Shown in pieces: positions 1 to 43,791 of a stretch of DNA of 43,791 nt (positions are counted from its first letter, which is position 1; the number at the start of each line of letters is the position of its first letter). The DNA comes from a virus. The position numbers were made by a program, and so were the translations under genes. The stretch is from the IMG/VR virus record IMGVR_UViG_3300035128_000007; one strand, given 5' to 3'. A model generated the notes under the pieces. The model did no database searches. It was given only the letters and a program-made list of their open reading frames with translations, and was not told the DNA's origin.

Positions 1-127
1 CTGGCGGTTTTCAGATAGCGGACGAACGCCTTGTTGGATCTGGCCTCTCTGGTGTCTTCTTCGCCGCCAGTGCGCTTGGCCGGGCTCTCTTCTCTGACGC
101 GCAGAGCACTTTCTGCGGCCTCGCGGT
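1..127. repeat. Terminal direct repeat, left copy (identical to 43665..43791)
   Basis: Read directly: ctggcggttttcagatagcggacg...ctttctgcggcctcgcggt occurs at both ends with offset 43664. It lies inside the capsid gene, so it looks like an assembly overlap of a circular or concatemeric template. Confidence 0.95.
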
Positions 128-320
128 CCAGCTCCTGTTGGCGAGCCTCACGATCAATCTTGCCCTTCAGCTTGTCCTGATCGGCGATCATGCCATCGTA
201 CTTGGCCTGTTCCTCATCGGTCAGGTCCCGCTTCTCTGACTCTGCCTTATCAATAATGGCGCGAGCGGCAGCGATCATTTCCCCACGCTGGTCACGCAAT
301 TGCTTGAGTTCAATACTCAT
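1..320 (-). CDS. Major capsid protein (HK97 family), N-terminal segment; continues at 43664 after circular closure
   Basis: ATG at 320 is preceded by AAGAGGAAAccaaag. Translation MSIELKQLRDQRGEMIAAARAIIDKAESEKRDLTDEEQAKYDGMIADQDKLKGKIDREARQQ... is a coiled-coil delta-domain-like N-terminus. It is in frame with ORF 42752..43618 (366 nt = 122 codons across the junction). Confidence 0.85.
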   Translation of the reverse strand, partial: MSIELKQLRDQRGEMIAAARAIIDKAESEKRDLTDEEQAKYDGMIADQDKLKGKIDREARQQELDREAAESALRVREESPAKRTGGEEDTREARSNKAFVRYLKTA

Positions 321-383
321 CTTTGGTTTCCTCTTGGCGTAATAATACCGCCCGTGGGCGGCTAGTTATCGCGTGACCAGCGG

Positions 384-968
384 TCATCGCAATTCTTCTA
401 ACTCGAGACGTAACCGCCTCAAATTATGCTGTGTCGGGTTATACAGGCTGGCTTGCCAGTCCTGTACAGACCTGAGAGCTACATCTGTATCCGGGTATGC
501 TGGATATGTCACCGGGCATACATCGAACAAATTTACATTCGTCAGCGTCCTGATAATCTGTCCGTCCTTAGTTTTCTCCAACCTCTGTCCGCCTCTCCTG
601 ACTCTGAACCCGAATGACATCTGTGATACATCACCGCGATCCATCGATACGACTAGATCCCTCGCATACTGAGTGTCAGGTGGATCTATCTCAACCGCCA
701 GACCCTCTTTATCCTCCTTCAATCGCAACGTGCCTGACCTGTTCCGACCGAGAATCAATGAAGGATCATGGTTGAATAGAGCTCGCACGTCCTGGCTTTC
801 CGATAATGCATCAGCAAAAGCCCCAGGGGAAATCTGCTCTCTGAAACCACCAAGATCTTCGCTCAGATGGTTGAATACCGCAGCATGTCCCCGGATAACA
901 GGCGTCTCATCATCCAGCCTTTCAATTTTCACGCTATCAAGCGCAAATGTTCGCCGTTCAATCTTCAT
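384..968 (-). CDS. Prohead protease, HK97 family (S78/U35-like)
   Basis: 194 aa with IRGHAAVFNHLSEDLGGFREQISPGAF, LFNHDPSLILGR and VSQMSFGF motifs typical of HK97-type prohead proteases. It lies between the portal and capsid genes. Confidence 0.9.
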   Translation of the reverse strand: MKIERRTFALDSVKIERLDDETPVIRGHAAVFNHLSEDLGGFREQISPGAFADALSESQDVRALFNHDPSLILGRNRSGTLRLKEDKEGLAVEIDPPDTQYARDLVVSMDRGDVSQMSFGFRVRRGGQRLEKTKDGQIIRTLTNVNLFDVCPVTYPAYPDTDVALRSVQDWQASLYNPTQHNLRRLRLELEELR

Positions 969-2172
969 TTACTACTTCCTCCTGCCCAGGAGTGGCCATA
1001 TTGAGCGGCACCAGCGGCTCGTCAAGACCTTCTAATGGGTTCATGTTTTCTTTTGCTCTAACCTCATTCCTAGTCATCCAGCCATCCAGAATCCCAGACT
1101 TATATAGATTAGATCTCGCATCAGAGTCCCCTCGTAGAAGCGCATCCACCAGGAATTCCGCAAAATAGGTGTTCTTCTGCGTAATCAGATCACGCTGTAT
1201 TGCTTGCTCGAATCGCTTAAACCAAGGCCCCATGGAATGAACAACAAACTCCATGCCCTGGTGCTCGATATTGTTGTTCGTAGAGCGATCCAGGTCCGCG
1301 ATCAAGTGTGGCGGTATGCGGAACATTCTTGCAATATCAGCAATTTGAAATTTTCGCGTCTCAAGATACTGGGCGTCCTCATTCGAAAGTGCGACGGAAT
1401 GCCACTTCATGCCCTCTTCTAAAACGGCCGTTTTCCCTGAATTCCCAGTCCCGGCATATGCCGCCTGCCACGAATCCTTGAGTCTGCGGGCCGATTCTTC
1501 TCCGAGTCTGTGCGGATGTTCCAGAACTCCGCTCAGTCGAGTACCGTTCGAAAACATCCTGGCGCCATGCTCGTTTACTGCCATCGTCATACCGATAGTT
1601 TCACGCTGGCATTCAATCGGGTTCATGCCCCGCAACCCATCGAACCCAAGCCCGCGGATGTGCAGCATCTCATCCTGCAAGATCACCCTGGAAGGGCCTT
1701 CTTCCGGGACATATTCATAGGCAACACGCTTATCAGGCGCCCAGAACGGACGTACCCGATCAGGATGCAACGGAATCAACTCAGATATGCCCCTTCCTCC
1801 CGTGGATATCTGCTCAGAATACGCATTCCCCCTCAAAGCCAGGTGGCCGGCCATCATCTCCCGCCACTCGAAAGACGTCTGCCACCGATTCGGCTGGTCA
1901 TGAAGCAGCGTATACAGCGGATGCATTGGGGCGCGTTCTTTGCCGTCTGAGGTGCGCCGATAGATCACTAGAGGTAGCATGGCGACTGTCTCTGTAATAA
2001 CGCGAACGCACGCATACACAGCAGACACCATAAGCGCTCTGTCAGTCGTCACATTCATGCCAGCAGCAGTTGCTGTGCCTCCGCCGAACCATTGAGCCAG
2101 AACTGGGTCACGAGGATGAACCGAACCCGTCGCCTCCGCTCTATGCTCAACCATGCCAGCGAGAAACCCCAT
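958..2172 (-). CDS. Portal protein, HK97 family
   Basis: 404 aa of portal-like sequence (VYACVRVITETVAMLPL, MFRIPPHLI, DGWMTRNEVR). It sits directly after TerL and overlaps the protease start by 11 nt. Confidence 0.9.
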   Translation of the reverse strand: MGFLAGMVEHRAEATGSVHPRDPVLAQWFGGGTATAAGMNVTTDRALMVSAVYACVRVITETVAMLPLVIYRRTSDGKERAPMHPLYTLLHDQPNRWQTSFEWREMMAGHLALRGNAYSEQISTGGRGISELIPLHPDRVRPFWAPDKRVAYEYVPEEGPSRVILQDEMLHIRGLGFDGLRGMNPIECQRETIGMTMAVNEHGARMFSNGTRLSGVLEHPHRLGEESARRLKDSWQAAYAGTGNSGKTAVLEEGMKWHSVALSNEDAQYLETRKFQIADIARMFRIPPHLIADLDRSTNNNIEHQGMEFVVHSMGPWFKRFEQAIQRDLITQKNTYFAEFLVDALLRGDSDARSNLYKSGILDGWMTRNEVRAKENMNPLEGLDEPLVPLNMATPGQEEVVNED

Positions 2173-2315
2173 TACTTAGACACCCGCCACAGTGCAGCAA
2201 GGATCAATATCGACCCGGGGACAATAAACCCTGCCGCTGGATGAAGGAAAAAAAGCCCAATTCCGAGCAGCGAAAGTCCCACTAAAGCCACTATATCATT
2301 GACATCTGGCTTCAT
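2172..2315 (-). CDS. Small two-TM membrane protein (47 aa), hand-called
   Basis: MKPDVNDIVALVGLSLLGIGLFFLHPAAGFIVPGSILILAALWRVSK. The ATG overlaps the TerL stop (ATGA) and the stop overlaps the portal ATG (TAATG). It is too short for the ORF track. Confidence 0.4.
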   Translation of the reverse strand: MKPDVNDIVALVGLSLLGIGLFFLHPAAGFIVPGSILILAALWRVSK

Positions 2316-4015
2316 AAGACAACAATTCCCCGTGATTCATAAACACTTTCGCCGTTTTCATTCGCTTTCATATACCCAATGCACATTATCAGAGCGACAA
2401 TCCCATCTATTTTATTCTGCGGAAACTCTTTCCGAGGGTATATGTTCTCTTTCGCATCAACATGACAAACAACATTGCTCGCCATCCATGCCAGGACAGG
2501 ATCTCCGTCATGATGGAACTTGCCTGATAACACAAGAGCCTCGAGCTGCTTCATTGGCTCTGACATGTTCTGCACGCTTTGCCGATACTCCACCGCAGAG
2601 GCGCCATCCGCCTGTAACCTCTGGATCAGATAGGACGCCTGCCAGGGATCGAACAATATGGCTTCCGGAGATGCTTCCGACATCAGCCGGCGGGCGTCTT
2701 CCTCGATATACCCGTAATCTGTGATATTCCCAGGCGTTAATATCAAGCGCCCTTCCCGGGACCACCCTGAATACTGACTATTCCGCCCGTCCTCGGCAGC
2801 ATCTTCGTTGAGGTAGTGCCGTGCAAAACAGTAATAATGTCCGTCTCTCTCATACAGAGAAACCAATGGGGCAATATCAGTCTTTGTCGCCAAGTCCGCC
2901 GCCACACAGCTTCTATCGCCAACAAAGTCCAGCTCGTCAAGTTCAGGGTCAGCACAACGATCCCACGCAGCCATGTCCATCCATGCCACATCTGAGTTGA
3001 CCCAGACGTTCAGATGCTTGGCGAGGAAATTGTTCTGTGCCGCGGCCATCTCGCGAGCCTTGCGCGCCTTCCTGGCGATATCGTCCGGGCTTACCGAGAC
3101 GCCCCAGTTAGGGTTCGCCTTAGCCCATATCTTCTGGTCAGATATGCACTTCCCTATATCCTCAAGGTCTTCATCGTCTACCGTATAGATGATCGCGAAA
3201 TATTCAGGGTCGTCCACAACCCCGGACAAGACCTTTATAGAATAGGCTCTCTGCTCATAACAAATGCCTGCCCGGTTGAACCCTGCTGTCGTTATCAGCC
3301 AGAGAAGCGGCTGGTCCCTAGCTCCTGTGGCCGTCTCGATGACGTCGAAGACATCCCGGGTCTTGTGGGCGTGGAGCTCGTCAATAATACCGATATGGAC
3401 GTTCAGACCATCCAGATTGCCGCCCTGGTCCCTCGAGAGGGCCTTGAACGAGCTTCCTGTCTCGTTTGTATAGATAGAGTGTGCCGACGGGACAACCCCG
3501 AACCGCCTCTTGAGGCCGGAGGACTTCGCAGCCATCGCCTTGGCATCAGACCATACTATCCGCGCCTGATCTCGTGTAGTGGCCGCAGAATAGATCTCAG
3601 CGCCCATCTCGTCGTCAGCCACAAGGCCATAGAGGCCGACACCGCTTGATACGGTGCTCTTTGCCTGCTTCCTGGGTTCTTCAAGATACGCCGTTTTGAA
3701 CCGCCGGCGCCCCTGCGCGTCTATCCACCCGAATATCGTCGTGAGCTTGAATATCTGCCAGGGCTCAAGCGTTATCAGCTTCCGTTCTCGTGCCCACCTG
3801 CCTTTGATGTGGGGCAGAAGCTCAATAAAACGGCAGATACGGCTGGCTCTGTCCTCATTAAAGGTATACGACCAATCTTCCCGCTCGAGATCATCTATCT
3901 GGCGCTGGCAAGCCTGCTGGACATACTTGCAAGCCAGTATCTCGCCAGAAACTACATCAGAAGCGTATTTCTGAGCTATGGCACAGTAGTCGCGCTCTAC
4001 AGCGGTTGCGCTAAT
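2312..4015 (-). CDS. terL: Terminase large subunit (Terminase_1/HK97 type); start codon unresolved
   Basis: The track ORF is 2312..3622, but the same frame is open up to 4036. That upstream part encodes a homologous N-terminus (LEPWQIFKLTTIFGW, RRFKTAYLEEPRKQAKST at the Walker A position, then GAEIYSAATTRDQA). There is no ATG/GTG/TTG between 4036 and 3623. I set the end at the ATT candidate (4015), which is tentative. Confidence 0.85.
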   Translation of the reverse strand: MSATAVERDYCAIAQKYASDVVSGEILACKYVQQACQRQIDDLEREDWSYTFNEDRASRICRFIELLPHIKGRWARERKLITLEPWQIFKLTTIFGWIDAQGRRRFKTAYLEEPRKQAKSTVSSGVGLYGLVADDEMGAEIYSAATTRDQARIVWSDAKAMAAKSSGLKRRFGVVPSAHSIYTNETGSSFKALSRDQGGNLDGLNVHIGIIDELHAHKTRDVFDVIETATGARDQPLLWLITTAGFNRAGICYEQRAYSIKVLSGVVDDPEYFAIIYTVDDEDLEDIGKCISDQKIWAKANPNWGVSVSPDDIARKARKAREMAAAQNNFLAKHLNVWVNSDVAWMDMAAWDRCADPELDELDFVGDRSCVAADLATKTDIAPLVSLYERDGHYYCFARHYLNEDAAEDGRNSQYSGWSREGRLILTPGNITDYGYIEEDARRLMSEASPEAILFDPWQASYLIQRLQADGASAVEYRQSVQNMSEPMKQLEALVLSGKFHHDGDPVLAWMASNVVCHVDAKENIYPRKEFPQNKIDGIVALIMCIGYMKANENGESVYESRGIVVL

Positions 4016-4671
4016 GGCAGTTCTACCTGAGATGTCTCATTATTGAAGCGATCAACCGCTTTATCGTAATAATACTTATCAATCTCGCACCCAACAAAGT
4101 CACATCCAAATTGCTTCGCCGCAATAGCACTTGAACCGCTACCCATATGCGTATCGAGAATATTTTCTCCTGGCTTGGAGTACTTCATTAGTAACCACTT
4201 ATATAGCGCAACTGGTTTTTGGGTTGGATGGATTCTTGCTTCCTTGTTATACATATTTCCTTGCAACATGCCTTGCCATCTAAACCTAAAATTTTTCACT
4301 GCTGTTTTAAAACTTGTCCACGCAAGCTCACTATCAGCAGCAAAGTCTGCCCCGTTATCCTTGTCCCATACAATCCAACATGGGGAAGGCTTATTGATTC
4401 TATCGATAAAATGATTCGCCCCCCATATGATCTGATTTATGCTCACGCGAAACAGTTCATGAAAGTATTCCACCTCTGGCGGCGACAGGTCTCCACCATA
4501 AAATGGCTTGTAGTTTGTTGCAACCGCCAAATTATTGCGTCTATAATTATTCTCGCCACTTTGCCCTATTCCATAAGGCGGATCGACGATGGCAAGATCA
4601 AACGCGTTGTCCGGCAAACCGCGCATATACTCCATGCAGTCTATGTGCAACAACTGCACTCTGGGCCTCAT
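3997..4671 (-). CDS. DNA methyltransferase, N6-adenine/N4-cytosine (DPPY) family
   Basis: Motifs AIVDPPYGIG, IHPTQKP and C-terminal ILDTHMGSGSS (an AdoMet motif placed after DPPY indicates the beta-type order). ATG 4671 overlaps the TerS stop (ATGA). The gene is visibly AT-richer than its neighbours. Confidence 0.85.
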   Translation of the reverse strand: MRPRVQLLHIDCMEYMRGLPDNAFDLAIVDPPYGIGQSGENNYRRNNLAVATNYKPFYGGDLSPPEVEYFHELFRVSINQIIWGANHFIDRINKPSPCWIVWDKDNGADFAADSELAWTSFKTAVKNFRFRWQGMLQGNMYNKEARIHPTQKPVALYKWLLMKYSKPGENILDTHMGSGSSAIAAKQFGCDFVGCEIDKYYYDKAVDRFNNETSQVELPLAQPL

Positions 4672-5048
4672 AGCTTCGACCACGGATCGTCCTCACCAGG
4701 CCTCTTGACTGCCACAATCTTAGACCTCGAGGATGGCGTCATCCCAAAATGGGCCAGAAACCCCTGGAATCGGCCTATCTTGGCAGGGTTAAACTTGGTC
4801 CCCAGTTCCCGCATTTCCACGATCAGCTTCGCTAGACCCTCGAGGGCAAGCCTGTCAGAGTCGAATATCACCCCGGGCGGGGCATATTTGAGGACTTCAT
4901 ACCAGGCCGCCTTCTCGGCGTCTGTGAGCTCATCTGGCGGATCTCCTGCCTCACCTTTAGGCATGGGCTCTTTCTTGTTTTCCCGCTCAGGATTCCTTTC
5001 GTATGATCCTTTAAGTTTATGAATCGCTGTAGGTTGTGCTAGAGCCAT
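4668..5048 (-). CDS. terS: Terminase small subunit, P27 family-like
   Basis: 126 aa with DELTDAEKAAWYEVL..., DSDRLALEGLAKLIVEMRE and FLAHFGMTPSSRSKI, typical of P27-family TerS. It lies upstream of TerL and downstream of the HNH gene. Confidence 0.8.
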   Translation of the reverse strand: MALAQPTAIHKLKGSYERNPERENKKEPMPKGEAGDPPDELTDAEKAAWYEVLKYAPPGVIFDSDRLALEGLAKLIVEMRELGTKFNPAKIGRFQGFLAHFGMTPSSRSKIVAVKRPGEDDPWSKL

Positions 5049-5294
5049 GATAATTTAGACCAATTCTAAGATAAATTCGCAGATGCGGAAGATTCTTTTG
5101 GGCGACGGTCGCAGCCTATCAGGCTGTAAAGATCCGATCCCCCCTCCCCTGTTTATCCGCCCATCACACTTCACTATCCTCAATCCTGTTCTCTTCCATG
5201 ATCTCTTCTGTCTTCTCTGGGTTGCAGTATTGGCATCCATCACCAACAAGTTTCTGACTCATGGTACATCCAATCAGACGGTTCTCTGTTGCTA

Positions 5295-5555
5295 TCAGTT
5301 ACCACTTGCTGTCTTCCTGAATACATGCGCTGATCCACCCCTGCGATAAGGAAGAATCAACAACACTGCCTCCACGTGTTCAATTGATACGTCATGCTCT
5401 TCGCTTATCTCGTCAGGACTATATCCATTTTCACTAAGTGTTAGAAAAGCATCCCATAACCGATGTCGCTTATCTCTATGTCCGCATAACGCACATGGGC
5501 CGCATGGAGCATAATATTTATCAAGATAGGAAATTGCTTCTTTGCTCCACATCAT
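5295..5555 (-). CDS. Hypothetical protein (Cys cluster plus HTH-like segment)
   Basis: 86-aa ORF with CGPCALCGHRDKRHRLWD followed by GYSPDEISEEHDVSIEHVEAVL. It is coupled to the HNH gene (4-nt overlap). No family recognised. Confidence 0.5.
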   Translation of the reverse strand: MMWSKEAISYLDKYYAPCGPCALCGHRDKRHRLWDAFLTLSENGYSPDEISEEHDVSIEHVEAVLLILPYRRGGSAHVFRKTASGN

Positions 5556-5881
5556 TCTCCACTCGCTGTCTTCCTGTTATGACACGAAACACACAACGAG
5601 CACCAGTTATTCCCACTATCCCAGAACTTTATCGGGTCTCCCCGATGCGGCACGATATGATCCACCACAGTAGCTGCCTTCACCACGCCACGCTTCTCAC
5701 AGGCTACACACAGTGGGTGCTCTGCCAGCCATGCTGCCCTGGCCTTCTTCCATTGTGTGTTATACCCACGCTGCGCGCTGTTCCCTCTCTTTGCGTCGTG
5801 GCGCTTGCGCCTGTCCGCGGCGCCTGAGTATGGTTGTCTGAATACTGGTGGTGCTGTCGGCATCTCACTTGATCTTGCCAA
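5552..5881 (-). CDS. HNH endonuclease (packaging-associated)
   Basis: RGYNTQWKKARAAWLAEHPLCVACEKRG...VVDHIVPHRGDPIKFWDSGNNWCSLCVSCHNRKT is a canonical phage HNH. It sits next to TerS/TerL/portal as in HK97-like cos phages. Confidence 0.9.
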   Translation of the reverse strand: MARSSEMPTAPPVFRQPYSGAADRRKRHDAKRGNSAQRGYNTQWKKARAAWLAEHPLCVACEKRGVVKAATVVDHIVPHRGDPIKFWDSGNNWCSLCVSCHNRKTASGE

Positions 5882-6215
5882 CTGCCTTGGCCACCTTCCT
5901 CAGTCCTTCGGCAATATTCAGAGTCCCATCAGCCAACAGCCTGGAGTCGCCGGCCCGGTCCACATTCACCCCATAGCTGTCAGCCACCTTCAGAGCCAAC
6001 AGTCTCAAATCCTCGAGATCAGACGCGTCTAGATCGCCCAGCTCTGAAGGGATCTTGTCAATACCTTCGATTGCATCTGCGATTGTGCCCCACATTCCTA
6101 GAAGCCTGAATATCTGCACTTGGCCTATTGGGCCGCCTCCGACGAACCCAGAAGCCACAATAGCAAGCTCTGCCAGGGCCTTGAAAAGCTCTCTAGTCTC
6201 TTTCAGATTGCTCAT
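5865..6215 (-). CDS. Hypothetical protein
   Basis: 116-aa ORF between the lysis genes and HNH, with one hydrophobic stretch (LAELAIVASGFVGGGPIG). No motif recognised. Confidence 0.5.
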   Translation of the reverse strand: MSNLKETRELFKALAELAIVASGFVGGGPIGQVQIFRLLGMWGTIADAIEGIDKIPSELGDLDASDLEDLRLLALKVADSYGVNVDRAGDSRLLADGTLNIAEGLRKVAKAVGKIK

Positions 6216-6254
6216 TTTCTCTCTCCTACAGAAACAGCATGACTATCAACAAGC

Positions 6255-6545
6255 CTACTGCTGCCCCGATTCCAATATCGATCGTGATGGCCACCAAACC
6301 TCCCGTCCCCCAAGTAGTAGGTCTACTCTCTCTTCCTGCCTTATTAGACGCTCTCTGACGTCCTCTATCGATTGCCACTGGTTCTCCACTCTTTTTTCGA
6401 GCTGGTGGCAATCGTGTGACAATACTTCCGCTTCTTTCTGGGTGAATGGCTTTAGCTGCGCTGCCGTCGTAACTATTATCGCTGTAATTACCCCCGCCAC
6501 CGACGCTCCGAGCACCGTAATCGCAATTTGTCCGGGGCTCTGCAT
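6255..6545 (-). CDS. Membrane-anchored coiled-coil protein (i-spanin-like position)
   Basis: 96 aa with an N-terminal TM (IAITVLGASVAGVITAIIVTTAA) followed by a charged helical region (LEKRVENQWQSIEDVRERLIRQEERV). It is the second gene after the endolysin. It competes with overlapping frame 6226..6549. Confidence 0.45.
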   Translation of the reverse strand: MQSPGQIAITVLGASVAGVITAIIVTTAAQLKPFTQKEAEVLSHDCHQLEKRVENQWQSIEDVRERLIRQEERVDLLLGGREVWWPSRSILESGQQ

Positions 6546-6562
6546 ACATTTCAGTCTTTTCG

Positions 6563-6754
6563 CTAAGGGCTTTGTCTGACTCTTTCTGCTTCTATCGCTA
6601 TGCAGGAGGCCATTTGCGAGGCATGCTGCTCGTCTCGAGCGGCCTCATTGTCAAACACGAGATACATCACCGTAAGAAGGATTACACTAATGCCTATCCA
6701 CTGGCCAGTCTTCCCGACAGCGCTGGGAATAGTCATATTGGGCTCATCAGACAT
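6563..6754 (-). CDS. Small single-pass membrane protein (lysis cassette)
   Basis: MSDEPNMTIPSAVGKTGQWIGISVILLTVMYLVFDNEAARDE... The ATG at 6754 overlaps the endolysin stop (TGATG). I preferred this internal start over the track's TTG 6787. Confidence 0.5.
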   Translation of the reverse strand: MSDEPNMTIPSAVGKTGQWIGISVILLTVMYLVFDNEAARDEQHASQMASCIAIEAERVRQSP

Positions 6755-7131
6755 CAGGCCACATGCTCCACTCCCTGGTAGTCCCAATACACTACTGGCT
6801 TGCTGTAGTCGATGTCGATATGAACGAAGTTCGGGCCGATGCCTGTCCGACCAAACCCAGCAGCAAAAACTCCTCTCAGGATATAGGCGAGTTCCCGAGG
6901 CCGTCTGTATCTGATATCTGCTGCGAGGCCCTTAGTATGCGCTGATCCCCTTACACCTCTCACTTCCTTGTTGTGGGAATCGGTCCGAAAGCCGCTTGTG
7001 ATGACGAACGGCACGCCAGCAATCTCCCGGGCCTCATCTATCATGTGCAGGAATAGCATGTTCATCCTGGAACCAGACCCAGGCTCGTCCGGCGAGTCAA
7101 ACTCACTGATATTGAAATGTTTTAGGTTCAA
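6754..7131 (-). CDS. Endolysin, peptidase M15A-like (D-Ala-D-Ala carboxypeptidase fold)
   Basis: 125 aa with FNISEFDSP, ITSGFRTDSHN, GSAHTKGLAADI and FVHIDID (an H..D..H zinc-ligand pattern of M15 peptidases). TTG start. Confidence 0.85.
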   Translation of the reverse strand: MNLKHFNISEFDSPDEPGSGSRMNMLFLHMIDEAREIAGVPFVITSGFRTDSHNKEVRGVRGSAHTKGLAADIRYRRPRELAYILRGVFAAGFGRTGIGPNFVHIDIDYSKPVVYWDYQGVEHVA

Positions 7132-7274
7132 TGCGAGCGCTTACGCATGGCTTTCTCCCACCACTTCACGGTATTTATATGTTTCACTTCTACCCCTTCT
7201 TCCTCAACTATCCACGCCGATTGACAATTCTCGCATCCTATCCTCATTTAGCATATTTCTGGTTCCCCGTCAAA

Positions 7275-7427
7275 TCAATAAGTGTCGTCAACACTTTCGC
7301 AAACCAGCCAAGCGTAATAAACGACCTGAACACACAGCATGGCCGGAAACCATTCACCAATAATCAGGCATCCTATCCCTATAGCGGCATGAAGATAAAC
7401 CGTGAACCACAACATCAATTTATCCAT
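7275..7427 (-). CDS. Holin-like two-TM protein (50 aa), hand-called
   Basis: MDKLMLWFTVYLHAAIGIGCLIIGEWFPAMLCVQVVYYAWLVCESVDDTY. The ATG overlaps the stop of the upstream gene (ATGGATAA). It lies immediately upstream of the endolysin and has a charged C-terminus. Confidence 0.5.
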   Translation of the reverse strand: MDKLMLWFTVYLHAAIGIGCLIIGEWFPAMLCVQVVYYAWLVCESVDDTY

Positions 7428-7758
7428 CTTGCTTAAACCGATATGTCATCCATTCCTTTGCATTCTTCAGGCGCGACAGATAATCCGCCTTTCTCATTTT
7501 GAGCATCTTCGCCTTATCTCCTTTATTCATCCCGGTTGTCAGATATTCAGAACATATGACCTTAACCATTAACGGGGCGGACTTATTCAGCTCGCATAGA
7601 TACGCCTCTACCTTCTCTGACAACTGGGACGGATCAGGCGTCCTGCCTCTTACTTTGTCCAATATCCCCAATATACAGACCGTCTCTAGATTAGGATATC
7701 CTCCGCGGTAGTCGCGCGCCCACTCCCTGAGCACATCATCTATCCAGTCATCTGTCAT
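7420..7758 (-). CDS. Putative late-gene regulator (antiterminator Q-like by position and C-terminal pattern)
   Basis: 112 aa. EKVEAYLCELNKSAPLMVKVICSEYL...KAKMLKMRKADYLSRLKNAKEWM resembles the HTH-like C-terminus of Q-family proteins. It sits directly upstream of the lysis and packaging genes. The assignment is weak. Confidence 0.35.
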   Translation of the reverse strand: MTDDWIDDVLREWARDYRGGYPNLETVCILGILDKVRGRTPDPSQLSEKVEAYLCELNKSAPLMVKVICSEYLTTGMNKGDKAKMLKMRKADYLSRLKNAKEWMTYRFKQDG

Positions 7759-7777
7759 CGTCTTTTCGGTCTATGTT

Positions 7778-7806
7778 TAAATAAAGCGCACCCAGTGGCT
7801 GTGCAA
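7778..7806 (-). promoter_or_regulatory. Candidate sigma70-type promoter upstream of the Q-like gene
   Basis: Minus strand TTGCAC (7806-7801), 17 nt, TATTTA (7783-7778). The -10 is weak. It lies in an 89-nt gap before the ATG at 7758. Confidence 0.25.
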
Positions 7807-7847
7807 TCATTCACCATTTGTCTCCATCCTGGCTCTCTACCCATACA

Positions 7848-8012
7848 CTAGTAGCACATAGCAACGATTGCTCTCTTTAGTGAAGAAGGATACGCGTCCG
7901 CTTTCTCATCTGGTGACATATTTGCGGATAGTCCTTCAGCAAGTCTCTTTTCACGCTTCTCTTTCGCAACTCTATGAGCCTTCTCAAGCGCCGCACTCAT
8001 ATCTTTACTCAT
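7848..8012 (-). CDS. Small hypothetical protein (54 aa; 59 aa if started at ATG 8027), hand-called
   Basis: GGAGG, 4 nt, then ATG. MSKDMSAALEKAHRVAKEKREKRLAEGLSANMSPDEKADAYPSSLKRAIVAMCY. It shares its 17-nt initiation region with gene 9159..9362. Confidence 0.45.
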   Translation of the reverse strand: MSKDMSAALEKAHRVAKEKREKRLAEGLSANMSPDEKADAYPSSLKRAIVAMCY

Positions 8013-8033
8013 AAAACCTCCAACCATAGTTTC

Positions 8034-9038
8034 TCAAAGCGGACCTCCTAACATCACCCACGCTAGCGCCGCTTGGAGCGGGACTTGCCCATTACCGAGC
8101 GCCTTAATTCTGTCCACGCGAGAGGCCACGCCATTAGCCACTCGACCCACGTCGGATTCAGTTGCCCACCATTCGCCTTTACCCCTACCGCTGTCGCTAA
8201 TCCGTCCCCGCTTGACTTGCTCGCTCCTACGCGATTGTAATTGCCATGTATTGTTGGTGTCGGCCAGGTCCCTCTCGCCTTGGCTGCGTTTCTGCTGTTG
8301 CTTCCACCATTCAATCCGCTGGTGGTCGGTGTCGGGAACATCTTCACCTGCGCCGACAGTTTCGGCTCTCCGCGACTGTTGTACTTTCCGACTTTTCTCT
8401 CCACCGCATCGTCTGCGACTGGAGTCTGCCACATTGCCGCCACATAGTCTGGTAAATCGTTGCTGCGCTTTGGATTCCAATATCGTTTCGATTGTGCTCC
8501 CCGATGATCGCCGTCTCGAGCTTGTGGTGTCGGCACGCCTTGCAAGCAACCACCATCGTTTCCGCCTGTGCGGAGCGCCCACGTCGACAGCTCCCAGCAC
8601 GCCGTGAGATCCCATGTAGCCCAGCCCGGCCAGTTCCCCGACGATGTGGGCCACCCGCTCACCTCCGTTCCAGGAAACAAGCCCAGGGACGTTTTCGAGA
8701 AAGACCCATTTTGGTTGTATCGTCCGAATGGTATCGAGCGTGATTGGCCACATGTCGCGCTCATCTTCCGAGCCCTTTCGACTTCCGGCAAGGCTAAAAG
8801 GCTGACAAGGGAATCCTGCATGGATGCAATCCACTCGTCCCGCCCAATCGGATGCAGGGAACAGCCTGGCGTCTCCTTCGAACACGTGCAATCCAGGAAA
8901 CCATCCATCTTCTGCTTTCTCTCTGAGAACTTCACAACAGTAATGATCCCACTCTATGGCTACCATAGGCTGGTGACCAAGTATCAGATCCGCAAGCATG
9001 CCGCCTCCAGCTCCGGCAAACATGTGCATGGTTTTCAT
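8034..9038 (-). CDS. DNA (cytosine-5) methyltransferase (frame anomaly in the central region)
   Basis: Motif I MFAGAGGG, motif IV GFPCQPFS, motif VI FLENVPGL, APHRRKRWWLLA, and C-terminal RIKALGNGQVP. The central ~145 codons are Arg-rich and unlike a TRD. The TRD-like WPTP motifs are in the +1 frame (see findings). Confidence 0.8.
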   Translation of the reverse strand: MKTMHMFAGAGGGMLADLILGHQPMVAIEWDHYCCEVLREKAEDGWFPGLHVFEGDARLFPASDWAGRVDCIHAGFPCQPFSLAGSRKGSEDERDMWPITLDTIRTIQPKWVFLENVPGLVSWNGGERVAHIVGELAGLGYMGSHGVLGAVDVGAPHRRKRWWLLARRADTTSSRRRSSGSTIETILESKAQQRFTRLCGGNVADSSRRRCGGEKSRKVQQSRRAETVGAGEDVPDTDHQRIEWWKQQQKRSQGERDLADTNNTWQLQSRRSEQVKRGRISDSGRGKGEWWATESDVGRVANGVASRVDRIKALGNGQVPLQAALAWVMLGGPL

Positions 9039-9042
9039 TCAT

Positions 9043-9162
9043 CTAGTCATCGTCTCGAGGATTCAATTTATTCATGGCGATACTCCAGAATACTGCAAAC
9101 GCCATAGCCCCACTGATCCACACCATGAGCCAAAATACTAAGTGCTCGAGCCATTCAATCAT
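9043..9162 (-). CDS. Small single-TM peptide (39 aa), hand-called
   Basis: MIEWLEHLVFWLMVWISGAMAFAVFWSIAMNKLNPRDDD. The ATG overlaps the upstream stop (ATGA). It ends 5 nt before the C5-MTase ATG. Confidence 0.35.
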   Translation of the reverse strand: MIEWLEHLVFWLMVWISGAMAFAVFWSIAMNKLNPRDDD

Positions 9163-9362
9163 GCCTTTTCCTCTACTATTCCATATTCACTATAATCATG
9201 CTTGCAACGATACCGGGTATTATCTTGCCTATTAAGGTATTTTACCGATTTACTGCAATGTGGTTCAGCGCTGTCTATCGATAGATACCGTTTGTCATGT
9301 GGCACAAACTCATGCTTTTGTTCGTTCTTGTTTGCCCAGAGTAAAATGTTTGAATTTGCCAT
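9159..9362 (-). CDS. Hypothetical protein (67 aa from second ATG)
   Basis: Track ORF 9159..9377. I preferred ATG 9362 because GGAGG lies 4 nt upstream. MANSNILLWANKNEQKHEFVPHDKRYLSIDSAEPHCSK... The segment is AT-rich. Confidence 0.5.
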   Translation of the reverse strand: MANSNILLWANKNEQKHEFVPHDKRYLSIDSAEPHCSKSVKYLNRQDNTRYRCKHDYSEYGIVEEKA

Positions 9363-9424
9363 ATTTCCTCCAACCATAGTTTCATCTAGACCTTTGCTGG
9401 ACCCCTATGGGACCAAGCGGCTTC

Positions 9425-9453
9425 ATTACCGCCCTGTCTCTACAGGCTGTTAA
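9425..9453 (-). promoter_or_regulatory. Candidate promoter for the small-ORF/C5-MTase cassette
   Basis: Minus strand TTAACA (9453-9448), 17 nt, GGTAAT (9430-9425). It lies about 50-65 nt upstream of the 9377/9362 starts. Confidence 0.3.
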
Positions 9454-9479
9454 TATTAAGCCTTAGAGAAAATTGGTCA

Positions 9480-9713
9480 TCAGCAAAGATACTGTCCAAA
9501 TCGGATGTCATTCCTTAACACGCCGACACGTCCCCTGGTCCAGCTACACTGGTTTTTCCTGGCGCCGGTCTCAAGCGCCTCTGGGCTGATGTACTGATAG
9601 GCCGGCGCGTTATCGTAGCCGTGGGGATACCCGTCACGGGGAATAAAGGCTTGACGCGGTTCGAGAGATTCGGTATGGTAGGATTCTCTCGGGAAGCGGC
9701 GGCAAACCATCAT
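9480..9713 (-). CDS. Hypothetical protein (77 aa), uncertain
   Basis: Track ORF MMVCRRFPRESYHTESLEPRQAFIPRDGYPHGYDNAPAYQY... with a weak SD (GGGAA). No homology recognised. Its start region is covered by the candidate antisense RNA. Confidence 0.35.
   Translation of the reverse strand: MMVCRRFPRESYHTESLEPRQAFIPRDGYPHGYDNAPAYQYISPEALETGARKNQCSWTRGRVGVLRNDIRFGQYLC
9651..9679 (+). promoter_or_regulatory. Candidate plus-strand promoter (antisense to the leftward operon)
   Basis: TTGACG (9651-9656), 17 nt, TATGGT (9674-9679). It is followed about 45 nt later by a plus-strand intrinsic terminator. Confidence 0.35.
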
Positions 9714-9754
9714 TCCCGAACAAAAGGCTCATCCATCGCGGGTGGGCCTTTTGT
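9686..9754 (+). ncRNA. Candidate ~70-nt antisense sRNA (two stem-loops plus U-tract)
   Basis: The predicted transcript has SL1 UCGGGAA(9689-9695)/UUCCCGA(9713-9719). A second hairpin pairs GGCUCAUCC(9726-9734) with GGGUGGGCC(9740-9748), fully paired with 2 G-U, then UUUUGU. It is antisense to the SD and AUGAUG of ORF 9480..9713. Confidence 0.35.
9722..9754. terminator. Hairpin flanked by A-run and T-run (bidirectional-type terminator; better paired on plus-strand RNA)
   Basis: aaaaGGCTCATCCatcgcGGGTGGGCCttttgt. On the minus-strand RNA the same stem carries two C-A mismatches. It lies 13 nt downstream of the stop of gene 9767..10072. Confidence 0.45.
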
Positions 9755-9766
9755 CTGTGCGGAGCA

Positions 9767-10072
9767 CTATACGTCATTTGGGAGGCTGGCGTCAACTGGC
9801 TCCTGGTCCTCCTTCTCTGGTGACCACCGACCGTCTATCTTCAGCAATGCGTGTGCCCACGGAAGACACCACTTGACCATGCTCCCTGTGGCAGTCGTAA
9901 TTTTCCTTGAGAATTTCACTATGATCCTGCCATCTGGTATATCATCTCCTGGAACAGGCCGAATGACCTCGCCAGACTTGCCCACGTCTGCTGGATTGCC
10001 TGTTTTTACCAGAATAACATGATCACCGGGACCCAGTAGCTTGCCGTTGATGTCTCTTGCCTCAGCGCTCAT
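9767..10072 (-). CDS. Hypothetical protein (101 aa; SH3/KOW-like beta-rich pattern)
   Basis: I preferred the internal ATG 10072 (AGGAGAAGacgag upstream) over the track start 10123. MSAEARDINGKLLGPGDHVILVKTGNPADVGKSGEVIRPV... Confidence 0.55.
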   Translation of the reverse strand: MSAEARDINGKLLGPGDHVILVKTGNPADVGKSGEVIRPVPGDDIPDGRIIVKFSRKITTATGSMVKWCLPWAHALLKIDGRWSPEKEDQEPVDASLPNDV

Positions 10073-10298
10073 CTCGTCTTCTCCTATAGCCACTTTCAGA
10101 CAGAACATCACCAGGGTAAACAACTTCCCAATCCTGGATGATATCGCTATTCCTAATTGAGGAAGGCGTTACTCCATGAGGAGCTGGGACAATGCACAAA
10201 TAGTCGTCATTAATACAATAGGCAGCTCCTGATCCACGCCATGTTACAGGTCGAAACCACTTCCCATTTGCAGCGATTAGAGCTTCATTCAGGGTCAT
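10062..10298 (-). CDS. DUF2829-like (Tad2-like) small protein
   Basis: MTLNEALIAANGKWFRPVTWRGSGAAYCI...SDIIQDWEVV matches my recollection of the DUF2829 pattern (M.F.EAL.A...GK...R..W.G.G ... D.L.EDWE.V). 78 aa. Confidence 0.45.
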   Translation of the reverse strand: MTLNEALIAANGKWFRPVTWRGSGAAYCINDDYLCIVPAPHGVTPSSIRNSDIIQDWEVVYPGDVLSESGYRRRRDER

Positions 10299-10375
10299 TT
10301 ATCTGGCCCAGTATGCCGCGGGCAGGTAGTCCAACACACGATCAGCGCGATGATAGCTATTGCTAGGTACTTCAT
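10295..10375 (-). CDS. 26-aa lipoprotein-signal-like micro-ORF, hand-called
   Basis: MKYLAIAIIALIVCWTTCPRHTGPDK. It has ATGA overlaps with both neighbours (10372-10375 and 10295-10298). LIVC is only a loose lipobox. Confidence 0.25.
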   Translation of the reverse strand: MKYLAIAIIALIVCWTTCPRHTGPDK

Positions 10376-10605
10376 GTCAACGCAGTCCTATGATATGCAT
10401 TAGCAGCCTCCATAAAGCTATCGCCATCATAAATATTTTGGTCTCCAAGAGTTACTTTATATCCTCCCGATAAACGGACCATGAATCTAAGTCTATCAAG
10501 ATATACACCATTGCCCTTTCTTGACACGCTCTCAGAAGCATATTCGATAAATTTTTCAGAGGCCCACATATCAAATTGCTTCTTTTTTATTATATTAATC
10601 GTCAT
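10372..10605 (-). CDS. Hypothetical protein (77 aa)
   Basis: The internal ATG 10605 was chosen to limit overlap with the upstream gene. MTINIIKKKQFDMWASEKFIEYASESVSRKGNGVYLDRLRFMVRLSGGYKV... AT-rich. Confidence 0.5.
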   Translation of the reverse strand: MTINIIKKKQFDMWASEKFIEYASESVSRKGNGVYLDRLRFMVRLSGGYKVTLGDQNIYDGDSFMEAANAYHRTALT

Positions 10606-11128
10606 TATCAAAATACTCCAGGTCGTCAAGAATAGCATCAAGGACGGATGCAATTCGCGAACTAGTGATCTCAGATAATTCACCAAGCACCATCCGCTTT
10701 AGCTCGAGATCACTGATCTGCGGGCGCTCGCTTTCACGGAGCTTCTGAAGCTCTGGCTTGATATCTTCCCAGTCTGGAAGTTCGGACTCTTCATCAGGCT
10801 CCGTAAATGGCACATATTTGAACGATTCCTCGATAACCTGTGCGCCTGTTGCGTCTGTTGCGTCTGCAAGTTGTGGCAATTCATTGGGGTGCTTATATGC
10901 ACCCGCAGACCCTGTGTCGTTATACTGGTCTTTCAGCGTCCAGCTAAACGGAGGCAACTCGCCATAATTGGTCGCCTCAACCTCGCCCCGCTCCTTCAAC
11001 TTGCTTACAGCCTTTGATACCTTGTTGGTGGGCTCGTCCAGATGCTCTGCTATCTCCTTCACGGTAGCCACGCTCAAATATCCCAGGGCATCACGTGCTT
11101 TCTGTAACATGCTTTTTTCAGTTTCCAT
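10595..11128 (-). CDS. Winged-helix DNA-binding protein with acidic C-terminal half
   Basis: METEKSMLQKARDALGYLSVATVKEIAEHLDEPTNKVSKAVSKLKERGEVE is a MarR/wHTH-like N-terminus. The C-terminus is D/E-rich. ATG 11128 overlaps the upstream stop (TAATG). Confidence 0.6.
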   Translation of the reverse strand: METEKSMLQKARDALGYLSVATVKEIAEHLDEPTNKVSKAVSKLKERGEVEATNYGELPPFSWTLKDQYNDTGSAGAYKHPNELPQLADATDATGAQVIEESFKYVPFTEPDEESELPDWEDIKPELQKLRESERPQISDLELKRMVLGELSEITSSRIASVLDAILDDLEYFDNDD

Positions 11129-11394
11129 TATTCCTTCTCCAACAAACAAACTTTAGGCCAATAAAGTCTTGACTTACGATTGCCTGGTTGCGTTACCAGG
11201 ACAATATAACTTTCATGGTCCCTGCCTAATCCACCGCCATAAGCACTGGTTGCGTTATATTTAATAATAAGCTCGTCTTCATTAGGCATTAATCCAGTCC
11301 ATATAACTTCCACGATAATGCCTCGTTTCGTCTTTTCATATCCTCCTGATTTGCTCGTCCATTTGACATGGTCACCTGCCTTAAATTTTCCCAT
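11128..11394 (-). CDS. Hypothetical protein (Tudor/SH3-like beta-barrel pattern)
   Basis: 88 aa. MGKFKAGDHVKWTSKSGGYEKTKRGIIVEVI... resembles the small Tudor-like domain family (DUF2945-like, from memory). Confidence 0.5.
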   Translation of the reverse strand: MGKFKAGDHVKWTSKSGGYEKTKRGIIVEVIWTGLMPNEDELIIKYNATSAYGGGLGRDHESYIVLVTQPGNRKSRLYWPKVCLLEKE

Positions 11395-11423
11395 TTCTTT
11401 CTGCCTCTATTTCTAACATTTGC

Positions 11424-11651
11424 TTAACGGCATTTTCTATTCCGATTCCTGAGTGACTCGTAATACTCAACAACACCAGGAGTAGTAATAAGAGATTGCA
11501 ACATATCAAACATTTCTACAGATATTTCTACCCCTATAGACTGCCAGCCATTTCTACTAAAGAACCATGTTCCAGCAGCAAATAATCCGCGATCTTCAGG
11601 CGCGCCAACACCAACTGAAATATACTGCTTGCCATTTCGTTTAGTAATCAT
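11424..11651 (-). CDS. Hypothetical protein
   Basis: 75-aa track ORF, co-directional with its neighbours, with an 11-nt overlap with the upstream gene. AT-rich. Confidence 0.5.
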   Translation of the reverse strand: MITKRNGKQYISVGVGAPEDRGLFAAGTWFFSRNGWQSIGVEISVEMFDMLQSLITTPGVVEYYESLRNRNRKCR

Positions 11652-11856
11652 GTTTTGGCTTCCTCACAGGCATAGACACGTGGCGTTCTGGTATTGAGAC
11701 CTCATAATCAACCATATATTTGTTATTTTCCGCGCGGTGCGAACCAATGCGTTCACCAATGATTCGAATCTTTTTCGCCAATTGCCTTGCTTCCACAATA
11801 TTCTCCGCCTTTATGACCGCATGTCCTTTTATCTCAACTTCATACGTTGGCATCAT
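11641..11856 (-). CDS. Hypothetical protein
   Basis: 71-aa track ORF. Its start overlaps the RusA stop (ATGA-type overlap at 11853-11856). Confidence 0.5.
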   Translation of the reverse strand: MMPTYEVEIKGHAVIKAENIVEARQLAKKIRIIGERIGSHRAENNKYMVDYEVSIPERHVSMPVRKPKHDY

Positions 11857-12305
11857 GGCTTCCTAACAGTGTGAGTGCATGGCATATCTTTCGCTGTGAC
11901 TGTTATGGCTACCCCAGGATTATCAGAATATCGCTTGCATATCCTCAAATCAGTTATCCTAGCGTCGTCTGTAATAACAATTCCGCTGATCGCATCTAGA
12001 GCGGCTTTTGCGATATTGTCTATATCTGGTTTCCCAGTGTGGCTTATAAACACTCCATGAGGCGTCACGAGTCTCTTTTTCCACTTCGGCCATGTATCAG
12101 GGTAAGGCATGTATGCCACGATTGTTACGTCCACTGGACAGTCAATCGGCTCCCTGCTTTTCATTTTTGCTTTGGCAACAACCTTTGCGGCCTCCTCCCA
12201 CTGCCTAGTTTTGATTGGAGTGTATGCGCGCCCTCTAGTAAAACGCGGGCGCCCCTTCCCTACAGGATCTCCATCTATCCTTAGAGTAATGGCAGTCATC
12301 TTCAA
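11853..12305 (-). CDS. rusA: RusA-family Holliday junction resolvase
   Basis: GDPVGKGRPRFTRGRAYTPIKTRQWEE..., GKPDIDNIAKAALDAISGIVITDDARITDL match conserved RusA motifs. Confidence 0.85.
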   Translation of the reverse strand: MKMTAITLRIDGDPVGKGRPRFTRGRAYTPIKTRQWEEAAKVVAKAKMKSREPIDCPVDVTIVAYMPYPDTWPKWKKRLVTPHGVFISHTGKPDIDNIAKAALDAISGIVITDDARITDLRICKRYSDNPGVAITVTAKDMPCTHTVRKP

Positions 12306-12529
12306 AGATATCCTTTGCCGTCACAATCAGGACAGACTGACTCTGGATTAGATCTTGATATGCCTCCTATCCGCTCATCAATAACACCAGTACCTTCACA
12401 TGTTTCGCATTCCGTATAATCTTCAAAAATTTGGCAGTTTATCCCACCGCAATCATTACACTCTGTGTGAGTAAGATCAGTTAAGGGACCGCGCCACGTT
12501 ACTAGTCCACCACATATTGAACATTTCAT
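12302..12529 (-). CDS. Zinc-finger protein with DnaJ-type CxxCxGxG repeats
   Basis: MKCSICGG...CNDCGG...CETCEGTG...CPDCDGKG. The internal ATG 12529 was chosen; the track start 12604 overlaps the upstream gene. Confidence 0.55.
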   Translation of the reverse strand: MKCSICGGLVTWRGPLTDLTHTECNDCGGINCQIFEDYTECETCEGTGVIDERIGGISRSNPESVCPDCDGKGYL

Positions 12530-12530
12530 A

Positions 12531-12713
12531 CTAATCCGATCCAAATATCTTGCACATTTCCTCAAACAGTTCCAGAATCTTCCGCTCCCTGTCAATAGGC
12601 TCAATTGTGGCTATCCTTATCCGCAAATTCCTGGCCATCGAGGCGAGCGTATTCAATTCCCTCTGTGCATGACTCATAGCGTCGTGGGCCGCGCGATAGT
12701 CTTCATTGCTCAT
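12531..12713 (-). CDS. Hypothetical protein (60 aa, helical)
   Basis: GAGGAGGGGatggtaATG. MSNEDYRAAHDAMSHAQRELNTLASMARNLRIRIATIEP... Confidence 0.5.
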   Translation of the reverse strand: MSNEDYRAAHDAMSHAQRELNTLASMARNLRIRIATIEPIDRERKILELFEEMCKIFGSD

Positions 12714-12936
12714 TACCATCCCCCTCCTCATAATATACACATGGTTTTTTCAATTCTTCTTTTCTGTTAATAAAACCTCCCTTCGGTTGTGGGGTCGAAG
12801 AAACAGGCGTCCAATACATCGAGGCAGGCAATTCCGTAATCACATATTCATACCTGCATACTCCGTCGCCGCCTGGGTGGAGCCTGCCATTCTTTGTTCG
12901 ATTCCATTCAGCATATATACACCCGTTACAGTTCAT
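12703..12936 (-). CDS. Hypothetical Cys-containing protein
   Basis: 77-aa track ORF MNCNGCIYAEWNRTKNGRLHPGGDGVCRYEY... with AGAGAGGTGAAGAT upstream of the ATG. Confidence 0.55.
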   Translation of the reverse strand: MNCNGCIYAEWNRTKNGRLHPGGDGVCRYEYVITELPASMYWTPVSSTPQPKGGFINRKEELKKPCVYYEEGDGNEQ

Positions 12937-13026
12937 ATCTTCACCTCTCTGTTTATCCTTATGACAATAACAGTCATTCGCTATATGATTCTTCAGAACA
13001 ACCGCCGAGGATTTACGCTTTCCGAA

Positions 13027-13323
13027 CTAGTATTCCCATTCCTTTCTTTCTGCCTTACATCCTTGTGATTCAAGCCAAGGAATCAATTTATCCTTGAAGC
13101 ATTTTGGGCATATATCGACTTTGTAATCTGTCCCCCATCCTTCTTCAGGATAAGTTTCTCCTTCTTTTTGCCTTACTGTTACCTCTACAACAGTTTCATT
13201 TACCTCATAAATAGAGCTATCCCACAACCCTTTTTTTGCTTCTGCTCCACACAAATCACATGTGGTTTTAGTCAAAACCTTTTGTTTCTTTGCTGGCACT
13301 TGGACTTCTTCATAATATCTCAT
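13027..13323 (-). CDS. Hypothetical zinc-ribbon-like protein
   Basis: 98 aa with a CDLCG ... CPKCF pair flanking a beta-rich core. Its start overlaps the upstream stop. Confidence 0.55.
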   Translation of the reverse strand: MRYYEEVQVPAKKQKVLTKTTCDLCGAEAKKGLWDSSIYEVNETVVEVTVRQKEGETYPEEGWGTDYKVDICPKCFKDKLIPWLESQGCKAERKEWEY

Positions 13324-13808
13324 ATTGATTTCTCCTTCTTAATACGTTTCACCGCAACCACCTTCTCCTTGCAATACTTTCGTTGCTCTTCCGACGAGAT
13401 GCCGCGGTACTTGATGGTTTCCTCGCATACCAGGCGGTACATATCTATCGGCTCTCCGCGCCACCTGCATCCATACTCCGTGGCCTCTACAACAAACTGA
13501 CGCTCCTTTGTCGTGAGCGTGAGAAACACTCTCAGAGCGGCCAAGAGACGCTCGTGGTAGGGTAGTATCCATCTGTGGCCCTGAGACCCAGCCAGCGGCG
13601 CCCTGCGCGGCCTCTCGTGTGAATACGGATCGCCCATCAAGCGGATAAACCACTGTGCTGCCTCTCTAGGCACCAACGGCATGGGCTCCGGCATCCTCCT
13701 TCCTCCTTCTCCATATGCCGAGAGATGCTCTGTGATCGTGTCTAGGACATCGGCTGGGCGCTGCTCCGCAGGCTTAGCCTTTGGGCGCTGGTCGTAGTCA
13801 GGCACCAT
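13320..13808 (-). CDS. Hypothetical protein
   Basis: 162-aa track ORF, preferred over the overlapping frame 13339..13653 (Arg/Gly-rich). No motif recognised. Confidence 0.55.
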   Translation of the reverse strand: MVPDYDQRPKAKPAEQRPADVLDTITEHLSAYGEGGRRMPEPMPLVPREAAQWFIRLMGDPYSHERPRRAPLAGSQGHRWILPYHERLLAALRVFLTLTTKERQFVVEATEYGCRWRGEPIDMYRLVCEETIKYRGISSEEQRKYCKEKVVAVKRIKKEKSI

Positions 13809-14160
13809 ACAACCAAGATTCCCAGCGCTCCTCTAGACAGTCAAGTTCTTCCATCCATCTTTCTGGATTTACACCATCATGGATGTCCTGGATATCAACC
13901 AATAACTCATCAATACCCTTGCCTATCTCCTTTCCAAAGAGATCCACTGCGCCTAATTTACGTAACAATACCTCTACCCCTATCCCCTCGTACTCCGGGT
14001 TATATAGTTCGTCTGGTATTAATGCACCGATCGGGCATTTCAATCTATCCGGGGTTCGATACATACCGACATATTCATCGCTAATTGCTGGGCGTGGCAT
14101 GCCGCGCATATGCTCCCGCACGAGACGGAACACGTCCTCGGCCTGGAGATACTCAGTCAT
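13798..14160 (-). CDS. Hypothetical protein
   Basis: 120-aa track ORF MTEYLQAEDVFRLVREHMRGMPRPAISDEY... Its ATG overlaps the stop of the 40-aa ORF upstream. Confidence 0.55.
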   Translation of the reverse strand: MTEYLQAEDVFRLVREHMRGMPRPAISDEYVGMYRTPDRLKCPIGALIPDELYNPEYEGIGVEVLLRKLGAVDLFGKEIGKGIDELLVDIQDIHDGVNPERWMEELDCLEERWESWLYGA

Positions 14161-14275
14161 GATATTTCCCCTCCTTTATTTCGAGGTACTTGACCAATAT
14201 GTCAGTCAGCATGTCAACTGCTTCCTCCGGGCCTTTCTGCTTCTGCTTTGCTGGGACTCTTTCGTAGTCAGCCAT
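14153..14275 (-). CDS. 40-aa ORF ending in KYLEIKEGKYHD, hand-called
   Basis: MADYERVPAKQKQKGPEEAVDMLTDILVKYLEIKEGKYHD. It overlaps both neighbours. The C-terminal 11 residues are identical to those of gene 14473..14877 although most codons differ at the third position. Confidence 0.45.
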   Translation of the reverse strand: MADYERVPAKQKQKGPEEAVDMLTDILVKYLEIKEGKYHD

Positions 14276-14480
14276 TCTCATTGTCTCCTATTGGGCCATC
14301 TATAATCGCCCACCATTCTGCATCTTCGTAGTAATCCCAAGCCGTTAATTCTCCTTGAATGATTCTATACACATCTTCTTTAGGCGAATAGATGAGAATC
14401 CTTTCCTTATCGCTTGGTTTTTGTTGCGCATCCCTATGCACCCAGCATAGGTGTTTAACCACCAAATAATTATCAACCAT
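14268..14480 (-). CDS. Hypothetical protein
   Basis: 70-aa track ORF MVDNYLVVKHLCWVHRDAQQKPSDKERILIYSPKEDVYRII... Its start overlaps the upstream stop. Confidence 0.55.
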   Translation of the reverse strand: MVDNYLVVKHLCWVHRDAQQKPSDKERILIYSPKEDVYRIIQGELTAWDYYEDAEWWAIIDGPIGDNENG

Positions 14481-14877
14481 GATACTTGCCTTCTTTTATC
14501 TCAAGATACTTAGTTGGGTGAATGAGATAGTCCAGGCTTCCGCGGAACTGTTTGTATCCGTTGCTTGGAGGAACCTTCGACATCAGGAACTTTGACTCCT
14601 GCACATGCAGGAAATAGTTCCTCCAGTTCTCCAATGATGGCAGGCCCTTCTTCCAGAGCGCCCTGATACGCGCCTGGCGCTGCTTGTTTATCTCCTTGGC
14701 ACACATCATGGGCGGCACCATCATATCGTTGTAGAGCCTCTGTATGGCATCATACGGGACAACAACATCGTTCCGCTTAGGCTTCTCGTCTCCCCATATC
14801 ACTTGGCCGCCAAGGGCTGCCACGGCACGCTCGAGGTGGTGCTTAACCCTATTCATCTGCCTGTTCGGCATCCCCAA
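14473..14877 (-). CDS. Hypothetical protein (possibly replication-associated C-terminal domain)
   Basis: 134 aa. RIRALWKKGLPSLENWRNYFLHVQESKFLMSK...FRGSLDYLIHPTKYLEIKEGKY resembles C-terminal domains seen on phage replication or DnaD-like proteins. This is recollection only. Confidence 0.5.
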   Translation of the reverse strand: MGMPNRQMNRVKHHLERAVAALGGQVIWGDEKPKRNDVVVPYDAIQRLYNDMMVPPMMCAKEINKQRQARIRALWKKGLPSLENWRNYFLHVQESKFLMSKVPPSNGYKQFRGSLDYLIHPTKYLEIKEGKYHG

Positions 14878-15067
14878 AAAGGCCCACCGCTTTCTCTATA
14901 CACCGGCGATATACCCATGCAATACTGCTCTCATAATCATATTCTTCTCCAATCTCTACCAAAGCACCGACATACTGGCCGCATTCGTCACATTTCTGTT
15001 CTCTTGCCCAAGACGTGTTACCGATAATATCTGCCACGTCTTTGGCGGTCGCGGTTTCCTTGTCCAA
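14849..15067 (-). CDS. Hypothetical protein; start uncertain (TTG)
   Basis: 72-aa track ORF. The frame stays open and coding-looking upstream to 15181 without a canonical start codon. Confidence 0.45.
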   Translation of the reverse strand: MDKETATAKDVADIIGNTSWAREQKCDECGQYVGALVEIGEEYDYESSIAWVYRRCIEKAVGLFGDAEQADE

Positions 15068-15117
15068 TGCTGCCAGTTTTTCCCATATTTCTTTTCTGTA
15101 CGGGTGGGAGTGTACTT

Positions 15118-15372
15118 TTAGGTGCTGTTCCCACCATTTATCGGCAACTTCTCGTATTTGGCCTTGCGGTCTTTCATGATTTTATTGGCAAACAACACGA
15201 CGCCACCCACTAACAGGATCGCTAGCGCCAGGGCAAAGCTACCCCAGAAAGGCGCAGTCACCCACCACCACGACCAATCGATATAGCCGGTAAGTTTGAG
15301 GGTCACGAACACCACGCCGAGAAGGCCGATCACGCTGATACCGCTACTGCTTGAACTAGAACTGTTACTCAT
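15118..15372 (-). CDS. Integral membrane protein (about 3 TM) with N-terminal poly-Ser
   Basis: MSNSSSSSSSGISVIGLLGVVFVTLKLTGYIDWSWWWVTAPFWGSFALALAILLVGGVVLFANKIMKDRK... Confidence 0.6.
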   Translation of the reverse strand: MSNSSSSSSSGISVIGLLGVVFVTLKLTGYIDWSWWWVTAPFWGSFALALAILLVGGVVLFANKIMKDRKAKYEKLPINGGNST

Positions 15373-15465
15373 CGTATTTATCCTCGTTGAAAATTCCTAA
15401 CAAGCGCATAAACTCGGACGCTAAAACCGGCGCTTCGCTTGGTTTTGCGTCGGTTATGCTTGTCG

Positions 15466-15717
15466 TTATGCCGCAACAACCCGAGCATGCACAAACGGGC
15501 GGAATGCTCTCGCTGCCGCGAGCGCAGCGTCGGCGGCTTCCCGCATGCCAAATCGCTGCGCGTTGCACGGGTCGCATACCCTCCCGGGGTCGCTCTGCTC
15601 TACATCGCAGGCCCAGACGCCAGGCTCTAGCTCTACAATATATTCCGCGTCTCGCGCGTCTCTTCTGGCGTCCGCCGTCGTGTACCACGGCATAACAAAG
15701 CCCTCCAACCGACCCAC
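15466..15717 (-). CDS. Hypothetical protein in a GC-rich segment; start uncertain (ATG 15693 also possible)
   Basis: 83-aa track ORF ...MPWYTTADARRDARDAEYIVELEPGVWACDVEQSDPGRVCDPCNAQRF... I preferred it over the Arg-rich overlapping frame 15365..15688. Confidence 0.5.
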   Translation of the reverse strand: MGRLEGFVMPWYTTADARRDARDAEYIVELEPGVWACDVEQSDPGRVCDPCNAQRFGMREAADAALAAARAFRPFVHARVVAA

Positions 15718-15746
15718 GCCGTCGGCGCTTATCTCTGGCTTAAAGT

Positions 15747-15771
15747 CCTCAGCCGGCGCGGGCGGCTGAGG
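15747..15771 (-). promoter_or_regulatory. Perfect 9-bp GC-rich hairpin between two genes (attenuator or RNA-stability element?)
   Basis: CCTCAGCCG(15747-55) ggcgcgg CGGCTGAGG(15763-71). On the minus strand it is followed only by ACTTTAAG, a weak U-tract, so it is not a clear terminator. Confidence 0.35.
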
Positions 15772-15777
15772 GCAACG

Positions 15778-16026
15778 TTATGCACAAGACGCCGAAACAG
15801 GCTCTGTCGCAGGAAACAGTCTCCTGTCAATTTCGTTTCTGTCCACCGTGAGGGCAACAATCTCAACGGCGTCAAAATCTCCAGTATCGATGTTGCTCTG
15901 GCGCGCATCGTGCAAGTAGCCGGGATTGTCGCTGTACTCAGGTCCGCTCATACATGCCAGCGCCTCCGGCGCGTACTGACCAGGGTAGGCGCATTTGCGT
16001 TGAGCCATCAGAATGTAAATGTTCAT
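15778..16026 (-). CDS. Hypothetical protein
   Basis: 82-aa track ORF with GAGAGGTGAACA immediately upstream of the ATG. It is the first gene after the terminator that follows the Cro-like gene. Confidence 0.6.
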   Translation of the reverse strand: MNIYILMAQRKCAYPGQYAPEALACMSGPEYSDNPGYLHDARQSNIDTGDFDAVEIVALTVDRNEIDRRLFPATEPVSASCA

Positions 16027-16057
16027 TGTTCACCTCTCAATATAGTAAGTCCCTGTT

Positions 16058-16088
16058 AAAACAGCCGGCCACCCATCGGGCGACCGGC
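16058..16088 (-). terminator. Intrinsic terminator after the Cro-like gene
   Basis: Minus strand GCCGGTCGCCC-gat-GGGTGGCCGGC (11-bp stem including 2 G-T pairs; plus-strand coordinates 16064-16088) followed by TGTTTTAAC. It lies 26 nt after the stop at 16114. Confidence 0.55.
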
Positions 16089-16113
16089 AATCCCAGTTGC
16101 TGGGGAGGAGTCC

Positions 16114-16296
16114 TCATTCCTGCTGAGCCGTCAGGAAATCGTGTAACTTCTGGATCTTCGTCACGCCAGGATCCCTAATCCTTCCTTGCGTGACCGCGTT
16201 GAGCCAATCACGCTCTACGCCAGCACCCTTCGCGATCTGCTCCCTTGTCAGGGCGCTGCGCAGGACTAATTTTCGCACTTCGGTTAGTAAGTTCAT
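16114..16296 (-). CDS. Cro/XRE-like small HTH regulator (first leftward gene)
   Basis: MNLLTEVRKLVLRSALTREQIAKGAGVERDWLNAVTQGRIRDPGVTKIQKLHDFL has an HTH pattern (LTREQIAKGAGV..WL). It lies directly downstream of the leftward promoter. The track start GTG 16305 would be leaderless. Confidence 0.6.
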   Translation of the reverse strand: MNLLTEVRKLVLRSALTREQIAKGAGVERDWLNAVTQGRIRDPGVTKIQKLHDFLTAQQE

Positions 16297-16311
16297 CTTC
16301 GTCACGATTCC

Positions 16312-16339
16312 ATTGTAGTAGTATTCTCCCCCTTGTCAA
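16312..16339 (-). promoter_or_regulatory. Leftward early promoter
   Basis: Minus strand TTGACA (16339-16334), 16 nt, TACAAT (16317-16312). The predicted TSS is near 16305, only about 9 nt before ATG 16296. Confidence 0.6.
16314..16324. promoter_or_regulatory. Operator half of an 11-bp inverted repeat (ATACTACTACA), left copy
   Basis: tgtagtagtat is the reverse complement of atactactaca at 16393-16403. It overlaps the -10 of the leftward promoter. A third TACTAC lies at 16352-16357. Confidence 0.5.
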
Positions 16340-16365
16340 GTAATATCTTCCTACTACGATAATGC

Positions 16366-16394
16366 TTGACATGGCTGTGCTGTGGTACTATTAT
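16366..16394 (+). promoter_or_regulatory. Rightward early promoter
   Basis: TTGACA (16366-16371), 17 nt, TATTAT (16389-16394). It lies about 30 nt upstream of the first rightward gene (ATG 16430). Confidence 0.7.
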
Positions 16395-16403
16395 ACTACT
16401 ACA
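16393..16403. promoter_or_regulatory. Operator half of an 11-bp inverted repeat (ATACTACTACA), right copy
   Basis: It overlaps the -10/+1 of the rightward promoter and is the perfect reverse complement of 16314-16324. Confidence 0.5.
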
Positions 16404-16429
16404 GAGAAGGAAAACAGACGAGGCCAGAC

Positions 16430-16633
16430 ATGAAGACCACCTTAACAAACAACGAAATGGTTAAATTTTTTTACGAGACCGACGGAGGAGATTCCGGATA
16501 CATAAACGCTAAAAATATCGATACCGCCAGGGAAATCTTTTTCGGCGAACATCCGGATATAGATCCGCAGTGCGCCGGCCTGTGGTCTCCAGATGACAGT
16601 GAATATCCAGATGATATTGGAGACAGACCATGA
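16430..16633 (+). CDS. Small strongly acidic early protein (67 aa)
   Basis: MKTTLTNNEMVKFFYETDGGDSGYINAKNIDTAREIFFGEHPDIDPQCAGLWSPDDSEYPDDIGDRP has about 15 D/E against about 5 K/R by my count. I preferred ATG 16430 over the track's GTG 16382, which lies inside the promoter. Confidence 0.6.
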   Translation: MKTTLTNNEMVKFFYETDGGDSGYINAKNIDTAREIFFGEHPDIDPQCAGLWSPDDSEYPDDIGDRP

Positions 16634-17022
16634 CACGCCTACTAACAGCACTTATCGCCGCATCCATCCTGCTGGGATGCGCCACCCAGAACGTCGCCGA
16701 CCTGCGGGCCCGCACAGACAACCAAGCATCATGGACAGTCTCCGCCCCTGTGCGGGATGTCTATCGTACATATAAGGAACACATCAGGGCTGGGCTCCCA
16801 CAAGGGTTCCTCTGGAGCGGGCGCCCAGTGGTCTCTGGAGACTTCTACGGAGATTCTGGCGAGTTCACCGTACGTCTCCAAGGAAACGCTATCGGATCCC
16901 CTGTATACCTATACACCACAATGGTTGAGGCCCCCGGCGGGACAGACGTCACTGTCTCATGGTCCAGAGGATGGAAATCGACAGCTATGGAGCTGCGCGG
17001 GCTTGATATTGCTGGAGGTTAA
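16630..17022 (+). CDS. Lipoprotein (lipobox LLGC)
   Basis: MTRLLTALIAASILLG|CATQNV is a classical signal peptidase II signal. 130 aa. ATGA overlap with the upstream gene. Confidence 0.75.
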   Translation: MTRLLTALIAASILLGCATQNVADLRARTDNQASWTVSAPVRDVYRTYKEHIRAGLPQGFLWSGRPVVSGDFYGDSGEFTVRLQGNAIGSPVYLYTTMVEAPGGTDVTVSWSRGWKSTAMELRGLDIAGG

Positions 17023-17027
17023 CGACA

Positions 17028-17255
17028 ATGAAAGATTTTACTTTGATTGAGCTGCTGATTGTTATTTGGATTATTGGTATTTTAGCATGGGTATTTTTAC
17101 AGTTTGGAAATAAAGAAAAAGAGAGGGTTGAGTTTATGGAGTACTGCCAATCGAAAGGGTCAACCGCTGAAGACTGTAAGTGGGAGTGGAAGCGATTAAA
17201 GAACGGGGAAAAGGCAGATACCATGTTTATCATACCGCTGCCTATGCGTTTCTAA
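17028..17255 (+). CDS. Type IV pilin/pseudopilin-like small protein (N-methyl domain motif, no -1 Gly)
   Basis: MKD-FTLIELLIVIWIIGILAWVF matches the prepilin FTLIEL hydrophobic helix with Glu at +5. It is only 75 aa, with CQSKGSTAEDC (C-x9-C). GGAGG lies 9 nt upstream. AT-rich. Confidence 0.65.
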   Translation: MKDFTLIELLIVIWIIGILAWVFLQFGNKEKERVEFMEYCQSKGSTAEDCKWEWKRLKNGEKADTMFIIPLPMRF

Positions 17256-17292
17256 TACGCATTGTTAGGCAAGAGGATTTCTGGAGGATCAC

Positions 17293-17409
17293 ATGAACAA
17301 AATGCGAGACGCTCTCTGGTTCGCATCGATCATGCGGGACGGGTGCTGCGGATGCCTGCGGCAGGCTCGGCGTAGCACACGCCGGTTTTTCAAACTTCTA
17401 CGGAGTTAA
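17293..17409 (+). CDS. 38-aa basic Cys-rich micro-ORF, hand-called
   Basis: GGAGGatcac ATG. MNKMRDALWFASIMRDGCCGCLRQARRSTRRFFKLLRS. It fills the gap between 17255 and 17415. Confidence 0.3.
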   Translation: MNKMRDALWFASIMRDGCCGCLRQARRSTRRFFKLLRS

Positions 17410-17414
17410 AGATT

Positions 17415-17792
17415 GTGAATAACCTACAAAAGCTATTACGATTGGCCGACCTCATTGAAGATAGAGACGATCTTGATCAAGATAGTTCTTCCCCTTCTTT
17501 CTCACCCGCCCTGGCATTTTCTGGCCGCCATTGCGTGGTCCGCACTTTTTCAGCTGGGGTCCATTTAGGGGTTGTTGAGTCTGTTGATGGCAGGGCTGTT
17601 CTTTTGCGTGACTCTCGGCGTCTATGGAAATGGGGCGGGGCTTTCACTTTGTCTGAAGTAGCCTTACATGGTATTGATCCGGATAAAAGCCGCATATCTG
17701 TCGAGTCACCAGTGATCATGCTGACGGAAGCAATCGAACTAATACCAACATCGGAAAAGGCTCGCGAGACGTTTGATGCTTGCCATGAGTAA
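17415..17792 (+). CDS. Hypothetical protein (conserved-looking phage protein)
   Basis: 125 aa, GTG start. GRHCVVRTFSAGVHLGVVESVDGRAVLLRDSRRLWKWGGAFTLSEVALHGI... is a pattern I have seen in phage early regions. No function known to me. Confidence 0.6.
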   Translation: MNNLQKLLRLADLIEDRDDLDQDSSSPSFSPALAFSGRHCVVRTFSAGVHLGVVESVDGRAVLLRDSRRLWKWGGAFTLSEVALHGIDPDKSRISVESPVIMLTEAIELIPTSEKARETFDACHE

Positions 17793-18090
17793 TCGACTAG
17801 ACAGCACTAACTGCGATGGCGACGGCTCCGGCTACGGCTCCGGCTACGGCGGCGGCGACGGCTCCGGCTACGGCTCCGGCTACGGCGGCGGCGACGGCTC
17901 CGGCTACGGCTCCGGCTACGGCTCCGGCTACGGCTCCGGCTCCGGCTACGGCTCCGGCGACGGCTTCGGCTCCGGCTTCGGCTCCGGCTTCGGCTCCGGC
18001 GGCTCCGGCTACGGCTACGGCTCTGGCTACGGCTCCGGCTTCGGCTCCGGCGACGGCTACGGCTTCGGCGACGGCTACGGCAACGGCTAG
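17785..18090 (+). CDS. Gly/Ser/Tyr(Phe)-repeat low-complexity protein (101 aa)
   Basis: MSNRLDSTNC then 91 residues built only from G,S,Y,F,D,N (DGSGYGSGYGGG x2, GSGYG..., GSGFG...). The ATG overlaps the upstream stop (ATGA). Third codon positions are almost all C. Confidence 0.55.
   Translation: MSNRLDSTNCDGDGSGYGSGYGGGDGSGYGSGYGGGDGSGYGSGYGSGYGSGSGYGSGDGFGSGFGSGFGSGGSGYGYGSGYGSGFGSGDGYGFGDGYGNG
17815..18087 (+). repeat. GC-rich tandem repeat array (6/12/36-nt periodicity)
   Basis: gacggctccggctacggctccggctacggcggcggc occurs twice in tandem (17821-17856 and 17857-17892). It is followed by degenerate ggctccggctac/ggcttc units. One 60-nt line hand-counts to about 80% G+C. Confidence 0.9.
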
Positions 18091-18094
18091 ATTT

Positions 18095-18301
18095 GTGACA
18101 TGGGACGAGATGCTCGACTCAGCCTTGGCTTTACAGGCTGCTATCGAGAGACAGATCCAAGAGATTCAGGAACCGCGGGAAGGTGTCCGTCACACGACAG
18201 ACCAGGCCGTTGCGCAGCTCATCGCTATACGGCGCTGGGAAATGCTTAATAAAGCAGTGTCTGGCGTAATTAGACAACTGGAGGATATTTGTGATGAATG
18301 A
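18095..18301 (+). CDS. Small helical protein; start uncertain (GTG 18095 or ATG 18110), frame continuous with the +1 frame of the repeat
   Basis: (V)TWDEMLDSALALQAAIERQIQEIQEPREGVRHTTDQAVAQLIAIRRWEMLNKAVSGVIRQLEDICDE. This is the tail of track ORF 17816..18301. No clear SD. Confidence 0.45.
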   Translation: MTWDEMLDSALALQAAIERQIQEIQEPREGVRHTTDQAVAQLIAIRRWEMLNKAVSGVIRQLEDICDE

Positions 18302-18527
18302 TCGTGATCTGATGATTGCAGCAGCGGACGTACTTGAGGAACAGGCTGACGCCTTCCAGAATATTTCCGGGATCAATGTAAGCTGGTATCAGAAGCCGCT
18401 CTCTAGACTGGGATCTCAATACAGTGAGACGGATATAGCAGGCTTAGTGACTACATACCGCAGCATGCGGCAGACTGTCGCCATCCTCAAAGCAAGAGCC
18501 TGTCAAATAGCCGCGCTAAGGAGGTAA
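18294..18527 (+). CDS. Paralog family member 1 (77 aa)
   Basis: MNDRDLMIAAADVLEEQADAFQ... shares the MND.D(A)DLM..AAD opening with the next gene. Confidence 0.6.
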   Translation: MNDRDLMIAAADVLEEQADAFQNISGINVSWYQKPLSRLGSQYSETDIAGLVTTYRSMRQTVAILKARACQIAALRR

Positions 18528-18530
18528 CAC

Positions 18531-18734
18531 ATGAACGACTATGACGCAGATCTTATGAGCCGCGCCGCCGACATTATTAACTTGGTCGCGGAGGAGTCAA
18601 AGGCTTCCCAAGTCGTCAATGGAGAATGGAAGGTTACTCACGATTATCAATCTGCCATCGCCAATTACATCGAACTAAAAGCTCTGGCAAAAGCATTGAG
18701 AAGGAGGGCTAAAGGTGACTCCACAGGAATATAG
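18531..18734 (+). CDS. Paralog family member 2 (67 aa)
   Basis: MNDYDADLMSRAADIINLVAEESKASQVVNGEWKVTHDYQSAIANYIELKALAKALRRRAKG. Confidence 0.65.
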   Translation: MNDYDADLMSRAADIINLVAEESKASQVVNGEWKVTHDYQSAIANYIELKALAKALRRRAKGDSTGI

Positions 18735-19125
18735 CGACCTCGCTACAGAGGAATTTGAGAAGGCCCATCCAAACGAGGCCAAGGGCACAGCCAATTACTT
18801 CTCTTGGAAGGCCGCATGGCTTGCGGCAACTTGCGCAGAGAAGGACGCGCAAATCGCTATTCTAGCAGATCTTATGATCCGCGCTGCCGACATTATTAAC
18901 ATGACCGCAGAGGAGCTAAAGGCTTTCCATGTCGTCCGTGGTCAATGGAAGCTTACGCACGATGAGAAATCTATCATCGGAAGCTATTCCCAGTACATCC
19001 GGTTATATAGGCACCGCTATAAGCTAAAAGCTCTGGCAAAAGCATTGAGAAGGAGATCTATCGCCATTCTAAATGGAGAAATCGCCCGCCTCCGAAATGA
19101 CATCGACGACTTGAGAGACGCTTGA
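18715..19125 (+). CDS. Paralog family member 3 with N-terminal extension (136 aa)
   Basis: AAGGAGGGctaaag GTG. The second half, LADLMIRAADIINMTAEELKAFHVVRGQWKLTHDEKS...LKALAKALRRRS, parallels member 2. Confidence 0.65.
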   Translation: MTPQEYSDLATEEFEKAHPNEAKGTANYFSWKAAWLAATCAEKDAQIAILADLMIRAADIINMTAEELKAFHVVRGQWKLTHDEKSIIGSYSQYIRLYRHRYKLKALAKALRRRSIAILNGEIARLRNDIDDLRDA

Positions 19126-19129
19126 AATC

Positions 19130-19942
19130 ATGAATGACAAAGAACGCCAGCTCGCACCACCAACCGACATCGACATCCAGGCTGTCATTGCTTCCGCTGT
19201 CCAGAGCGGCAACCTGGAGGTGGTAAACCGCCTCATGGAGGTTAGAACACAGCTCCGGGATGAATGGACGCGCGGGCAGTACTACGCCGCGATGAACGCG
19301 CTACAGGCGGAAATGCCAGTCATCCAAAAGGACACCGAGGTTTTGAACAAGGATAAGAGGTCGGTTCGCTACCGATACGCCAAGCTGGACTCAATTATCC
19401 GTCAGGTCGGTCCTCTAATCACGAAACACGGGTTTTCATGGCAGACGAGATCCATACCACAAGACGGCGTTCTCGTCTCTGAATGCATCGTTACCCATCA
19501 TGCCGGGCACTCCGAGACCGCGCGCTTCACAACCATCATTGATGAGAGAGCCTATATGACTGACTCGCAGAAGGGTGGGTCCGCATCGACATTCGGAAAC
19601 CGATACGCCTTTTGCGCCATCTTTGGCATTGTCACTGGGGACCAGGACGACGATGCCCAGTCCTTTGACCGCGGCTGCGACAATCTTCTCACGATGATGG
19701 AGGTCGTTCGGGATAGCTGGCCATCAATTGCGGCGATCAAGGAGGGAATCGAGACAGGGAACCTACATATCGCTGTGGAGGCATGGGCCGAACTCACAAA
19801 CGATGAAAAGAAAGACCTTTGGGTCGCTCCAACCAAGGGGGGAATATTCACGACCGCCGAGCGCGCCGCCATGCATTCTGATGAATGGCATGCTATCAAT
19901 CAGGAAACGGAGAGTGATAGTGACGAACAGGCACAGGCTTGA
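19130..19942 (+). CDS. erf: ERF-family single-strand annealing protein
   Basis: ALQAEMPVIQKDTEV...VRYRYAKLDSIIRQVGPLITKHGFSWQ...THHAGHSE...GGSASTFGNRYAFCAIFGIVTGDQDDDA is the typical ERF core. Confidence 0.8.
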   Translation: MNDKERQLAPPTDIDIQAVIASAVQSGNLEVVNRLMEVRTQLRDEWTRGQYYAAMNALQAEMPVIQKDTEVLNKDKRSVRYRYAKLDSIIRQVGPLITKHGFSWQTRSIPQDGVLVSECIVTHHAGHSETARFTTIIDERAYMTDSQKGGSASTFGNRYAFCAIFGIVTGDQDDDAQSFDRGCDNLLTMMEVVRDSWPSIAAIKEGIETGNLHIAVEAWAELTNDEKKDLWVAPTKGGIFTTAERAAMHSDEWHAINQETESDSDEQAQA

Positions 19943-20117
19943 CCTGGAAAGAATCATCACATGGGCTGACCAGTTGTCATATGCGTCAGGGCCTATACTA
20001 GCTAATGATGATTGTATTCAAATGCGCGACGAGGCGCTTTCCAGCATGCATCGAATCGGTCGCGCTTTACACGCTCAGGCTGCTGCGGCAGCTGAGTCTA
20101 TCGACAAAGAGAGGTGA
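19920..20117 (+). CDS. Hypothetical protein (65 aa), GTG start
   Basis: GGAGAG, 5 nt, GTG 19920. VTNRHRLDLERIITWADQLSYASGPILANDDCIQMRDEAL... This is the tail of track ORF 19728..20117, whose upstream part overlaps erf. Confidence 0.45.
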   Translation: MTNRHRLDLERIITWADQLSYASGPILANDDCIQMRDEALSSMHRIGRALHAQAAAAAESIDKER

Positions 20118-20250
20118 TCTATGGAACCGCATGACGATACACCACGAATGCCATACGAGCACCATAATGTAATGGACGAAGACGACTACCTGATCAAGGT
20201 CGACCACCCTGAAGAGTCTTTCTATGATCATTGGATATGGTTGATGCGTC

Positions 20251-20517
20251 ATGACTCTCACTGAGTACAAGGAAATCATCCGAGACTCTGGGTGCATCAT
20301 CTGTAGCGGTCCCGCTGAGTTACATCACCCGCGGGCGTTCGCTGGAATGGGACAGAAGTCGCCAGAGGGGCTATTGATCCCTCTTTGCCATAATCATCAC
20401 AATGGAGGCATCCCAGGTGTCTCCTTCCATGCCGACAAGACGTTATTCGAGAGAAACTATGGAACCGAGCCGTTTCTTCTGCACAAAACCTGGATCCGCT
20501 TCATAGCGGAGCTATAG
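20251..20517 (+). CDS. Ref-like HNH nuclease (RecA-dependent nuclease family-like)
   Basis: SGCIICSGPAELHHPRAFAGMGQKSPEGLLIPLCHNHHNG...FHADKTLFERNYGTE parallels the P1 Ref core (C..C...HH...G...K...PLC..HH...HADG), as I recall it. Confidence 0.5.
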   Translation: MTLTEYKEIIRDSGCIICSGPAELHHPRAFAGMGQKSPEGLLIPLCHNHHNGGIPGVSFHADKTLFERNYGTEPFLLHKTWIRFIAEL

Positions 20518-20972
20518 TGGCTGAGTTCTACATGCAAAAGGGTTTAGGCGGGCACTTCGACTGCATTAGCGAAGAAGGCGTCGAATACGCAAACCGGATC
20601 AAGGTAGGCACTGTCGTCCTGGTCAATGTGCGCGTCCCGCAAAACGCCAGGTTTCACCGAAAACTAATGGCACTGTTGAGGTTTGCATATGACGCTTGGG
20701 AGCCAATTGCAGAGGGCGCCGGATGGCAGAAGTCCTTCAAAAGGTTCCGGGATGATTTGATCATTTTGGCCGGATATTACCAAGATGTGGTTGACCTGGA
20801 AGGGGACATCAGGATGGAGGCGCAGTCCCTTGCTTACGATGAATGCTCAGCAGAACTGAAGGAACAGATTTACTCAGACGTGCTGGACGTTATTTCATCG
20901 CATGTGTTTTCTGGGAAATATTCTCCAGAGAAGCTGGATGAGCTGACAGAGCGATGGGTAGGGTTTCTTTAG
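20517..20972 (+). CDS. DUF1367-like phage protein
   Basis: VPQNARFHRKLMALLRFAYDAWEP...FKRFRDDLIILAGYY matches my recollection of DUF1367 (PRN..FHRKFFALL...FR.D..I.AGY). Confidence 0.5.
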   Translation: MAEFYMQKGLGGHFDCISEEGVEYANRIKVGTVVLVNVRVPQNARFHRKLMALLRFAYDAWEPIAEGAGWQKSFKRFRDDLIILAGYYQDVVDLEGDIRMEAQSLAYDECSAELKEQIYSDVLDVISSHVFSGKYSPEKLDELTERWVGFL

Positions 20973-21105
20973 CCACCGCCGGCCCAGTGGCTTGTAACGC
21001 CGGCAGCGAATGACAGGGTCATGCGACTCATGAGAACTCCGCCCTGGGCGTTCGCCGTTTGCCCACACGAGACGTGGGCCCCTTTACCGAGGACAATATA
21101 TTGCC

Positions 21106-21576
21106 ATGTCCAGGATACCGTTAAATAAGATCAACGATGTCGCATCCAAATATCTGCACATTGGGAAAAACCGGTGCAAAGTTAAGTTCAGCACAGAGGC
21201 TGATGTTGTAAGGATACGCGGGATGGTTGGCGCTATCGCTCATTACTGCGATAAGCATAACCTATCAAACATCGCGGAGTTTTTCGAAAGCTCGAGCGAC
21301 CACCTAAAAGAGTGTGGCCGCCAAATTGTTCACCGTTACATACATAGATGTCTCGAGGACCCTGGAGAAGTTAAACATGTGGAGAATGTCTGCAAGGCCC
21401 TTAACATATCTCCCAACGCATTCCTAACGCGCATGCAGAAGGCTCGACAGCCTAATTCTCGCATCGCGATGAAAGCGGTTGATGAACCACCACCGTCTCC
21501 GCATGAGTTCCACGAAATGCTCAAGATGATGGCGGTGCGTGACTCAGTGCCAATTGTATGGGATCCGGAGGTATAA
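21106..21576 (+). CDS. Hypothetical protein
   Basis: 156-aa track ORF after a 133-nt gap. No motif recognised. Confidence 0.55.
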   Translation: MSRIPLNKINDVASKYLHIGKNRCKVKFSTEADVVRIRGMVGAIAHYCDKHNLSNIAEFFESSSDHLKECGRQIVHRYIHRCLEDPGEVKHVENVCKALNISPNAFLTRMQKARQPNSRIAMKAVDEPPPSPHEFHEMLKMMAVRDSVPIVWDPEV

Positions 21577-21580
21577 ACAA

Positions 21581-21973
21581 ATGGAATATGAATCAAGATG
21601 GGAACTTGGTCAGATTGAAAGGCTTATAAACCCAACATTCAAGAGAATATTGGATGATGTTATAGATGAATGTATTGAATACTCTATTGAAATAGACGGC
21701 AGTATATGGATATCAGAAAAAGGCGAACTAGGTTCCCCAGAAGAACCAGTTATAACATTTATAGGCCCGCCTAAACCAGATAGCAAAAGAACTATATCGA
21801 AGGCTGGCACAATATTAAACGATTGCTATATACTTGAGGTTCCTTTGAGAAAGGCCATACTAGACGCGGTAGACGAATCAAATTATGATGGGCTAGTCGA
21901 ATTTACTGCATACATGGAAACCGTCATCAATGAATTGAGAGCCAAAAGGGATTCTTCTAAGCCGCAATCTTAA
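21581..21973 (+). CDS. Hypothetical protein (130 aa)
   Basis: GGAGGtataaacaa ATG 21581. I preferred this internal start over the track's 21539. AT-rich. It is the last gene of the rightward operon. Confidence 0.55.
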   Translation: MEYESRWELGQIERLINPTFKRILDDVIDECIEYSIEIDGSIWISEKGELGSPEEPVITFIGPPKPDSKRTISKAGTILNDCYILEVPLRKAILDAVDESNYDGLVEFTAYMETVINELRAKRDSSKPQS

Positions 21974-22263
21974 ACAGTTAAAACATCAACAATCGAAAAA
22001 GAAAACGTGATCACATAGATCTGTCCAGTATCAAGAGTAATTTTCACCTCTGCAGCATACTGTGTACCAGCAGTCCCTCCGGACACCCAGAACAGTACAG
22101 AGTCGTCCGTGTGACTGTTTGTGCCCAGAGTCAGACCGGCCTGGAGACTAACGACATGAGACGAAATGACAGACCCAGACGGTATCCAGCTCGAGAAGTC
22201 CACCGGATAATCTAGATCGTCATCCTCATGTTGCTGGATCTCTAGTTGCGCATGATATTCCAT
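21970..22263 (-). CDS. Fibre-tail adaptor-like protein
   Basis: DDDLDYPVDFSSWIPSGSVISS...VLFWVSGGTAGTQYAAEVKITLDTGQIYVITFSFSIV fits the pattern (D.DY.fDws.wL..gd.I... sGG..G..Y.v...i.T..G) of proteins annotated as phage fibre-tail adaptors. This is recollection. Confidence 0.45.
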   Translation of the reverse strand: MEYHAQLEIQQHEDDDLDYPVDFSSWIPSGSVISSHVVSLQAGLTLGTNSHTDDSVLFWVSGGTAGTQYAAEVKITLDTGQIYVITFSFSIVDVLTV

Positions 22264-22265
22264 AT

Positions 22266-22640
22266 CTATGTATCATCGTGAGTTGTTGGGATATCCCATG
22301 AGGCGAATGTCCTGGACTCTGTCTCCGTCATTAAAACACCGCTTATCTCGTGCGCAGCCTTGAGCGTGGTTTCGCCGTCGTCCACAAGACATAGGTGAGT
22401 CCCAGTCCCGGTATCTGTCGCCGTTATATCCTTCGATGATACTGTGAGCTTTCGCCCGTTACCGCCACTCGCATCTGCTAACGTGAAATCTCCACCTGCC
22501 ATAGCGACATATCCAAGCGTTACGCCAGAAACCGCTGCGTAGTTTGCCGGTTTCGCCGAGCAGATATGCATCTGGTCTGCATTAGCTATGTCTGAAAGCA
22601 TCAAATCAATACTGTCTGGATCTACATAATCTGTAGCCAT
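22266..22640 (-). CDS. Hypothetical structural-region protein
   Basis: 124-aa track ORF in the distal tail/fibre region. Confidence 0.55.
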   Translation of the reverse strand: MATDYVDPDSIDLMLSDIANADQMHICSAKPANYAAVSGVTLGYVAMAGGDFTLADASGGNGRKLTVSSKDITATDTGTGTHLCLVDDGETTLKAAHEISGVLMTETESRTFASWDIPTTHDDT

Positions 22641-22648
22641 ATATCCCC

Positions 22649-23833
22649 CTATACGACCGTAATGGTGCGCGGATTCGTCGGCACCGATATTGCCCTGTCT
22701 GCTGATAGGACTGTGATTGCTCTTGAGGATGATGGCACTGTGATCAACCTCGGGTGATTAGTGAAGTCTGCATCAACAAGAGGGTCCGTAAACCCTATGT
22801 TGATGGGCATATCATCTGCCTGGAACGGAGTATGGCCTCCAGACATCGATATAGTGATCGGCATGTCTCCAGTGGAGACGGTAATAGCCGGATCAGACAT
22901 CGATATAGTGACCGGCATATCTCCTGGGGAGACTGTAATAGCCGGATCTGTAAACCCTATAGATATCGCAAGATCTGCAATATCAACACTGGCCGTCTCT
23001 ATTGAGAGAGCAGAGATTAAAGGTACATCTACGCTCGCAATAATGTTAAGTGCGAACTGCTCGCCAGCTTCGACAATTACGCTGAATGCTTCGTCGTGTG
23101 CAGCGTACTTGCCGACCTCGTCGTATACATCAAGGTCATCAACCTTCGTCAGGGTGTCATTCGGGTCATTGATATCGAAAACACGAAGACCCGACTCGCT
23201 ATGTGCCCCCTCTTCAAATTTGGCTTTTACATTATATGTACCTGGCGTTACATCGAACCTTATCTGAATAGTGTCGTCAGGGTACGGATGACACTGCGCT
23301 TGATATAACGATGAATCAGTTGTCCCGGACACAGGCGTCGGGAAAAACGCTACTGTTACTTCTTCAGTGCCATCCTTTGTTATTCTATCGTGATCATGAG
23401 CCCACCAATAATCTTGGGCTGAATCCAGGTAGTCTTGAGGAAATCCTGACGCTCCTTCCCCAAAGTTCATTCGAATCGGCAGGACATATCCAACGCCGCC
23501 AGACGTATTCGAATAACCGCTTAGCGAATTATGTGCGCTTACTCGGTAGTAATACCTCCCACCTATATCTAGTCCAGAATCCTCATAACTGTATGGACTA
23601 GTACCAGCTTGTATTGTGTCTACAGATGACCAGCTTTCTTGGTCTAATGACCTCTCCAGCAGGAAGTCGTCAACGCCTAAGTCATCATGCGTCCAGTGAA
23701 TTGTTACGGCGGAAGTAGATTCAGTAACAACTTTGGTGACGACCGGATCGTTTGGCGGGTCGCCCTCCTCCCATATAGCACCAGCCCCTTCTGGTTCTAT
23801 CCCTTCTATCGGTACATAGTCTTCTAGTCCCAT
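22649..23833 (-). CDS. FN3 plus malectin-like carbohydrate-binding protein with C-terminal repeats
   Basis: AVTIHWTHDD...YYYRVSAHNSLSGYS is FN3-like. SSLYQAQCH...GTYNVKAKFEEGAHSESGLRVFDIN...LDVYDEVGKYAAHDEAF resembles the malectin domain. Then DPAITVS(P/T)GDMP(V/I)TISMS x2 and R.I(T/S)V x4. Confidence 0.6.
   Translation of the reverse strand: MGLEDYVPIEGIEPEGAGAIWEEGDPPNDPVVTKVVTESTSAVTIHWTHDDLGVDDFLLERSLDQESWSSVDTIQAGTSPYSYEDSGLDIGGRYYYRVSAHNSLSGYSNTSGGVGYVLPIRMNFGEGASGFPQDYLDSAQDYWWAHDHDRITKDGTEEVTVAFFPTPVSGTTDSSLYQAQCHPYPDDTIQIRFDVTPGTYNVKAKFEEGAHSESGLRVFDINDPNDTLTKVDDLDVYDEVGKYAAHDEAFSVIVEAGEQFALNIIASVDVPLISALSIETASVDIADLAISIGFTDPAITVSPGDMPVTISMSDPAITVSTGDMPITISMSGGHTPFQADDMPINIGFTDPLVDADFTNHPRLITVPSSSRAITVLSADRAISVPTNPRTITVV
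22841..22948 (-). repeat. Tandem 54-nt repeat x2 inside gene 22649..23833
   Basis: agacatcgatatagtgatcggcatgtctccagtggagacggtaatagccggatc against agacatcgatatagtgaccggcatatctcctggggagactgtaatagccggatc (a few mismatches). Confidence 0.85.
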
Positions 23834-25416
23834 TAGTTATGTCCGATAGAAGGGCTATTAGTTATGTTGTCCGCAGGGCAATTGCTGTCTTTATGAGGGG
23901 ACGTGCTGTGGCTTACTATATCATTTATGGTTGCCTGTTCTGTGCCAGTCAAAAGTTTTCTGTAATATATGTAATTGCTGACGTCTGCATCCACAACATC
24001 ACACCCAGCTCCGCCGTCACAGTAGTCATTGCTGCCCGTAGTCCATTGCGATGACGACCCATAGAACGCGTTGTAATCTGCTGTGACATTACTTCCTGCG
24101 GAGCCATTTTTATCGATGCCGTCAACGATCAGGTTACACCTGTAATCCTGATCATCTGCTCCTAGCTTCAACCAGTAATCTGTAGTATTGGAAAAGGTGT
24201 TAAAATACACCTCTGCTTTATCACAACTATCCATGTTTGCCATGTACCCTGTCCCGTCTCCTACATTCTCGTTGTTATTGAATAGATTGCCCCATATTGA
24301 GATATTGTTCGGATTGGTTGTGCCGCCACATGACACCCCTATAGGGGCGTCTTCTATAATGTTTCCACCAACGAGAATATAATCGACACTTGACGCCCCC
24401 TCATTAAATGCAATAGCTTCGCCATTTGAACCGCTCGACCCGCATGACGTATTAGAGTCCTTAAACCCCCATATCCTATTGTGGATTATCTTTGCTGGCG
24501 ATTCGCTTGTCCCACCTCCTTCCATGTTTACGGCATTCTTACTTGATGAGTACAAACCAGATGCGTTAGGGTCTCCGTTAGAATCACAATACAAGCCTGT
24601 GGTCACGTATATGTCGTTATCATATGCTGCAAACCCAGGGACACTTGAGTCATCATTAACTATGATCGAATCTCCAGCGCAGTCATATATCTCATTCCTG
24701 ACGATATGAATATTCTCGCTTGTACCTCCCGTTACTGACAGACAAGGAGCGTCCTCTGTTGGGACTTCTTTCGTCTCCCTTATTACCGAGTTCTGTACGG
24801 TTGTGTCCGCTGAAGTGTCAATCTCAACGCAAGCCCTACTGTTCCCTGCCGTTGTCGCGTCGCAGTTCTCCACCAAAACACGATCTATTAGATGGCCATC
24901 TCCAAATAACTTTACCCTGTGATCCTGGTCTCCACTGTCTCCATCTATAGTCAGTCGATGAACCACCCAATTGTCCCCATCTATCTTTAATCCCGTGATC
25001 CTTGCCTCTTCTGCTGTCTGAAGATCTACAGGATGCGTAGTTCCCACTCCAGACAGCCTGATCCATCTGGGGTCAGAACTTGTGCCACTCGCTGTAATGT
25101 CATACTCTTCATGCCCAGTGTAATCGTCCGGGTCATAACAGAATATCCTGTCAGCGTCTACTCCGTTCAGCTCATCTTCTATCTCGCTTTCCGTCCATGT
25201 ATCATCAAATGTCTGATCACACGAAGCCCCATACCCACTTACGGTAGTTATAACAATCTCATACACCACCTCCCCAGGTGGGGTTCCCCCGCCCTCGGTA
25301 TACTCTAGGGCTCCATAACTCCCAGCCCTAAGATTCCCTGAGATGTCCATGTCAAGAATTCCGCCATAAGCGGAAAATGACACTGCCAGGAGAAGACTAC
25401 CAATTAGCCGTATCAT
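23833..25416 (-). CDS. Right-handed beta-helix (pectate-lyase-fold-like) protein with signal-peptide-like N-terminus
   Basis: MIRLIGSLLLAVSFSAYG-GILD. Repeated N..I/V..N-type turns (VQNSVIRE, IVRNEIYDC, YDNDIYVT, IIHNRIWG). About 14 Cys. Paralogous to 25397..27271. Confidence 0.65.
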   Translation of the reverse strand: MIRLIGSLLLAVSFSAYGGILDMDISGNLRAGSYGALEYTEGGGTPPGEVVYEIVITTVSGYGASCDQTFDDTWTESEIEDELNGVDADRIFCYDPDDYTGHEEYDITASGTSSDPRWIRLSGVGTTHPVDLQTAEEARITGLKIDGDNWVVHRLTIDGDSGDQDHRVKLFGDGHLIDRVLVENCDATTAGNSRACVEIDTSADTTVQNSVIRETKEVPTEDAPCLSVTGGTSENIHIVRNEIYDCAGDSIIVNDDSSVPGFAAYDNDIYVTTGLYCDSNGDPNASGLYSSSKNAVNMEGGGTSESPAKIIHNRIWGFKDSNTSCGSSGSNGEAIAFNEGASSVDYILVGGNIIEDAPIGVSCGGTTNPNNISIWGNLFNNNENVGDGTGYMANMDSCDKAEVYFNTFSNTTDYWLKLGADDQDYRCNLIVDGIDKNGSAGSNVTADYNAFYGSSSQWTTGSNDYCDGGAGCDVVDADVSNYIYYRKLLTGTEQATINDIVSHSTSPHKDSNCPADNITNSPSIGHN

Positions 25417-27271
25417 TATTTATCCCAATGGATGAACGACTACCAAGCGAACTAGGACACTGTTGATACTCGGGAGCGCCTACACCAATTGCTGCATATG
25501 GTATTGTGAATTGTTCCGGCGTCGTTCTTAGCTTCCTCCAGAATGTGAACGGACCGCGTATAGCCTCCCAGGTGATGTCCCCGTCTTGAAAGGTACAATC
25601 CAGAGTATTGCAAGCAGATACTGATTGATCGCTTGTTGTTCCACTATCCTGGGCCTCGTACAGGAAGCACTCTACATCAGTAGGATCATCACAATCCGTA
25701 TATGGGCCGAATCTGGCTATTTGCCCGGCAGAGTATGTATCGCTATCGCCCAATGTTCTAGTTACAACATCTTCGTCCACATTGTCTGCGCTCTCGTTGA
25801 AAGTGAACAACGTTGAGTTATAGAACGCGTTATGGTTTGCAATGTCTGTCCCTTCAGCGCTGCCTGACTGCTTAGGGCCTGCATCTATTAACACATTGCA
25901 TCTAACGTCGTTATACCCGGTATTTAGCCCAGGGAAACTTGTCTCGTTAGATCCGTTGCCTGCCTCAATAAGAGTGTTCAGATACCACTCGTTATTCTCT
26001 TGATTGCCACCACCTGGATCATTCCACTGATGCAGAACATGAGCATATTTAGTCCCTTCCCATGTTCTGTAATCAAAAAAGATATTCCCTATGTAACTAT
26101 CATGAGAAGCCATATTATTGATCGCAATCGGACCGCCCATCAATATGTTGCCTGTTACCATGTTGTATGGCCTATTAGAATATCCTCCCATAGTTTGTCC
26201 GCTATCGCCGTTACAACATAGTGAAGATCCTGCCCACTGATGTCGTCCCCACAAACGGTTGTGCTTTATGATGACAGGACCTGACGATGTGCCAGTTGTT
26301 TTCCTGGAGAGCGGCCCCTCTGTCGCATCACAACTCCCATTAGGATCCATAGTGTTGTCACTACAGTCAGCATAGAGCCTGCTCGTCACATATAGATCGT
26401 TATTCTCTACAACTATATTCTCTTGAGTTGGGTTATGGTTCCCACCAAGTTGTACCGGGTGAGCAACATAGTCATATATTTCATTGTTTACCACAAAATT
26501 ATTGTCACTGTCGTATGGGTCAATAGCTACACTCTCCTCTGATGGTTTAGGACCGTTCCACCGAAATACAGAGTTCTGAATCACATTATGTCCGACAGAT
26601 GTTCCGTTAGGAGTGTCATCTGCCCACCCACTATAGCGTGCCTCTGTATCTGGCTTTCCGTCTCCTCCGATCGCTAGTGTTTCCTCACCCTCGACGAGTA
26701 TCCTGTTGAAAATGTGATGCCCACCTTCGCCGGATCCTAGTCGTCTATTCCCGTAGGGCTGATTTGTACCTGTATGGCCAAAGGGTATTCTGTGAATAAT
26801 CCAGTAGTCCCCATAGATATCCAGTCTGTCTATCAGACAGTGCTTTGACTTTGCCAAATCCCAGGGATCCTCGTCTCCGGTTGGGTTAGCCGGATCATAA
26901 TACTTGAAGACATTATATCCATTAGTGCCAGACGTCCCGTCTCCACTATCCTCTAAGGCCAGAACATTCCCTGATTTATTGCTAGTGAATGATGTGTAGT
27001 CCCCCGGCTCTATACAGATCACATGCTTGCCAGACAAAGTTCCGGCGGATGGCCAGTCGCCATCGGATTCTTTGATGGTGTAATCACACGCCTTGGCTAC
27101 ATAGAATTCCACGTCCACATCGCACTTAGGGCCTCCGTCTCGACACTCATAATCAGATACGTACCCATTCAGGTCAGGGTCGCCAAGAGCCGCATTAACA
27201 CTAGGCACCCAAGCAAACAAAAACATCAAAGCTAAATAATTACTCACTATTGTCAGTATGGAATATTGCAT
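25397..27271 (-). CDS. Right-handed beta-helix protein, paralog, with hydrophobic signal-like N-terminus
   Basis: MQYSILTIVSNYLALMFLFAWVPSVNA-ALGD. VIQNSVF, VVNNEIYDY, VENNDLYVT, IIKHNRLWG. Many Cys in close pairs. Collinear with the 527-aa neighbour (NEIYD, ND.YVT, HNR.WG, RCN, NAFY, RKL.T..EQ). Confidence 0.65.
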   Translation of the reverse strand: MQYSILTIVSNYLALMFLFAWVPSVNAALGDPDLNGYVSDYECRDGGPKCDVDVEFYVAKACDYTIKESDGDWPSAGTLSGKHVICIEPGDYTSFTSNKSGNVLALEDSGDGTSGTNGYNVFKYYDPANPTGDEDPWDLAKSKHCLIDRLDIYGDYWIIHRIPFGHTGTNQPYGNRRLGSGEGGHHIFNRILVEGEETLAIGGDGKPDTEARYSGWADDTPNGTSVGHNVIQNSVFRWNGPKPSEESVAIDPYDSDNNFVVNNEIYDYVAHPVQLGGNHNPTQENIVVENNDLYVTSRLYADCSDNTMDPNGSCDATEGPLSRKTTGTSSGPVIIKHNRLWGRHQWAGSSLCCNGDSGQTMGGYSNRPYNMVTGNILMGGPIAINNMASHDSYIGNIFFDYRTWEGTKYAHVLHQWNDPGGGNQENNEWYLNTLIEAGNGSNETSFPGLNTGYNDVRCNVLIDAGPKQSGSAEGTDIANHNAFYNSTLFTFNESADNVDEDVVTRTLGDSDTYSAGQIARFGPYTDCDDPTDVECFLYEAQDSGTTSDQSVSACNTLDCTFQDGDITWEAIRGPFTFWRKLRTTPEQFTIPYAAIGVGAPEYQQCPSSLGSRSSIGINNDTANW

Positions 27272-27891
27272 ATCAGCGAAAACTGTGCGTCAACAAGCGT
27301 ATCAACAGCGTTATACTTAATGCTCACGTAAATTGTATTAGTCCCACTTCTAGTGACGCCAACACTTACTATTGGGCTATTCGTACCAGTTGCGATCGGA
27401 ATGCCATTTATATTATCTGACCCTGTTGTGATAGTATAATTACCCGTCGCTGTTTTTTGTGCAGTCCATCCTGTAGGTGCTACGCCAACCACACCACCGC
27501 TAGGTGATACCATTATTTGCCTGTAAGGTGCCTTCTTATATTCAGGGTCAGAACTAAAACCAGTTGATACCAATATGTAGCCTTCTGCCCCATCAACAGA
27601 TCCCATCGCCTCGCCTAAGCCACCTCCAACAAGAAGTGAACCCTTACCCACTAAACTCCTGCCAGTGCCTCCGTATTCAGATGCCAGCACGCCAAGAAGA
27701 TCATACCACGTAGACGTCCCCTCATTATATATAACTAGGCGATTCTCGCCGACACTATACCCTATCGCCTTGTCCGGAATATTTGTGGATCCCTGCGAGA
27801 ACATCTGTGCAGCGTCTACGTCTCTCGCCTTCAGGTCATCGAGAATCTGCGTGTACAGCGTATCTATTGTCGGTTCGTCCCAATCTGCCAT
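27253..27891 (-). CDS. Tail fibre protein (212 aa)
   Basis: MADWDEPTIDTLYTQILDDLKARDVDAAQMF is a typical tail-fibre N-terminal opening, followed by a G/S/T-rich C-terminus. The ATG at 27891 abuts the J-like stop. Confidence 0.6.
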   Translation of the reverse strand: MADWDEPTIDTLYTQILDDLKARDVDAAQMFSQGSTNIPDKAIGYSVGENRLVIYNEGTSTWYDLLGVLASEYGGTGRSLVGKGSLLVGGGLGEAMGSVDGAEGYILVSTGFSSDPEYKKAPYRQIMVSPSGGVVGVAPTGWTAQKTATGNYTITTGSDNINGIPIATGTNSPIVSVGVTRSGTNTIYVSIKYNAVDTLVDAQFSLICNIPY

Positions 27892-30800
27892 TAGTACCCC
27901 TCCACATCCCAACTTATCAGGTTGGTCTGCCTTGTTCCTGTTTCATCGAATACTAGCGCCTTGAAGCTCGTTGGATTTGGTGTATCCGTAAAATCCACCA
28001 CGACATACCTTGGCGAAGTAGAATCAACAACCGTCCCAATTGGCGCTTTCGTGACATCCGAGAACGTCTTGTTGAAATTTATCGTTGTTCCTCCGCTGTC
28101 TCCAGAATTGCACGTCGCCATTCCTGAGTCACGCTTCTTTTTGATGTCCAGCAATACGTTAATTTTATGGACACGAACTATGTCATCATTCCCAGACCCC
28201 GTGAACGCGAGAGCAACCTTTACATACTGAAACGTCTGTGCAAACCCACTTTTTACTCCTGCCGACATATCTGTCCATGAGTCTCCAGAGTTTTCCTTGT
28301 AGGATATTGTCGCAACAACGTTTGTACTCCCTGTGATCTGTGTCTCCAGACCGTCTAATGATATGGTCGCTGCTGCTATCACAGACCCATAGTCGAACTC
28401 TTCCGAATACGCGCCTGTGTCCAACGTCGGCTCGAGATAGTATGGATATCCTGCTGTTATCTGATCGTCTGGGTTAGTCCATGAGTTGTCGTCGAAATGC
28501 TCTTCAAATGTCTCTGTCGTATCGACACACCCAATTAGATAGCCATCAGATTCTATTGTATTTGTGTGAGTCCCAGTCCAGTCAGTTTGCCATGCCTTGA
28601 CAAGAACATAATCAGGCGGCTCATTAACTGTTATAGATATCGGGGATATGACGCCAGGATTATCGTAGGTATCAATTCCACGAACCCAAAACGTATAAGT
28701 CCCGGATTCGCGCAAGAAGAAGGTGGCAAACGTCCCATTTACCTTTAGTGTTTCATCCGGGCTTTGGTAGTCATCTCCTCTGAATATTTCATACCCAACA
28801 ACAGGGAATGATCCTTGCGACGCGGACATGAAAAGGAGAACATTGTTATCGATCACCCTATAGGTTATGGAAGCAGCCCTCGGTCCCTCTATTACAAGAA
28901 TCGCATGAGTAGCATTATCTGATGCTCTCTTTGCGTCATGTGCCTTCACCCAGAAATTATGCGTTCCTGCTGTTAGCTGTCTGTATACCGCCTCTGTTGT
29001 AAGTCCTTGCGCTATTGTCACACCATCTTCCCACGAGGCCCCATACCTGACCTCGTAAAACTCGACATCTACATCCGGTATAGGATTCCACCGCAGCCTG
29101 ATGTTCTGATTCCATATTTCAGCGTAGAAGCCTGTTACATCCGATGGAGGCGCCAGCTTCCCAAGTACATTATATGTCTTGATGAATGTGGCGCTTGCAA
29201 GCGTTACTGCTACCGCCCACGGCTTAGCTTCTATCTGGAGCACATCACCCTGCTGATATCTGCCGCTCCAGTCAGTGCCACGAATCTCTCCGTAATCCCG
29301 CCAGGATTCGTCGTTTCGCTTGATACGGAGCCTCACTCCTATGGCATTCTCTATATCAAAATAGAGATTGCATTCAGACTGCCCAGCCTTGCTCAGCAAT
29401 ACCTCTGTGACATCGATGCCGTTGACAGCAGGTACCGGGCCGTAGTACTCGTTTTGTGGCGGCTCCCATGTAGGATTATATTCGGAATCGTAGAACTGGT
29501 TTACTTCATCAGTCGCGACAATCCGTATTTGTCTCTCATTTACCGGACTAAGATCGATGATCTTCGCATTCTTGCCAGGGGTTGTTGATGGCTCGTAAAA
29601 CCACACATAGTCGTATGAACTGTTATATACGTCCTGGTCCGGTAGCAACGGAGGGTTAGTCTGTAGCCTGATGAGCGATCGATTAACGCTCCCACTATAG
29701 TTATACACTTGGTAATGGTCATACGTACCATTCGGCTGTCGCAGCATAACCCAGTGGTCCTGACCTTCTGTGAATGGGACATCCCTATCAAGGGTTATGA
29801 TCGATACTCCGTTTATCGTGGATCCAGCTAACAGCCTCCCAGAGTACCCCCACTGCGTCAGATCATGAGACAACCTTATAACATCCCCTCGCGTGCAAAC
29901 CATTCCCTCTAGGTCAGTCTCCCATGATATTCGCCGGCGCCTATAGTATTGCTCTGCCGCGATTAGGTTTGCGTGGCGGTTTGCTACTGCTTTCGATGTT
30001 ACCCCAGCCAGATCTTTCCTTGCTACGTTCCCTGTTCCTTGAGCATTAGGCACATCAGCTCGGATAGTTTGAGCCTGGTAGTCATTTGCTGCGTCCAGGT
30101 AATTACACTCTATTGCGTCTACACCAGGGGCGGACAGATACTTAACCGTGAAGCTCCCTGCGACTATGTTCGGCATACCATACATCGCTACCGCTGGCAG
30201 TCTTTCCTCGTCCCATATCACCCCGAGCTTGCCGCTGGCCCATGTATATGCGCCCCTGCCGGCCATGGCGATAGTTGTCAACATTGACTCTACAGGCTCG
30301 GTCTTATCAAATACATAATCGAACGTCCATCCCTTCTCGTCACACCATGCCGCAAAGTCTATTATTGAGTCATAGTCTATTCTTGATGGGTGTAGGCCGC
30401 CGCCATAAAGCCTTCTGCCATCAGTATGACTTTTGCCCAAAGCGACATTCAGGAATGCCCATGCTGGGTTAGAGGTATACAACCTATTCCATACTTCATC
30501 AACGAAAACTGGTATTTTTGCGCTGGCTATACACGATAGTGTGTCCACTACACCAGAAATCTGCTCGCTGGCCCTGATGATGAGTCCAAGTCTTCTTTGC
30601 CCTGTATAATCGGACTCGTCACGCTGATATGAACGCAGAACACTCCATGTGAATGACGATTGATATCTGTCGTTGTCATCCTCCGGTGAATTGCGTCTTA
30701 GCCTTACCTCATACTGGCCGGCCTCTACATATCGTTGCCGAGATACGCGTACTGCCTTGGTTGTGTTGTTTGATATTATGATTGAATCGATCGACGCATA

Positions 30801-32003
30801 ATATCTCCGTGTTGGCGTTGGATCATCTCCAGCGGCATCAAAATGTCTATACGTCCAAGTTACAGTATGCGTAGCAGACGCTGGAGCGAAATAATCATAA
30901 CCCTCATCCGTGATCGTCCCCCACTCTTCACCTTCTGTGTGCTCGTTCGGGTCAGTATCTCCATACGCCACCTGAACCCAAAAAGCGCCTCCAGGCAATC
31001 CAGGTTTCCCTTCAGGGGTATACCCGGCAGACCAATAGTAGTCGTGGAACAACTCCTCGGTATCGTAGAAAAAGGACGTCCACTCCGCTGCTCCTACCTT
31101 CCTGTACTCTCCGTCGAACTTTACGTTGTGGTAATCGAGATCTCCATTATCAGCAACGTGATATAGTGTCCCTACTATGTCTATTGCGAGTATTCTTGTA
31201 TCATCGCTCGTCGTTCTGGTAACCCAACCAGCCGCAGCATTCAACTCGGATCCTACATCAAGTGTATCGACGTTCCCCGCGAACTTTGAAAGCCTGCCAT
31301 TGTAGTCGCTCCATTCAACCTCGACATCCTTGTAGCTGCTTAGCGGCGTGTCACCAATCTTGAAGTCTGTAAAAGTTGCCTCCAAAGAAAGACCCATACC
31401 ATAAACCACGAAAAGGTATAAATCGCCATTCCTGATCTCAGTATATGGCTTCATGGCTAAATCAGGGACAAACTTGTGCGTCCCATAGATCAACGGCATC
31501 GGCTGATTCAGGCGGATTCGATTGCGCGCACCACTAAGATTATATGTTGGGGACGTTTCGTCCTGTTGGCTGGATAATGCTGTTGCTTTGTGTCCTGGAG
31601 GGATGATCGAATTAACTAATGCATAACCGCCAACAACGGTTAACGCCGCCACCCCTGCTGTTGCCGCCTGGCTTGCCCAATAGCCGCCGACATACCCACC
31701 TAGATATGGAGCGGCCACAACAACAGCGAGGGACAGAATTACCCTTAACGGGTCTGAGTCTCCGCCTCCTTCCACAATTGCTCTAATAGCTACCATGTCT
31801 CCATGAGAGACAATCAACCCCATGTCTTCCGTGACATTCCCATTTACAGACACCACAAACTGACCGGCATCCACATCAATATGGCACCGAGACAAGACTG
31901 AGCCTATAGTCTCCCTAGGTAATATCTCTATTTCCCGTACTACTCTCCCTTCTTGCGACAAAACTGGATGGGGACAGTGCGTGACCTGTGCAGTCATCTC
32001 CAC
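27891..32003 (-). CDS. Tail tip/host-specificity protein: lambda gpI-like N-terminus fused to gpJ-like body with FN3 repeats
   Basis: The first ~190 aa are a small domain, then a Gly-rich hydrophobic stretch (LSLAVVVAAPYLGGYVGGYWASQAATAGVAALTVVGGYALV), then SPTYNLSGARN...PMPLIYG, as in gpI. Later NPAWAFLNVALGKSH...IDFAAWCDEKG resembles the gpJ core. 1370 aa. Confidence 0.75.
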   Translation of the reverse strand: MEMTAQVTHCPHPVLSQEGRVVREIEILPRETIGSVLSRCHIDVDAGQFVVSVNGNVTEDMGLIVSHGDMVAIRAIVEGGGDSDPLRVILSLAVVVAAPYLGGYVGGYWASQAATAGVAALTVVGGYALVNSIIPPGHKATALSSQQDETSPTYNLSGARNRIRLNQPMPLIYGTHKFVPDLAMKPYTEIRNGDLYLFVVYGMGLSLEATFTDFKIGDTPLSSYKDVEVEWSDYNGRLSKFAGNVDTLDVGSELNAAAGWVTRTTSDDTRILAIDIVGTLYHVADNGDLDYHNVKFDGEYRKVGAAEWTSFFYDTEELFHDYYWSAGYTPEGKPGLPGGAFWVQVAYGDTDPNEHTEGEEWGTITDEGYDYFAPASATHTVTWTYRHFDAAGDDPTPTRRYYASIDSIIISNNTTKAVRVSRQRYVEAGQYEVRLRRNSPEDDNDRYQSSFTWSVLRSYQRDESDYTGQRRLGLIIRASEQISGVVDTLSCIASAKIPVFVDEVWNRLYTSNPAWAFLNVALGKSHTDGRRLYGGGLHPSRIDYDSIIDFAAWCDEKGWTFDYVFDKTEPVESMLTTIAMAGRGAYTWASGKLGVIWDEERLPAVAMYGMPNIVAGSFTVKYLSAPGVDAIECNYLDAANDYQAQTIRADVPNAQGTGNVARKDLAGVTSKAVANRHANLIAAEQYYRRRRISWETDLEGMVCTRGDVIRLSHDLTQWGYSGRLLAGSTINGVSIITLDRDVPFTEGQDHWVMLRQPNGTYDHYQVYNYSGSVNRSLIRLQTNPPLLPDQDVYNSSYDYVWFYEPSTTPGKNAKIIDLSPVNERQIRIVATDEVNQFYDSEYNPTWEPPQNEYYGPVPAVNGIDVTEVLLSKAGQSECNLYFDIENAIGVRLRIKRNDESWRDYGEIRGTDWSGRYQQGDVLQIEAKPWAVAVTLASATFIKTYNVLGKLAPPSDVTGFYAEIWNQNIRLRWNPIPDVDVEFYEVRYGASWEDGVTIAQGLTTEAVYRQLTAGTHNFWVKAHDAKRASDNATHAILVIEGPRAASITYRVIDNNVLLFMSASQGSFPVVGYEIFRGDDYQSPDETLKVNGTFATFFLRESGTYTFWVRGIDTYDNPGVISPISITVNEPPDYVLVKAWQTDWTGTHTNTIESDGYLIGCVDTTETFEEHFDDNSWTNPDDQITAGYPYYLEPTLDTGAYSEEFDYGSVIAAATISLDGLETQITGSTNVVATISYKENSGDSWTDMSAGVKSGFAQTFQYVKVALAFTGSGNDDIVRVHKINVLLDIKKKRDSGMATCNSGDSGGTTINFNKTFSDVTKAPIGTVVDSTSPRYVVVDFTDTPNPTSFKALVFDETGTRQTNLISWDVEGY

Positions 32004-32431
32004 TGGTAATATCCCTCAATCCGCAGATTCATTTTTGATAGGTCGCGCGCTCGAGTGAAAACCACCCCTGTTGTCACCATTGAGTGTAGAACCCAAATTC
32101 TATGATTTACAACCCCGACAACACCAACATGCCACTTTGTGTCCTGCGCATGTGTCATTACACAGGCATCTCCTTCAGACGGAATCTGAATCCTCACGCC
32201 ATAGTCGTCGATGATGTCTCGAGGTCCGTTCCTGTTCTTCGTGTCTACCGGGAGGGCCAAGTGCTTTCCAAAAACCTCACGCAGAACTGTCTGCGCCAGC
32301 ATTCCGCAATTTCCCTCTTCATACGTACGCCCAACATACTGGGCCGACCAATGCTCAGATGGCACCTTGAGCGGTCTCTGCGTTGTATACCCAGGGGAGT
32401 CCATTGCGATTGAGGATGTCTTCGTACCCAA
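31994..32431 (-). CDS. NlpC/P60 (C40) peptidase-like tail protein (gpK-like position)
   Basis: YVGRTYEEGNCGMLAQTVL (Cys), GDACVMTHAQDTKWHVGVV (His), VLHS. Start uncertain; it overlaps the upstream gene by 50-77 nt. Confidence 0.6.
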   Translation of the reverse strand: MGTKTSSIAMDSPGYTTQRPLKVPSEHWSAQYVGRTYEEGNCGMLAQTVLREVFGKHLALPVDTKNRNGPRDIIDDYGVRIQIPSEGDACVMTHAQDTKWHVGVVGVVNHRIWVLHSMVTTGVVFTRARDLSKMNLRIEGYYQWR

Positions 32432-32852
32432 GCGCTGCTGACACGGTAAGATTGCTGACCGTTATGTCAGACAGATCAAGAGTGAATGCCCACTCTTCCA
32501 CGCCTGTTGTGTCTGTTGAGTTCACACCTTTTCGTAGGAAAGTAGACACAATCCTTGCCTGCGCGCCCTGGCCTCCATTAGATGTCTCCAGGAACCCCAT
32601 GAACTCCTTGGTCACATTACTGATGGAAAGACGGGCACGAGGTTGACCCTGCGACATGTCATCAGGCCACACAATATCGAAGCCGAGGGCTATATATGTC
32701 TCTCCGTTATGCGTTACGTCCCGATCGTTGTTTACCACCCGCGCAGTCTCTGCAAGATCTGGATGCGTTACCTCCAACAGAGACACACGCTGGCGCGTCG
32801 GTTTTATCTTATTGAGTTCCTCTTTTCCAAAGCTTGAGATCTGACGCGACAT
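32355..32852 (-). CDS. DUF1833-like minor tail protein (gpL-like position)
   Basis: VSLLEVTHPDLAETARVVNNDRDVTHNGETYIALGFDIVWPDD...ARLSISNV matches my recollection of DUF1833. Confidence 0.55.
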   Translation of the reverse strand: MSRQISSFGKEELNKIKPTRQRVSLLEVTHPDLAETARVVNNDRDVTHNGETYIALGFDIVWPDDMSQGQPRARLSISNVTKEFMGFLETSNGGQGAQARIVSTFLRKGVNSTDTTGVEEWAFTLDLSDITVSNLTVSAALGYEDILNRNGLPWVYNAETAQGAI

Positions 32853-33214
32853 TACCTATATGTCCTAAGAGTGAAACTGACGCGGATATTGTCCCAGGAG
32901 TCAGATACTGGTGACACATCGAACTTTCCGCCTTCTATGCTGACAACTATCCTCTTGTTTGATCGTGGGTCCTTCCAAAAGAACTCAGCCAACCCGTTCC
33001 CAAGAACAGACTTATGCCAGTTCAACCACACAACATACTGAGCAGCAGTGAACTGATAAGTAACCTGATACCGGTCTTTTATTTGAGAGCCCAGAAGGGC
33101 CTCCTTCTCTGGACCGGACTCCATTTGTGTTGCAAGGATATTAGGCTCAGACGAGCTTTTGAACCCCTCAACCAATAATTTCCCATAATCCGGGAATTGA
33201 ATCGCTGTGCTCAT
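32852..33214 (-). CDS. Minor tail protein (gpM-like position)
   Basis: 120-aa ORF immediately after the tape measure gene, with overlapping start and stop. Confidence 0.55.
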   Translation of the reverse strand: MSTAIQFPDYGKLLVEGFKSSSEPNILATQMESGPEKEALLGSQIKDRYQVTYQFTAAQYVVWLNWHKSVLGNGLAEFFWKDPRSNKRIVVSIEGGKFDVSPVSDSWDNIRVSFTLRTYR

Positions 33215-35004
33215 CCTCTGCTCACAGACCCACGGATCAGGTTATTGATCGGGCCACCACGTTCGATGTCTCTGGTCAAGACGTCCAGGACTATCCCATC
33301 AGCACTTACAGTGGCGCTGCTTCTTCGCACCTCTTGTGGCGTACCTTCATTTCTGATAGTCACATTGATATTCCCAGCCCCACCTGTCGGCATAACTGCT
33401 ACTGTCTCACCTGCCCTGGCGTTGAGTGCTACAGGGTGTTCTCCAACACTACCTCCGACTCGATACAGCCCTCCCCTGGCATTTCCATACAGGCTTGACG
33501 CGAAACTGCTTGCAGCTCCAGACACCGCTTTAGCTAGGGGCTCTGTGACAATCTTGCGCAAAAATATGCGCTCTATGTCTTCAGCTATCCCTTTCAGGAC
33601 ATCTCTAAATGACCTGCCAGATATGATTGCATCCTCGAACGCAGAACTGAATGTGAGACCAAGATCTCTAGCTACTGGGTCTATCTCTTTGACATTTCCA
33701 GTGAGTGTGTCTAGCTCAGCCTCTAACTTCATCAATGATTCGCTACTTATGTCACTTATCCCATCCCACATCTCGTCTAGGTCAGTGACTAGTGAAGAGA
33801 CTTTCGCATCTAGGACCATGCCCTCGATAGATTTATCAACCTCTTCTACTGCATTAGCCGCCTTCTTGAGCCCGCCTGCCGCTTTGTTTCCGGCAGCGCC
33901 TATAGCATCAAGATTAGATGCAACAACCTTGGTGGGCTTGTCAATAGTATTAATTGCATTGTATAGCTCACCATATCGCTCTGCCTGCTCCACTAGTTGT
34001 TTAGACAGCGCATTATATTGGGTCCTAAGCCCCCTTAAATTCCTGCCCCTGGCGCCAATCTTAATCCTTGTGTCGAGTGCATCAGAAACGCGCTGCAAGT
34101 CTTTCTGCGTGCGCTGTAGATCTTGATATGTTTTTTGTAAAAAAAACTCCCTGGATGCCACTGACATCTGGGATAACTGTGTATGAGTTCCGAATATAGT
34201 ATCCGTGAGCCGCTGAAATGTCGGGATCATCGTGCCTGTTACCCACTTCACCATACCGGTGAGAGCTTCAAGCGTTGATGTCGCAGCCGGGCTCAATTCG
34301 GCTGCCAATGCTTGTGCAGCACCTCTGAGAGCCGTATTGAATGTCCCAGTGGCATCGGCTACAGCGGCAAATCCTGCTGCCTGCTCATCAGTCAACGTTG
34401 CTCCTAACTCCCTGCTCTGCTCCCTCATATCCTTGATTGCCTCTGTGCCTCCTTTCATCGTCTGAAGCAATGCAACACCCTCAGAATCGAACAGCTTCAT
34501 AGCTATCCGAACCTTGTCTGAGCTGCTTTCCACCCCTTCGAGGGCATCCGTCAATAATTCAAACTGCCGTGAAGGACTTAGCTGGTTCAATGCCTGCACA
34601 TCAACGCCAAGTTCCTTAAGTGCTCCACGAGCCTCTCCCATCCCTTGAGCAGCCTCGGAAACACGCCGCGTCATCCTTTGCCAGCCCATAGTAAGGGTTT
34701 CGAATGAAACGCCTGTCTGATCGGCTACATGCTTGTATTCGCTAAGGGCCTCCACAGAGGCTCCAAGTCTGACGCCCAACTTTTGAACTTTATCTGACGC
34801 GTCTATCGTTGACTTCACGAGCGCAGAAAAACCACCAACCAAAGCGGCGCCGCCAAGTAAAGCAAACCCTTTCTTTACCCCACCAAGAACCTTGTCTGTT
34901 CTTCTTCCAAAAGAGTTTAATCTTTTGGTGGCGTCCTTAAGGTCCTTGTGAAGGCGTGCGCTATCTGCCTCCATCCTGACGACTAATTTAGCTAGATCGG
35001 TCAT
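33211..35004 (-). CDS. Tail tape measure protein
   Basis: 597 aa, helical and Ala/Leu/Gly-rich, with N-terminal TM-like GFALLGGAALVGGFSAL and a TP901-type core (VSFETLTMGWQRMTRR...). It follows the chaperone pair. Confidence 0.85.
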   Translation of the reverse strand: MTDLAKLVVRMEADSARLHKDLKDATKRLNSFGRRTDKVLGGVKKGFALLGGAALVGGFSALVKSTIDASDKVQKLGVRLGASVEALSEYKHVADQTGVSFETLTMGWQRMTRRVSEAAQGMGEARGALKELGVDVQALNQLSPSRQFELLTDALEGVESSSDKVRIAMKLFDSEGVALLQTMKGGTEAIKDMREQSRELGATLTDEQAAGFAAVADATGTFNTALRGAAQALAAELSPAATSTLEALTGMVKWVTGTMIPTFQRLTDTIFGTHTQLSQMSVASREFFLQKTYQDLQRTQKDLQRVSDALDTRIKIGARGRNLRGLRTQYNALSKQLVEQAERYGELYNAINTIDKPTKVVASNLDAIGAAGNKAAGGLKKAANAVEEVDKSIEGMVLDAKVSSLVTDLDEMWDGISDISSESLMKLEAELDTLTGNVKEIDPVARDLGLTFSSAFEDAIISGRSFRDVLKGIAEDIERIFLRKIVTEPLAKAVSGAASSFASSLYGNARGGLYRVGGSVGEHPVALNARAGETVAVMPTGGAGNINVTIRNEGTPQEVRRSSATVSADGIVLDVLTRDIERGGPINNLIRGSVSRG

Positions 35005-35240
35005 TTCTTAGGCTTCGCCATTGCTTTCAGTGCAGCCAAAGTCTGCATTGTTTCACGTGAATCACGGTCATTCTTGCTCTCATACATAAAGTCCTTTGGC
35101 TTGCGCTCCTGGGCTCCTTTCGGTCGATACACGTTTGCAAGAATTGCTGATATCTGAGCGCTATGCCAGTTGTCTCGGTCTGGGCCCCACGGAGACGTCT
35201 CATAATATGCAGCCCACTGGTCGAACTCTCGAGCGGTCAT
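35001..35240 (-). CDS. Tail assembly chaperone T-like domain (probably expressed as a G-T fusion by -1 frameshift)
   Basis: MTAREFDQWAAYYETSPWGPDRDNWHSAQISAILANVYRPKG...KPKDFM resembles the lambda gpT/DUF4035 pattern. Its frame is open upstream to the slippery site in the G gene. Confidence 0.7.
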   Translation of the reverse strand: MTAREFDQWAAYYETSPWGPDRDNWHSAQISAILANVYRPKGAQERKPKDFMYESKNDRDSRETMQTLAALKAMAKPKK

Positions 35241-35293
35241 GGTCTGTCCCAGCTCTGCCAGAGTCCTACCAAGCGAGAGGCATAGAAGGTGCT

Positions 35294-35617
35294 TTAGGCG
35301 GTTTTCAGGTGTGCTGGCTTTTTTTTGGCTTCATCTTCAGACATGCCGCTGATCTCGAATATCCTATTAGCGATGCCAAGCACAATAGTCTCAGGAAGCT
35401 GCATCAACTGAGGTATGTCATCCTCCGAAAATAGATCACACCCAGCTACAACCACCCGAGCGAGCTTGCCCCTATCAGTCTGATCGCTCTGAAACGCTTC
35501 CTGGACAGCATCTCGATCGGAAAGAGAGAGTTCGTGGATCTCGAAATAAACATTATCGTCAACGTGATAAGTCTCGCGTTTAACAGTGCACTTCTGAAAA
35601 AACTCGTTCTTATCCAT
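35294..35617 (-). CDS. Tail assembly chaperone (gpG-like)
   Basis: 107-aa acidic protein between the major tail and tape measure genes, ending ...EDEAKKKPAHLKTA with an A AAA AAG site. Confidence 0.7.
   Translation of the reverse strand: MDKNEFFQKCTVKRETYHVDDNVYFEIHELSLSDRDAVQEAFQSDQTDRGKLARVVVAGCDLFSEDDIPQLMQLPETIVLGIANRIFEISGMSEDEAKKKPAHLKTA
35318..35324 (-). promoter_or_regulatory. -1 programmed frameshift slippery heptamer A_AAA_AAG
   Basis: The zero frame reads gcc aaA AAA AAG cca (a run of 8 A on the minus strand, 35326-35319). I translated the -1 frame codon by codon to ATG 35240. It has no stop (ASTPENRLKHLLCLSLGRTLAELGQT-MTAREF...). Confidence 0.7.
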
Positions 35618-36039
35618 TAGCTTGTCGATATGTCCCCGCTAATCTTCAGCGTGAATTGAATACGTGTCGCCTCATCAATGCTCGGAACAGTACTCCACCC
35701 TATTGGTGCAACAGCAAAGTCATAAGTAATCGTGTCAGTCCCGTCTGTGAGAACAACCTGGACATTGTTGTTTGTCCCGTTGTCAACTGCTGTCACTATC
35801 GCCGCCTGCGTGGTATCGCTCAAGTCATGGTTGAACTCCGCTGTGATTTCGACCCCATCACTTAGGCCAGATATGTATTCCCTTGCCGCAGAGTCGAAGT
35901 CCGTCACATCAACCAATGGATTGGTCTTTCCTAGTCCAGACAAAGAAACGAGACCAGGGACCAAAGTGAATGCCTCCGGCGACGCCCCGTCCCCCCACTT
36001 AAAGTCAACACCACCAGCACCTATAAAATCACCAGCCAT
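35617..36039 (-). CDS. Major tail (tube) protein
   Basis: 140 aa. FKWGDGASPEAFTLVPGLVSLSGLGKTNPLVDVTDFDSAAREYISGLSDGVEITAEFNH... is the TP901-1/GTA-type major tail pattern. Its position precedes the chaperones. Confidence 0.75.
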   Translation of the reverse strand: MAGDFIGAGGVDFKWGDGASPEAFTLVPGLVSLSGLGKTNPLVDVTDFDSAAREYISGLSDGVEITAEFNHDLSDTTQAAIVTAVDNGTNNNVQVVLTDGTDTITYDFAVAPIGWSTVPSIDEATRIQFTLKISGDISTS

Positions 36040-36043
36040 CGTC

Positions 36044-36436
36044 TTATGCCTCTGTATGCCATATTGAAACAGTCATGCTACACCGATACGCGCCTACATC
36101 TGGCTCGTATACATCCAGGTCACCAACCACAAAAGCCCTTTGCACAGCAATTGCTCCCATAGAACCCTGGAAATTCTGTATGGCGTCCTTTATCGCCTGC
36201 CATAGAGTTTTCGCTCCTGAATAACTTGTAGACCATGCGTCTATTTGAATGTCTGCCGATGCGAAATCAGTCTGTCCTTCCTCAAGAGTCATATCCCTAT
36301 CCACACTATTTCTGGAATACGTGATAGCTGGATAGGTAGGATTCTGCGGCAGAATCATCGGGTATATCCTTGTCCCAGTAATTGCAGACACACCAGTGTC
36401 AGCATTCAGAAACGTAACTAGACCTGTCTCAATCAT
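36044..36436 (-). CDS. DUF3168-like tail completion/terminator protein
   Basis: MIETGLVTFLNADTGVSAITGTRIYPMILPQNPTYPAITYS...IQIDAWSTSY is the typical DUF3168 layout. Confidence 0.65.
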   Translation of the reverse strand: MIETGLVTFLNADTGVSAITGTRIYPMILPQNPTYPAITYSRNSVDRDMTLEEGQTDFASADIQIDAWSTSYSGAKTLWQAIKDAIQNFQGSMGAIAVQRAFVVGDLDVYEPDVGAYRCSMTVSIWHTEA

Positions 36437-36885
36437 CTGAATACATTGTATGCTACGCTGATGCGCTCGCCGTGAGTCTGCTGGACTTCCACCTCATGGA
36501 CATCCTTACCGCTAAATATCAGCATGGTTCCGACCTTCGGGAGGTATGACACATCCTTGTCCGGAAATACCGTCCTGGGAGGATCATTAGGGACTTGCAG
36601 GTAGATCAACGCTACTTCGTCTGCTTGGTGGTGATTATGGGGCGCTGTATATTGGCCGTATCTTGTTACGTTCGCCCATGCCTCTATTCGCTTGCCAGGG
36701 GCGTGCTGATCCACCAGGTCAGTAAACGGCTTCATCTCTCCGTGAGTATGCAACGTCTTCTCTCCGGACCATCCAGTACCTACCCCAAGTCTAGAATCCG
36801 GAGTCATGTACTTGAGGAAATGAATCAACTCGATAGCTTGAGGGATATGTGGAATCAGCTTCAAGCTCTCCACAATCTTGATCAC
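36433..36885 (-). CDS. 2OG-Fe(II) oxygenase-like protein (2OG-FeII_Oxy_5-like)
   Basis: RIEAWANVTRYGQYTAPHNHHQADEVALIYLQVP...LPKVGTMLIFSGKDVHEVEVQQTHGERISVAYNV fits the pattern W.N....G.....H.H......YY...P...P..G.l..F.....H.V.....RISi.FN. Confidence 0.6.
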   Translation of the reverse strand: MIKIVESLKLIPHIPQAIELIHFLKYMTPDSRLGVGTGWSGEKTLHTHGEMKPFTDLVDQHAPGKRIEAWANVTRYGQYTAPHNHHQADEVALIYLQVPNDPPRTVFPDKDVSYLPKVGTMLIFSGKDVHEVEVQQTHGERISVAYNVFR

Positions 36886-37349
36886 CTTGCCGCAGCCTCA
36901 ACCTTTTCCCTTAATTTATACCTAAAACGATCAACCATAGTCTGAGCATTCGCCTCAAATACAGTCTTAAACCACGGAGTATGAGGCAACGGCTTAGTCT
37001 GTACTTTATAATCCCTGACATCGAGAAACTGAACGCCATAGAATGCCTCTGACTTAACGCCTATAAAGGCTGAAATAGTGCCACGCCTTTTGTCTACCCT
37101 TGTGATGTGCTTGATGCTTTTTTTCAAGAACCCAGGCGGCAACAACCTGCCTTTACCTCCGGCTATTTTCTTGTATGACCTATGCGGCTCCTTGCCAACA
37201 GGCGCGGCCATTTTCATCTGTCTTTTAACAGGCGACACAGCATATGTCATAGCAGACTTGAGCGTCTTAGCAGCTAACTTTTGTTCTAGCTTGCTCAGCT
37301 TAATCTCTAATTCCTTTAATCCCTGGACGTATAGTTGTTCAGCCATCAC
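36882..37349 (-). CDS. HK97 gp10-like tail-component/neck protein
   Basis: VQGLKELEIKLSKLEQKLAAKTLKSAMTYAVSPVKRQMKMAAPVGK... is a typical gp10-family opening. Confidence 0.7.
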   Translation of the reverse strand: MMAEQLYVQGLKELEIKLSKLEQKLAAKTLKSAMTYAVSPVKRQMKMAAPVGKEPHRSYKKIAGGKGRLLPPGFLKKSIKHITRVDKRRGTISAFIGVKSEAFYGVQFLDVRDYKVQTKPLPHTPWFKTVFEANAQTMVDRFRYKLREKVEAAAR

Positions 37350-37681
37350 ACCACCTGCCGAGCCATGATCTCGAGCATCTTGTATCCTTCGTTGATGCTT
37401 AGCACAGACTCTACGTCGTAATACTTGTCACCAGATACCCAGTAAACTCTATCCTTCGGCGCCATACCGGATATAGTTGAATCCCAACGGACGCGAATCC
37501 TGATATCTGCTTCGGCAAACTGCTGCTGGGCTGTCTGCCTCTCTGTGCCCCTCAGAGGCGTTATCTCGGCATACCTGGTGCCGATGCTTGACCAGGAGTC
37601 TACTTCGGCGCCATATGAGTCCTGTGTGGGCGTATTACGCTGTATCTGGACCTTATGTTTGGCCGTATTAGCGAGCGTCAC
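37346..37681 (-). CDS. Head closure / head-tail adaptor protein
   Basis: KHKVQIQRNTPTQDSYGAEVDSWSSIGTRYAEITPLRGTE...IRIRVRW...DRVYWVSGDKYYDVESV matches the head-closure family pattern. Confidence 0.75.
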   Translation of the reverse strand: MTLANTAKHKVQIQRNTPTQDSYGAEVDSWSSIGTRYAEITPLRGTERQTAQQQFAEADIRIRVRWDSTISGMAPKDRVYWVSGDKYYDVESVLSINEGYKMLEIMARQVV

Positions 37682-38304
37682 ATGAACCTCTTTGCCGAGT
37701 ATATCGACAGCAAAGCCTCCACAGCTTTCGACGTCGACATGGCTGTTCCAGCTACTTTCTCCCCCCGAAATTCGTATAGGTCAGTGATTCTCAACAACAT
37801 CGCTGACTTGATTGGCTGCGGCACATCCGATGCATTGTCCCCATATCCTGCGACATACTTGACGGTTACAGGTTGGGGATGCAGTTCTTTCGTCGTCGGC
37901 CATGTCTCGCCAGATACCAGACTGATCGTCCCAGGCTCCGCCTTCGTGTCTACATGATACTTGTCTGAGGACAAAGTCTGTTCGTCTCCGTCCTCATCGA
38001 TATACTTTACTGACGTGACAGACTGAAGACGCGGCCTTGGCAAAACAATGTGTCCTTGAGTATCCCCTGCATACCGAGGCCATGTTTGATTGCGCACATA
38101 AAAACATGGGAACGAATCCAGATACACCTCGAGTGTCTGCGTTATCAGCGCCCGCCAGGTTACCTGTTCAGCCCATTCCCTGGCCGCTACTATCATCGCA
38201 GTGATGCCAGTATCCTGATCGGTATCCAACACCCGCAGATGCGCCTTTGCCTCTTCCAGTGTTATTGGCTCTGCCGCTGGTGCAGTGATTACTCTTGTAA
38301 ACAT
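37678..38304 (-). CDS. Head-tail connector (gp6-like) with C-terminal extension
   Basis: EPITLEEAKAHLRVLDTDQDTGITAMIVAAREWAEQVTWRALITQT is the canonical gp6-like motif. I preferred ATG 38304 (TAATG with the upstream stop). Confidence 0.75.
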   Translation of the reverse strand: MFTRVITAPAAEPITLEEAKAHLRVLDTDQDTGITAMIVAAREWAEQVTWRALITQTLEVYLDSFPCFYVRNQTWPRYAGDTQGHIVLPRPRLQSVTSVKYIDEDGDEQTLSSDKYHVDTKAEPGTISLVSGETWPTTKELHPQPVTVKYVAGYGDNASDVPQPIKSAMLLRITDLYEFRGEKVAGTAMSTSKAVEALLSIYSAKRFM

Positions 38305-38852
38305 TACGGCGCCACCTTCGGCCAATCAGGAGTTATACCGTGCTGTGTAAGCGTGTAGTGGCACCACTCGCGGGCCTGAGCTTCTGTCAGTATTCCCGCA
38401 TAGACGAATTGGTCGTCCTGCTCTCCTGTGCATTGGTCGGTTTCGTCGGCATACCCACTGATCGCGATACCTTGATCCGATGGGATGGTCGCGGCAGAAC
38501 CCGATGTCGTACTTGCAGTAAATGTCGCTTGAGTTCCTGTATAGACCTTTCCGTCATCCGTACAGACAATAGCTGTCGGCGTATCGGCAACGATGTCAGC
38601 GACCCATGCTGATGCGTCTTGAGTCAGTGTCACCTCTGAAGATAGAACCGTTACCGCAGTCTCTACTCCTGCCTCGACATTAGCGATCAAGACCTGCTCT
38701 GTCGTCACATCCCACAAATTGGCGTAACACCCAAGAGACAGCCCTGATGTCGAATCAACCGCTGTAGCATAATGCTCGATCCCACGCCCGTCCCCGTTCC
38801 ACGCATTATTAAACGGGCGATTCAGGACTAAACCGAAGGCGTCGGTACTCAC
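38304..38852 (-). CDS. Hypothetical head-module protein
   Basis: 182-aa T/S/A-rich, beta-looking ORF between the lectin-like gene set and the connector. Confidence 0.55.
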   Translation of the reverse strand: MSTDAFGLVLNRPFNNAWNGDGRGIEHYATAVDSTSGLSLGCYANLWDVTTEQVLIANVEAGVETAVTVLSSEVTLTQDASAWVADIVADTPTAIVCTDDGKVYTGTQATFTASTTSGSAATIPSDQGIAISGYADETDQCTGEQDDQFVYAGILTEAQAREWCHYTLTQHGITPDWPKVAP

Positions 38853-39562
38853 GGCGTTTCCTCAATATCAAAGCCCGGTGCCCTTACCACCTCTCGCGCC
38901 TGCCTGACGTTCAGGATATCCACCCCGGTCACGTTCCCGGCAAGGACTTCTTCGATCATTCTCACTGCACAACCATCTCGGGCATTGGGTAGCTTCTTGA
39001 GTTGAAGGATCACGCTGGAGTAGTCGGCAGTCGACAGCCTGCTGGACGCTCCCAGACGGTTCCCTGCGACCGTTCTAGACATCACCCAGGCCCATGTCCG
39101 GTTCGGTGAGATAGAGCAGGCAGAGGCGATATCTGTCGGCAGGAGAGAATAGTACGAGTGTCCTGCGGTCTGTCCTGACGTGTCGGCCACTCCGAAGGTC
39201 AGGTATAAGCTCTCGCCGTAGGGTTCCTTAAACCCGGAGTCGTAATCCGCCCGGTAGTCGTCTGCGGTCATCACGATGGCGGATGGGTTTGAAGTGTTGA
39301 AGCACCTGTCGTAAAGATCTCGCCCGAAACCTCCAGAGGACATCAGCCCATGTTTGATCGTCCAGTAGAGACGGTAGTCCTGGCTGTCTTCGTTGATGTC
39401 CTCGACGTACTGCCAGATGCCTTTCGCAAGGCAATGCTCAGCATAGGTCGGAATGGGGAGGTCTTCGCCTTCCTCGTCCTGCTCCGGTAACCCGAGTTCA
39501 TCGAGATACGGCGGGTCGACTGTGCGATCCGCGAGAGATGGTTTGATGCCGATCAAAAACAT
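38849..39562 (-). CDS. Hypothetical head-module protein
   Basis: 237-aa ORF coupled (ATGA-type overlaps) to the 666-aa gene upstream and the 182-aa gene downstream. Confidence 0.55.
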   Translation of the reverse strand: MFLIGIKPSLADRTVDPPYLDELGLPEQDEEGEDLPIPTYAEHCLAKGIWQYVEDINEDSQDYRLYWTIKHGLMSSGGFGRDLYDRCFNTSNPSAIVMTADDYRADYDSGFKEPYGESLYLTFGVADTSGQTAGHSYYSLLPTDIASACSISPNRTWAWVMSRTVAGNRLGASSRLSTADYSSVILQLKKLPNARDGCAVRMIEEVLAGNVTGVDILNVRQAREVVRAPGFDIEETP

Positions 39563-41562
39563 TACGCGGACCTCGGTATGCTGGTTGTCACTGGGCTACC
39601 TTCTACTGTCACTGATGTAGTCTCTCCTTGAGCTGTCCATCCGGCCCCATTGTTTATCACCTCCAGGCAGTTTGAATTCCATTTACTGTGCTGGCTGGGC
39701 AAGATGGGGGAGCCGTTGTTGTAGAGTTCGTCCCAATCGTCTTGGTCAAAAGGTGAGTCGAAGACGGCAGTGAAAATGGGTAATGACTTAAGGAATGCTG
39801 TCGGCGCAGCCTGCTTATACGCGCCAATCAGAAAGTTATCTGCAACAGAACCTACCGTTGGCGAAATTGTGCCTGCTGCAACAGCATTTATATAAAACTC
39901 AGACGCTATCCCATCAATAGTCACACCACACAAATCTACCCCGCCCGACAACACCCCAGTCGATGTGTAGACGATATCTGCAAACAGTTTCAACGTGCCA
40001 TCATTATGTGGGTAAAATTGATATTGGCTACTACTCCCTGATCTTCTACCTATTAAGGTGCCTGTATCTGCAACTCCTGGAACCCCATACCAAACCAACG
40101 TGAAATCATCCGTGTGGTCCCCTACATCGCCGCAGTCCACATAATCATCCACACCATCGAATACATGGTAGTCACTCCGGTCTGTCAGGCACCACTGTTG
40201 CACAGGTCCGACAGCACTACTGATTTTTGGAACAGGCGTTCCCCCACCGGAGACGTTCTCCCATGAGGGCAAAGGTTGTTTGTCTAAAATCTTGAACCCG
40301 CCAGCGTAAAAGTTTGAAATGTTATTTACGCTGCTAGTTTTGAATTGAATGCCAATTCCTGGTGATCCATCATTACTCTTAAATGGTATATCTACCGTGA
40401 CAGCCTCATGCTCACTGGTTAATAAAACTTCGTCTTCCCCAAGAACTGACAAATCAACACTCCATTGCCCCTTCGGATCGCCATAGGGATTTGATACGAT
40501 CAAAATACCACTTCCACTATATGATATCTTCTTGAAGTAAAACTCAGGATCATAAGGTCTATTCGCTGATGCCAACGTAGCAACTTCCCACACATCACTT
40601 GAATCAGCAATATTCTCAAACTTTGATAAATAATTTCCAGGCGAAAGCACAGACGCCTCAGTTTGATCTGTTATTACTTCGTTCCCTCCACGTTCAGCCC
40701 ATCCAGACGTATCCCAAGGATCTATATCTATATCAACGTATCGTGACCTGCTCCCAAGGTCAGGCAGGTAATCCCCCACACTCGGCCCGCCAAGGTGAGG
40801 ACGGGAGACGAGGTGTCCGGGCAGGATACTGGTGCCGGGACGCTCTGTTACCAGTTTCTCTGGGTTGGCGTAGGCGTATGCTACATCGTCTGCGGTGAAG
40901 GGTTCGGACCAGATACAGACTTTTGAATAAGTTGCAGCAAAGTACTGCTCATTACTGAGCCCAATCGTAACAGGGTTAGGGCTTACCGCATCTGTATTTT
41001 CAGGTGGCGTCCCACTAATTGTTAAACTTATTGGCTGTCCATCCTTGTATATCTTATACCTGTCTCCAGGTACCACTTCCCTTCCATCGTAAACAAGAAT
41101 AAAACTATAATATTTCCCTGATTCTAGCGAGATATTTTGTGCGTAGCCTTGATGTGATGAGCCACTAAAAGATATTATCACTGATATTGTGCCACTGGTA
41201 GTGGGATACCAATAAAATTTTACTCTATCTGTGTAGCCGGTAAATTGCTGTATTGATATCTGATCGCTCTCTGCATCAGAAATAGAAGCAATCACTTCGA
41301 TGGTGAATCTGTCCCTATTCGACAGCATACCGACATTACCAGAAGCAACCTCGTTCGCCACCCCGTCAAGCGAGTACCCGTAACCACTCAAGCAGACAGG
41401 GTGATTGGCATTATCAGTAAGATCTTTGACTCTTGCGCCGTTAGGCAGAGCTCCAACACTGAGAACCCTCTGATCTGTCCTGAATGCAGCCCCAGACAAC
41501 CACGAAGGAATGCTCGACCTATTCCGCAACCCAGTCAACGATAGACCAAGGCCAATCCGCAT
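39562..41562 (-). CDS. Large protein with two LamG/concanavalin-like lectin-type domains (candidate head-spike fibre)
   Basis: N-terminal: LDGVANEV...RFTIEVIASI...ISIQQF...YYSFILVYDGRE...YKIYKDGQ. C-terminal: FDGVDDYVDCGDVG...DFTLVWYG...TLIGRR...FYINAVAAG. Both follow the LamG-like pattern (declared-then-promoted beta-sandwich). Confidence 0.5.
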   Translation of the reverse strand: MRIGLGLSLTGLRNRSSIPSWLSGAAFRTDQRVLSVGALPNGARVKDLTDNANHPVCLSGYGYSLDGVANEVASGNVGMLSNRDRFTIEVIASISDAESDQISIQQFTGYTDRVKFYWYPTTSGTISVIISFSGSSHQGYAQNISLESGKYYSFILVYDGREVVPGDRYKIYKDGQPISLTISGTPPENTDAVSPNPVTIGLSNEQYFAATYSKVCIWSEPFTADDVAYAYANPEKLVTERPGTSILPGHLVSRPHLGGPSVGDYLPDLGSRSRYVDIDIDPWDTSGWAERGGNEVITDQTEASVLSPGNYLSKFENIADSSDVWEVATLASANRPYDPEFYFKKISYSGSGILIVSNPYGDPKGQWSVDLSVLGEDEVLLTSEHEAVTVDIPFKSNDGSPGIGIQFKTSSVNNISNFYAGGFKILDKQPLPSWENVSGGGTPVPKISSAVGPVQQWCLTDRSDYHVFDGVDDYVDCGDVGDHTDDFTLVWYGVPGVADTGTLIGRRSGSSSQYQFYPHNDGTLKLFADIVYTSTGVLSGGVDLCGVTIDGIASEFYINAVAAGTISPTVGSVADNFLIGAYKQAAPTAFLKSLPIFTAVFDSPFDQDDWDELYNNGSPILPSQHSKWNSNCLEVINNGAGWTAQGETTSVTVEGSPVTTSIPRSA

Positions 41563-41819
41563 TACCAGATCCCTACGATATCGTCCGCATCAGTTCCGGT
41601 GTCGTATACCTTTGTCACGCGCACCGGCAAAAGCCCACTGACAGCAACGAATGTCACCGCACCTGAACCAGCCATATCAACCTTTACGTCGCCCTGTGTC
41701 CCGATGTATAGGGCTCGTGGGGTTGTGGCGAGGTCGTTTGTGTCGTGCGGGGATACAGCTACAGCATGTTCCGCTGGAGACTCTAGCCCCGCAGTAAACG
41801 CAGAATAATTGTCTGCCAT
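41562..41819 (-). CDS. Spike base protein, RcGTA Rcc01079-family-like
   Basis: MADNYSAFTAGLESPAEHAVAVSPHDTNDLATTPRALYIGTQGDVKVDMAGSGAVTFVAVSGLLPVRVTKVYDTGTDADDIVGIW fits my recollection of this ~90-aa family (gLeSPa...tP.D..dL....RAlyvG..Gd..V...g...tF..v.aG..lPvRv..V..tGT.A..ivaL). Confidence 0.5.
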   Translation of the reverse strand: MADNYSAFTAGLESPAEHAVAVSPHDTNDLATTPRALYIGTQGDVKVDMAGSGAVTFVAVSGLLPVRVTKVYDTGTDADDIVGIW

Positions 41820-41867
41820 CTGCCAATTCCTCCGGGCCTACGACGGCCCGCTCATAGTTTCCGCGCA

Positions 41868-42230
41868 TTATGAAGACGCAGCCGCACCAATCCCCTCGAG
41901 GACAGCAATAACGGCGTTGACCTTTGTCACAAGAGTATTATGGCTTGCCGCCACCTCTCTTACAGCGTCTCGAATTGCCGTAACCTCCGCTTGAGATGGG
42001 CTTCCTGAGACAGTATCAATATCAGGCAGGTCACCATCATTAGTGCCGCCTATTACTCCGCTGTTCTCTGTCAATGCAGAAGCATCAGCGATGTTGGATG
42101 CCTGCGTGCCGGCGGCCTTGATCTTCCCTCCAGACACCACATCCAAAACACCGGAAGTGCCCACAGTAAGCGTCTGACCGCCCTGTTCCATGTAGACACC
42201 AGTTGTGTCGTTCGTCGTTGCGTCGGACAT
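41868..42230 (-). CDS. Hypothetical capsid-associated protein
   Basis: 120 aa, G/T/S-rich N-terminus, helical C-terminus (AIRDAVREVAASHNTLVTKVNAVIAVLEGIG). AAGAGGAACAACAA precedes the ATG. It is the first gene after a terminator. Confidence 0.55.
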   Translation of the reverse strand: MSDATTNDTTGVYMEQGGQTLTVGTSGVLDVVSGGKIKAAGTQASNIADASALTENSGVIGGTNDGDLPDIDTVSGSPSQAEVTAIRDAVREVAASHNTLVTKVNAVIAVLEGIGAAASS

Positions 42231-42244
42231 TTGTTGTTCCTCTT

Positions 42245-42270
42245 AAAAAAGGGGCGGGGATAGCCGCCCC
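42245..42270 (-). terminator. Intrinsic terminator after the capsid plus decoration-like genes
   Basis: Minus strand GGGGCGG-ctatcc-CCGCCCC followed by TTTTTTAAG (plus-strand coordinates: hairpin 42251-42270, A-run 42245-42250). It lies 17 nt after the stop at 42287. Confidence 0.7.
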
Positions 42271-42286
42271 ATCACTTCAGTCAGGT

Positions 42287-42724
42287 TTAAGCAGTGCCTT
42301 CGCTCGGGCTACTGTGCTGCTCACCTGACACATTCGACCCGTGAGTCACCGGCAGGCTGCGTGCGCCATACTGGTAATACGTCGCGGTGAGGGTAGCATT
42401 CTGCGTGGCACGCAAGACCTTCAGCCGCACATATCGCTCGAGCGGACGATACAGATCGATGTAGAACGTCTCTTCATCGTCATCAGCGGCAATAGTCTGT
42501 GACGTACCTTCAAGGTCAGCAGCAGACCCCATTGCAGCAGCAGTATCCTGCTGCATCTTGATTGAAGTCACTGCGCCGGCCACAATCGCGCCCATCTGCA
42601 CGACAACCAGCACACCCTCGAACCCAGACATATCAAGGATTGCGCCCTCAATATCGGTCGTTCCAGCAGCACCAGCCGTAACAGTAACAGCCTGGCTGAT
42701 CTTCACATTTTTCGACAAATTCAT
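42287..42724 (-). CDS. Hypothetical protein immediately after the capsid gene (decoration/cement-like position)
   Basis: 145-aa ORF (...FYIDLYRPLERYVRLKVLRATQNATLTATYYQYGARS...). The call rests on its position between the capsid gene and a strong terminator. Family not recognised. Confidence 0.5.
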   Translation of the reverse strand: MNLSKNVKISQAVTVTAGAAGTTDIEGAILDMSGFEGVLVVVQMGAIVAGAVTSIKMQQDTAAAMGSAADLEGTSQTIAADDDEETFYIDLYRPLERYVRLKVLRATQNATLTATYYQYGARSLPVTHGSNVSGEQHSSPSEGTA

Positions 42725-42751
42725 CTCTTCTGTCCTCTTTATTTGATCAGA

Positions 42752-43791
42752 TTAGCCCAGCTTCACTCGGGCGAAAGCCTCTTCCAGAACCGGCATGCCA
42801 TCCGTCTCCAACCGGCCAATAAATCCGACCTGGTTGGTGGCAGCGTACAGCTCGACGAGACGCTGGAACTGCAAGGACAGCGCATCGGCAATCCAATAGT
42901 ACGAAAAGTCCCCAAGAAGACCGACATATTTACCGGAAGTGAACGTGCTCGGCACATACTCGCTGATCTCAACGGGGCGCCCCAGAATACGGTCAGGCTC
43001 GCCCTCGCGAACGGATTCGCGCCAGATGTACTGCCCCTCGCCATCTTTCAGCTTGCTGATCTGCTTCATGGCGTCGCGGTGGAATAGCCATGTGGTATTA
43101 TTCCAGTACTGCTGCTTCTGGCTATACTTCGCCTCAATCAGGCCATCAAACTTGATCGATGTTGACGCGTTCCCAGTCGAAACATCTCGAGACGTTGAAA
43201 TACCATCAGACGAGGCCGTAAACAGCCCAAGCGGCTGATTAGATCCGGATCCAGTCAGAAACGCCTTCTCATGCGTGATCCCGAACTTGTATGCCAGTCG
43301 CATCTGGACGTAATTCTCGATCGGGACAAGCGACTTGCGGATCAGGGTATTACTGACCTTGATGCGCTTTGCTACAGGGTGAGGATGAAGTGCGCGCTTA
43401 CCGAAACGCAGCGCCGTGTCCTCAGAACCAGTCAACAGTTCAGCCGTCCAGGTCGCATCGTCGACATCGGTGTCTAGGGTTGGCACACCAAGACTTTCTG
43501 CCATTGGAACAGTGAATGTAGTCGCGGCACGGCGCACGAACGTCATATTGTCGACGTTCTTGATGATCTGATTAACGAACTGCTCCGGAGGCACCAGATA
43601 GCCGCCCTCAACGTCCACGTCAACCTGAAGTGCACGAAGATCGTCTGCGCCTTCCCCGTCTATCCTGGCGGTTTTCAGATAGCGGACGAACGCCTTGTTG
43701 GATCTGGCCTCTCTGGTGTCTTCTTCGCCGCCAGTGCGCTTGGCCGGGCTCTCTTCTCTGACGCGCAGAGCACTTTCTGCGGCCTCGCGGT
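42752..43791 (-). CDS. Major capsid protein (HK97 family), main body; the 5' end wraps to 320..1
   Basis: GGYLVPPEQFVNQIIKNVDNMTFVRRAAT..., LFHRDAMKQISKLKDGEGQYIW, LLGRPVEISEYVP, FQRLVELYAATNQVGFIGRLETDG are typical HK97-fold MCP motifs. The frame is open through 43791. The total reconstructed length is 410 aa. Confidence 0.9.
   Translation of the reverse strand, partial: REAAESALRVREESPAKRTGGEEDTREARSNKAFVRYLKTARIDGEGADDLRALQVDVDVEGGYLVPPEQFVNQIIKNVDNMTFVRRAATTFTVPMAESLGVPTLDTDVDDATWTAELLTGSEDTALRFGKRALHPHPVAKRIKVSNTLIRKSLVPIENYVQMRLAYKFGITHEKAFLTGSGSNQPLGLFTASSDGISTSRDVSTGNASTSIKFDGLIEAKYSQKQQYWNNTTWLFHRDAMKQISKLKDGEGQYIWRESVREGEPDRILGRPVEISEYVPSTFTSGKYVGLLGDFSYYWIADALSLQFQRLVELYAATNQVGFIGRLETDGMPVLEEAFARVKLG
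43665..43791. repeat. Terminal direct repeat, right copy (identical to 1..127)
   Basis: See the left copy; same 127 bases. Confidence 0.95.

Follow-up and report, generated by a model that had tools for sequence, protein, structure and literature searches.

Natural cytosine-5 (C5) methyltransferases made of two chains have been described, namely M.EcoHK31I and M.AquI (PMC2836561, PMC3404938). M.EcoHK31I, from E. coli HK31, is an alpha/beta C5-methyltransferase of the sequence YGGCCR (Lee, Kam and Shaw 1995, cited through PMC2836561 and PMC3404938); its alpha chain carries motifs I-VIII together with motif X; its beta chain, which is encoded wholly within alpha in another reading frame, carries motif IX. 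Activity requires both chains, beta can do without its first 42 residues, and the predicted recognition domain has been placed in alpha (PMC2836561, PMC3404938). M.AquI (CYCGRG) is likewise a two-subunit C5-methyltransferase (Karreman and de Waard 1990, cited through PMC3404938). Conventional enzymes of this class, such as M.HhaI, whose structure is solved, and gp40 of Rothia phage Spartoi, are monomeric, with motifs I-VIII, a recognition part with a PTP module, an LNP..EWMMG.P.GW box (motif IX) and motif X following one another in one frame and on one chain. Textbooks, to our knowledge, rarely show a same-strand overlap of about 1 kb encoding two functional chains of a single enzyme, and M.EcoHK31I is the only characterised case of such an overlap that we found.

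The locus described here belongs to a virus (IMG/VR record IMGVR_UViG_3300035128_000007), and by the window we mean the whole stretch of its DNA that was analysed, 43,791 nucleotides. We consider it likely, with a probability of roughly 0.8, that positions 8034..9038 on the minus strand are two overlapping genes for one alpha/beta cytosine-5 methyltransferase of the M.EcoHK31I kind. As far as a comparison by description only can go, the two systems agree in having beta inside alpha in another frame, with motifs I-VIII and X on alpha and motif IX on beta; and beside the 42 dispensable residues at the start of the M.EcoHK31I beta may be set the first ~43 codons of frame B, which in the window are lost to stops. 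They differ in that the window's beta is much longer, ~281 aa against a reported 176 aa in M.EcoHK31I, and carries conserved recognition modules, and most of the window's relatives differ further, their beta being co-extensive with alpha and starting 4 nt from the alpha start. M.AquI shares with the window the natural division of a C5-methyltransferase between two chains; motif X stays on alpha in the window, whereas one relative (L063) is split in the manner of M.AquI, with motif X in frame B. The monomeric enzymes have the same order of parts as the window, all of it in one frame and on one chain.

Two reading frames over one stretch of DNA

Gene A, for the putative alpha subunit, is an ORF of 334 aa (P0001; 8034..9038, minus strand). 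Its translation contains FAGAGG, PCQ, ENV, HRRKRWWLLA and the C-terminal RIKALGNGQVPLQAALAWV, so that C5-methyltransferase motifs I (F.G.GG), IV (PCQ), VI (ENV) and VIII (H/Q-R-x-R) are all present in the frame A chain and motif X (GN..[VI]P), here ALGNGQVP, follows the variable region on the same chain. Pfam PF00145 matches residues 1-264 (E 9e-39), TIGR00675 scores 104.1 bits against a cutoff of 100.65, phrog_363 ("DNA methyltransferase") matches with an E of 4e-53, and residues 15-175 of M.HhaI align to residues 4-171 (E 5e-17). Among 67 frame-A sequences F7, G9, G11, P77, C78, E115, N116, H157, R159 and R161 are invariant, as are G315 and N316 of motif X. At about residues 167-289 frame A reads as an Arg/Ser/Gln-rich stretch of ~125 residues, after which comes EWWATESDVGRVANGVASRVDRIKALGNGQVPLQAALAWV. 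We found neither a target-recognition domain nor motif IX between motifs VIII and X in frame A, where the 67 sequences have no conserved residues and selection in frame A is absent. Since no frame-A selection acts on this linker, alpha by itself would lack a recognition domain.

Read in the +1 frame, gene A shows no stop across 8935..8063 (290 codons, P0002), and gene B, for the putative beta subunit, occupies 8063..8908 on the minus strand, 281 aa from the ATG at 8908-8906 and wholly inside gene A. It reads VPTPQARD, WQTPVADD, FPTPTTSG and WPTPTIHGNYN and then GGQLNPTWVEWLMAWPLAWTEL, which is to say three or four (W/F/V)PTP modules followed by a motif-IX-like box. An earlier note on this DNA had seen catalytic motifs with an Arg/Ser/Gln-rich stretch in the one frame and PTP modules with the box in the other, and both frames were reproduced as it described them. 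Searches of frame B against Pfam and NCBIfam gave no match, nor did a sequence comparison of the frame-B profile with solved structures, and a precomputed Pfam domain is attached to 0 of 120 frame-B relatives among the matches listed. A second PHROGs family, phrog_1008, also named "DNA methyltransferase", matches frame B (E 6e-24), and a large protein collection holds 2401 frame-B relatives of ~300 aa, the best of which covers 100% of the query. PHROGs thus keeps as two separate families, phrog_363 and phrog_1008, what in the window and in the fetched loci are two frames of the same DNA.

In the window beta is ~281 aa long and lies wholly within alpha because the ~43 B codons upstream hold stops and the ATG stands at 8908, where it opens beta as MDGFLDCTC. 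A close relative (L005) also has stops in the first ~43 B codons, and in both sequences the ATG lies at exactly +130 from the A start. The Shine-Dalgarno before ATG 8908 is weak, a purine-rich GAGAGAAAG only, and this counts against a reading as two subunits. The B ATG follows the A start at a distance of 4 nt in 51 of 74 loci (NTGAATGAG). It is fixed, and the A start codon may be ATG, GTG or TTG or lie a few codons further upstream. In several relatives nearer to the window the B ATG precedes the A ATG by 5 nt (ATGACATGC).

Four segments can be distinguished along the minus strand. The catalytic N part of A, residues 1-166 with motifs I, IV, VI and VIII, is encoded by 8541..9038. The middle stretch, 8174..8540, gives the putative VPTP/WQTP/FPTP/WPTP recognition modules in frame B and the unconserved linker in frame A. 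The bases of 8102..8173 encode the motif-IX-like box GGQLNPTWVEWLMAWPLAWTEL in frame B and EWWATESDVGRVANGVASRVDRIK in frame A, and 8034..8101 encodes the motif X of A with its C-terminal helices (ALGNGQVPLQAALAWV...). The methyltransferase cassette is flanked by two copies of a 24-nt direct repeat, 88% identical and both on the minus strand. The repeat is an initiation region and on the coding strand reads GAAACTATGGTTGGAGG...TATG; its downstream copy is at 8010..8033, and the upstream copy (9360..9383) lies at the start of a 72-aa ORF, 9377..9159, which precedes the methyltransferase.

Related loci in phages and prophages

By megablast against GenBank phages, neither the gene nor either half of the window has a close DNA relative, and the DNA-level match to E. 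coli prophage genes is confined to the 8102-8173 zone (80-82% identity). Eighty viral loci with a frame-B alignment were fetched, and five A and B segments were mapped onto the loci, which are related by descent, so that the counts that follow are not fully independent. In 80 of 81 loci the PTP/IX part is shifted to f+1 relative to a frame f that holds the N catalytic part before it and motif X after it, an agreement much greater than chance would give. From motif I to motif X, 79 of the 81 have frame A as a single ORF without a break, and B lies inside A in a different reading frame in the window (offset +1) and likewise in 79 of 81 loci. The two frames have nearly the same extent: frame B opens in most loci at most a few bases from the A start and ends within ~30 nt of the A stop; where loci are complete, its last closure falls at most ~64 codons into A.

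The loci come from Acinetobacter, Paenibacillus, E. coli prophages and metagenomic phages, and finished phage and E. coli genomes are among them. With the middle part of frame B as query, tblastn gave matches in Acinetobacter phage ABMM1 and 48 records of Paenibacillus phages, lying in the alternative frame of genes annotated as methyltransferases. Both frames of the ABMM1 gene are open across its whole length (304 and 298 codons), with ATGs 4 nt apart, and in Paenibacillus phage Bloom both frames are annotated "DNA cytosine methyltransferase". The methyltransferase genes of E. coli prophages have the same two frames, of which frame A alone is annotated in the copies inspected.

A few relatives are divided differently. 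Frame A of L063 stops 26 codons past motif VIII and leaves the recognition part to frame B, together with motifs IX and X; another locus (L006) has one stop in the A linker. Gordonia phage CheeseTouch keeps motifs IX and X in frame 0 and has its PTP modules in the +1 frame. In Rothia phage Spartoi a single frame holds the whole motif order of gp40, and stops abound in the alternative frames. The Spartoi segment LNPEFSEWMMGLPKGWI aligns without gaps to B 259-275, and its N part and motif X align to A; the proposal in the earlier note that A(N), B(middle) and A(C) together are colinear with a conventional enzyme is borne out by this single-frame gene.

Selection and stop codons in the two frames

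Substitution rates between related loci were taken from ungapped pairwise matches of 70-97% identity, and because the frames overlap, each base has a position in both (A1 = B3, A2 = B1, A3 = B2). The N part, with rates of 0.18, 0.10 and 0.39 at A1, A2 and A3, is coding in frame A; the middle, with 0.33, 0.16 and 0.13, is coding in frame B; the C part is mixed (0.22, 0.07 and 0.20). The wobble position, in other words, moves from A3 in the N part to B3 in the middle. At codon resolution, selection of the B type extends from GG-LNP to GWT-(D/E)-L and selection of the A type from L-G-N-G onward, the per-codon rates placing the switch back to A at about window position 8105, from which frame A is again the selected frame to the end of the gene. 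Conservation follows the same division, for in the middle stretch the A consensus is blank and the B consensus conserved (67 frame-A and 96 frame-B sequences). The frame changes in selection among the related loci agree with the switch points that the earlier note had placed near 8540 and 8105.

In the zone 8102..8173, some 23 codons or 70 nt, both frames are constrained. In frame A, R299, G303 and R307 are invariant and W291, E294, P295 and G298 nearly so among the 67 sequences; in frame B, N260, L267 and P271 are invariant among the 96. The segment WW..EP.VGRV of A and the box LNP.WVEWLMGWP.GWT of B share bases. Third positions of B, which would be expected to be free, are frozen (rates of 0.01-0.05) where they are first positions of A W290, W291, E294 and K311, and other B third positions inside the motif-IX-like box change at rates of 0.4-0.7. 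Since the two conserved segments share their bases, one chimeric chain could carry only one of them; to have both, two chains are needed.

Stop codons are avoided in the frame that is not under amino-acid selection. No frame-A stop occurs in the middle stretch in any of 76 loci, where synonymous shuffling of B codons leads one to expect a mean of 3.9, and the window alone has none against 5.0 expected by the same shuffles. Frame-B stops in the N part average 1.4, against 3.7 expected from synonymous shuffles of A codons, and most of them are the TGA within the A start ATGA. The four-fold sites of A were not found to be slower in the region of the beta leader (0.44 in codons 61-165, 0.38 in codons 1-60), so this leader appears to be kept open and yet not shaped as a protein. 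That beta has a leader of ~125 residues which lacks amino-acid selection and is yet open in every locus, and that beta never begins directly before the recognition part, are both points against the reading as two subunits.

One might suppose instead that a single polypeptide is made by two programmed frameshifts, +1 near 8540 and -1 near 8105, joining A(1-166), B(134-277) and A(311-334). The three segments selected for their amino acids are indeed colinear with a single-frame enzyme, and in L063 a single +1 shift would yield the whole enzyme. We nevertheless think this very improbable. At the return junction, an X_XXY_YYZ heptamer in frame B between the LNP box and GNG occurs in 0 of 68 loci (control phases, 1 and 2), which extends to the related loci what had been noticed earlier of the window, that a slippery heptamer is missing; at the first junction no conserved sequence was found in the 67 frame-A and 96 frame-B sequences. 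The zero frame does not close after the shift site, nor is the new frame closed upstream of it; both stay open beyond the expectation from codon shuffles. Two full-length translations need both frames to be open, whereas a double frameshift needs neither an open frame A in the middle, where 76 of 76 loci have 0 stops, nor an open frame B in the N part. It would also leave unexplained the conserved B ATG beside the A start, and its chimeric product would drop W290, W291, E294, G298, R299, G303 and R307, residues selected in A whose bases are shared with the B box.

The evidence accordingly favours two separately translated, full-length proteins over a ribosome that shifts +1 and then -1, because frame A is free of stops in the middle, ~70 nt are constrained in both frames, and slippery sites are absent. 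Where the earlier note had offered recoding or dual coding as a joint possibility, dual coding has gained from the two open frames and the ~70 nt of double constraint, and recoding has lost from the lack of slippery sites and the upkeep of frame A.

Predicted assembly and significance of the two chains

We infer that both chains are made and bind each other, that activity depends on both, and that target sequences are read by the PTP modules. In the mechanism we propose, alpha (334 aa) would provide the large catalytic domain, in which a floppy linker of ~125 residues joins motifs I-VIII to the motif X helix. Beta (~281 aa, from ATG 8908), read one base downstream, would consist of a leader dictated by gene A, the PTP modules and the motif-IX box. 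[quoted passage not shown]

Structure models lend some substance to this proposal. For alpha alone the pLDDT exceeds 90 across residues 1-170, stays under 50 for most of ~171-299, and rises to 96 in the C-terminal helices; within the linker, a helix at 238-254 scores higher than the rest. Beta alone is predicted to fold poorly (mean pLDDT 59, pTM 0.31), which counts against the two-subunit reading. A complex of alpha with beta residues 120-290 was modelled with an ipSAE of 0.88 (0.88, 0.88 and 0.86 in separate runs) against 0.48 for the best control, a mark that in calibration was attained by 58 of 80 complexes of known structure and by 2 of 110 mismatched pairs; contacts agree between runs by at least 39%, and the pLDDT of the partner is 45-51, so that the placing of the PTP part is uncertain. 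[quoted passage not shown] In the M.HhaI monomer, motif IX sits about where the beta box packs in the model. Since the contacts resemble that position, the score of the complex may in part reflect likeness to solved monomeric C5-methyltransferases. With this understood, the modelling supports the predicted binding of alpha to beta.

The same models bear on a second alternative, in which both proteins are made and beta is an independent, overprinted protein, for example a regulator or a DNA-binding factor, alpha working alone with a degenerate recognition loop. Consistent with it, beta has no match in Pfam, NCBIfam or the sequences of solved structures, and alpha has a G-V-A/P stretch of its own that is vaguely like motif IX. 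[quoted passage not shown] The precedent of M.EcoHK31I, which requires both of its chains (PMC2836561), points the same way. The earlier note had also raised a pair of assembly errors, or of compensating indels behind a scrambled and possibly inactive protein. Such decay or artefact, errors of sequencing included, has nothing in its favour beyond the look of a single sequence; we give it next to no credence, since the identical frame pattern is kept in 80 of 81 loci drawn from unrelated hosts and samples, finished genomes of phages and of E. coli among them, and every segment is under purifying selection in its matching frame.

If, as we think likely, the locus encodes one alpha/beta methyltransferase, the arrangement of its modules invites a further speculation. 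Three or four PTP modules are present in the window and, by a simple motif count, one to three or more in its relatives, with varying types and orders. The modules on beta could be independent, shuffled target-recognition units, which would make beta a swappable specificity subunit and possibly the enzyme a multispecific one; the methyltransferases of Bacillus phages SPR and phi3T, which reportedly have tandem recognition domains, would be a multispecific analogue. We put this forward tentatively and consider it rather unlikely. If it were true, the twin starts 4 nt apart would set the ratio of alpha to beta, and the recognition domain of M.EcoHK31I-type enzymes would be on beta, not on alpha as in the literature.

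We found no literature that treats this phage family as overlapping genes, related descriptions being those of M.EcoHK31I and M.AquI; the gene table of a paper on Paenibacillus phage genomics lists two cytosine methyltransferase genes and, within the table, passes over their overlap without comment. Annotation mostly reports one frame. The NCBI pipeline names frame A alone in the E. coli prophage copies inspected, and metagenome gene callers often name frame B alone, as "hypothetical". For this reason beta is apt to have been overlooked when phage methylation, anti-restriction and host range were interpreted.

The two-frame design is not a curiosity of one virus, being found in 80 of 81 fetched phage and prophage loci and with 2401 relatives of frame B. 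The locus offers a clean natural example of how two proteins share bases: each chain includes a "passenger" stretch on which no demand is made beyond the absence of stops, and in a zone of 70 nt the sequence is tuned for both frames together.

Translation start and the opposite strand

The C5-methyltransferase gene that carries motifs I-VIII and X (frame A, or alpha; minus strand, 9038..8034) is preceded on the same strand, in the region 9036-9086, by a 10-codon upstream ORF, MNKLNPRDDD, which runs from an ATG at 9075 to a TAG at 9045-9043 and has a GGAG 7 nt 5′ of its ATG. The sequence ATGAATG directly follows that stop codon, and alpha starts at the second of its two ATGs (9038). Since inspection of the minus strand of the window found no clear Shine-Dalgarno sequence belonging to the alpha start itself, we suggest that ribosomes may reach it by reinitiation after translating the upstream ORF. 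Opposite the methyltransferase gene, the plus strand likewise stays free of stops over two long ORFs, one of 131 codons (8212-8607) and one of 179 (8568-9107); these are probably a by-product of base composition and of double coding on the minus strand.

Related loci: other junctions, an insertion and their annotation

Two other loci have a different arrangement of the motifs. At variant locus L063 (1296-2457), frame A stops 26 codons past motif VIII, and frame B, the +1 frame, is a single 390-codon ORF holding the leader, three PTP modules, and the motif-IX box together with motif X; this layout resembles the split of M.AquI, a known two-chain C5-methyltransferase with motif X on its second chain. 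In Gordonia phage CheeseTouch (L083, 301-1335), the PTP modules occupy the +1 frame, but it is the annotated frame that encodes the motif-IX box and motif X, and the return to frame 0 therefore comes earlier than in the window. CheeseTouch appears to embody the same idea as the window, with a different junction as its solution.

One frame-B relative, P0014 (480 aa), bears an in-frame LAGLIDADG-type insertion of approximately 170 residues (…LAYAAGLIDGEGSISI…). Within the leader it is flanked on one side by the part overlapping alpha's motif VI and on the other by the part overlapping motif VIII, and it could be a homing endonuclease placed into DNA shared by both frames.

Annotation of these two-frame loci is inconsistent. 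NCBI's pipeline names frame A alone in the E. coli prophages L086 and L087, one copy being labeled as a pseudogene that contains an internal stop; the record of Paenibacillus phage Bloom (L002) gives the name cytosine methyltransferase to both frames; and in PHROGs the families matched by frame A (phrog_363) and frame B (phrog_1008) are unlinked.

A cassette between direct repeats

Two copies of a 24-nt direct repeat, 88% identical to each other (8010-8033 and 9360-9383), bracket a cassette composed of a 72-aa ORF (9377..9159) and the methyltransferase. Read on the coding strand, the repeat (GAAACTATGGTTGGAGG...TATG) is an initiation region. The G+C content of the cassette is 55-59%, compared with 42-50% in its flanks. 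The methyltransferase cassette looks like a module swapped in via recombination at repeated initiation regions.

Follow-up and report, generated by a model that had tools for sequence, protein, structure and literature searches.

The window, that is, the whole 43,791-nt stretch of viral DNA that was analyzed (IMG/VR record IMGVR_UViG_3300035128_000007), carries two overlapping genes, a tandem DNA array within the second gene, and a neighboring ORF, all on the same strand:

17415..17792, + strand: DUF6948 gene, first gene of a cassette, 125 aa, Pfam PF22253 (E = 3.5e-26)
17785..18090, + strand: repeat gene, second gene of the cassette, 101 aa, ATG 17785, TAG 18088–18090
17818..18089, + strand: tandem DNA array, period 12 (GGCTACGGCTCC), sub-period 6, about 22 copies
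18095..18301, + strand: neighboring ORFan outside the cassette, 63–68 aa, with GTG 18095 or ATG 18110 as its start

The repeat gene is predicted to encode a 101-aa protein consisting of a 10-residue leader, MSNRLDSTNC, and a 91-residue (G-X)n core, in which X is S, Y, D, F, or N. Its start codon, ATG 17785, overlaps the stop codon of the upstream DUF6948 gene (TAA 17790–17792; ATGAGTAA), and an alternative in-frame ATG is located at 17776. The TAG stop codon lies directly 3′ of the array, with zero residues after it. The core contained G48, S17, Y13, D7, F5, and N1, corresponding to fractions of.53 for G,.19 for S,.14 for Y,.08 for D, and.05 for F; Lys and Arg were absent, and the net charge was −7, making the core acidic. 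Gly was present on both sides of 18/18 aromatic residues (13 Y and 5 F), and the G-X alternation was strict except for three irregularities (GGG, GGG, and GG).

At the DNA level, a 36-nt unit, DGSGYGSGYGGG, was found as exact copies at 17821 and 17857, and the longest exact internal repeat was 69 nt, at 17818 and 17854. Our recount thus agreed with the first-pass annotation, made from the sequence alone, on the composition of the array, the leader, the 18 Gly-flanked aromatic residues, and the two exact 36-nt units. Tandem Repeats Finder reported 17818–18089 with a period of 12 (GGCTACGGCTCC), 22.4 copies, and a score of 335, by far the strongest tandem array of the window, with repeat periods of 6, 9, 12, and 36 nt. 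The GC content of the 60-nt lines over the array was 0.72–0.78, compared to a window mean of 0.499 (sd 0.075), and only four lines in the whole window reached 0.72 or more; the array is thus GC-rich as first described, although the figure of about 80% given at that time was slightly high for the ruler lines. Gly was encoded by GGC in 48/48 cases, whereas GGC accounted for 26% of the Gly codons in the long ORFs of the window, and Ser was encoded by TCC in 16/17 cases. The array RNA was less structured than its dinucleotide shuffles (z = +5.19; 200/200 shuffles folded at least as well), and it showed no match in Rfam and no excess structure relative to the shuffles. A single-sequence AlphaFold2 run on the repeat protein, which is weak evidence for disorder, gave a pLDDT of 38 and no secondary structure.

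Database searches did not assign the repeat protein to any named family in Pfam, PHROGs, NCBIfam, or PADLOC; in PHROGs, it had no match at E = 0.01 or better, and PADLOC and NCBIfam yielded nothing for any of the six genes tested. The earlier statement that no characterized phage protein of this type was known therefore holds for these four databases and for the literature. The gene caller of the source left the repeat ORF uncalled, and the protein is absent from the database of 5.8 billion clusters. No near-identical DNA was found among GenBank phages, and an exact search with the unique 39-nt leader found no match among viral or metagenome contigs (0 in each).

The upstream gene clearly belongs to Pfam DUF6948 (PF22253) and has an SD-like GGAG 10 nt before its start codon, GTG 17415. 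An AlphaFold2 model of its product based on a 49-sequence alignment had a mean pLDDT of 92.2 and showed the Sm fold, in which an N-terminal helix precedes a bent beta-barrel of five strands, here at residues 39–44, 49–58, 61–72, 98–103, and 106–111; a C-terminal helix and an insert with a helix, located between the third and fourth strands, were additional elements. In a Foldseek search of the PDB, the top 50 matches of this model were Sm/LSm proteins in 50/50 cases, with a probability of 1.00 (0.98 for one of them) and a TM score on the target of up to 0.76, at E-values of only about 1e-3. A profile search of the PDB with DUF6948 retrieved zero Sm, LSm, or Hfq chains, with the best E-value being 0.5 (Pop6), and the Pfam scan of the gene reported DUF6948 alone, with no Sm1/Sm2-type match. 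The DUF6948 protein is thus predicted to be an Sm/LSm-like beta-barrel on structural grounds and is probably oligomeric. It bears an invariant Arg/His/Trp surface. Some sources label DUF6948 homologues as "snRNP-like". The DUF6948 protein P0122 was 99% identical to that of the window.

The combination of the two genes was examined at 145 DUF6948 loci, comprising 90 phage loci and 55 genome loci, from which the cassette was defined. A G-X ORF was present directly 3′ of DUF6948 in 131/145 loci, in phages and in genomes of many phyla, and followed DUF6948 on the same strand in 82/90 phage loci and 48/55 genome loci. It started −33 to +40 nt from the DUF6948 stop codon, with an overlap of mostly 4–17 nt, and in most complete cassettes the stop codon closed the array with zero trailing residues. 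The window showed the same arrangement: DUF6948 upstream on the same strand, an overlapping start, a leader followed by (G-X)n and a stop codon, and a single Gly codon. In the closest relative, L093, the junction was the same (FDACHE* overlapping ATGAGTAA), and the leader, MSNGDSTAG, was homologous. The arrays of the family had a pooled composition of G.49, S.17, Y.15, and D.12. Viral contigs encoding DUF6948 relatives numbered at least 587. The cassette was found in the cultured Pectobacterium phages Koroua, Ymer, Abuela, Amona, Taid, Pappous, and Sabo, in Ralstonia phage NK-7, Dickeya phage Setonix, Iodobacter phage phiPLPE, and Vibrio phage IKEMa6-1, and its distribution extended from Proteobacteria to Firmicutes, Chloroflexi, and CPR-binned contigs, the hosts including both Gram-negative and Gram-positive bacteria. 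It was located in the early region beside Erf, NinB, RecE or exonuclease, SSB, and ParB-type genes. At the level of sequence, these results establish that the repeat gene is real and is the second gene of a cassette widespread in tailed phages and prophages of many phyla. The first-pass annotation had looked downstream for an associated domain, and the real partner of the repeat gene is the DUF6948 gene upstream.

The same repeat was also attached to several unrelated small phage domains; in-frame fusions to Pfam-recognized domains involved DUF7666 (nine proteins) and DUF6948 itself (P0065 and L069). The association is latent in databases, as the profile of phrog_18306 holds the Gly-Tyr repeat at positions 53–158 and DUF6948 at positions 151–235, whereas the window encodes them as two distinct genes that overlap, the repeat gene being the downstream one. 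Repeat-DUF6948 fusions were rare (0/120 of the closest DUF6948 homologues). The gene upstream of P0002, a database protein in which the repeat precedes a C-terminal domain, was considered as a divergent DUF6948 and rejected (hhalign probability 0.4, E = 0.14). The DUF6948 and phrog_18306 entries carry no function, paper, or description of the two-gene arrangement. Our literature search found nothing on DUF6948, DUF7666, the phage "fibroin heavy chain-like" protein, or the cassette, and the repeat gene goes unmentioned in the paper on the Ymer genus. No study has addressed the cassette, and gene annotation often overlooks the pair or places it in the wrong frame.

All three sense frames were stop-free over the array, and two antisense frames were nearly open as well. 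The first-pass annotation had drawn attention to this property of the sense frames, and their openness was confirmed, as was the presence of the ORF 17816..18301. It is uninformative because Gly occupies every second codon and X is Tyr, Ser (TCN), Asp, Phe, or Asn: with this codon pattern, a stop is impossible in the +1 frame and possible in the +2 frame only after GGT. Among relatives, the +1 frame was open over the array in 71/82 cases and the +2 frame in 41/82 cases. The frames differed in their starts. An in-frame ATG preceded the array in 115/131 loci for the G-X frame and in 31/131 and 25/131 loci for the other frames, and a start codon was located at the DUF6948 stop in about 88% of loci for the G-X frame compared to about 20% for the others. 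Arrays built from GGC, GGG, GGT, or GGA all gave G-[S/Y/D] in the G-X frame, whereas the peptides of the other frames differed. On the basis of the start codons, the conservation across codons, and the in-frame fusions, the G-X frame is assigned as the conserved coding frame, in line with the original description of the gene as encoding a Gly-[Tyr/Phe]-Gly polymer. A stop exactly at the array end was considered as additional evidence and discarded, since the other frames stop within 0–6 codons (median).

Comparison of closely related phages revealed how the arrays change. Loci L021 and L026, with flanks 100% and 99.3% identical, carried arrays of 74 and 118 aa, respectively, a difference of 132 nt; Amona and Ymer, with flanks 100% identical, carried arrays of 67 and 73 aa with a changed order. 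Within the Ymer genus, arrays ranged from 53 to 89 aa (162 to 270 nt), and all steps were divisible by 6 nt. Array units are gained, lost, and reshuffled in frame, and array length and order change much faster than the flanks. Because the periods and the observed length differences are multiples of 3, slippage alters the length of the protein and never its frame. This result bears on the suggestion that the repeat number acts as a phase-variation switch, toggling the N-terminus attached to the downstream helical domain or turning the gene on and off. Near-identical phages do differ in repeat number, but slipped-strand contingency loci have a unit that is not divisible by 3, whereas the units here are 6, 9, 12, and 36 nt and the length differences, both in L021/L026 and in the Ymer genus, are all multiples of 6 nt. 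We consider such a switch extremely improbable.

Short-read assemblies break at G-X arrays, and the array, or at least its length, might be an assembly artefact arising from the collapse or expansion of a simple repeat. The Logan contig of the same phage, an independent k=31 assembly, ended 30 nt into the array; contigs also ended within arrays in L094, L095, L096, and 14/80 IMG/VR loci, and the 69-nt exact repeat lies inside the array. On the other hand, at least a dozen cultured phages with finished genomes (EU876853 to PQ008975), which come from different laboratories and years, carried equivalent arrays, and the array of the window contains no repeated k-mer at k ≥ 77, so that a large-k assembler can resolve it. 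An artefact is accordingly a very improbable explanation; the existence of the array is not in doubt, and the copy number in the window is the putative one of the assembly.

Codon usage of the arrays differed from that of the adjacent genes. In the family, arrays used GGC for 81% of Gly, TCC for 72% of Ser, TAC for 83% of Tyr, and GAC for 85% of Asp, compared to 45%, 13%, 42%, and 47%, respectively, in the adjacent DUF6948 genes. The median Gly-codon entropy per array was 0 bits, showing that each array has been homogenized to essentially one Gly codon. The X codons ended in C or T depending on the lineage, and the nucleotide unit was not conserved between lineages. Among one-step codon neighbors, only S, Y, D, N, F, and H were kept, and Pro, Thr, Ala, and Val were nearly absent; this restriction of the X residues therefore points to selection on the protein. 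Selection keeps the composition of the array, with Gly at every second position and X being Ser, Tyr, or Asp with little Asn, Phe, or His.

The codon homogeneity of the arrays could also reflect a DNA or RNA function. In an alternative explanation, the array would act mainly as nucleic acid, either as an unstructured triplet-periodic RNA or as a DNA iteron platform, with its translation being incidental or secondary. Sm and Hfq proteins bind single-stranded RNA. The Sm-like protein encoded just upstream would be a candidate binder, and the extreme synonymous homogeneity, the weakly structured array RNA, which fits a single-stranded platform, and the frequent omission of the repeat ORF by gene callers are all consistent with this possibility. 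Nevertheless, arrays with Gly encoded entirely by GGC, GGG, GGT, or GGA exist, yet the G-[S/Y/D] peptide is constant. The starts at the DUF6948 stop, the length changes that are always in frame, the in-frame fusions to globular domains, the limited set of X residues, and the lack of an Rfam match also argue against it, and we judge a primarily nucleic-acid function to be decidedly unlikely.

The ORF at 18095..18301 had been called "helical" in the first-pass annotation from its sequence, and the source calls it as a protein of 63 aa. Its stop codon overlaps the start of the next gene, ATG 18294, which is preceded by GGAGG. Homologues were searched for in two libraries: 5.8 billion clusters at 90% identity, and 1.84 billion representatives at 50% identity of approximately 15 billion proteins. 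In the former, searched with a word index, the sole match was the ORF itself, and a HMMER search of the latter gave two additional long proteins matching in 6 and 3 separate stretches, which were taken as compositional rather than homologous. A tblastn search against phages found nothing. No counterpart followed the array in any related locus, including that of the closest relative L093; at 61 related loci, the genes 3′ of the G-X gene were not conserved and were mutually unrelated, and the three possible frame offsets of the next gene occurred 22, 21, and 18 times. The similarity noted by eye between the ORF and the post-repeat tail of P0002 (RFVTW..SAL and KRVVATW..SAL) gave E = 0.61 over 8 residues in BLASTP, and a paralogous relationship to three small ORFs downstream was not significant (E = 0.48).

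The uninterrupted +1 ORF 17816..18301 (161 aa) had raised the possibility that the repeat and the helical ORF form a single product, either by a +1 frameshift at GGC-TAG or by translation of the Ala-Thr/Ala-Pro frame from ATG 17816. The weak SD-like GGGA that is the only one before ATG 18110 and the existence of database proteins with the repeat followed by a C-terminal domain, such as P0002, are compatible with such a product. However, genes with a prfB-like +1 frameshift need a conserved +1 domain, and the even distribution of next-gene offsets, the unrelated next genes, and the ORFan status of the helical ORF do not fit this. The P0002 tail is unlike the helical ORF, the peptide of the alternative frame is not conserved (AT/AP in the window, AM in L002 and L005, and others in arrays with GGG or GGT), and, as judged from the sequence, a Gly tRNA that slid from GGC onto GCU would have a mismatched middle base. 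Among 65 loci, at least 40 codons were open past the G-X stop in the +1 frame in 14 and in the +2 frame in 10; the run-on into the helical ORF is attributable to chance because tight gene packing gives such run-on. The fused product is highly improbable, and the helical ORF is best described as a separate, lineage-specific predicted gene; of the readings offered originally, that of two separate genes was the right one.

The G-X repeat was compared with known Gly-rich proteins. The FUS/EWS/TAF15-type domains reportedly described by Kato and colleagues in 2012 are low-complexity domains of [G/S]Y[G/S] type, and the resemblance pointed out earlier is real at the level of composition: in both, numerous aromatic residues recur at even spacing between Gly or Ser neighbors, here as 18 G-[Y/F]-G triplets in 91 residues. 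Eukaryotic Sm/LSm proteins also include members with low-complexity tails, such as the RG tails of SmB/D1/D3 and LSm4; the phage chain may also be disordered, and its gene is paired with that of a predicted Sm-type protein. In contrast to the uncharged Gln/Asn/Ser-rich FUS-type domains, the phage core has zero Gln, one Asn, no Pro-rich context, 8% Asp (seven residues), its negative net charge, a higher aromatic density (20%), and a strict two-residue periodicity within only 91 residues. The two are not homologous.

An architectural parallel was found in Hfq of Moraxellaceae (Acinetobacter and Moraxella), whose C-terminus is extended by a long, repetitive stretch rich in glycine (PMC5663733), so that an Sm-fold core is likewise combined with a repetitive Gly-rich low-complexity region. 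In Moraxellaceae, the tail is fused to the C-terminus of a bona fide Hfq, whereas in the cassette the repeat is a separate polypeptide, which is Tyr/Ser/Asp-rich, acidic, and strictly G-X alternating, and the DUF6948 core has no detectable sequence similarity to Hfq or Sm. The repeat of Moraxellaceae Hfq contains Phe (GGFGGQ-type).

The homologue in Ralstonia phage NK-7 is annotated as "fibroin heavy chain-like protein", and silk fibroin shares the alternation of Gly with a small or aromatic residue. However, fibroin is enormous and secreted and has Ala, Ser, or Tyr as X, whereas X in the phage repeat includes Asp, Ala is almost absent, and there is no signal peptide and no sign of fibers. Sulfur globule protein (SGP, PF17228), keratin-associated high-Gly/Tyr proteins, and plant glycine-rich proteins share a Gly/Tyr-rich composition with the repeat, but they are extracytoplasmic and structural. 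When relatives of the repeat protein were searched in Pfam, SGP, the keratin head domain, and the TrAA12 tail matched weakly; these matches were compositional and stayed below the curated cut-offs. A comparison with Gly-rich microcins, also made in the first-pass annotation, was not borne out beyond the small, Gly-rich nature of the product: the leader MSNRLDSTNC has no double-glycine motif or hydrophobic signal sequence, no exporter or immunity gene was found among the ten ORFs scanned at 16630–21576, and the phages that carry the family infect Gram-negative as well as Gram-positive hosts. Five of these ten ORFs gave phage-type matches (phrog_18306/DUF6948, Erf, NinB/DUF1367), and five had no match.

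Another explanation is that the repeat protein acts alone against the host, as an anti-defense decoy, an acidic nucleic-acid mimic, or a host-factor inhibitor, with DUF6948 as its chaperone or regulator. This explanation would fit the accessory-rich early region beside recombination genes, the absence of Lys and Arg from a negatively charged core, the attachment of the repeat to several unrelated domains, and the rapid diversification of arrays between otherwise identical phages, as in an arms race. The protein had no match to PADLOC or any named family, the spread of the cassette to Firmicutes, Chloroflexi, and CPR argues against a narrow host-specific target, and the tight, ancient pairing with one partner gene in about 90% of loci points to joint action. 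We regard an action of the repeat protein alone as unlikely.

The explanation that we prefer, comprising a DUF6948 cassette gene, in-frame turnover of its array, and a proposed split into an Sm core and a tail, appears probable as a whole. In its mechanistic part, the overlapping start suggests translational coupling, which would keep the joint production of DUF6948 and the repeat protein at a constant ratio. The latter would be a disordered, acidic, and multivalent chain of the "sticker-spacer" type, in which 18 aromatic residues at even intervals act as stickers, and it would serve as a detached low-complexity tail for its Sm-like DUF6948 partner. On RNA or ssDNA, the two proteins may assemble into a multivalent network or a particle resembling a condensate during the early recombination and replication phase of infection. 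This mechanism of a split "Sm core plus low-complexity tail" cassette is put forward tentatively, with low confidence. The more specific proposal of a two-component condensate or RNP-granule system, in which an Sm-like ring is combined with a coupled Tyr-rich polymer whose valence is tuned by in-frame turnover, is rather doubtful. If this granule reading is true, the cassette would represent, in bacterial viruses, the counterpart of FUS-type low-complexity domains and LSm-driven granules, with the grammar split over two genes, Tyr on one chain and the conserved Arg/His/Trp on the other.

In several records, and by the gene caller of the source, the repeat gene beside DUF6948 was overlooked or put in the wrong frame. 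Because the ORF escapes annotation in this way and the arrays break assemblies, phage gene catalogues under-count this repeat family. The family is a clear example of selection on composition, not sequence. Its single-codon arrays, together with an mRNA that is unusually poor in structure, raise the question of how codons are chosen in repeat genes. Should the proposal for the cassette hold, it would provide a compact, genetically tractable two-gene system, available in cultured Pectobacterium, Ralstonia, Vibrio, and Iodobacter phages. If the proposed mechanism is true, the cassette would be a model for the cooperation of aromatic-rich low-complexity polymers with an Sm-fold protein and would let one ask whether phages use condensate-type organization early in infection.

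The repeat gene is part of the rightward early region in a tailed phage genome and sits directly 3′ of a gene encoding a member of DUF6948 (Pfam PF22253), an uncharacterised phage family. The two genes, hereafter the cassette, and the features around them are as follows.

17415–17792, + strand: DUF6948 gene (PF22253, 3.5e-26), directly 5′ of the repeat gene
17785 (ATG) to 18088–18090 (TAG), + strand: repeat gene, 101 residues (leader MSNRLDSTNC and a 91-residue core)
18095 (GTG) or 18110 (ATG) to 18301, + strand: helical ORF, a singleton among the compared next genes
19130–19942: Erf, beyond the small ORFs 3′ of the repeat gene
20517–20972: NinB/Orf, 3′ of Erf

The gene, its core, the aromatic residues, the 36-nt units, and the open frames were all found as the first-pass annotation had described them. 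The core (G48 S17 Y13 D7 F5 N1) carries Gly at alternate positions, with three small irregularities, and on both sides of all 18 aromatic residues. Two exact copies of the 36-nt unit, at 17821 and 17857, fall within a 69-nt exact repeat, and Tandem Repeats Finder reported 17818–18089 with a period of 12 (GGCTACGGCTCC), 22.4 copies as assembled, and a score of 335. Lines of 60 nt in the array had a GC content of 0.72–0.78, compared with an average of 0.499 (sd 0.075) for the window. All three sense frames are stop-free across the array, and an ORF at 17816–18301 is present.

To examine the distribution of the cassette, we compared the best 80 of at least 587 IMG/VR contigs found by a scan to encode a DUF6948 relative, the loci from GenBank, and 55 loci drawn from a collection of species-representative genomes; these sets include near-duplicates (e.g., L021/L025, L062/L063, L081/L084, and L005/L129). 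A tblastn search with the DUF6948 protein identified 17 GenBank phage records, and none of the GenBank phages was near-identical to the window. An ORF encoding the alternating glycine (G-X) repeat was located directly 3′ of the DUF6948 gene on the same strand in 82 of 90 phage loci and 48 of 55 genome loci (131/145 overall), and several of the loci lacking it were contigs cut at that point. It starts −33 to +40 nt from the DUF6948 stop, usually with an overlap of 4–17 nt, and complete G-X ORFs mostly have no residues past the array. The carrier bins include Alpha-, Beta-, and Gammaproteobacteria, Firmicutes, Bacteroidota, Chloroflexi, Planctomycetes, Spirochaetes, Chlorobi, CPR groups, and others. 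The gene following DUF6948 is annotated as "fibroin heavy chain-like protein" in Ralstonia phage NK-7 (MKRWHKPSGSGSGSGYGSG..., 137 aa) and encodes MSKLIKPEKYGSGYGDGSG... (89 aa) in Pectobacterium phage Koroua. On these comparative grounds the repeat ORF is a real, stand-alone gene, and its co-occurrence with DUF6948 is ancient and broad, with occasional fusion.

The closest relative was a Phenylobacterium MAG contig (L093), whose DUF6948 protein is 73% identical. In the window, the ATG of the repeat gene overlaps the DUF6948 stop (ATGAGTAA); since L093 has the same junction (FDACHE*/ATGAGTAA) and a homologous leader (MSNGDSTAG...), ATG 17785 is the conserved start, with ATG 17776 a possible alternative. 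In L093, a 79-aa G-X gene is followed by a 96-nt gap and an unrelated 164-aa gene. By eye, the N-terminus of the 164-aa product is ASCH-like.

An assembly artefact is one alternative explanation of the array, and arrays are indeed assembly breakpoints. The independent Logan assembly SRR11696381_43750 is 100% identical over window 7415–17847 and stops after the first 30 nt of the array. Contigs L092 (whose end is this same position, window 17847), L094, L095, and L096 end inside arrays, as do 14 of L012–L091 (e.g., L014, L016, L019, L023, L030, and L037), and short-read contig ends very often lie 30–150 nt past the DUF6948 stop. Because arrays break assembly, phage contig ends are enriched at the repeat gene. 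Assemblies at k = 31 break in arrays, but a k of 77 or above is enough to resolve the one in the window; G-X genes also occur at this position in cultured phages. The window ORF 17785–18090 was missing from a 5.8-billion-cluster protein database, and stand-alone arrays accounted for 4 of the best 120 database matches. In Chlorobiaceae phage CV-1-33 (MT192033.1), the reading frame given for gene_25 (L005 2761–3027) is the wrong one (MAMAMALAMA...), and in Iodobacter phage phiPLPE (EU876853.1) a G-X ORF (MSRLVNNKNGDGSGYG...) between gp84 and gp83 (L008 1173–1409) has no CDS annotation.

The G-X frame is evidently the coding frame, because start codons, codon variation with a constant peptide, in-frame fusions, and residue choice all point to it. 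An in-frame ATG 5′ of the array was present in the G-X frame at 115 of 131 loci, compared with 31 and 25 of 131 for the other sense frames. The Gly codon varies by lineage, each array keeping to GGC, GGG, GGT, or GGA throughout, and the third base of X codons is C or T, yet the peptide G-[S/Y/D] is unchanged, where other frames would give AT/AP, AM, GT, VT, etc. The G-X repeat is fused in frame to recognisable domains, DUF7666 in nine proteins and DUF6948 in P0065 and L069, and the profile of the uncharacterised phage family phrog_18306 has the repeat ahead of DUF6948. Although many codons are a single mutation away from TAC, TCC, and GAC, the only common residues at X are S, Y, D, N, F, and H, and Pro, Thr, Ala, and Val are nearly missing.

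The same repeat is joined N- or C-terminally to other small domains (DUF7666/PF24703, phrog_10432, phrog_11232, phrog_20392, and several without a family), for example in P0009, P0030, P0046, P0080, P0085, P0086, P0111, and others, L011 2309–2836, and L028 about 2780–3146. In phage proteins, this repeat acts as a promiscuous module. In one MAG contig (L142, about 1543–1750), the G-X reading turns mid-array into WLWLWLWRWRW..., indicating a frameshift inside the array that is probably an assembly or sequencing error. The L139 array is all-GGA with Ala, Tyr, and Asp at X and runs into a masked N stretch.

Besides two separate genes, the first-pass annotation had considered a +1 fusion of the repeat to the helical ORF, or slippage toggling which N-terminus is attached to it; both were rejected on an unconserved helical ORF, even next-gene frames, and periods in multiples of 3. 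The openness of the other sense frames results from array composition: with Gly at alternate codons, stops are impossible in the +1 frame and possible in the +2 frame only after GGT, and these frames were open in 71 and 41 of 82 relatives' arrays, respectively. Past the repeat-gene stop, at least 40 codons were open in the +1 frame at 14 and in the +2 frame at 10 of 65 loci, which is what tight gene packing gives. Genes 3′ of the G-X gene in 61 related loci were mutually unrelated, with frame offsets of 22/21/18. The helical ORF matched only itself in a word-indexed protein database, and scanning all 1.84 billion representatives with HMMER added two long proteins, each matched in several separate stretches and taken as compositional. 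A resemblance to the tail of P0002 noted by eye was not significant (E = 0.61). The helical ORF, whose stop overlaps the ATG of a following gene with a GGAGG site, has the appearance of a normal, closely packed ORFan. Phase variation by the array would draw on its variable length, but all array periods are multiples of 3, so slippage cannot shift the frame.

Several other features were observed in the window. Three small paralogous ORFs in tandem (18291–18527, 18531–18734, and 18715–19125) share the motif DLM..AAD(I/V)(I/L)N..AEE and gave no family matches; the latter two share 58% identity over 65 aa (E = 3e-21), and the first is weakly related (E = 1e-3). Upstream, ORF 16630–17022 (+, 130 aa) has a lipoprotein-type signal (MTRLLTALIAASILLGC...) and no family matches; it is a possible moron or superinfection-exclusion-type gene a short way 5′ of the cassette. 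ORF 17028–17255 (+, 75 aa) starts with MKDFTLIELLIVIWIIGILA, resembling a type IV pilin/pseudopilin N-terminal segment without the usual Gly before Phe, an odd start for a phage early region. A terminator-like hairpin (17367–17385) lies between the ORF 16630–17022 region and the DUF6948 gene. A 54-nt tandem duplication (22840–22962; two copies, 81–90% matches over two overlapping TRF rows) lies in ORF 22649–23833 (minus strand, 394 aa), adjoining large minus-strand ORFs.

Array turnover was rapid and in frame. The flanks of L021 and L026 are 100% and 99.3% identical, but their arrays, at 74 and 118 aa, differ by 132 nt. In eight cultured Ymer-type phages, the repeat gene encodes 53, 67, 73, 73, 73, 83, 85, and 89 aa; between Amona and Ymer the array differs in length and order, although the DUF6948 gene and the downstream flank are 100% identical. 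Seven Pectobacterium isolates share the leader MSKLIKPEKYG, Setonix has ...PERYG, and all Ymer-type repeat genes except that of Taid end in GEG. Since length and order vary between near-identical phages, selection keeps array composition and periodicity rather than sequence. Composition kept over sequence is typical of disordered low-complexity regions.

Codon use in arrays and adjacent DUF6948 genes
Gly (GGC): arrays 81%, DUF6948 genes 45%
Ser (TCC): arrays 72%, DUF6948 genes 13%
Tyr (TAC): arrays 83%, DUF6948 genes 42%
Asp (GAC): arrays 85%, DUF6948 genes 47%

The median Gly-codon entropy per array was 0 bits, one Gly codon being used per array, whichever it is. In the window array, GGC accounts for 48/48 Gly codons, against 26% in the window's long ORFs; this would have a probability of ~1e-28 under independent draws, although the codons are not independent, the units being copies of each other. 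Homogenisation via repeat turnover can account for such uniformity within an array. The array RNA (17803–18090, 75% GC) showed far less structure than its dinucleotide shuffles (z = +5.19), and a single codon set without a complementary partner may also have been selected to keep the mRNA open. An action of the array at the nucleic-acid level would accommodate this bias; Rfam gave no matches for the array, and the peptide is constant across codon variants.

The DUF6948 protein was modelled confidently by AlphaFold2 with a 49-sequence alignment (pLDDT 92.2). In a Foldseek comparison with the PDB, all 50 best matches were Sm/LSm proteins with a probability of 1.00 (one 0.98), TM on target up to 0.76, and E about 1e-3. 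Some sources name homologues "snRNP-like". The predicted assignment to Sm/LSm is at the fold level only, because a sequence-profile search with DUF6948 returned no Sm proteins. Invariant or near-invariant residues include R43, H50, R68, R69, and W73.

For the repeat protein, AlphaFold2 on the single sequence, which is weak evidence, gave a pLDDT of 38 and no secondary structure, consistent with disorder. A signal peptide and lipobox context were absent, and the core has a net charge of −7 with no Lys or Arg. A 91-residue region with 20% aromatics making up 90% of its protein is unusual, because a published survey of low-complexity regions in prokaryotes and phages found aromatics heavily under-represented, with 115 aa as its largest phage region (PMC6821194).

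The overlapping start suggests that translation of the repeat gene is coupled to that of the putative Sm-fold gene. The cassette neighbours are Erf, RecE or exonuclease, SSB, NinB, and ParB-type genes. One of the nearest precedents is Hfq of Moraxellaceae, in which the C-terminus is repetitive and Gly-rich (PMC5663733). The others are the low-complexity tails carried by eukaryotic Sm/LSm proteins, and the [G/S]Y[G/S] domains of the FUS type. A stand-alone anti-host role of the repeat protein is a rival explanation, against which the recurrent pairing speaks. Tentatively, the polymer might serve as a detached low-complexity tail or multivalent ligand of an oligomeric Sm-like partner, and early in infection the two together could assemble on RNA or ssDNA into a network or a condensate-like particle. 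The pair makes up a widespread, unstudied, and poorly annotated phage cassette of a predicted Sm-like protein and a Gly-Tyr polymer.

Follow-up and report, generated by a model that had tools for sequence, protein, structure and literature searches.

Two adjacent genes in the tail operon of a novel siphovirus raise the question of whether their products are tailspikes of the virus particle or enzymes that leave the cytoplasm of the infected cell. The window, the whole 43,791-nucleotide stretch of DNA that was analysed (IMG/VR record IMGVR_UViG_3300035128_000007), carries both genes on the minus strand: that of the 624-aa protein P0001 at 25397..27271 and that of the 527-aa protein P0096 at 23833..25416, each supported by its ORF, homologues, AlphaFold2 and Foldseek. 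These positions and lengths agree with an earlier note made from the sequence alone. All the shared motifs that it quoted occur at collinear positions in the two proteins, and every Cys cluster that it listed can be located. The note also called the pair paralogues. They are indeed homologous (28% identity over 370 aa, E 7e-28, BLASTP), but by their sequences they are members of different subfamilies rather than products of a recent tandem duplication. Identity to cellular genes is 40-44% for each, higher than between the two. P0001 falls among exported exopolysaccharide (EPS)-locus proteins of the 'AD.NGYTAQYECRAGGP.CNVDV' subfamily and has 95 homologues, the best 40% identical, with coverage of 94-99%. 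P0096 groups with P0092, P0097 and the copy in the related phage L011, and its best match, at 42% identity, is P0092, from an EPS locus of a cellular genome.

The right-handed beta-helix suspected earlier for both proteins was borne out by structure prediction. Confident AlphaFold2 models were obtained for P0001 (pLDDT 88.6, pTM 0.91) and P0096 (pLDDT 84.1, pTM 0.87), with regular short strands all along both; N-terminal residues 1-11 and 16-28 of P0001 (pLDDT <50) and 13-53 of P0096 have no confident placement. All significant Foldseek matches are beta-helix lyases, hydrolases, epimerases or tailspikes, at a generic level of similarity (TM 0.25-0.47). They include the AlgG and AlgE epimerases and the tailspikes of Pam1, HK620, Det7 and 9NA, and the best matches of P0096 are PL6 lyases and AlgE epimerases (TM 0.3-0.45). 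The models thus place both proteins by fold in the right-handed parallel beta-helix (pectate-lyase-like) superfamily. Neither has a significant match in Pfam, NCBIfam or PHROG, the PHROG tail families included; the Pfam Beta_helix model (PF13229) gives P0001 15.9 bits, below its gathering cut-off of 25.9, and does not match P0096. A few of their homologues have a precomputed PF13229 match.

Two known chemistries were tested, and neither is supported. For PL6 lyases, the fold similarity reaches TM 0.37-0.46 only, the best PDB profile match is a PL6 lyase at a non-significant E = 1.7, and GGE[STA][ILV]R[ILV]G, the conserved motif of the PL6 catalytic region, is present in 0/115 family members. 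For AlgG/AlgE-type mannuronan C5-epimerases, the DPH[DE] motif is found in 1/115 members, which is neither P0001 nor P0096.

The family to which the two proteins belong, defined here by alignment A1, comprises about 576 clusters (50% identity) that reach E<=1e-30. P0001 and P0096 score 586 and 416 bits against its profile and carry the motifs NNEIYD, ENNDxY, HNRxWG, RCN and NAFY, as full-length homologues do. Invariant residues include C86, Q232, E264, N291, D292, N338 and R339, and E289, E318 and K324 are near-invariant. E264, D292, N338 and R339, together with the three near-invariant residues, look like an active site in the alignment. In bacteria, the family gene is inside a conserved Wzy-type EPS locus in all 10 of the 10 informative loci (L001-L005, L014-L016, L018, L020), where its neighbours encode GT2/GT4 glycosyltransferases, Wzy, UDP-glucose dehydrogenase, a heparinase II/III-like protein and asparagine synthase. 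The genes of P0001 and P0096 are surrounded instead by phage tail genes, in an operon that contains none for EPS, and are family homologues in a new genomic context. A signal-peptide-like N-terminus is present in 191/201 family members with an intact N-terminus (about 95%), as called by our own crude heuristic, which flags ~1/10 control proteins, mostly as false positives. These signal peptides end in AxA, immediately before the conserved mature N-terminus, from which P0001 is collinear with the cellular members onward. A Tat motif (RRx##) within the first 25 residues was seen in 0 of 115 members. For two members the signal seemed to be missing, but this came from a contig end and a mis-called start. 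These family traits are best explained if the bacterial members are periplasmic or otherwise extracytoplasmic accessory enzymes.

The export-type hydrophobic N-termini described earlier are present in both phage proteins. The predicted Sec signal peptide of P0001 comprises residues 1-27 (MQYSILTIVSNYLALMFLFAWVPSVNA, followed by A; 27191..27271, minus strand) and that of P0096 residues 1-18 (MIRLIGSLLLAVSFSAYG, followed by G; 25363..25416, minus strand). Both have hydrophobic cores of at least 11 residues and small residues at -3/-1, with predicted cleavage between VNA and A in P0001 and between AYG and G in P0096. As judged from sequence, they fit the n-h-c pattern of Sec (SPase I) signal peptides, a pattern conserved across homologues. 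The n-region of P0001 has no basic residue, and neither n-region holds a twin-arginine motif (the proteins start MQYS and MIR). Applied to 47 minus-strand calls of the window, the heuristic flags P0001, P0096 and just two others, a small membrane protein and a clear false positive. The hydrophobic segment of P0001, YLALMFLFAWVPSVNA, can be aligned with signal peptides of cellular relatives, YFAALLMFFVAWPSFAA among them. The P0096 relatives P0097, L011 and L012 retain hydrophobic N-termini that differ in sequence.

The earlier note had allowed that the true start codons might lie downstream of the hydrophobic segments. In-frame alternatives do exist, a GTG at V22 of P0001 and an ATG at M23 of P0096 with GGCGGA nine nt upstream, and either would give a signal-less product. 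The P0001 gene shares its first 19 nt with the end of the upstream gene, and its annotated ATG lacks a Shine-Dalgarno sequence; the P0096 gene shares its first 20 nt with the end of the P0001 gene and has GGGA ~9 nt upstream of its start. The possibility of downstream starts is nevertheless weakened, since the P0001 segment is homologous to the signal peptides of its cellular relatives and since the relatives of P0096 keep a hydrophobic N-terminus without an internal Met; M23 is not conserved in P0097 or L011.

The two proteins are also unusually rich in cysteine, as had been claimed. Together they contain 29 Cys in 1151 residues (2.52%), whereas 26 further late or virion proteins of this phage have 43/6989 (0.62%; Fisher p = 4e-8). 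Across the family, Cys columns co-occur in pairs (C43-C50, C62-C86, C303-C314, C352-C353, C458-C605, C527-C535 and C554-C559), which likely correspond to seven disulfides. A family copy in another phage or phage-like contig, L009, lacks the signal peptide, retains one of the seven pairs and has lost six. This link between loss of the signal and loss of Cys comes from one protein, and P0028 is a member with a signal peptide yet only 8 Cys.

The tail-fibre setting described for the genes is confirmed by their neighbours, all on the minus strand. Upstream in the same operon is a gpJ-like central tail fibre or tip attachment protein of 1370 aa (27891..32003; PHROG 31 'central tail fiber J', E 7.5e-118; Pfam Phage-tail_3 and FNIII-A_GpJ). 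Between it and P0001, directly upstream of the latter, a gene at 27253..27891 encodes a 212/219-aa protein with no family match, which may be a short fibre or adaptor; it is conserved in L011 (211 aa, 38% identity). Downstream, a 394-aa protein with a Malectin (carbohydrate-binding) domain and a weak fn3 match (22649..23833; Pfam Malectin E 2.4e-10) starts 1 nt within the stop of the P0096 gene. It has no signal peptide and 0.3% Cys, and is likely a virion-associated glycan-binding fibre component. The last two genes of the operon (21970..22640) encode a 124-aa protein and a 97-aa protein that matches Pfam Gp77, the podophage GP4 fibre-tail adaptor (PF23148, E 5.9e-16). The operon around P0001 and P0096 overlaps tightly, and no internal promoter or terminator signal was found in it. 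The phage has a separate endolysin, a small M15 peptidase. A diderm host is probable, because gpJ homologues were found only in phages of Proteobacteria and because the endolysin is of this small M15 type. The phage may be temperate, since it has an ERF recombinase and a divergent early region.

Six further phage or phage-like contigs also carry family members, and in five of these an export signal is present. In L011, whose J protein is 52% identical to that of our phage, a gene of the 527-aa type (42% identical) occupies the same slot, and its hydrophobic N-terminus is unlike that of P0096 in sequence. Comparison of these copies indicates that the export signal has been retained across diverged phages with turnover of its sequence and conservation of its hydrophobic character. 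Two or three distinct subfamily members can be carried by one phage, as in the window and in L006. The L009 copy is the only truly signal-less member; its gene follows a tail-appendage gene and has a stop codon and GGAG directly upstream of the ATG. It suggests a route to a cytoplasmically folding, possibly virion-borne form of such an enzyme.

On balance, we favour the reading that P0001 and P0096 are exported, disulfide-bonded, polysaccharide-active beta-helix enzymes that were taken from bacterial EPS loci and are released free, and hold it with moderate confidence. The earlier note had proposed disulfide-bonded extracytoplasmic proteins rather than ordinary tailspikes. This proposal is supported because full-length homologues are almost always Sec-signalled, Cys-paired and located within EPS biosynthesis loci, and because the export signal has persisted across diverged phages. 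From these traits we infer export itself, signal cleavage, disulfide formation, enzymatic activity on a substrate and absence from the virion. The genes would have been acquired by the phage lineage from bacterial EPS biosynthesis loci and would be translated late, coupled to the tail genes. The Sec pathway would take the proteins over the inner membrane, and signal peptidase I would cut after VNA27 and AYG18. Oxidative folding in the periplasm, with about seven disulfides in P0001, would then separate them from virion assembly in the cytoplasm. Lysis would free them to cut or modify the host EPS or capsule around neighbouring cells, and they may in addition work on newly made polymer in the infected cell's periplasm before lysis occurs. 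In both cases progeny would gain easier access to new hosts. The earlier note had speculated about a link to a pseudopilin-like gene and T2SS-type export; a six-frame scan for the prepilin motif was negative, and such a route would be unnecessary because lysis would free the proteins.

A point against free release is that bona fide tail and fibre genes lie on both sides of the pair. The proteins could be virion-associated tailspikes or side fibres, with the hydrophobic N-termini bypassed by internal initiation, left as non-functional remnants, or put to some other use, for instance as a helix for assembly or anchoring. Either the 212-aa protein or the Gp77-like adaptor would then attach the beta-helices to the baseplate. 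We consider this unlikely, yet it accounts for the location of the genes, which are translationally coupled to tail genes and set between gpJ and a fibre-tail-adaptor-like gene, for the tailspike-like fold, and for the signal-less homologue beside a tail-appendage gene in L009. In addition, the occupant of the slot varies between related phages, as receptor-binding proteins do, and V22 and M23 are possible internal starts. The retained signal in five of six other phage copies, across lineages with J proteins 52% identical, speaks against it, as do the homology of the P0001 segment to genuine cellular signal peptides and the lack of conservation of M23. About seven conserved Cys pairs would also be implausible for folding in the cytoplasm in a phage with 0.62% Cys in its virion proteins. 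Comparison with PHROG and Pfam revealed no phage-specific anchor domain at the N-terminus of either protein, and P0001 is collinear with cellular members from its mature N-terminus. Because both keep their export signals and disulfide cysteines, they are probably exported and freed rather than built into the particle. A very unlikely further reading is that the periplasm-matured enzymes dock on released virions after lysis, for example through the 212-aa, fn3/Malectin or Gp77-like protein.

If the proteins are exported, their chief role might instead lie in the periplasm of the infected cell, with nascent EPS at the Wzy/Wza line as the target of cutting or modification and free release being secondary. 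The capsule of the infected cell would be shut down or remodelled, either so that progeny are not trapped on debris or so that superinfecting phages are excluded. The cellular homologues within Wzy-type EPS loci, beside a heparinase II/III-like protein, speak for this role. Their setting recalls the periplasmic accessory enzymes AlgG/AlgL, as well as VexL and WceF (both in PMC7949094), and in a diderm host a Sec signal alone delivers to the periplasm only. However, late, tail-coupled expression would leave little time for remodelling before lysis, and two or three subfamily members per phage better fit a broader substrate range on neighbouring cells. We hold such a chief role to be quite unlikely; the findings do not distinguish periplasmic action from release at lysis, and both could occur. 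Very unlikely is the view that the proteins do not degrade polysaccharide at all and are polymer-level modifiers, such as uronate C5-epimerase-like enzymes, or non-catalytic EPS binders. AlgG and AlgE are among the fold matches, and the heparinase II/III-like protein and UDP-glucose dehydrogenase of the cellular loci match the alginate paradigm of epimerase plus lyase. The near absence of DPH[DE] from the family argues against an epimerase, which would also be of no obvious benefit to a lytic phage, and the apparent active site also speaks against this view. Finally, the site just downstream of J, where lambda lom lies, is a classic moron site (lom/stf), and P0001 and P0096 might be lysogenic-conversion genes like lom, expressed from the prophage to alter the EPS of the lysogen. 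Host-derived genes with signal peptides at this site in a possibly temperate phage would suit such a role. We give it hardly any credence: their starts lie 19-20 nt inside the upstream genes, there is a 1-nt overlap with the downstream gene, promoter-like sites in the region number 13 against 21.5 expected by chance, no intergenic terminator flanks the genes, GC content has no discontinuity, and no integrase was identified in the annotated parts of the window.

Among known systems, the best analogue of the cellular members is WceF of Pantoea stewartii, a right-handed beta-helix glycanase with a tailspike-like fold that is encoded in the Wzy-type stewartan EPS cluster, carries an N-terminal export signal, acts on the cell's own EPS and influences its chain length (PMC7949094). 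WceF is exported folded through a Tat signal (PMC7949094), whereas the family of P0001 and P0096 has Sec-type signals, no twin-arginine motif in 115 members and many paired Cys. WceF is bacterial, and the members described here are in phage tail operons; no sequence similarity between it and P0001 or P0096 was detected, and it is absent among the best 50 fold matches listed. AlgG and AlgL, an epimerase and a lyase, are periplasmic accessory enzymes of an EPS locus. VexL, cited in PMC7949094 (ref. 10), is another. All three have signal peptides, are encoded among the biosynthesis genes and work on the growing polymer in the periplasm, and two of them, AlgG and VexL, have a beta-helix like our proteins; they share neither catalytic motifs (DPH[DE] is absent) nor a significant sequence relationship with P0001 and P0096, and the fold match of AlgG is generic (TM about 0.3-0.45). 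For a late phage protein that uses the host Sec pathway, as proposed here, the precedents are exported or SAR endolysins such as fOg44 Lys44 and P1 Lyz, which accumulate outside the cytoplasm during virion assembly and act at or after lysis (PMC6116005). Lys44 and Lyz degrade peptidoglycan and belong to the lysis cassette, while P0001 and P0096 are polysaccharide-type beta-helices of a tail operon.

With the tailspikes of P22, HK620, Det7, 9NA and cyanophage Pam1, P0001 and P0096 share the beta-helix, the tail-fibre module, a likely polysaccharide substrate and gene exchange. Classical tailspikes fold in the cytoplasm, bind the particle through an N-terminal domain and lack an export signal. 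Unlike them, the two proteins have signal peptides, about 2.5% Cys and no recognisable anchor domain, and the sequence of P0001, from the mature N-terminus on, runs collinear with that of exported bacterial proteins. Phage polysaccharide depolymerases are usually described as cytoplasmically folded tailspikes or surplus copies of them, and known free forms are generally thought to be surplus, unincorporated cytoplasmic protein. Free (soluble) depolymerases have been mentioned (PMC6116005); in the searchable literature we found no description of one exported by Sec. Halo-producing free depolymerases are diffusible, are released by lysis and strip capsule or EPS from neighbours, which is the end result proposed for P0001 and P0096. 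Our evidence points to another route to it, in which an accessory enzyme of a host EPS locus keeps its Sec signal and disulfide scaffold and is expressed from a tail operon. If confirmed, this would define a recurrent class of exported phage 'public-good' enzymes and give a first functional handle on a large nameless family (about 576 clusters or more) of Wzy-type EPS loci. It would also caution against labelling all beta-helix genes of tail modules as virion tailspikes or receptor-binding proteins, and would offer naturally secretion-competent EPS- or biofilm-degrading enzymes for biotechnology. Were docking after lysis to prove true, the last step of tail assembly would be extracellular, and the phage would mount host-derived, oxidised enzymes that are unable to fold in the cytoplasm.

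The two beta-helix genes are minus-strand ORFs that overlap, the 624-aa gene at 27271..25397 and the 527-aa gene at 25416..23833. The earlier note had described their products as paralogous, Cys-rich beta-helix proteins with export-type N-termini, and the ORFs, BLASTP, motifs, Cys content and AlphaFold2 models confirm this observation overall. The two products share 28% identity across 370 residues (BLASTP, E 7e-28). All the quoted motifs are found, the shared ones being collinear between the two proteins, and each quoted Cys cluster is present in the sequences. Cys accounts for 29 of the 1151 residues of the pair (2.52%), compared with 43 of 6989 (0.62%) in 26 further late or virion proteins that this phage encodes (Fisher p = 4e-8). 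With family alignments, AlphaFold2 folds both proteins confidently into right-handed beta-helices (pLDDT 88.6 and pTM 0.91; pLDDT 84.1 and pTM 0.87), with N-terminal segments whose placement is not confident. The predicted signal/mature boundaries lie between MQYSILTIVSNYLALMFLFAWVPSVNA and A and between MIRLIGSLLLAVSFSAYG and G. Of the 47 minus-strand calls, a crude heuristic for signal peptides picks out 4: the pair, a small membrane protein and a clear false positive. A speculated link to a pseudopilin and T2SS-type export did not hold up, as a six-frame search of the window for the prepilin-type motif G[FMILV][TS][LI][ILVM]E returned nothing and none of the ~27 window ORFs run through Pfam or PHROGs is pilin-like.

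Neither protein has a significant match in Pfam, PHROGs or NCBIfam, and PDB sequence and profile searches with them also gave nothing significant. A word-indexed search returned 95 homologues for the 624-aa and 25 for the 527-aa protein, and an exhaustive profile search across 1.84 billion representatives yielded 576 clusters with E<=1e-30, rising to 1890 at the looser cut-off of E<=1e-3. Family matches cover 94-99% of the 624-aa protein. Judged by these matches, the unnamed family is sizeable. Its members P0116 (2092 aa), P0117 (1435 aa) and P0118 (1335 aa) each carry 2-3 tandem whole beta-helix domains in one polypeptide, and may stem from natural fusion or from read-through in gene calling.

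The export signal extends across the family. Nearly all members begin with 1-2 basic residues, a hydrophobic core and an AxA site, directly followed by the conserved mature N-terminus AD.NGYTAQYECRAGGP.CNVDV. By the heuristic, which also flags about 1 in 10 control proteins, a signal is present in 191 of the 201 members with an intact N-terminus; a twin-arginine motif occurs in 0 of 115. Two apparently signal-less members, P0182 and P0199, are artefacts. The former is cut by a contig end, its upstream frame reading ...NRLFACTVLLLAASPAMA before ADINGY, and the latter has a mis-called start, its upstream frame reading MRFLILLLFLFSSSAMS before AQYPRADVNGY. In 111 aligned members, Cys columns form seven pairs (624-aa numbering): C43-C50 (phi 0.85), C62-C86 (in 96% and 99% of members), C303-C314 (phi 0.98), the vicinal C352-C353, C458-C605 (in 95% and 94% of members), C527-C535 (phi 0.98) and the co-occurring C554-C559. 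This pairing is a predicted disulfide signature, and the median Cys count per member is 13.

In all bacterial loci with usable flanks, the family gene lies within one kind of Wzy-dependent exopolysaccharide (EPS) cluster. Around it lie genes for GT2 and GT4 glycosyltransferases, Wzy, UDP-glucose dehydrogenase and a heparinase II/III-like protein, as well as an asparagine-synthase-type amidotransferase, a methyltransferase and a GFO/IDH oxidoreductase. Such loci come from Sulfurifustis variabilis (L001), metagenomes and a MAG (L002-L005), an Oligoflexia MAG (L014), Sulfuricaulis (L015), a Sulfurifustaceae MAG (L016), a Saprospiraceae MAG (L018) and a metagenome (L020). A search of reference genomes with a narrowed family alignment gave six loci only. 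From the placement in EPS clusters, the family is predicted to be an accessory protein that is exported and serves an EPS pathway. Its cellular members can be likened in role to WceF, a beta-helix glycanase of Pantoea stewartii that is encoded in an EPS locus, carries a Tat signal and folds like a tailspike (PMC7949094); the family also resembles AlgG/AlgL and VexL.

In Foldseek searches, both models match generic beta-helix carbohydrate-active proteins (TM 0.25-0.47), including PL6 alginate lyases, chondroitinase B and Pel9A among lyases, AlgG/AlgE epimerases, DFA-IIIase, GH87 and GH110 among other enzymes, and the tailspikes of phages Pam1, HK620, Det7 and 9NA. The top PDB profile match, a PL6 lyase, is not significant (E 1.7). 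With matches this generic, we reject membership of PL6, whose catalytic-region motif is absent, and of the AlgG/AlgE epimerases, whose DPH[DE] motif is absent. Q232, E264, N291, D292, N338 and R339 are invariant polar residues of the family, and E289, E318 and K324 are near-invariant; their conservation suggests an active site on the helix face. Since the cellular loci encode UDP-glucose dehydrogenase, an EPS that contains uronate would be a reasonable substrate.

The window phage is a novel siphovirus-type phage, with terminase, portal, protease, capsid and a tail module that includes a tape-measure chaperone. Its late operon runs from the gpJ-like central tail fibre J through the 212/219-aa, 624-aa and 527-aa proteins to proteins of 394 aa (fn3+Malectin), 124 aa and 97 aa, the last with a match to Pfam Gp77 (fibre-tail adaptor). 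J (27891-32003, minus strand) is 1370 aa long and matches PHROG 31 (E 7.5e-118), and its residues 56-177 match PHROG 32, 'tail assembly protein' (gpI-like, E 7.5e-8), which suggests a fused I-J architecture. The 624-aa gene overlaps its upstream gene by 19 nt, the 527-aa gene overlaps the 624-aa gene by 20 nt and the 394-aa gene overlaps by 1 nt. Promoter-like sites are fewer than expected by chance (13 against 21.5), and no intergenic terminator was found. Taken together, the overlaps, the promoter deficit and the missing terminator indicate that the pair is integral to the late tail operon. We therefore reject the reading of the pair as a moron, an autonomous cassette, for which there is neither promoter nor terminator signal. 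A Shine-Dalgarno sequence is also absent from several other overlapping genes of this operon. INPHARED gave 0 matches by megablast with the tail-fibre region or by tblastn with the 624-aa and 212-aa proteins. The nearest J homologues in INPHARED are <30% identical and all belong to phages of Gram-negative Proteobacteria; the host is probably diderm.

IMG/VR and metagenome look-ups revealed family members in six more phage or phage-like contigs. L006 carries three paralogues in a row, each with a signal peptide and the last two ordered as the window pair. The L008 copy is 621 aa long, contains 3.4% Cys and starts with a signal peptide or lipobox; an fn3 protein and the lysis genes come next. 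The copies in L010 and L012 (959 aa in the latter) also have signal peptides. L011 comes from a relative of the window phage, with J 52% and the fibre protein 38% identical, and a 527-type gene, 42% identical, stands immediately 3' of its fibre gene. The N-terminus of this product is long and hydrophobic, but unrelated in sequence to that of the window protein. The comparison shows an export-type N-terminus that was kept across substantial divergence within the phage lineage while its sequence turned over, as expected under selection for a physical property. The nearest neighbours of phage copies are mostly cellular-type sequences, not other phage copies, and the 624-aa and 527-aa genes fall into different subfamilies, each nearer to cellular genes than to the other. 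This pattern implies that phages probably captured or exchanged the family repeatedly, and we reject a recent tandem duplication of the two window genes.

L009 (IMGVR_UViG_3300048573_000087, 9995-11692) holds the sole genuinely signal-less member. Its protein begins M-ADANGYTALYE, exactly at the mature N-terminus, and its ATG has a stop codon directly before it and a strong GGAG nine nt upstream. The preceding gene encodes a 'tail appendage' (PHROG 8094, E 5.5e-114). The product has 8 Cys, with one of the seven pairs intact and the other six broken or missing. This single case may represent an exported enzyme converted to a cytoplasmically folding, possibly virion-borne form. A general rule that loss of the signal peptide entails loss of cysteines is rejected, since P0182 and P0199 are artefacts, leaving only L009, and the family member P0028 has a signal peptide yet 8 Cys.

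Export of both window proteins is likely. The gene layout shows late translation coupled to the tail genes, and family-wide conservation suggests that they would take the Sec route to the periplasm and be cleaved by SPase I. There they would fold with about seven disulfides, and hence be separated from virion assembly in the cytoplasm. In a diderm host, a Sec signal alone reaches the periplasm only, and lysis makes a further secretion system unnecessary; the freed enzymes would then act on the EPS of neighbouring cells. They could possibly also act on nascent polymer before release. We lean, by a modest margin of belief, towards this chain as a whole, from late translation to free release at lysis. 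The main rival reading, which seems improbable to us, makes the window proteins virion tailspikes after all; their position in the fibre module and the varying occupant of this slot among related phages would fit. That alternative also draws on possible internal starts, a GTG at V22 and an ATG at M23 preceded by GGCGGA. The earlier note had named a start downstream of the hydrophobic segment as a possible refutation of export. For the 624-aa protein, this segment, YLALMFLFAWVPSVNA, shows recognisable homology to signal peptides in a subset of cellular members (YFAALLMFFVAWPSFAA), which counts against such a start.

Related precedents are known: phage endolysins of the Sec-exported and SAR types (PMC6116005), beta-helix enzymes that bacteria encode in EPS loci and equip with export signals (PMC7949094), and halos from free depolymerase activity (PMC6116005). 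In the literature outside subscription journals, we found no description of tail-operon depolymerase-like proteins with Sec signals, nor of this beta-helix family.

An fn3-like protein lacking a signal peptide directly follows the beta-helix gene(s) in three phage or phage-like loci: the 394-aa fn3+Malectin protein of the window (22649-23833, minus strand) and proteins of L008 (11870-12715) and L006 (8847-9443), for both of which the fn3 assignment comes solely from inspection of the sequence. The fn3-like protein could act as a conserved partner, or it could bind glycans as part of the virion. In L006 (JGI 3300010430, Ga0118733_100033237, 1997-11324), the consecutive paralogues are 611, 586 and 574 aa long, and three unrelated proteins (330, 306 and 321 aa) also have signal-peptide-like N-termini, which makes predicted exported proteins unusually dense on this contig.

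Genes for the small terminase, an HNH endonuclease, the large terminase, portal and protease (384-5881, minus strand) lead off the window at its low end, and the capsid gene is found at the high end (42752-43618, minus strand), which gives the 43.8-kb contig the look of a whole genome that is circularly permuted. The 624-aa protein recurs unchanged, among the same neighbouring genes, in a second, 42.5-kb contig (Logan SRR11696381). The lysis region (6255-7427, minus strand) contains an M15 endolysin (6754-7131), TM proteins of 50 and 74 aa, and an i-spanin-like 96-aa protein that combines a TM segment at its N-terminus with a coiled coil; no o-spanin lipobox was recognised in this region. In the divergent early block, a 130-aa protein (16630-17022, plus strand) has no match in Pfam or PHROG and carries a classic lipoprotein signal, MTRLLTALIAASILLGC followed by ATQ. 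By analogy with T5 Llp or Cor, this predicted lipoprotein could serve in superinfection exclusion or receptor blocking. A 161-aa ORF (17816-18301, plus strand) opens with ~45 tandem 6-nt units (GGCTAC/GGCTCC; repeat 17818-18089), which encode a low-complexity N-terminal region, (A-T-A-P/A)n.
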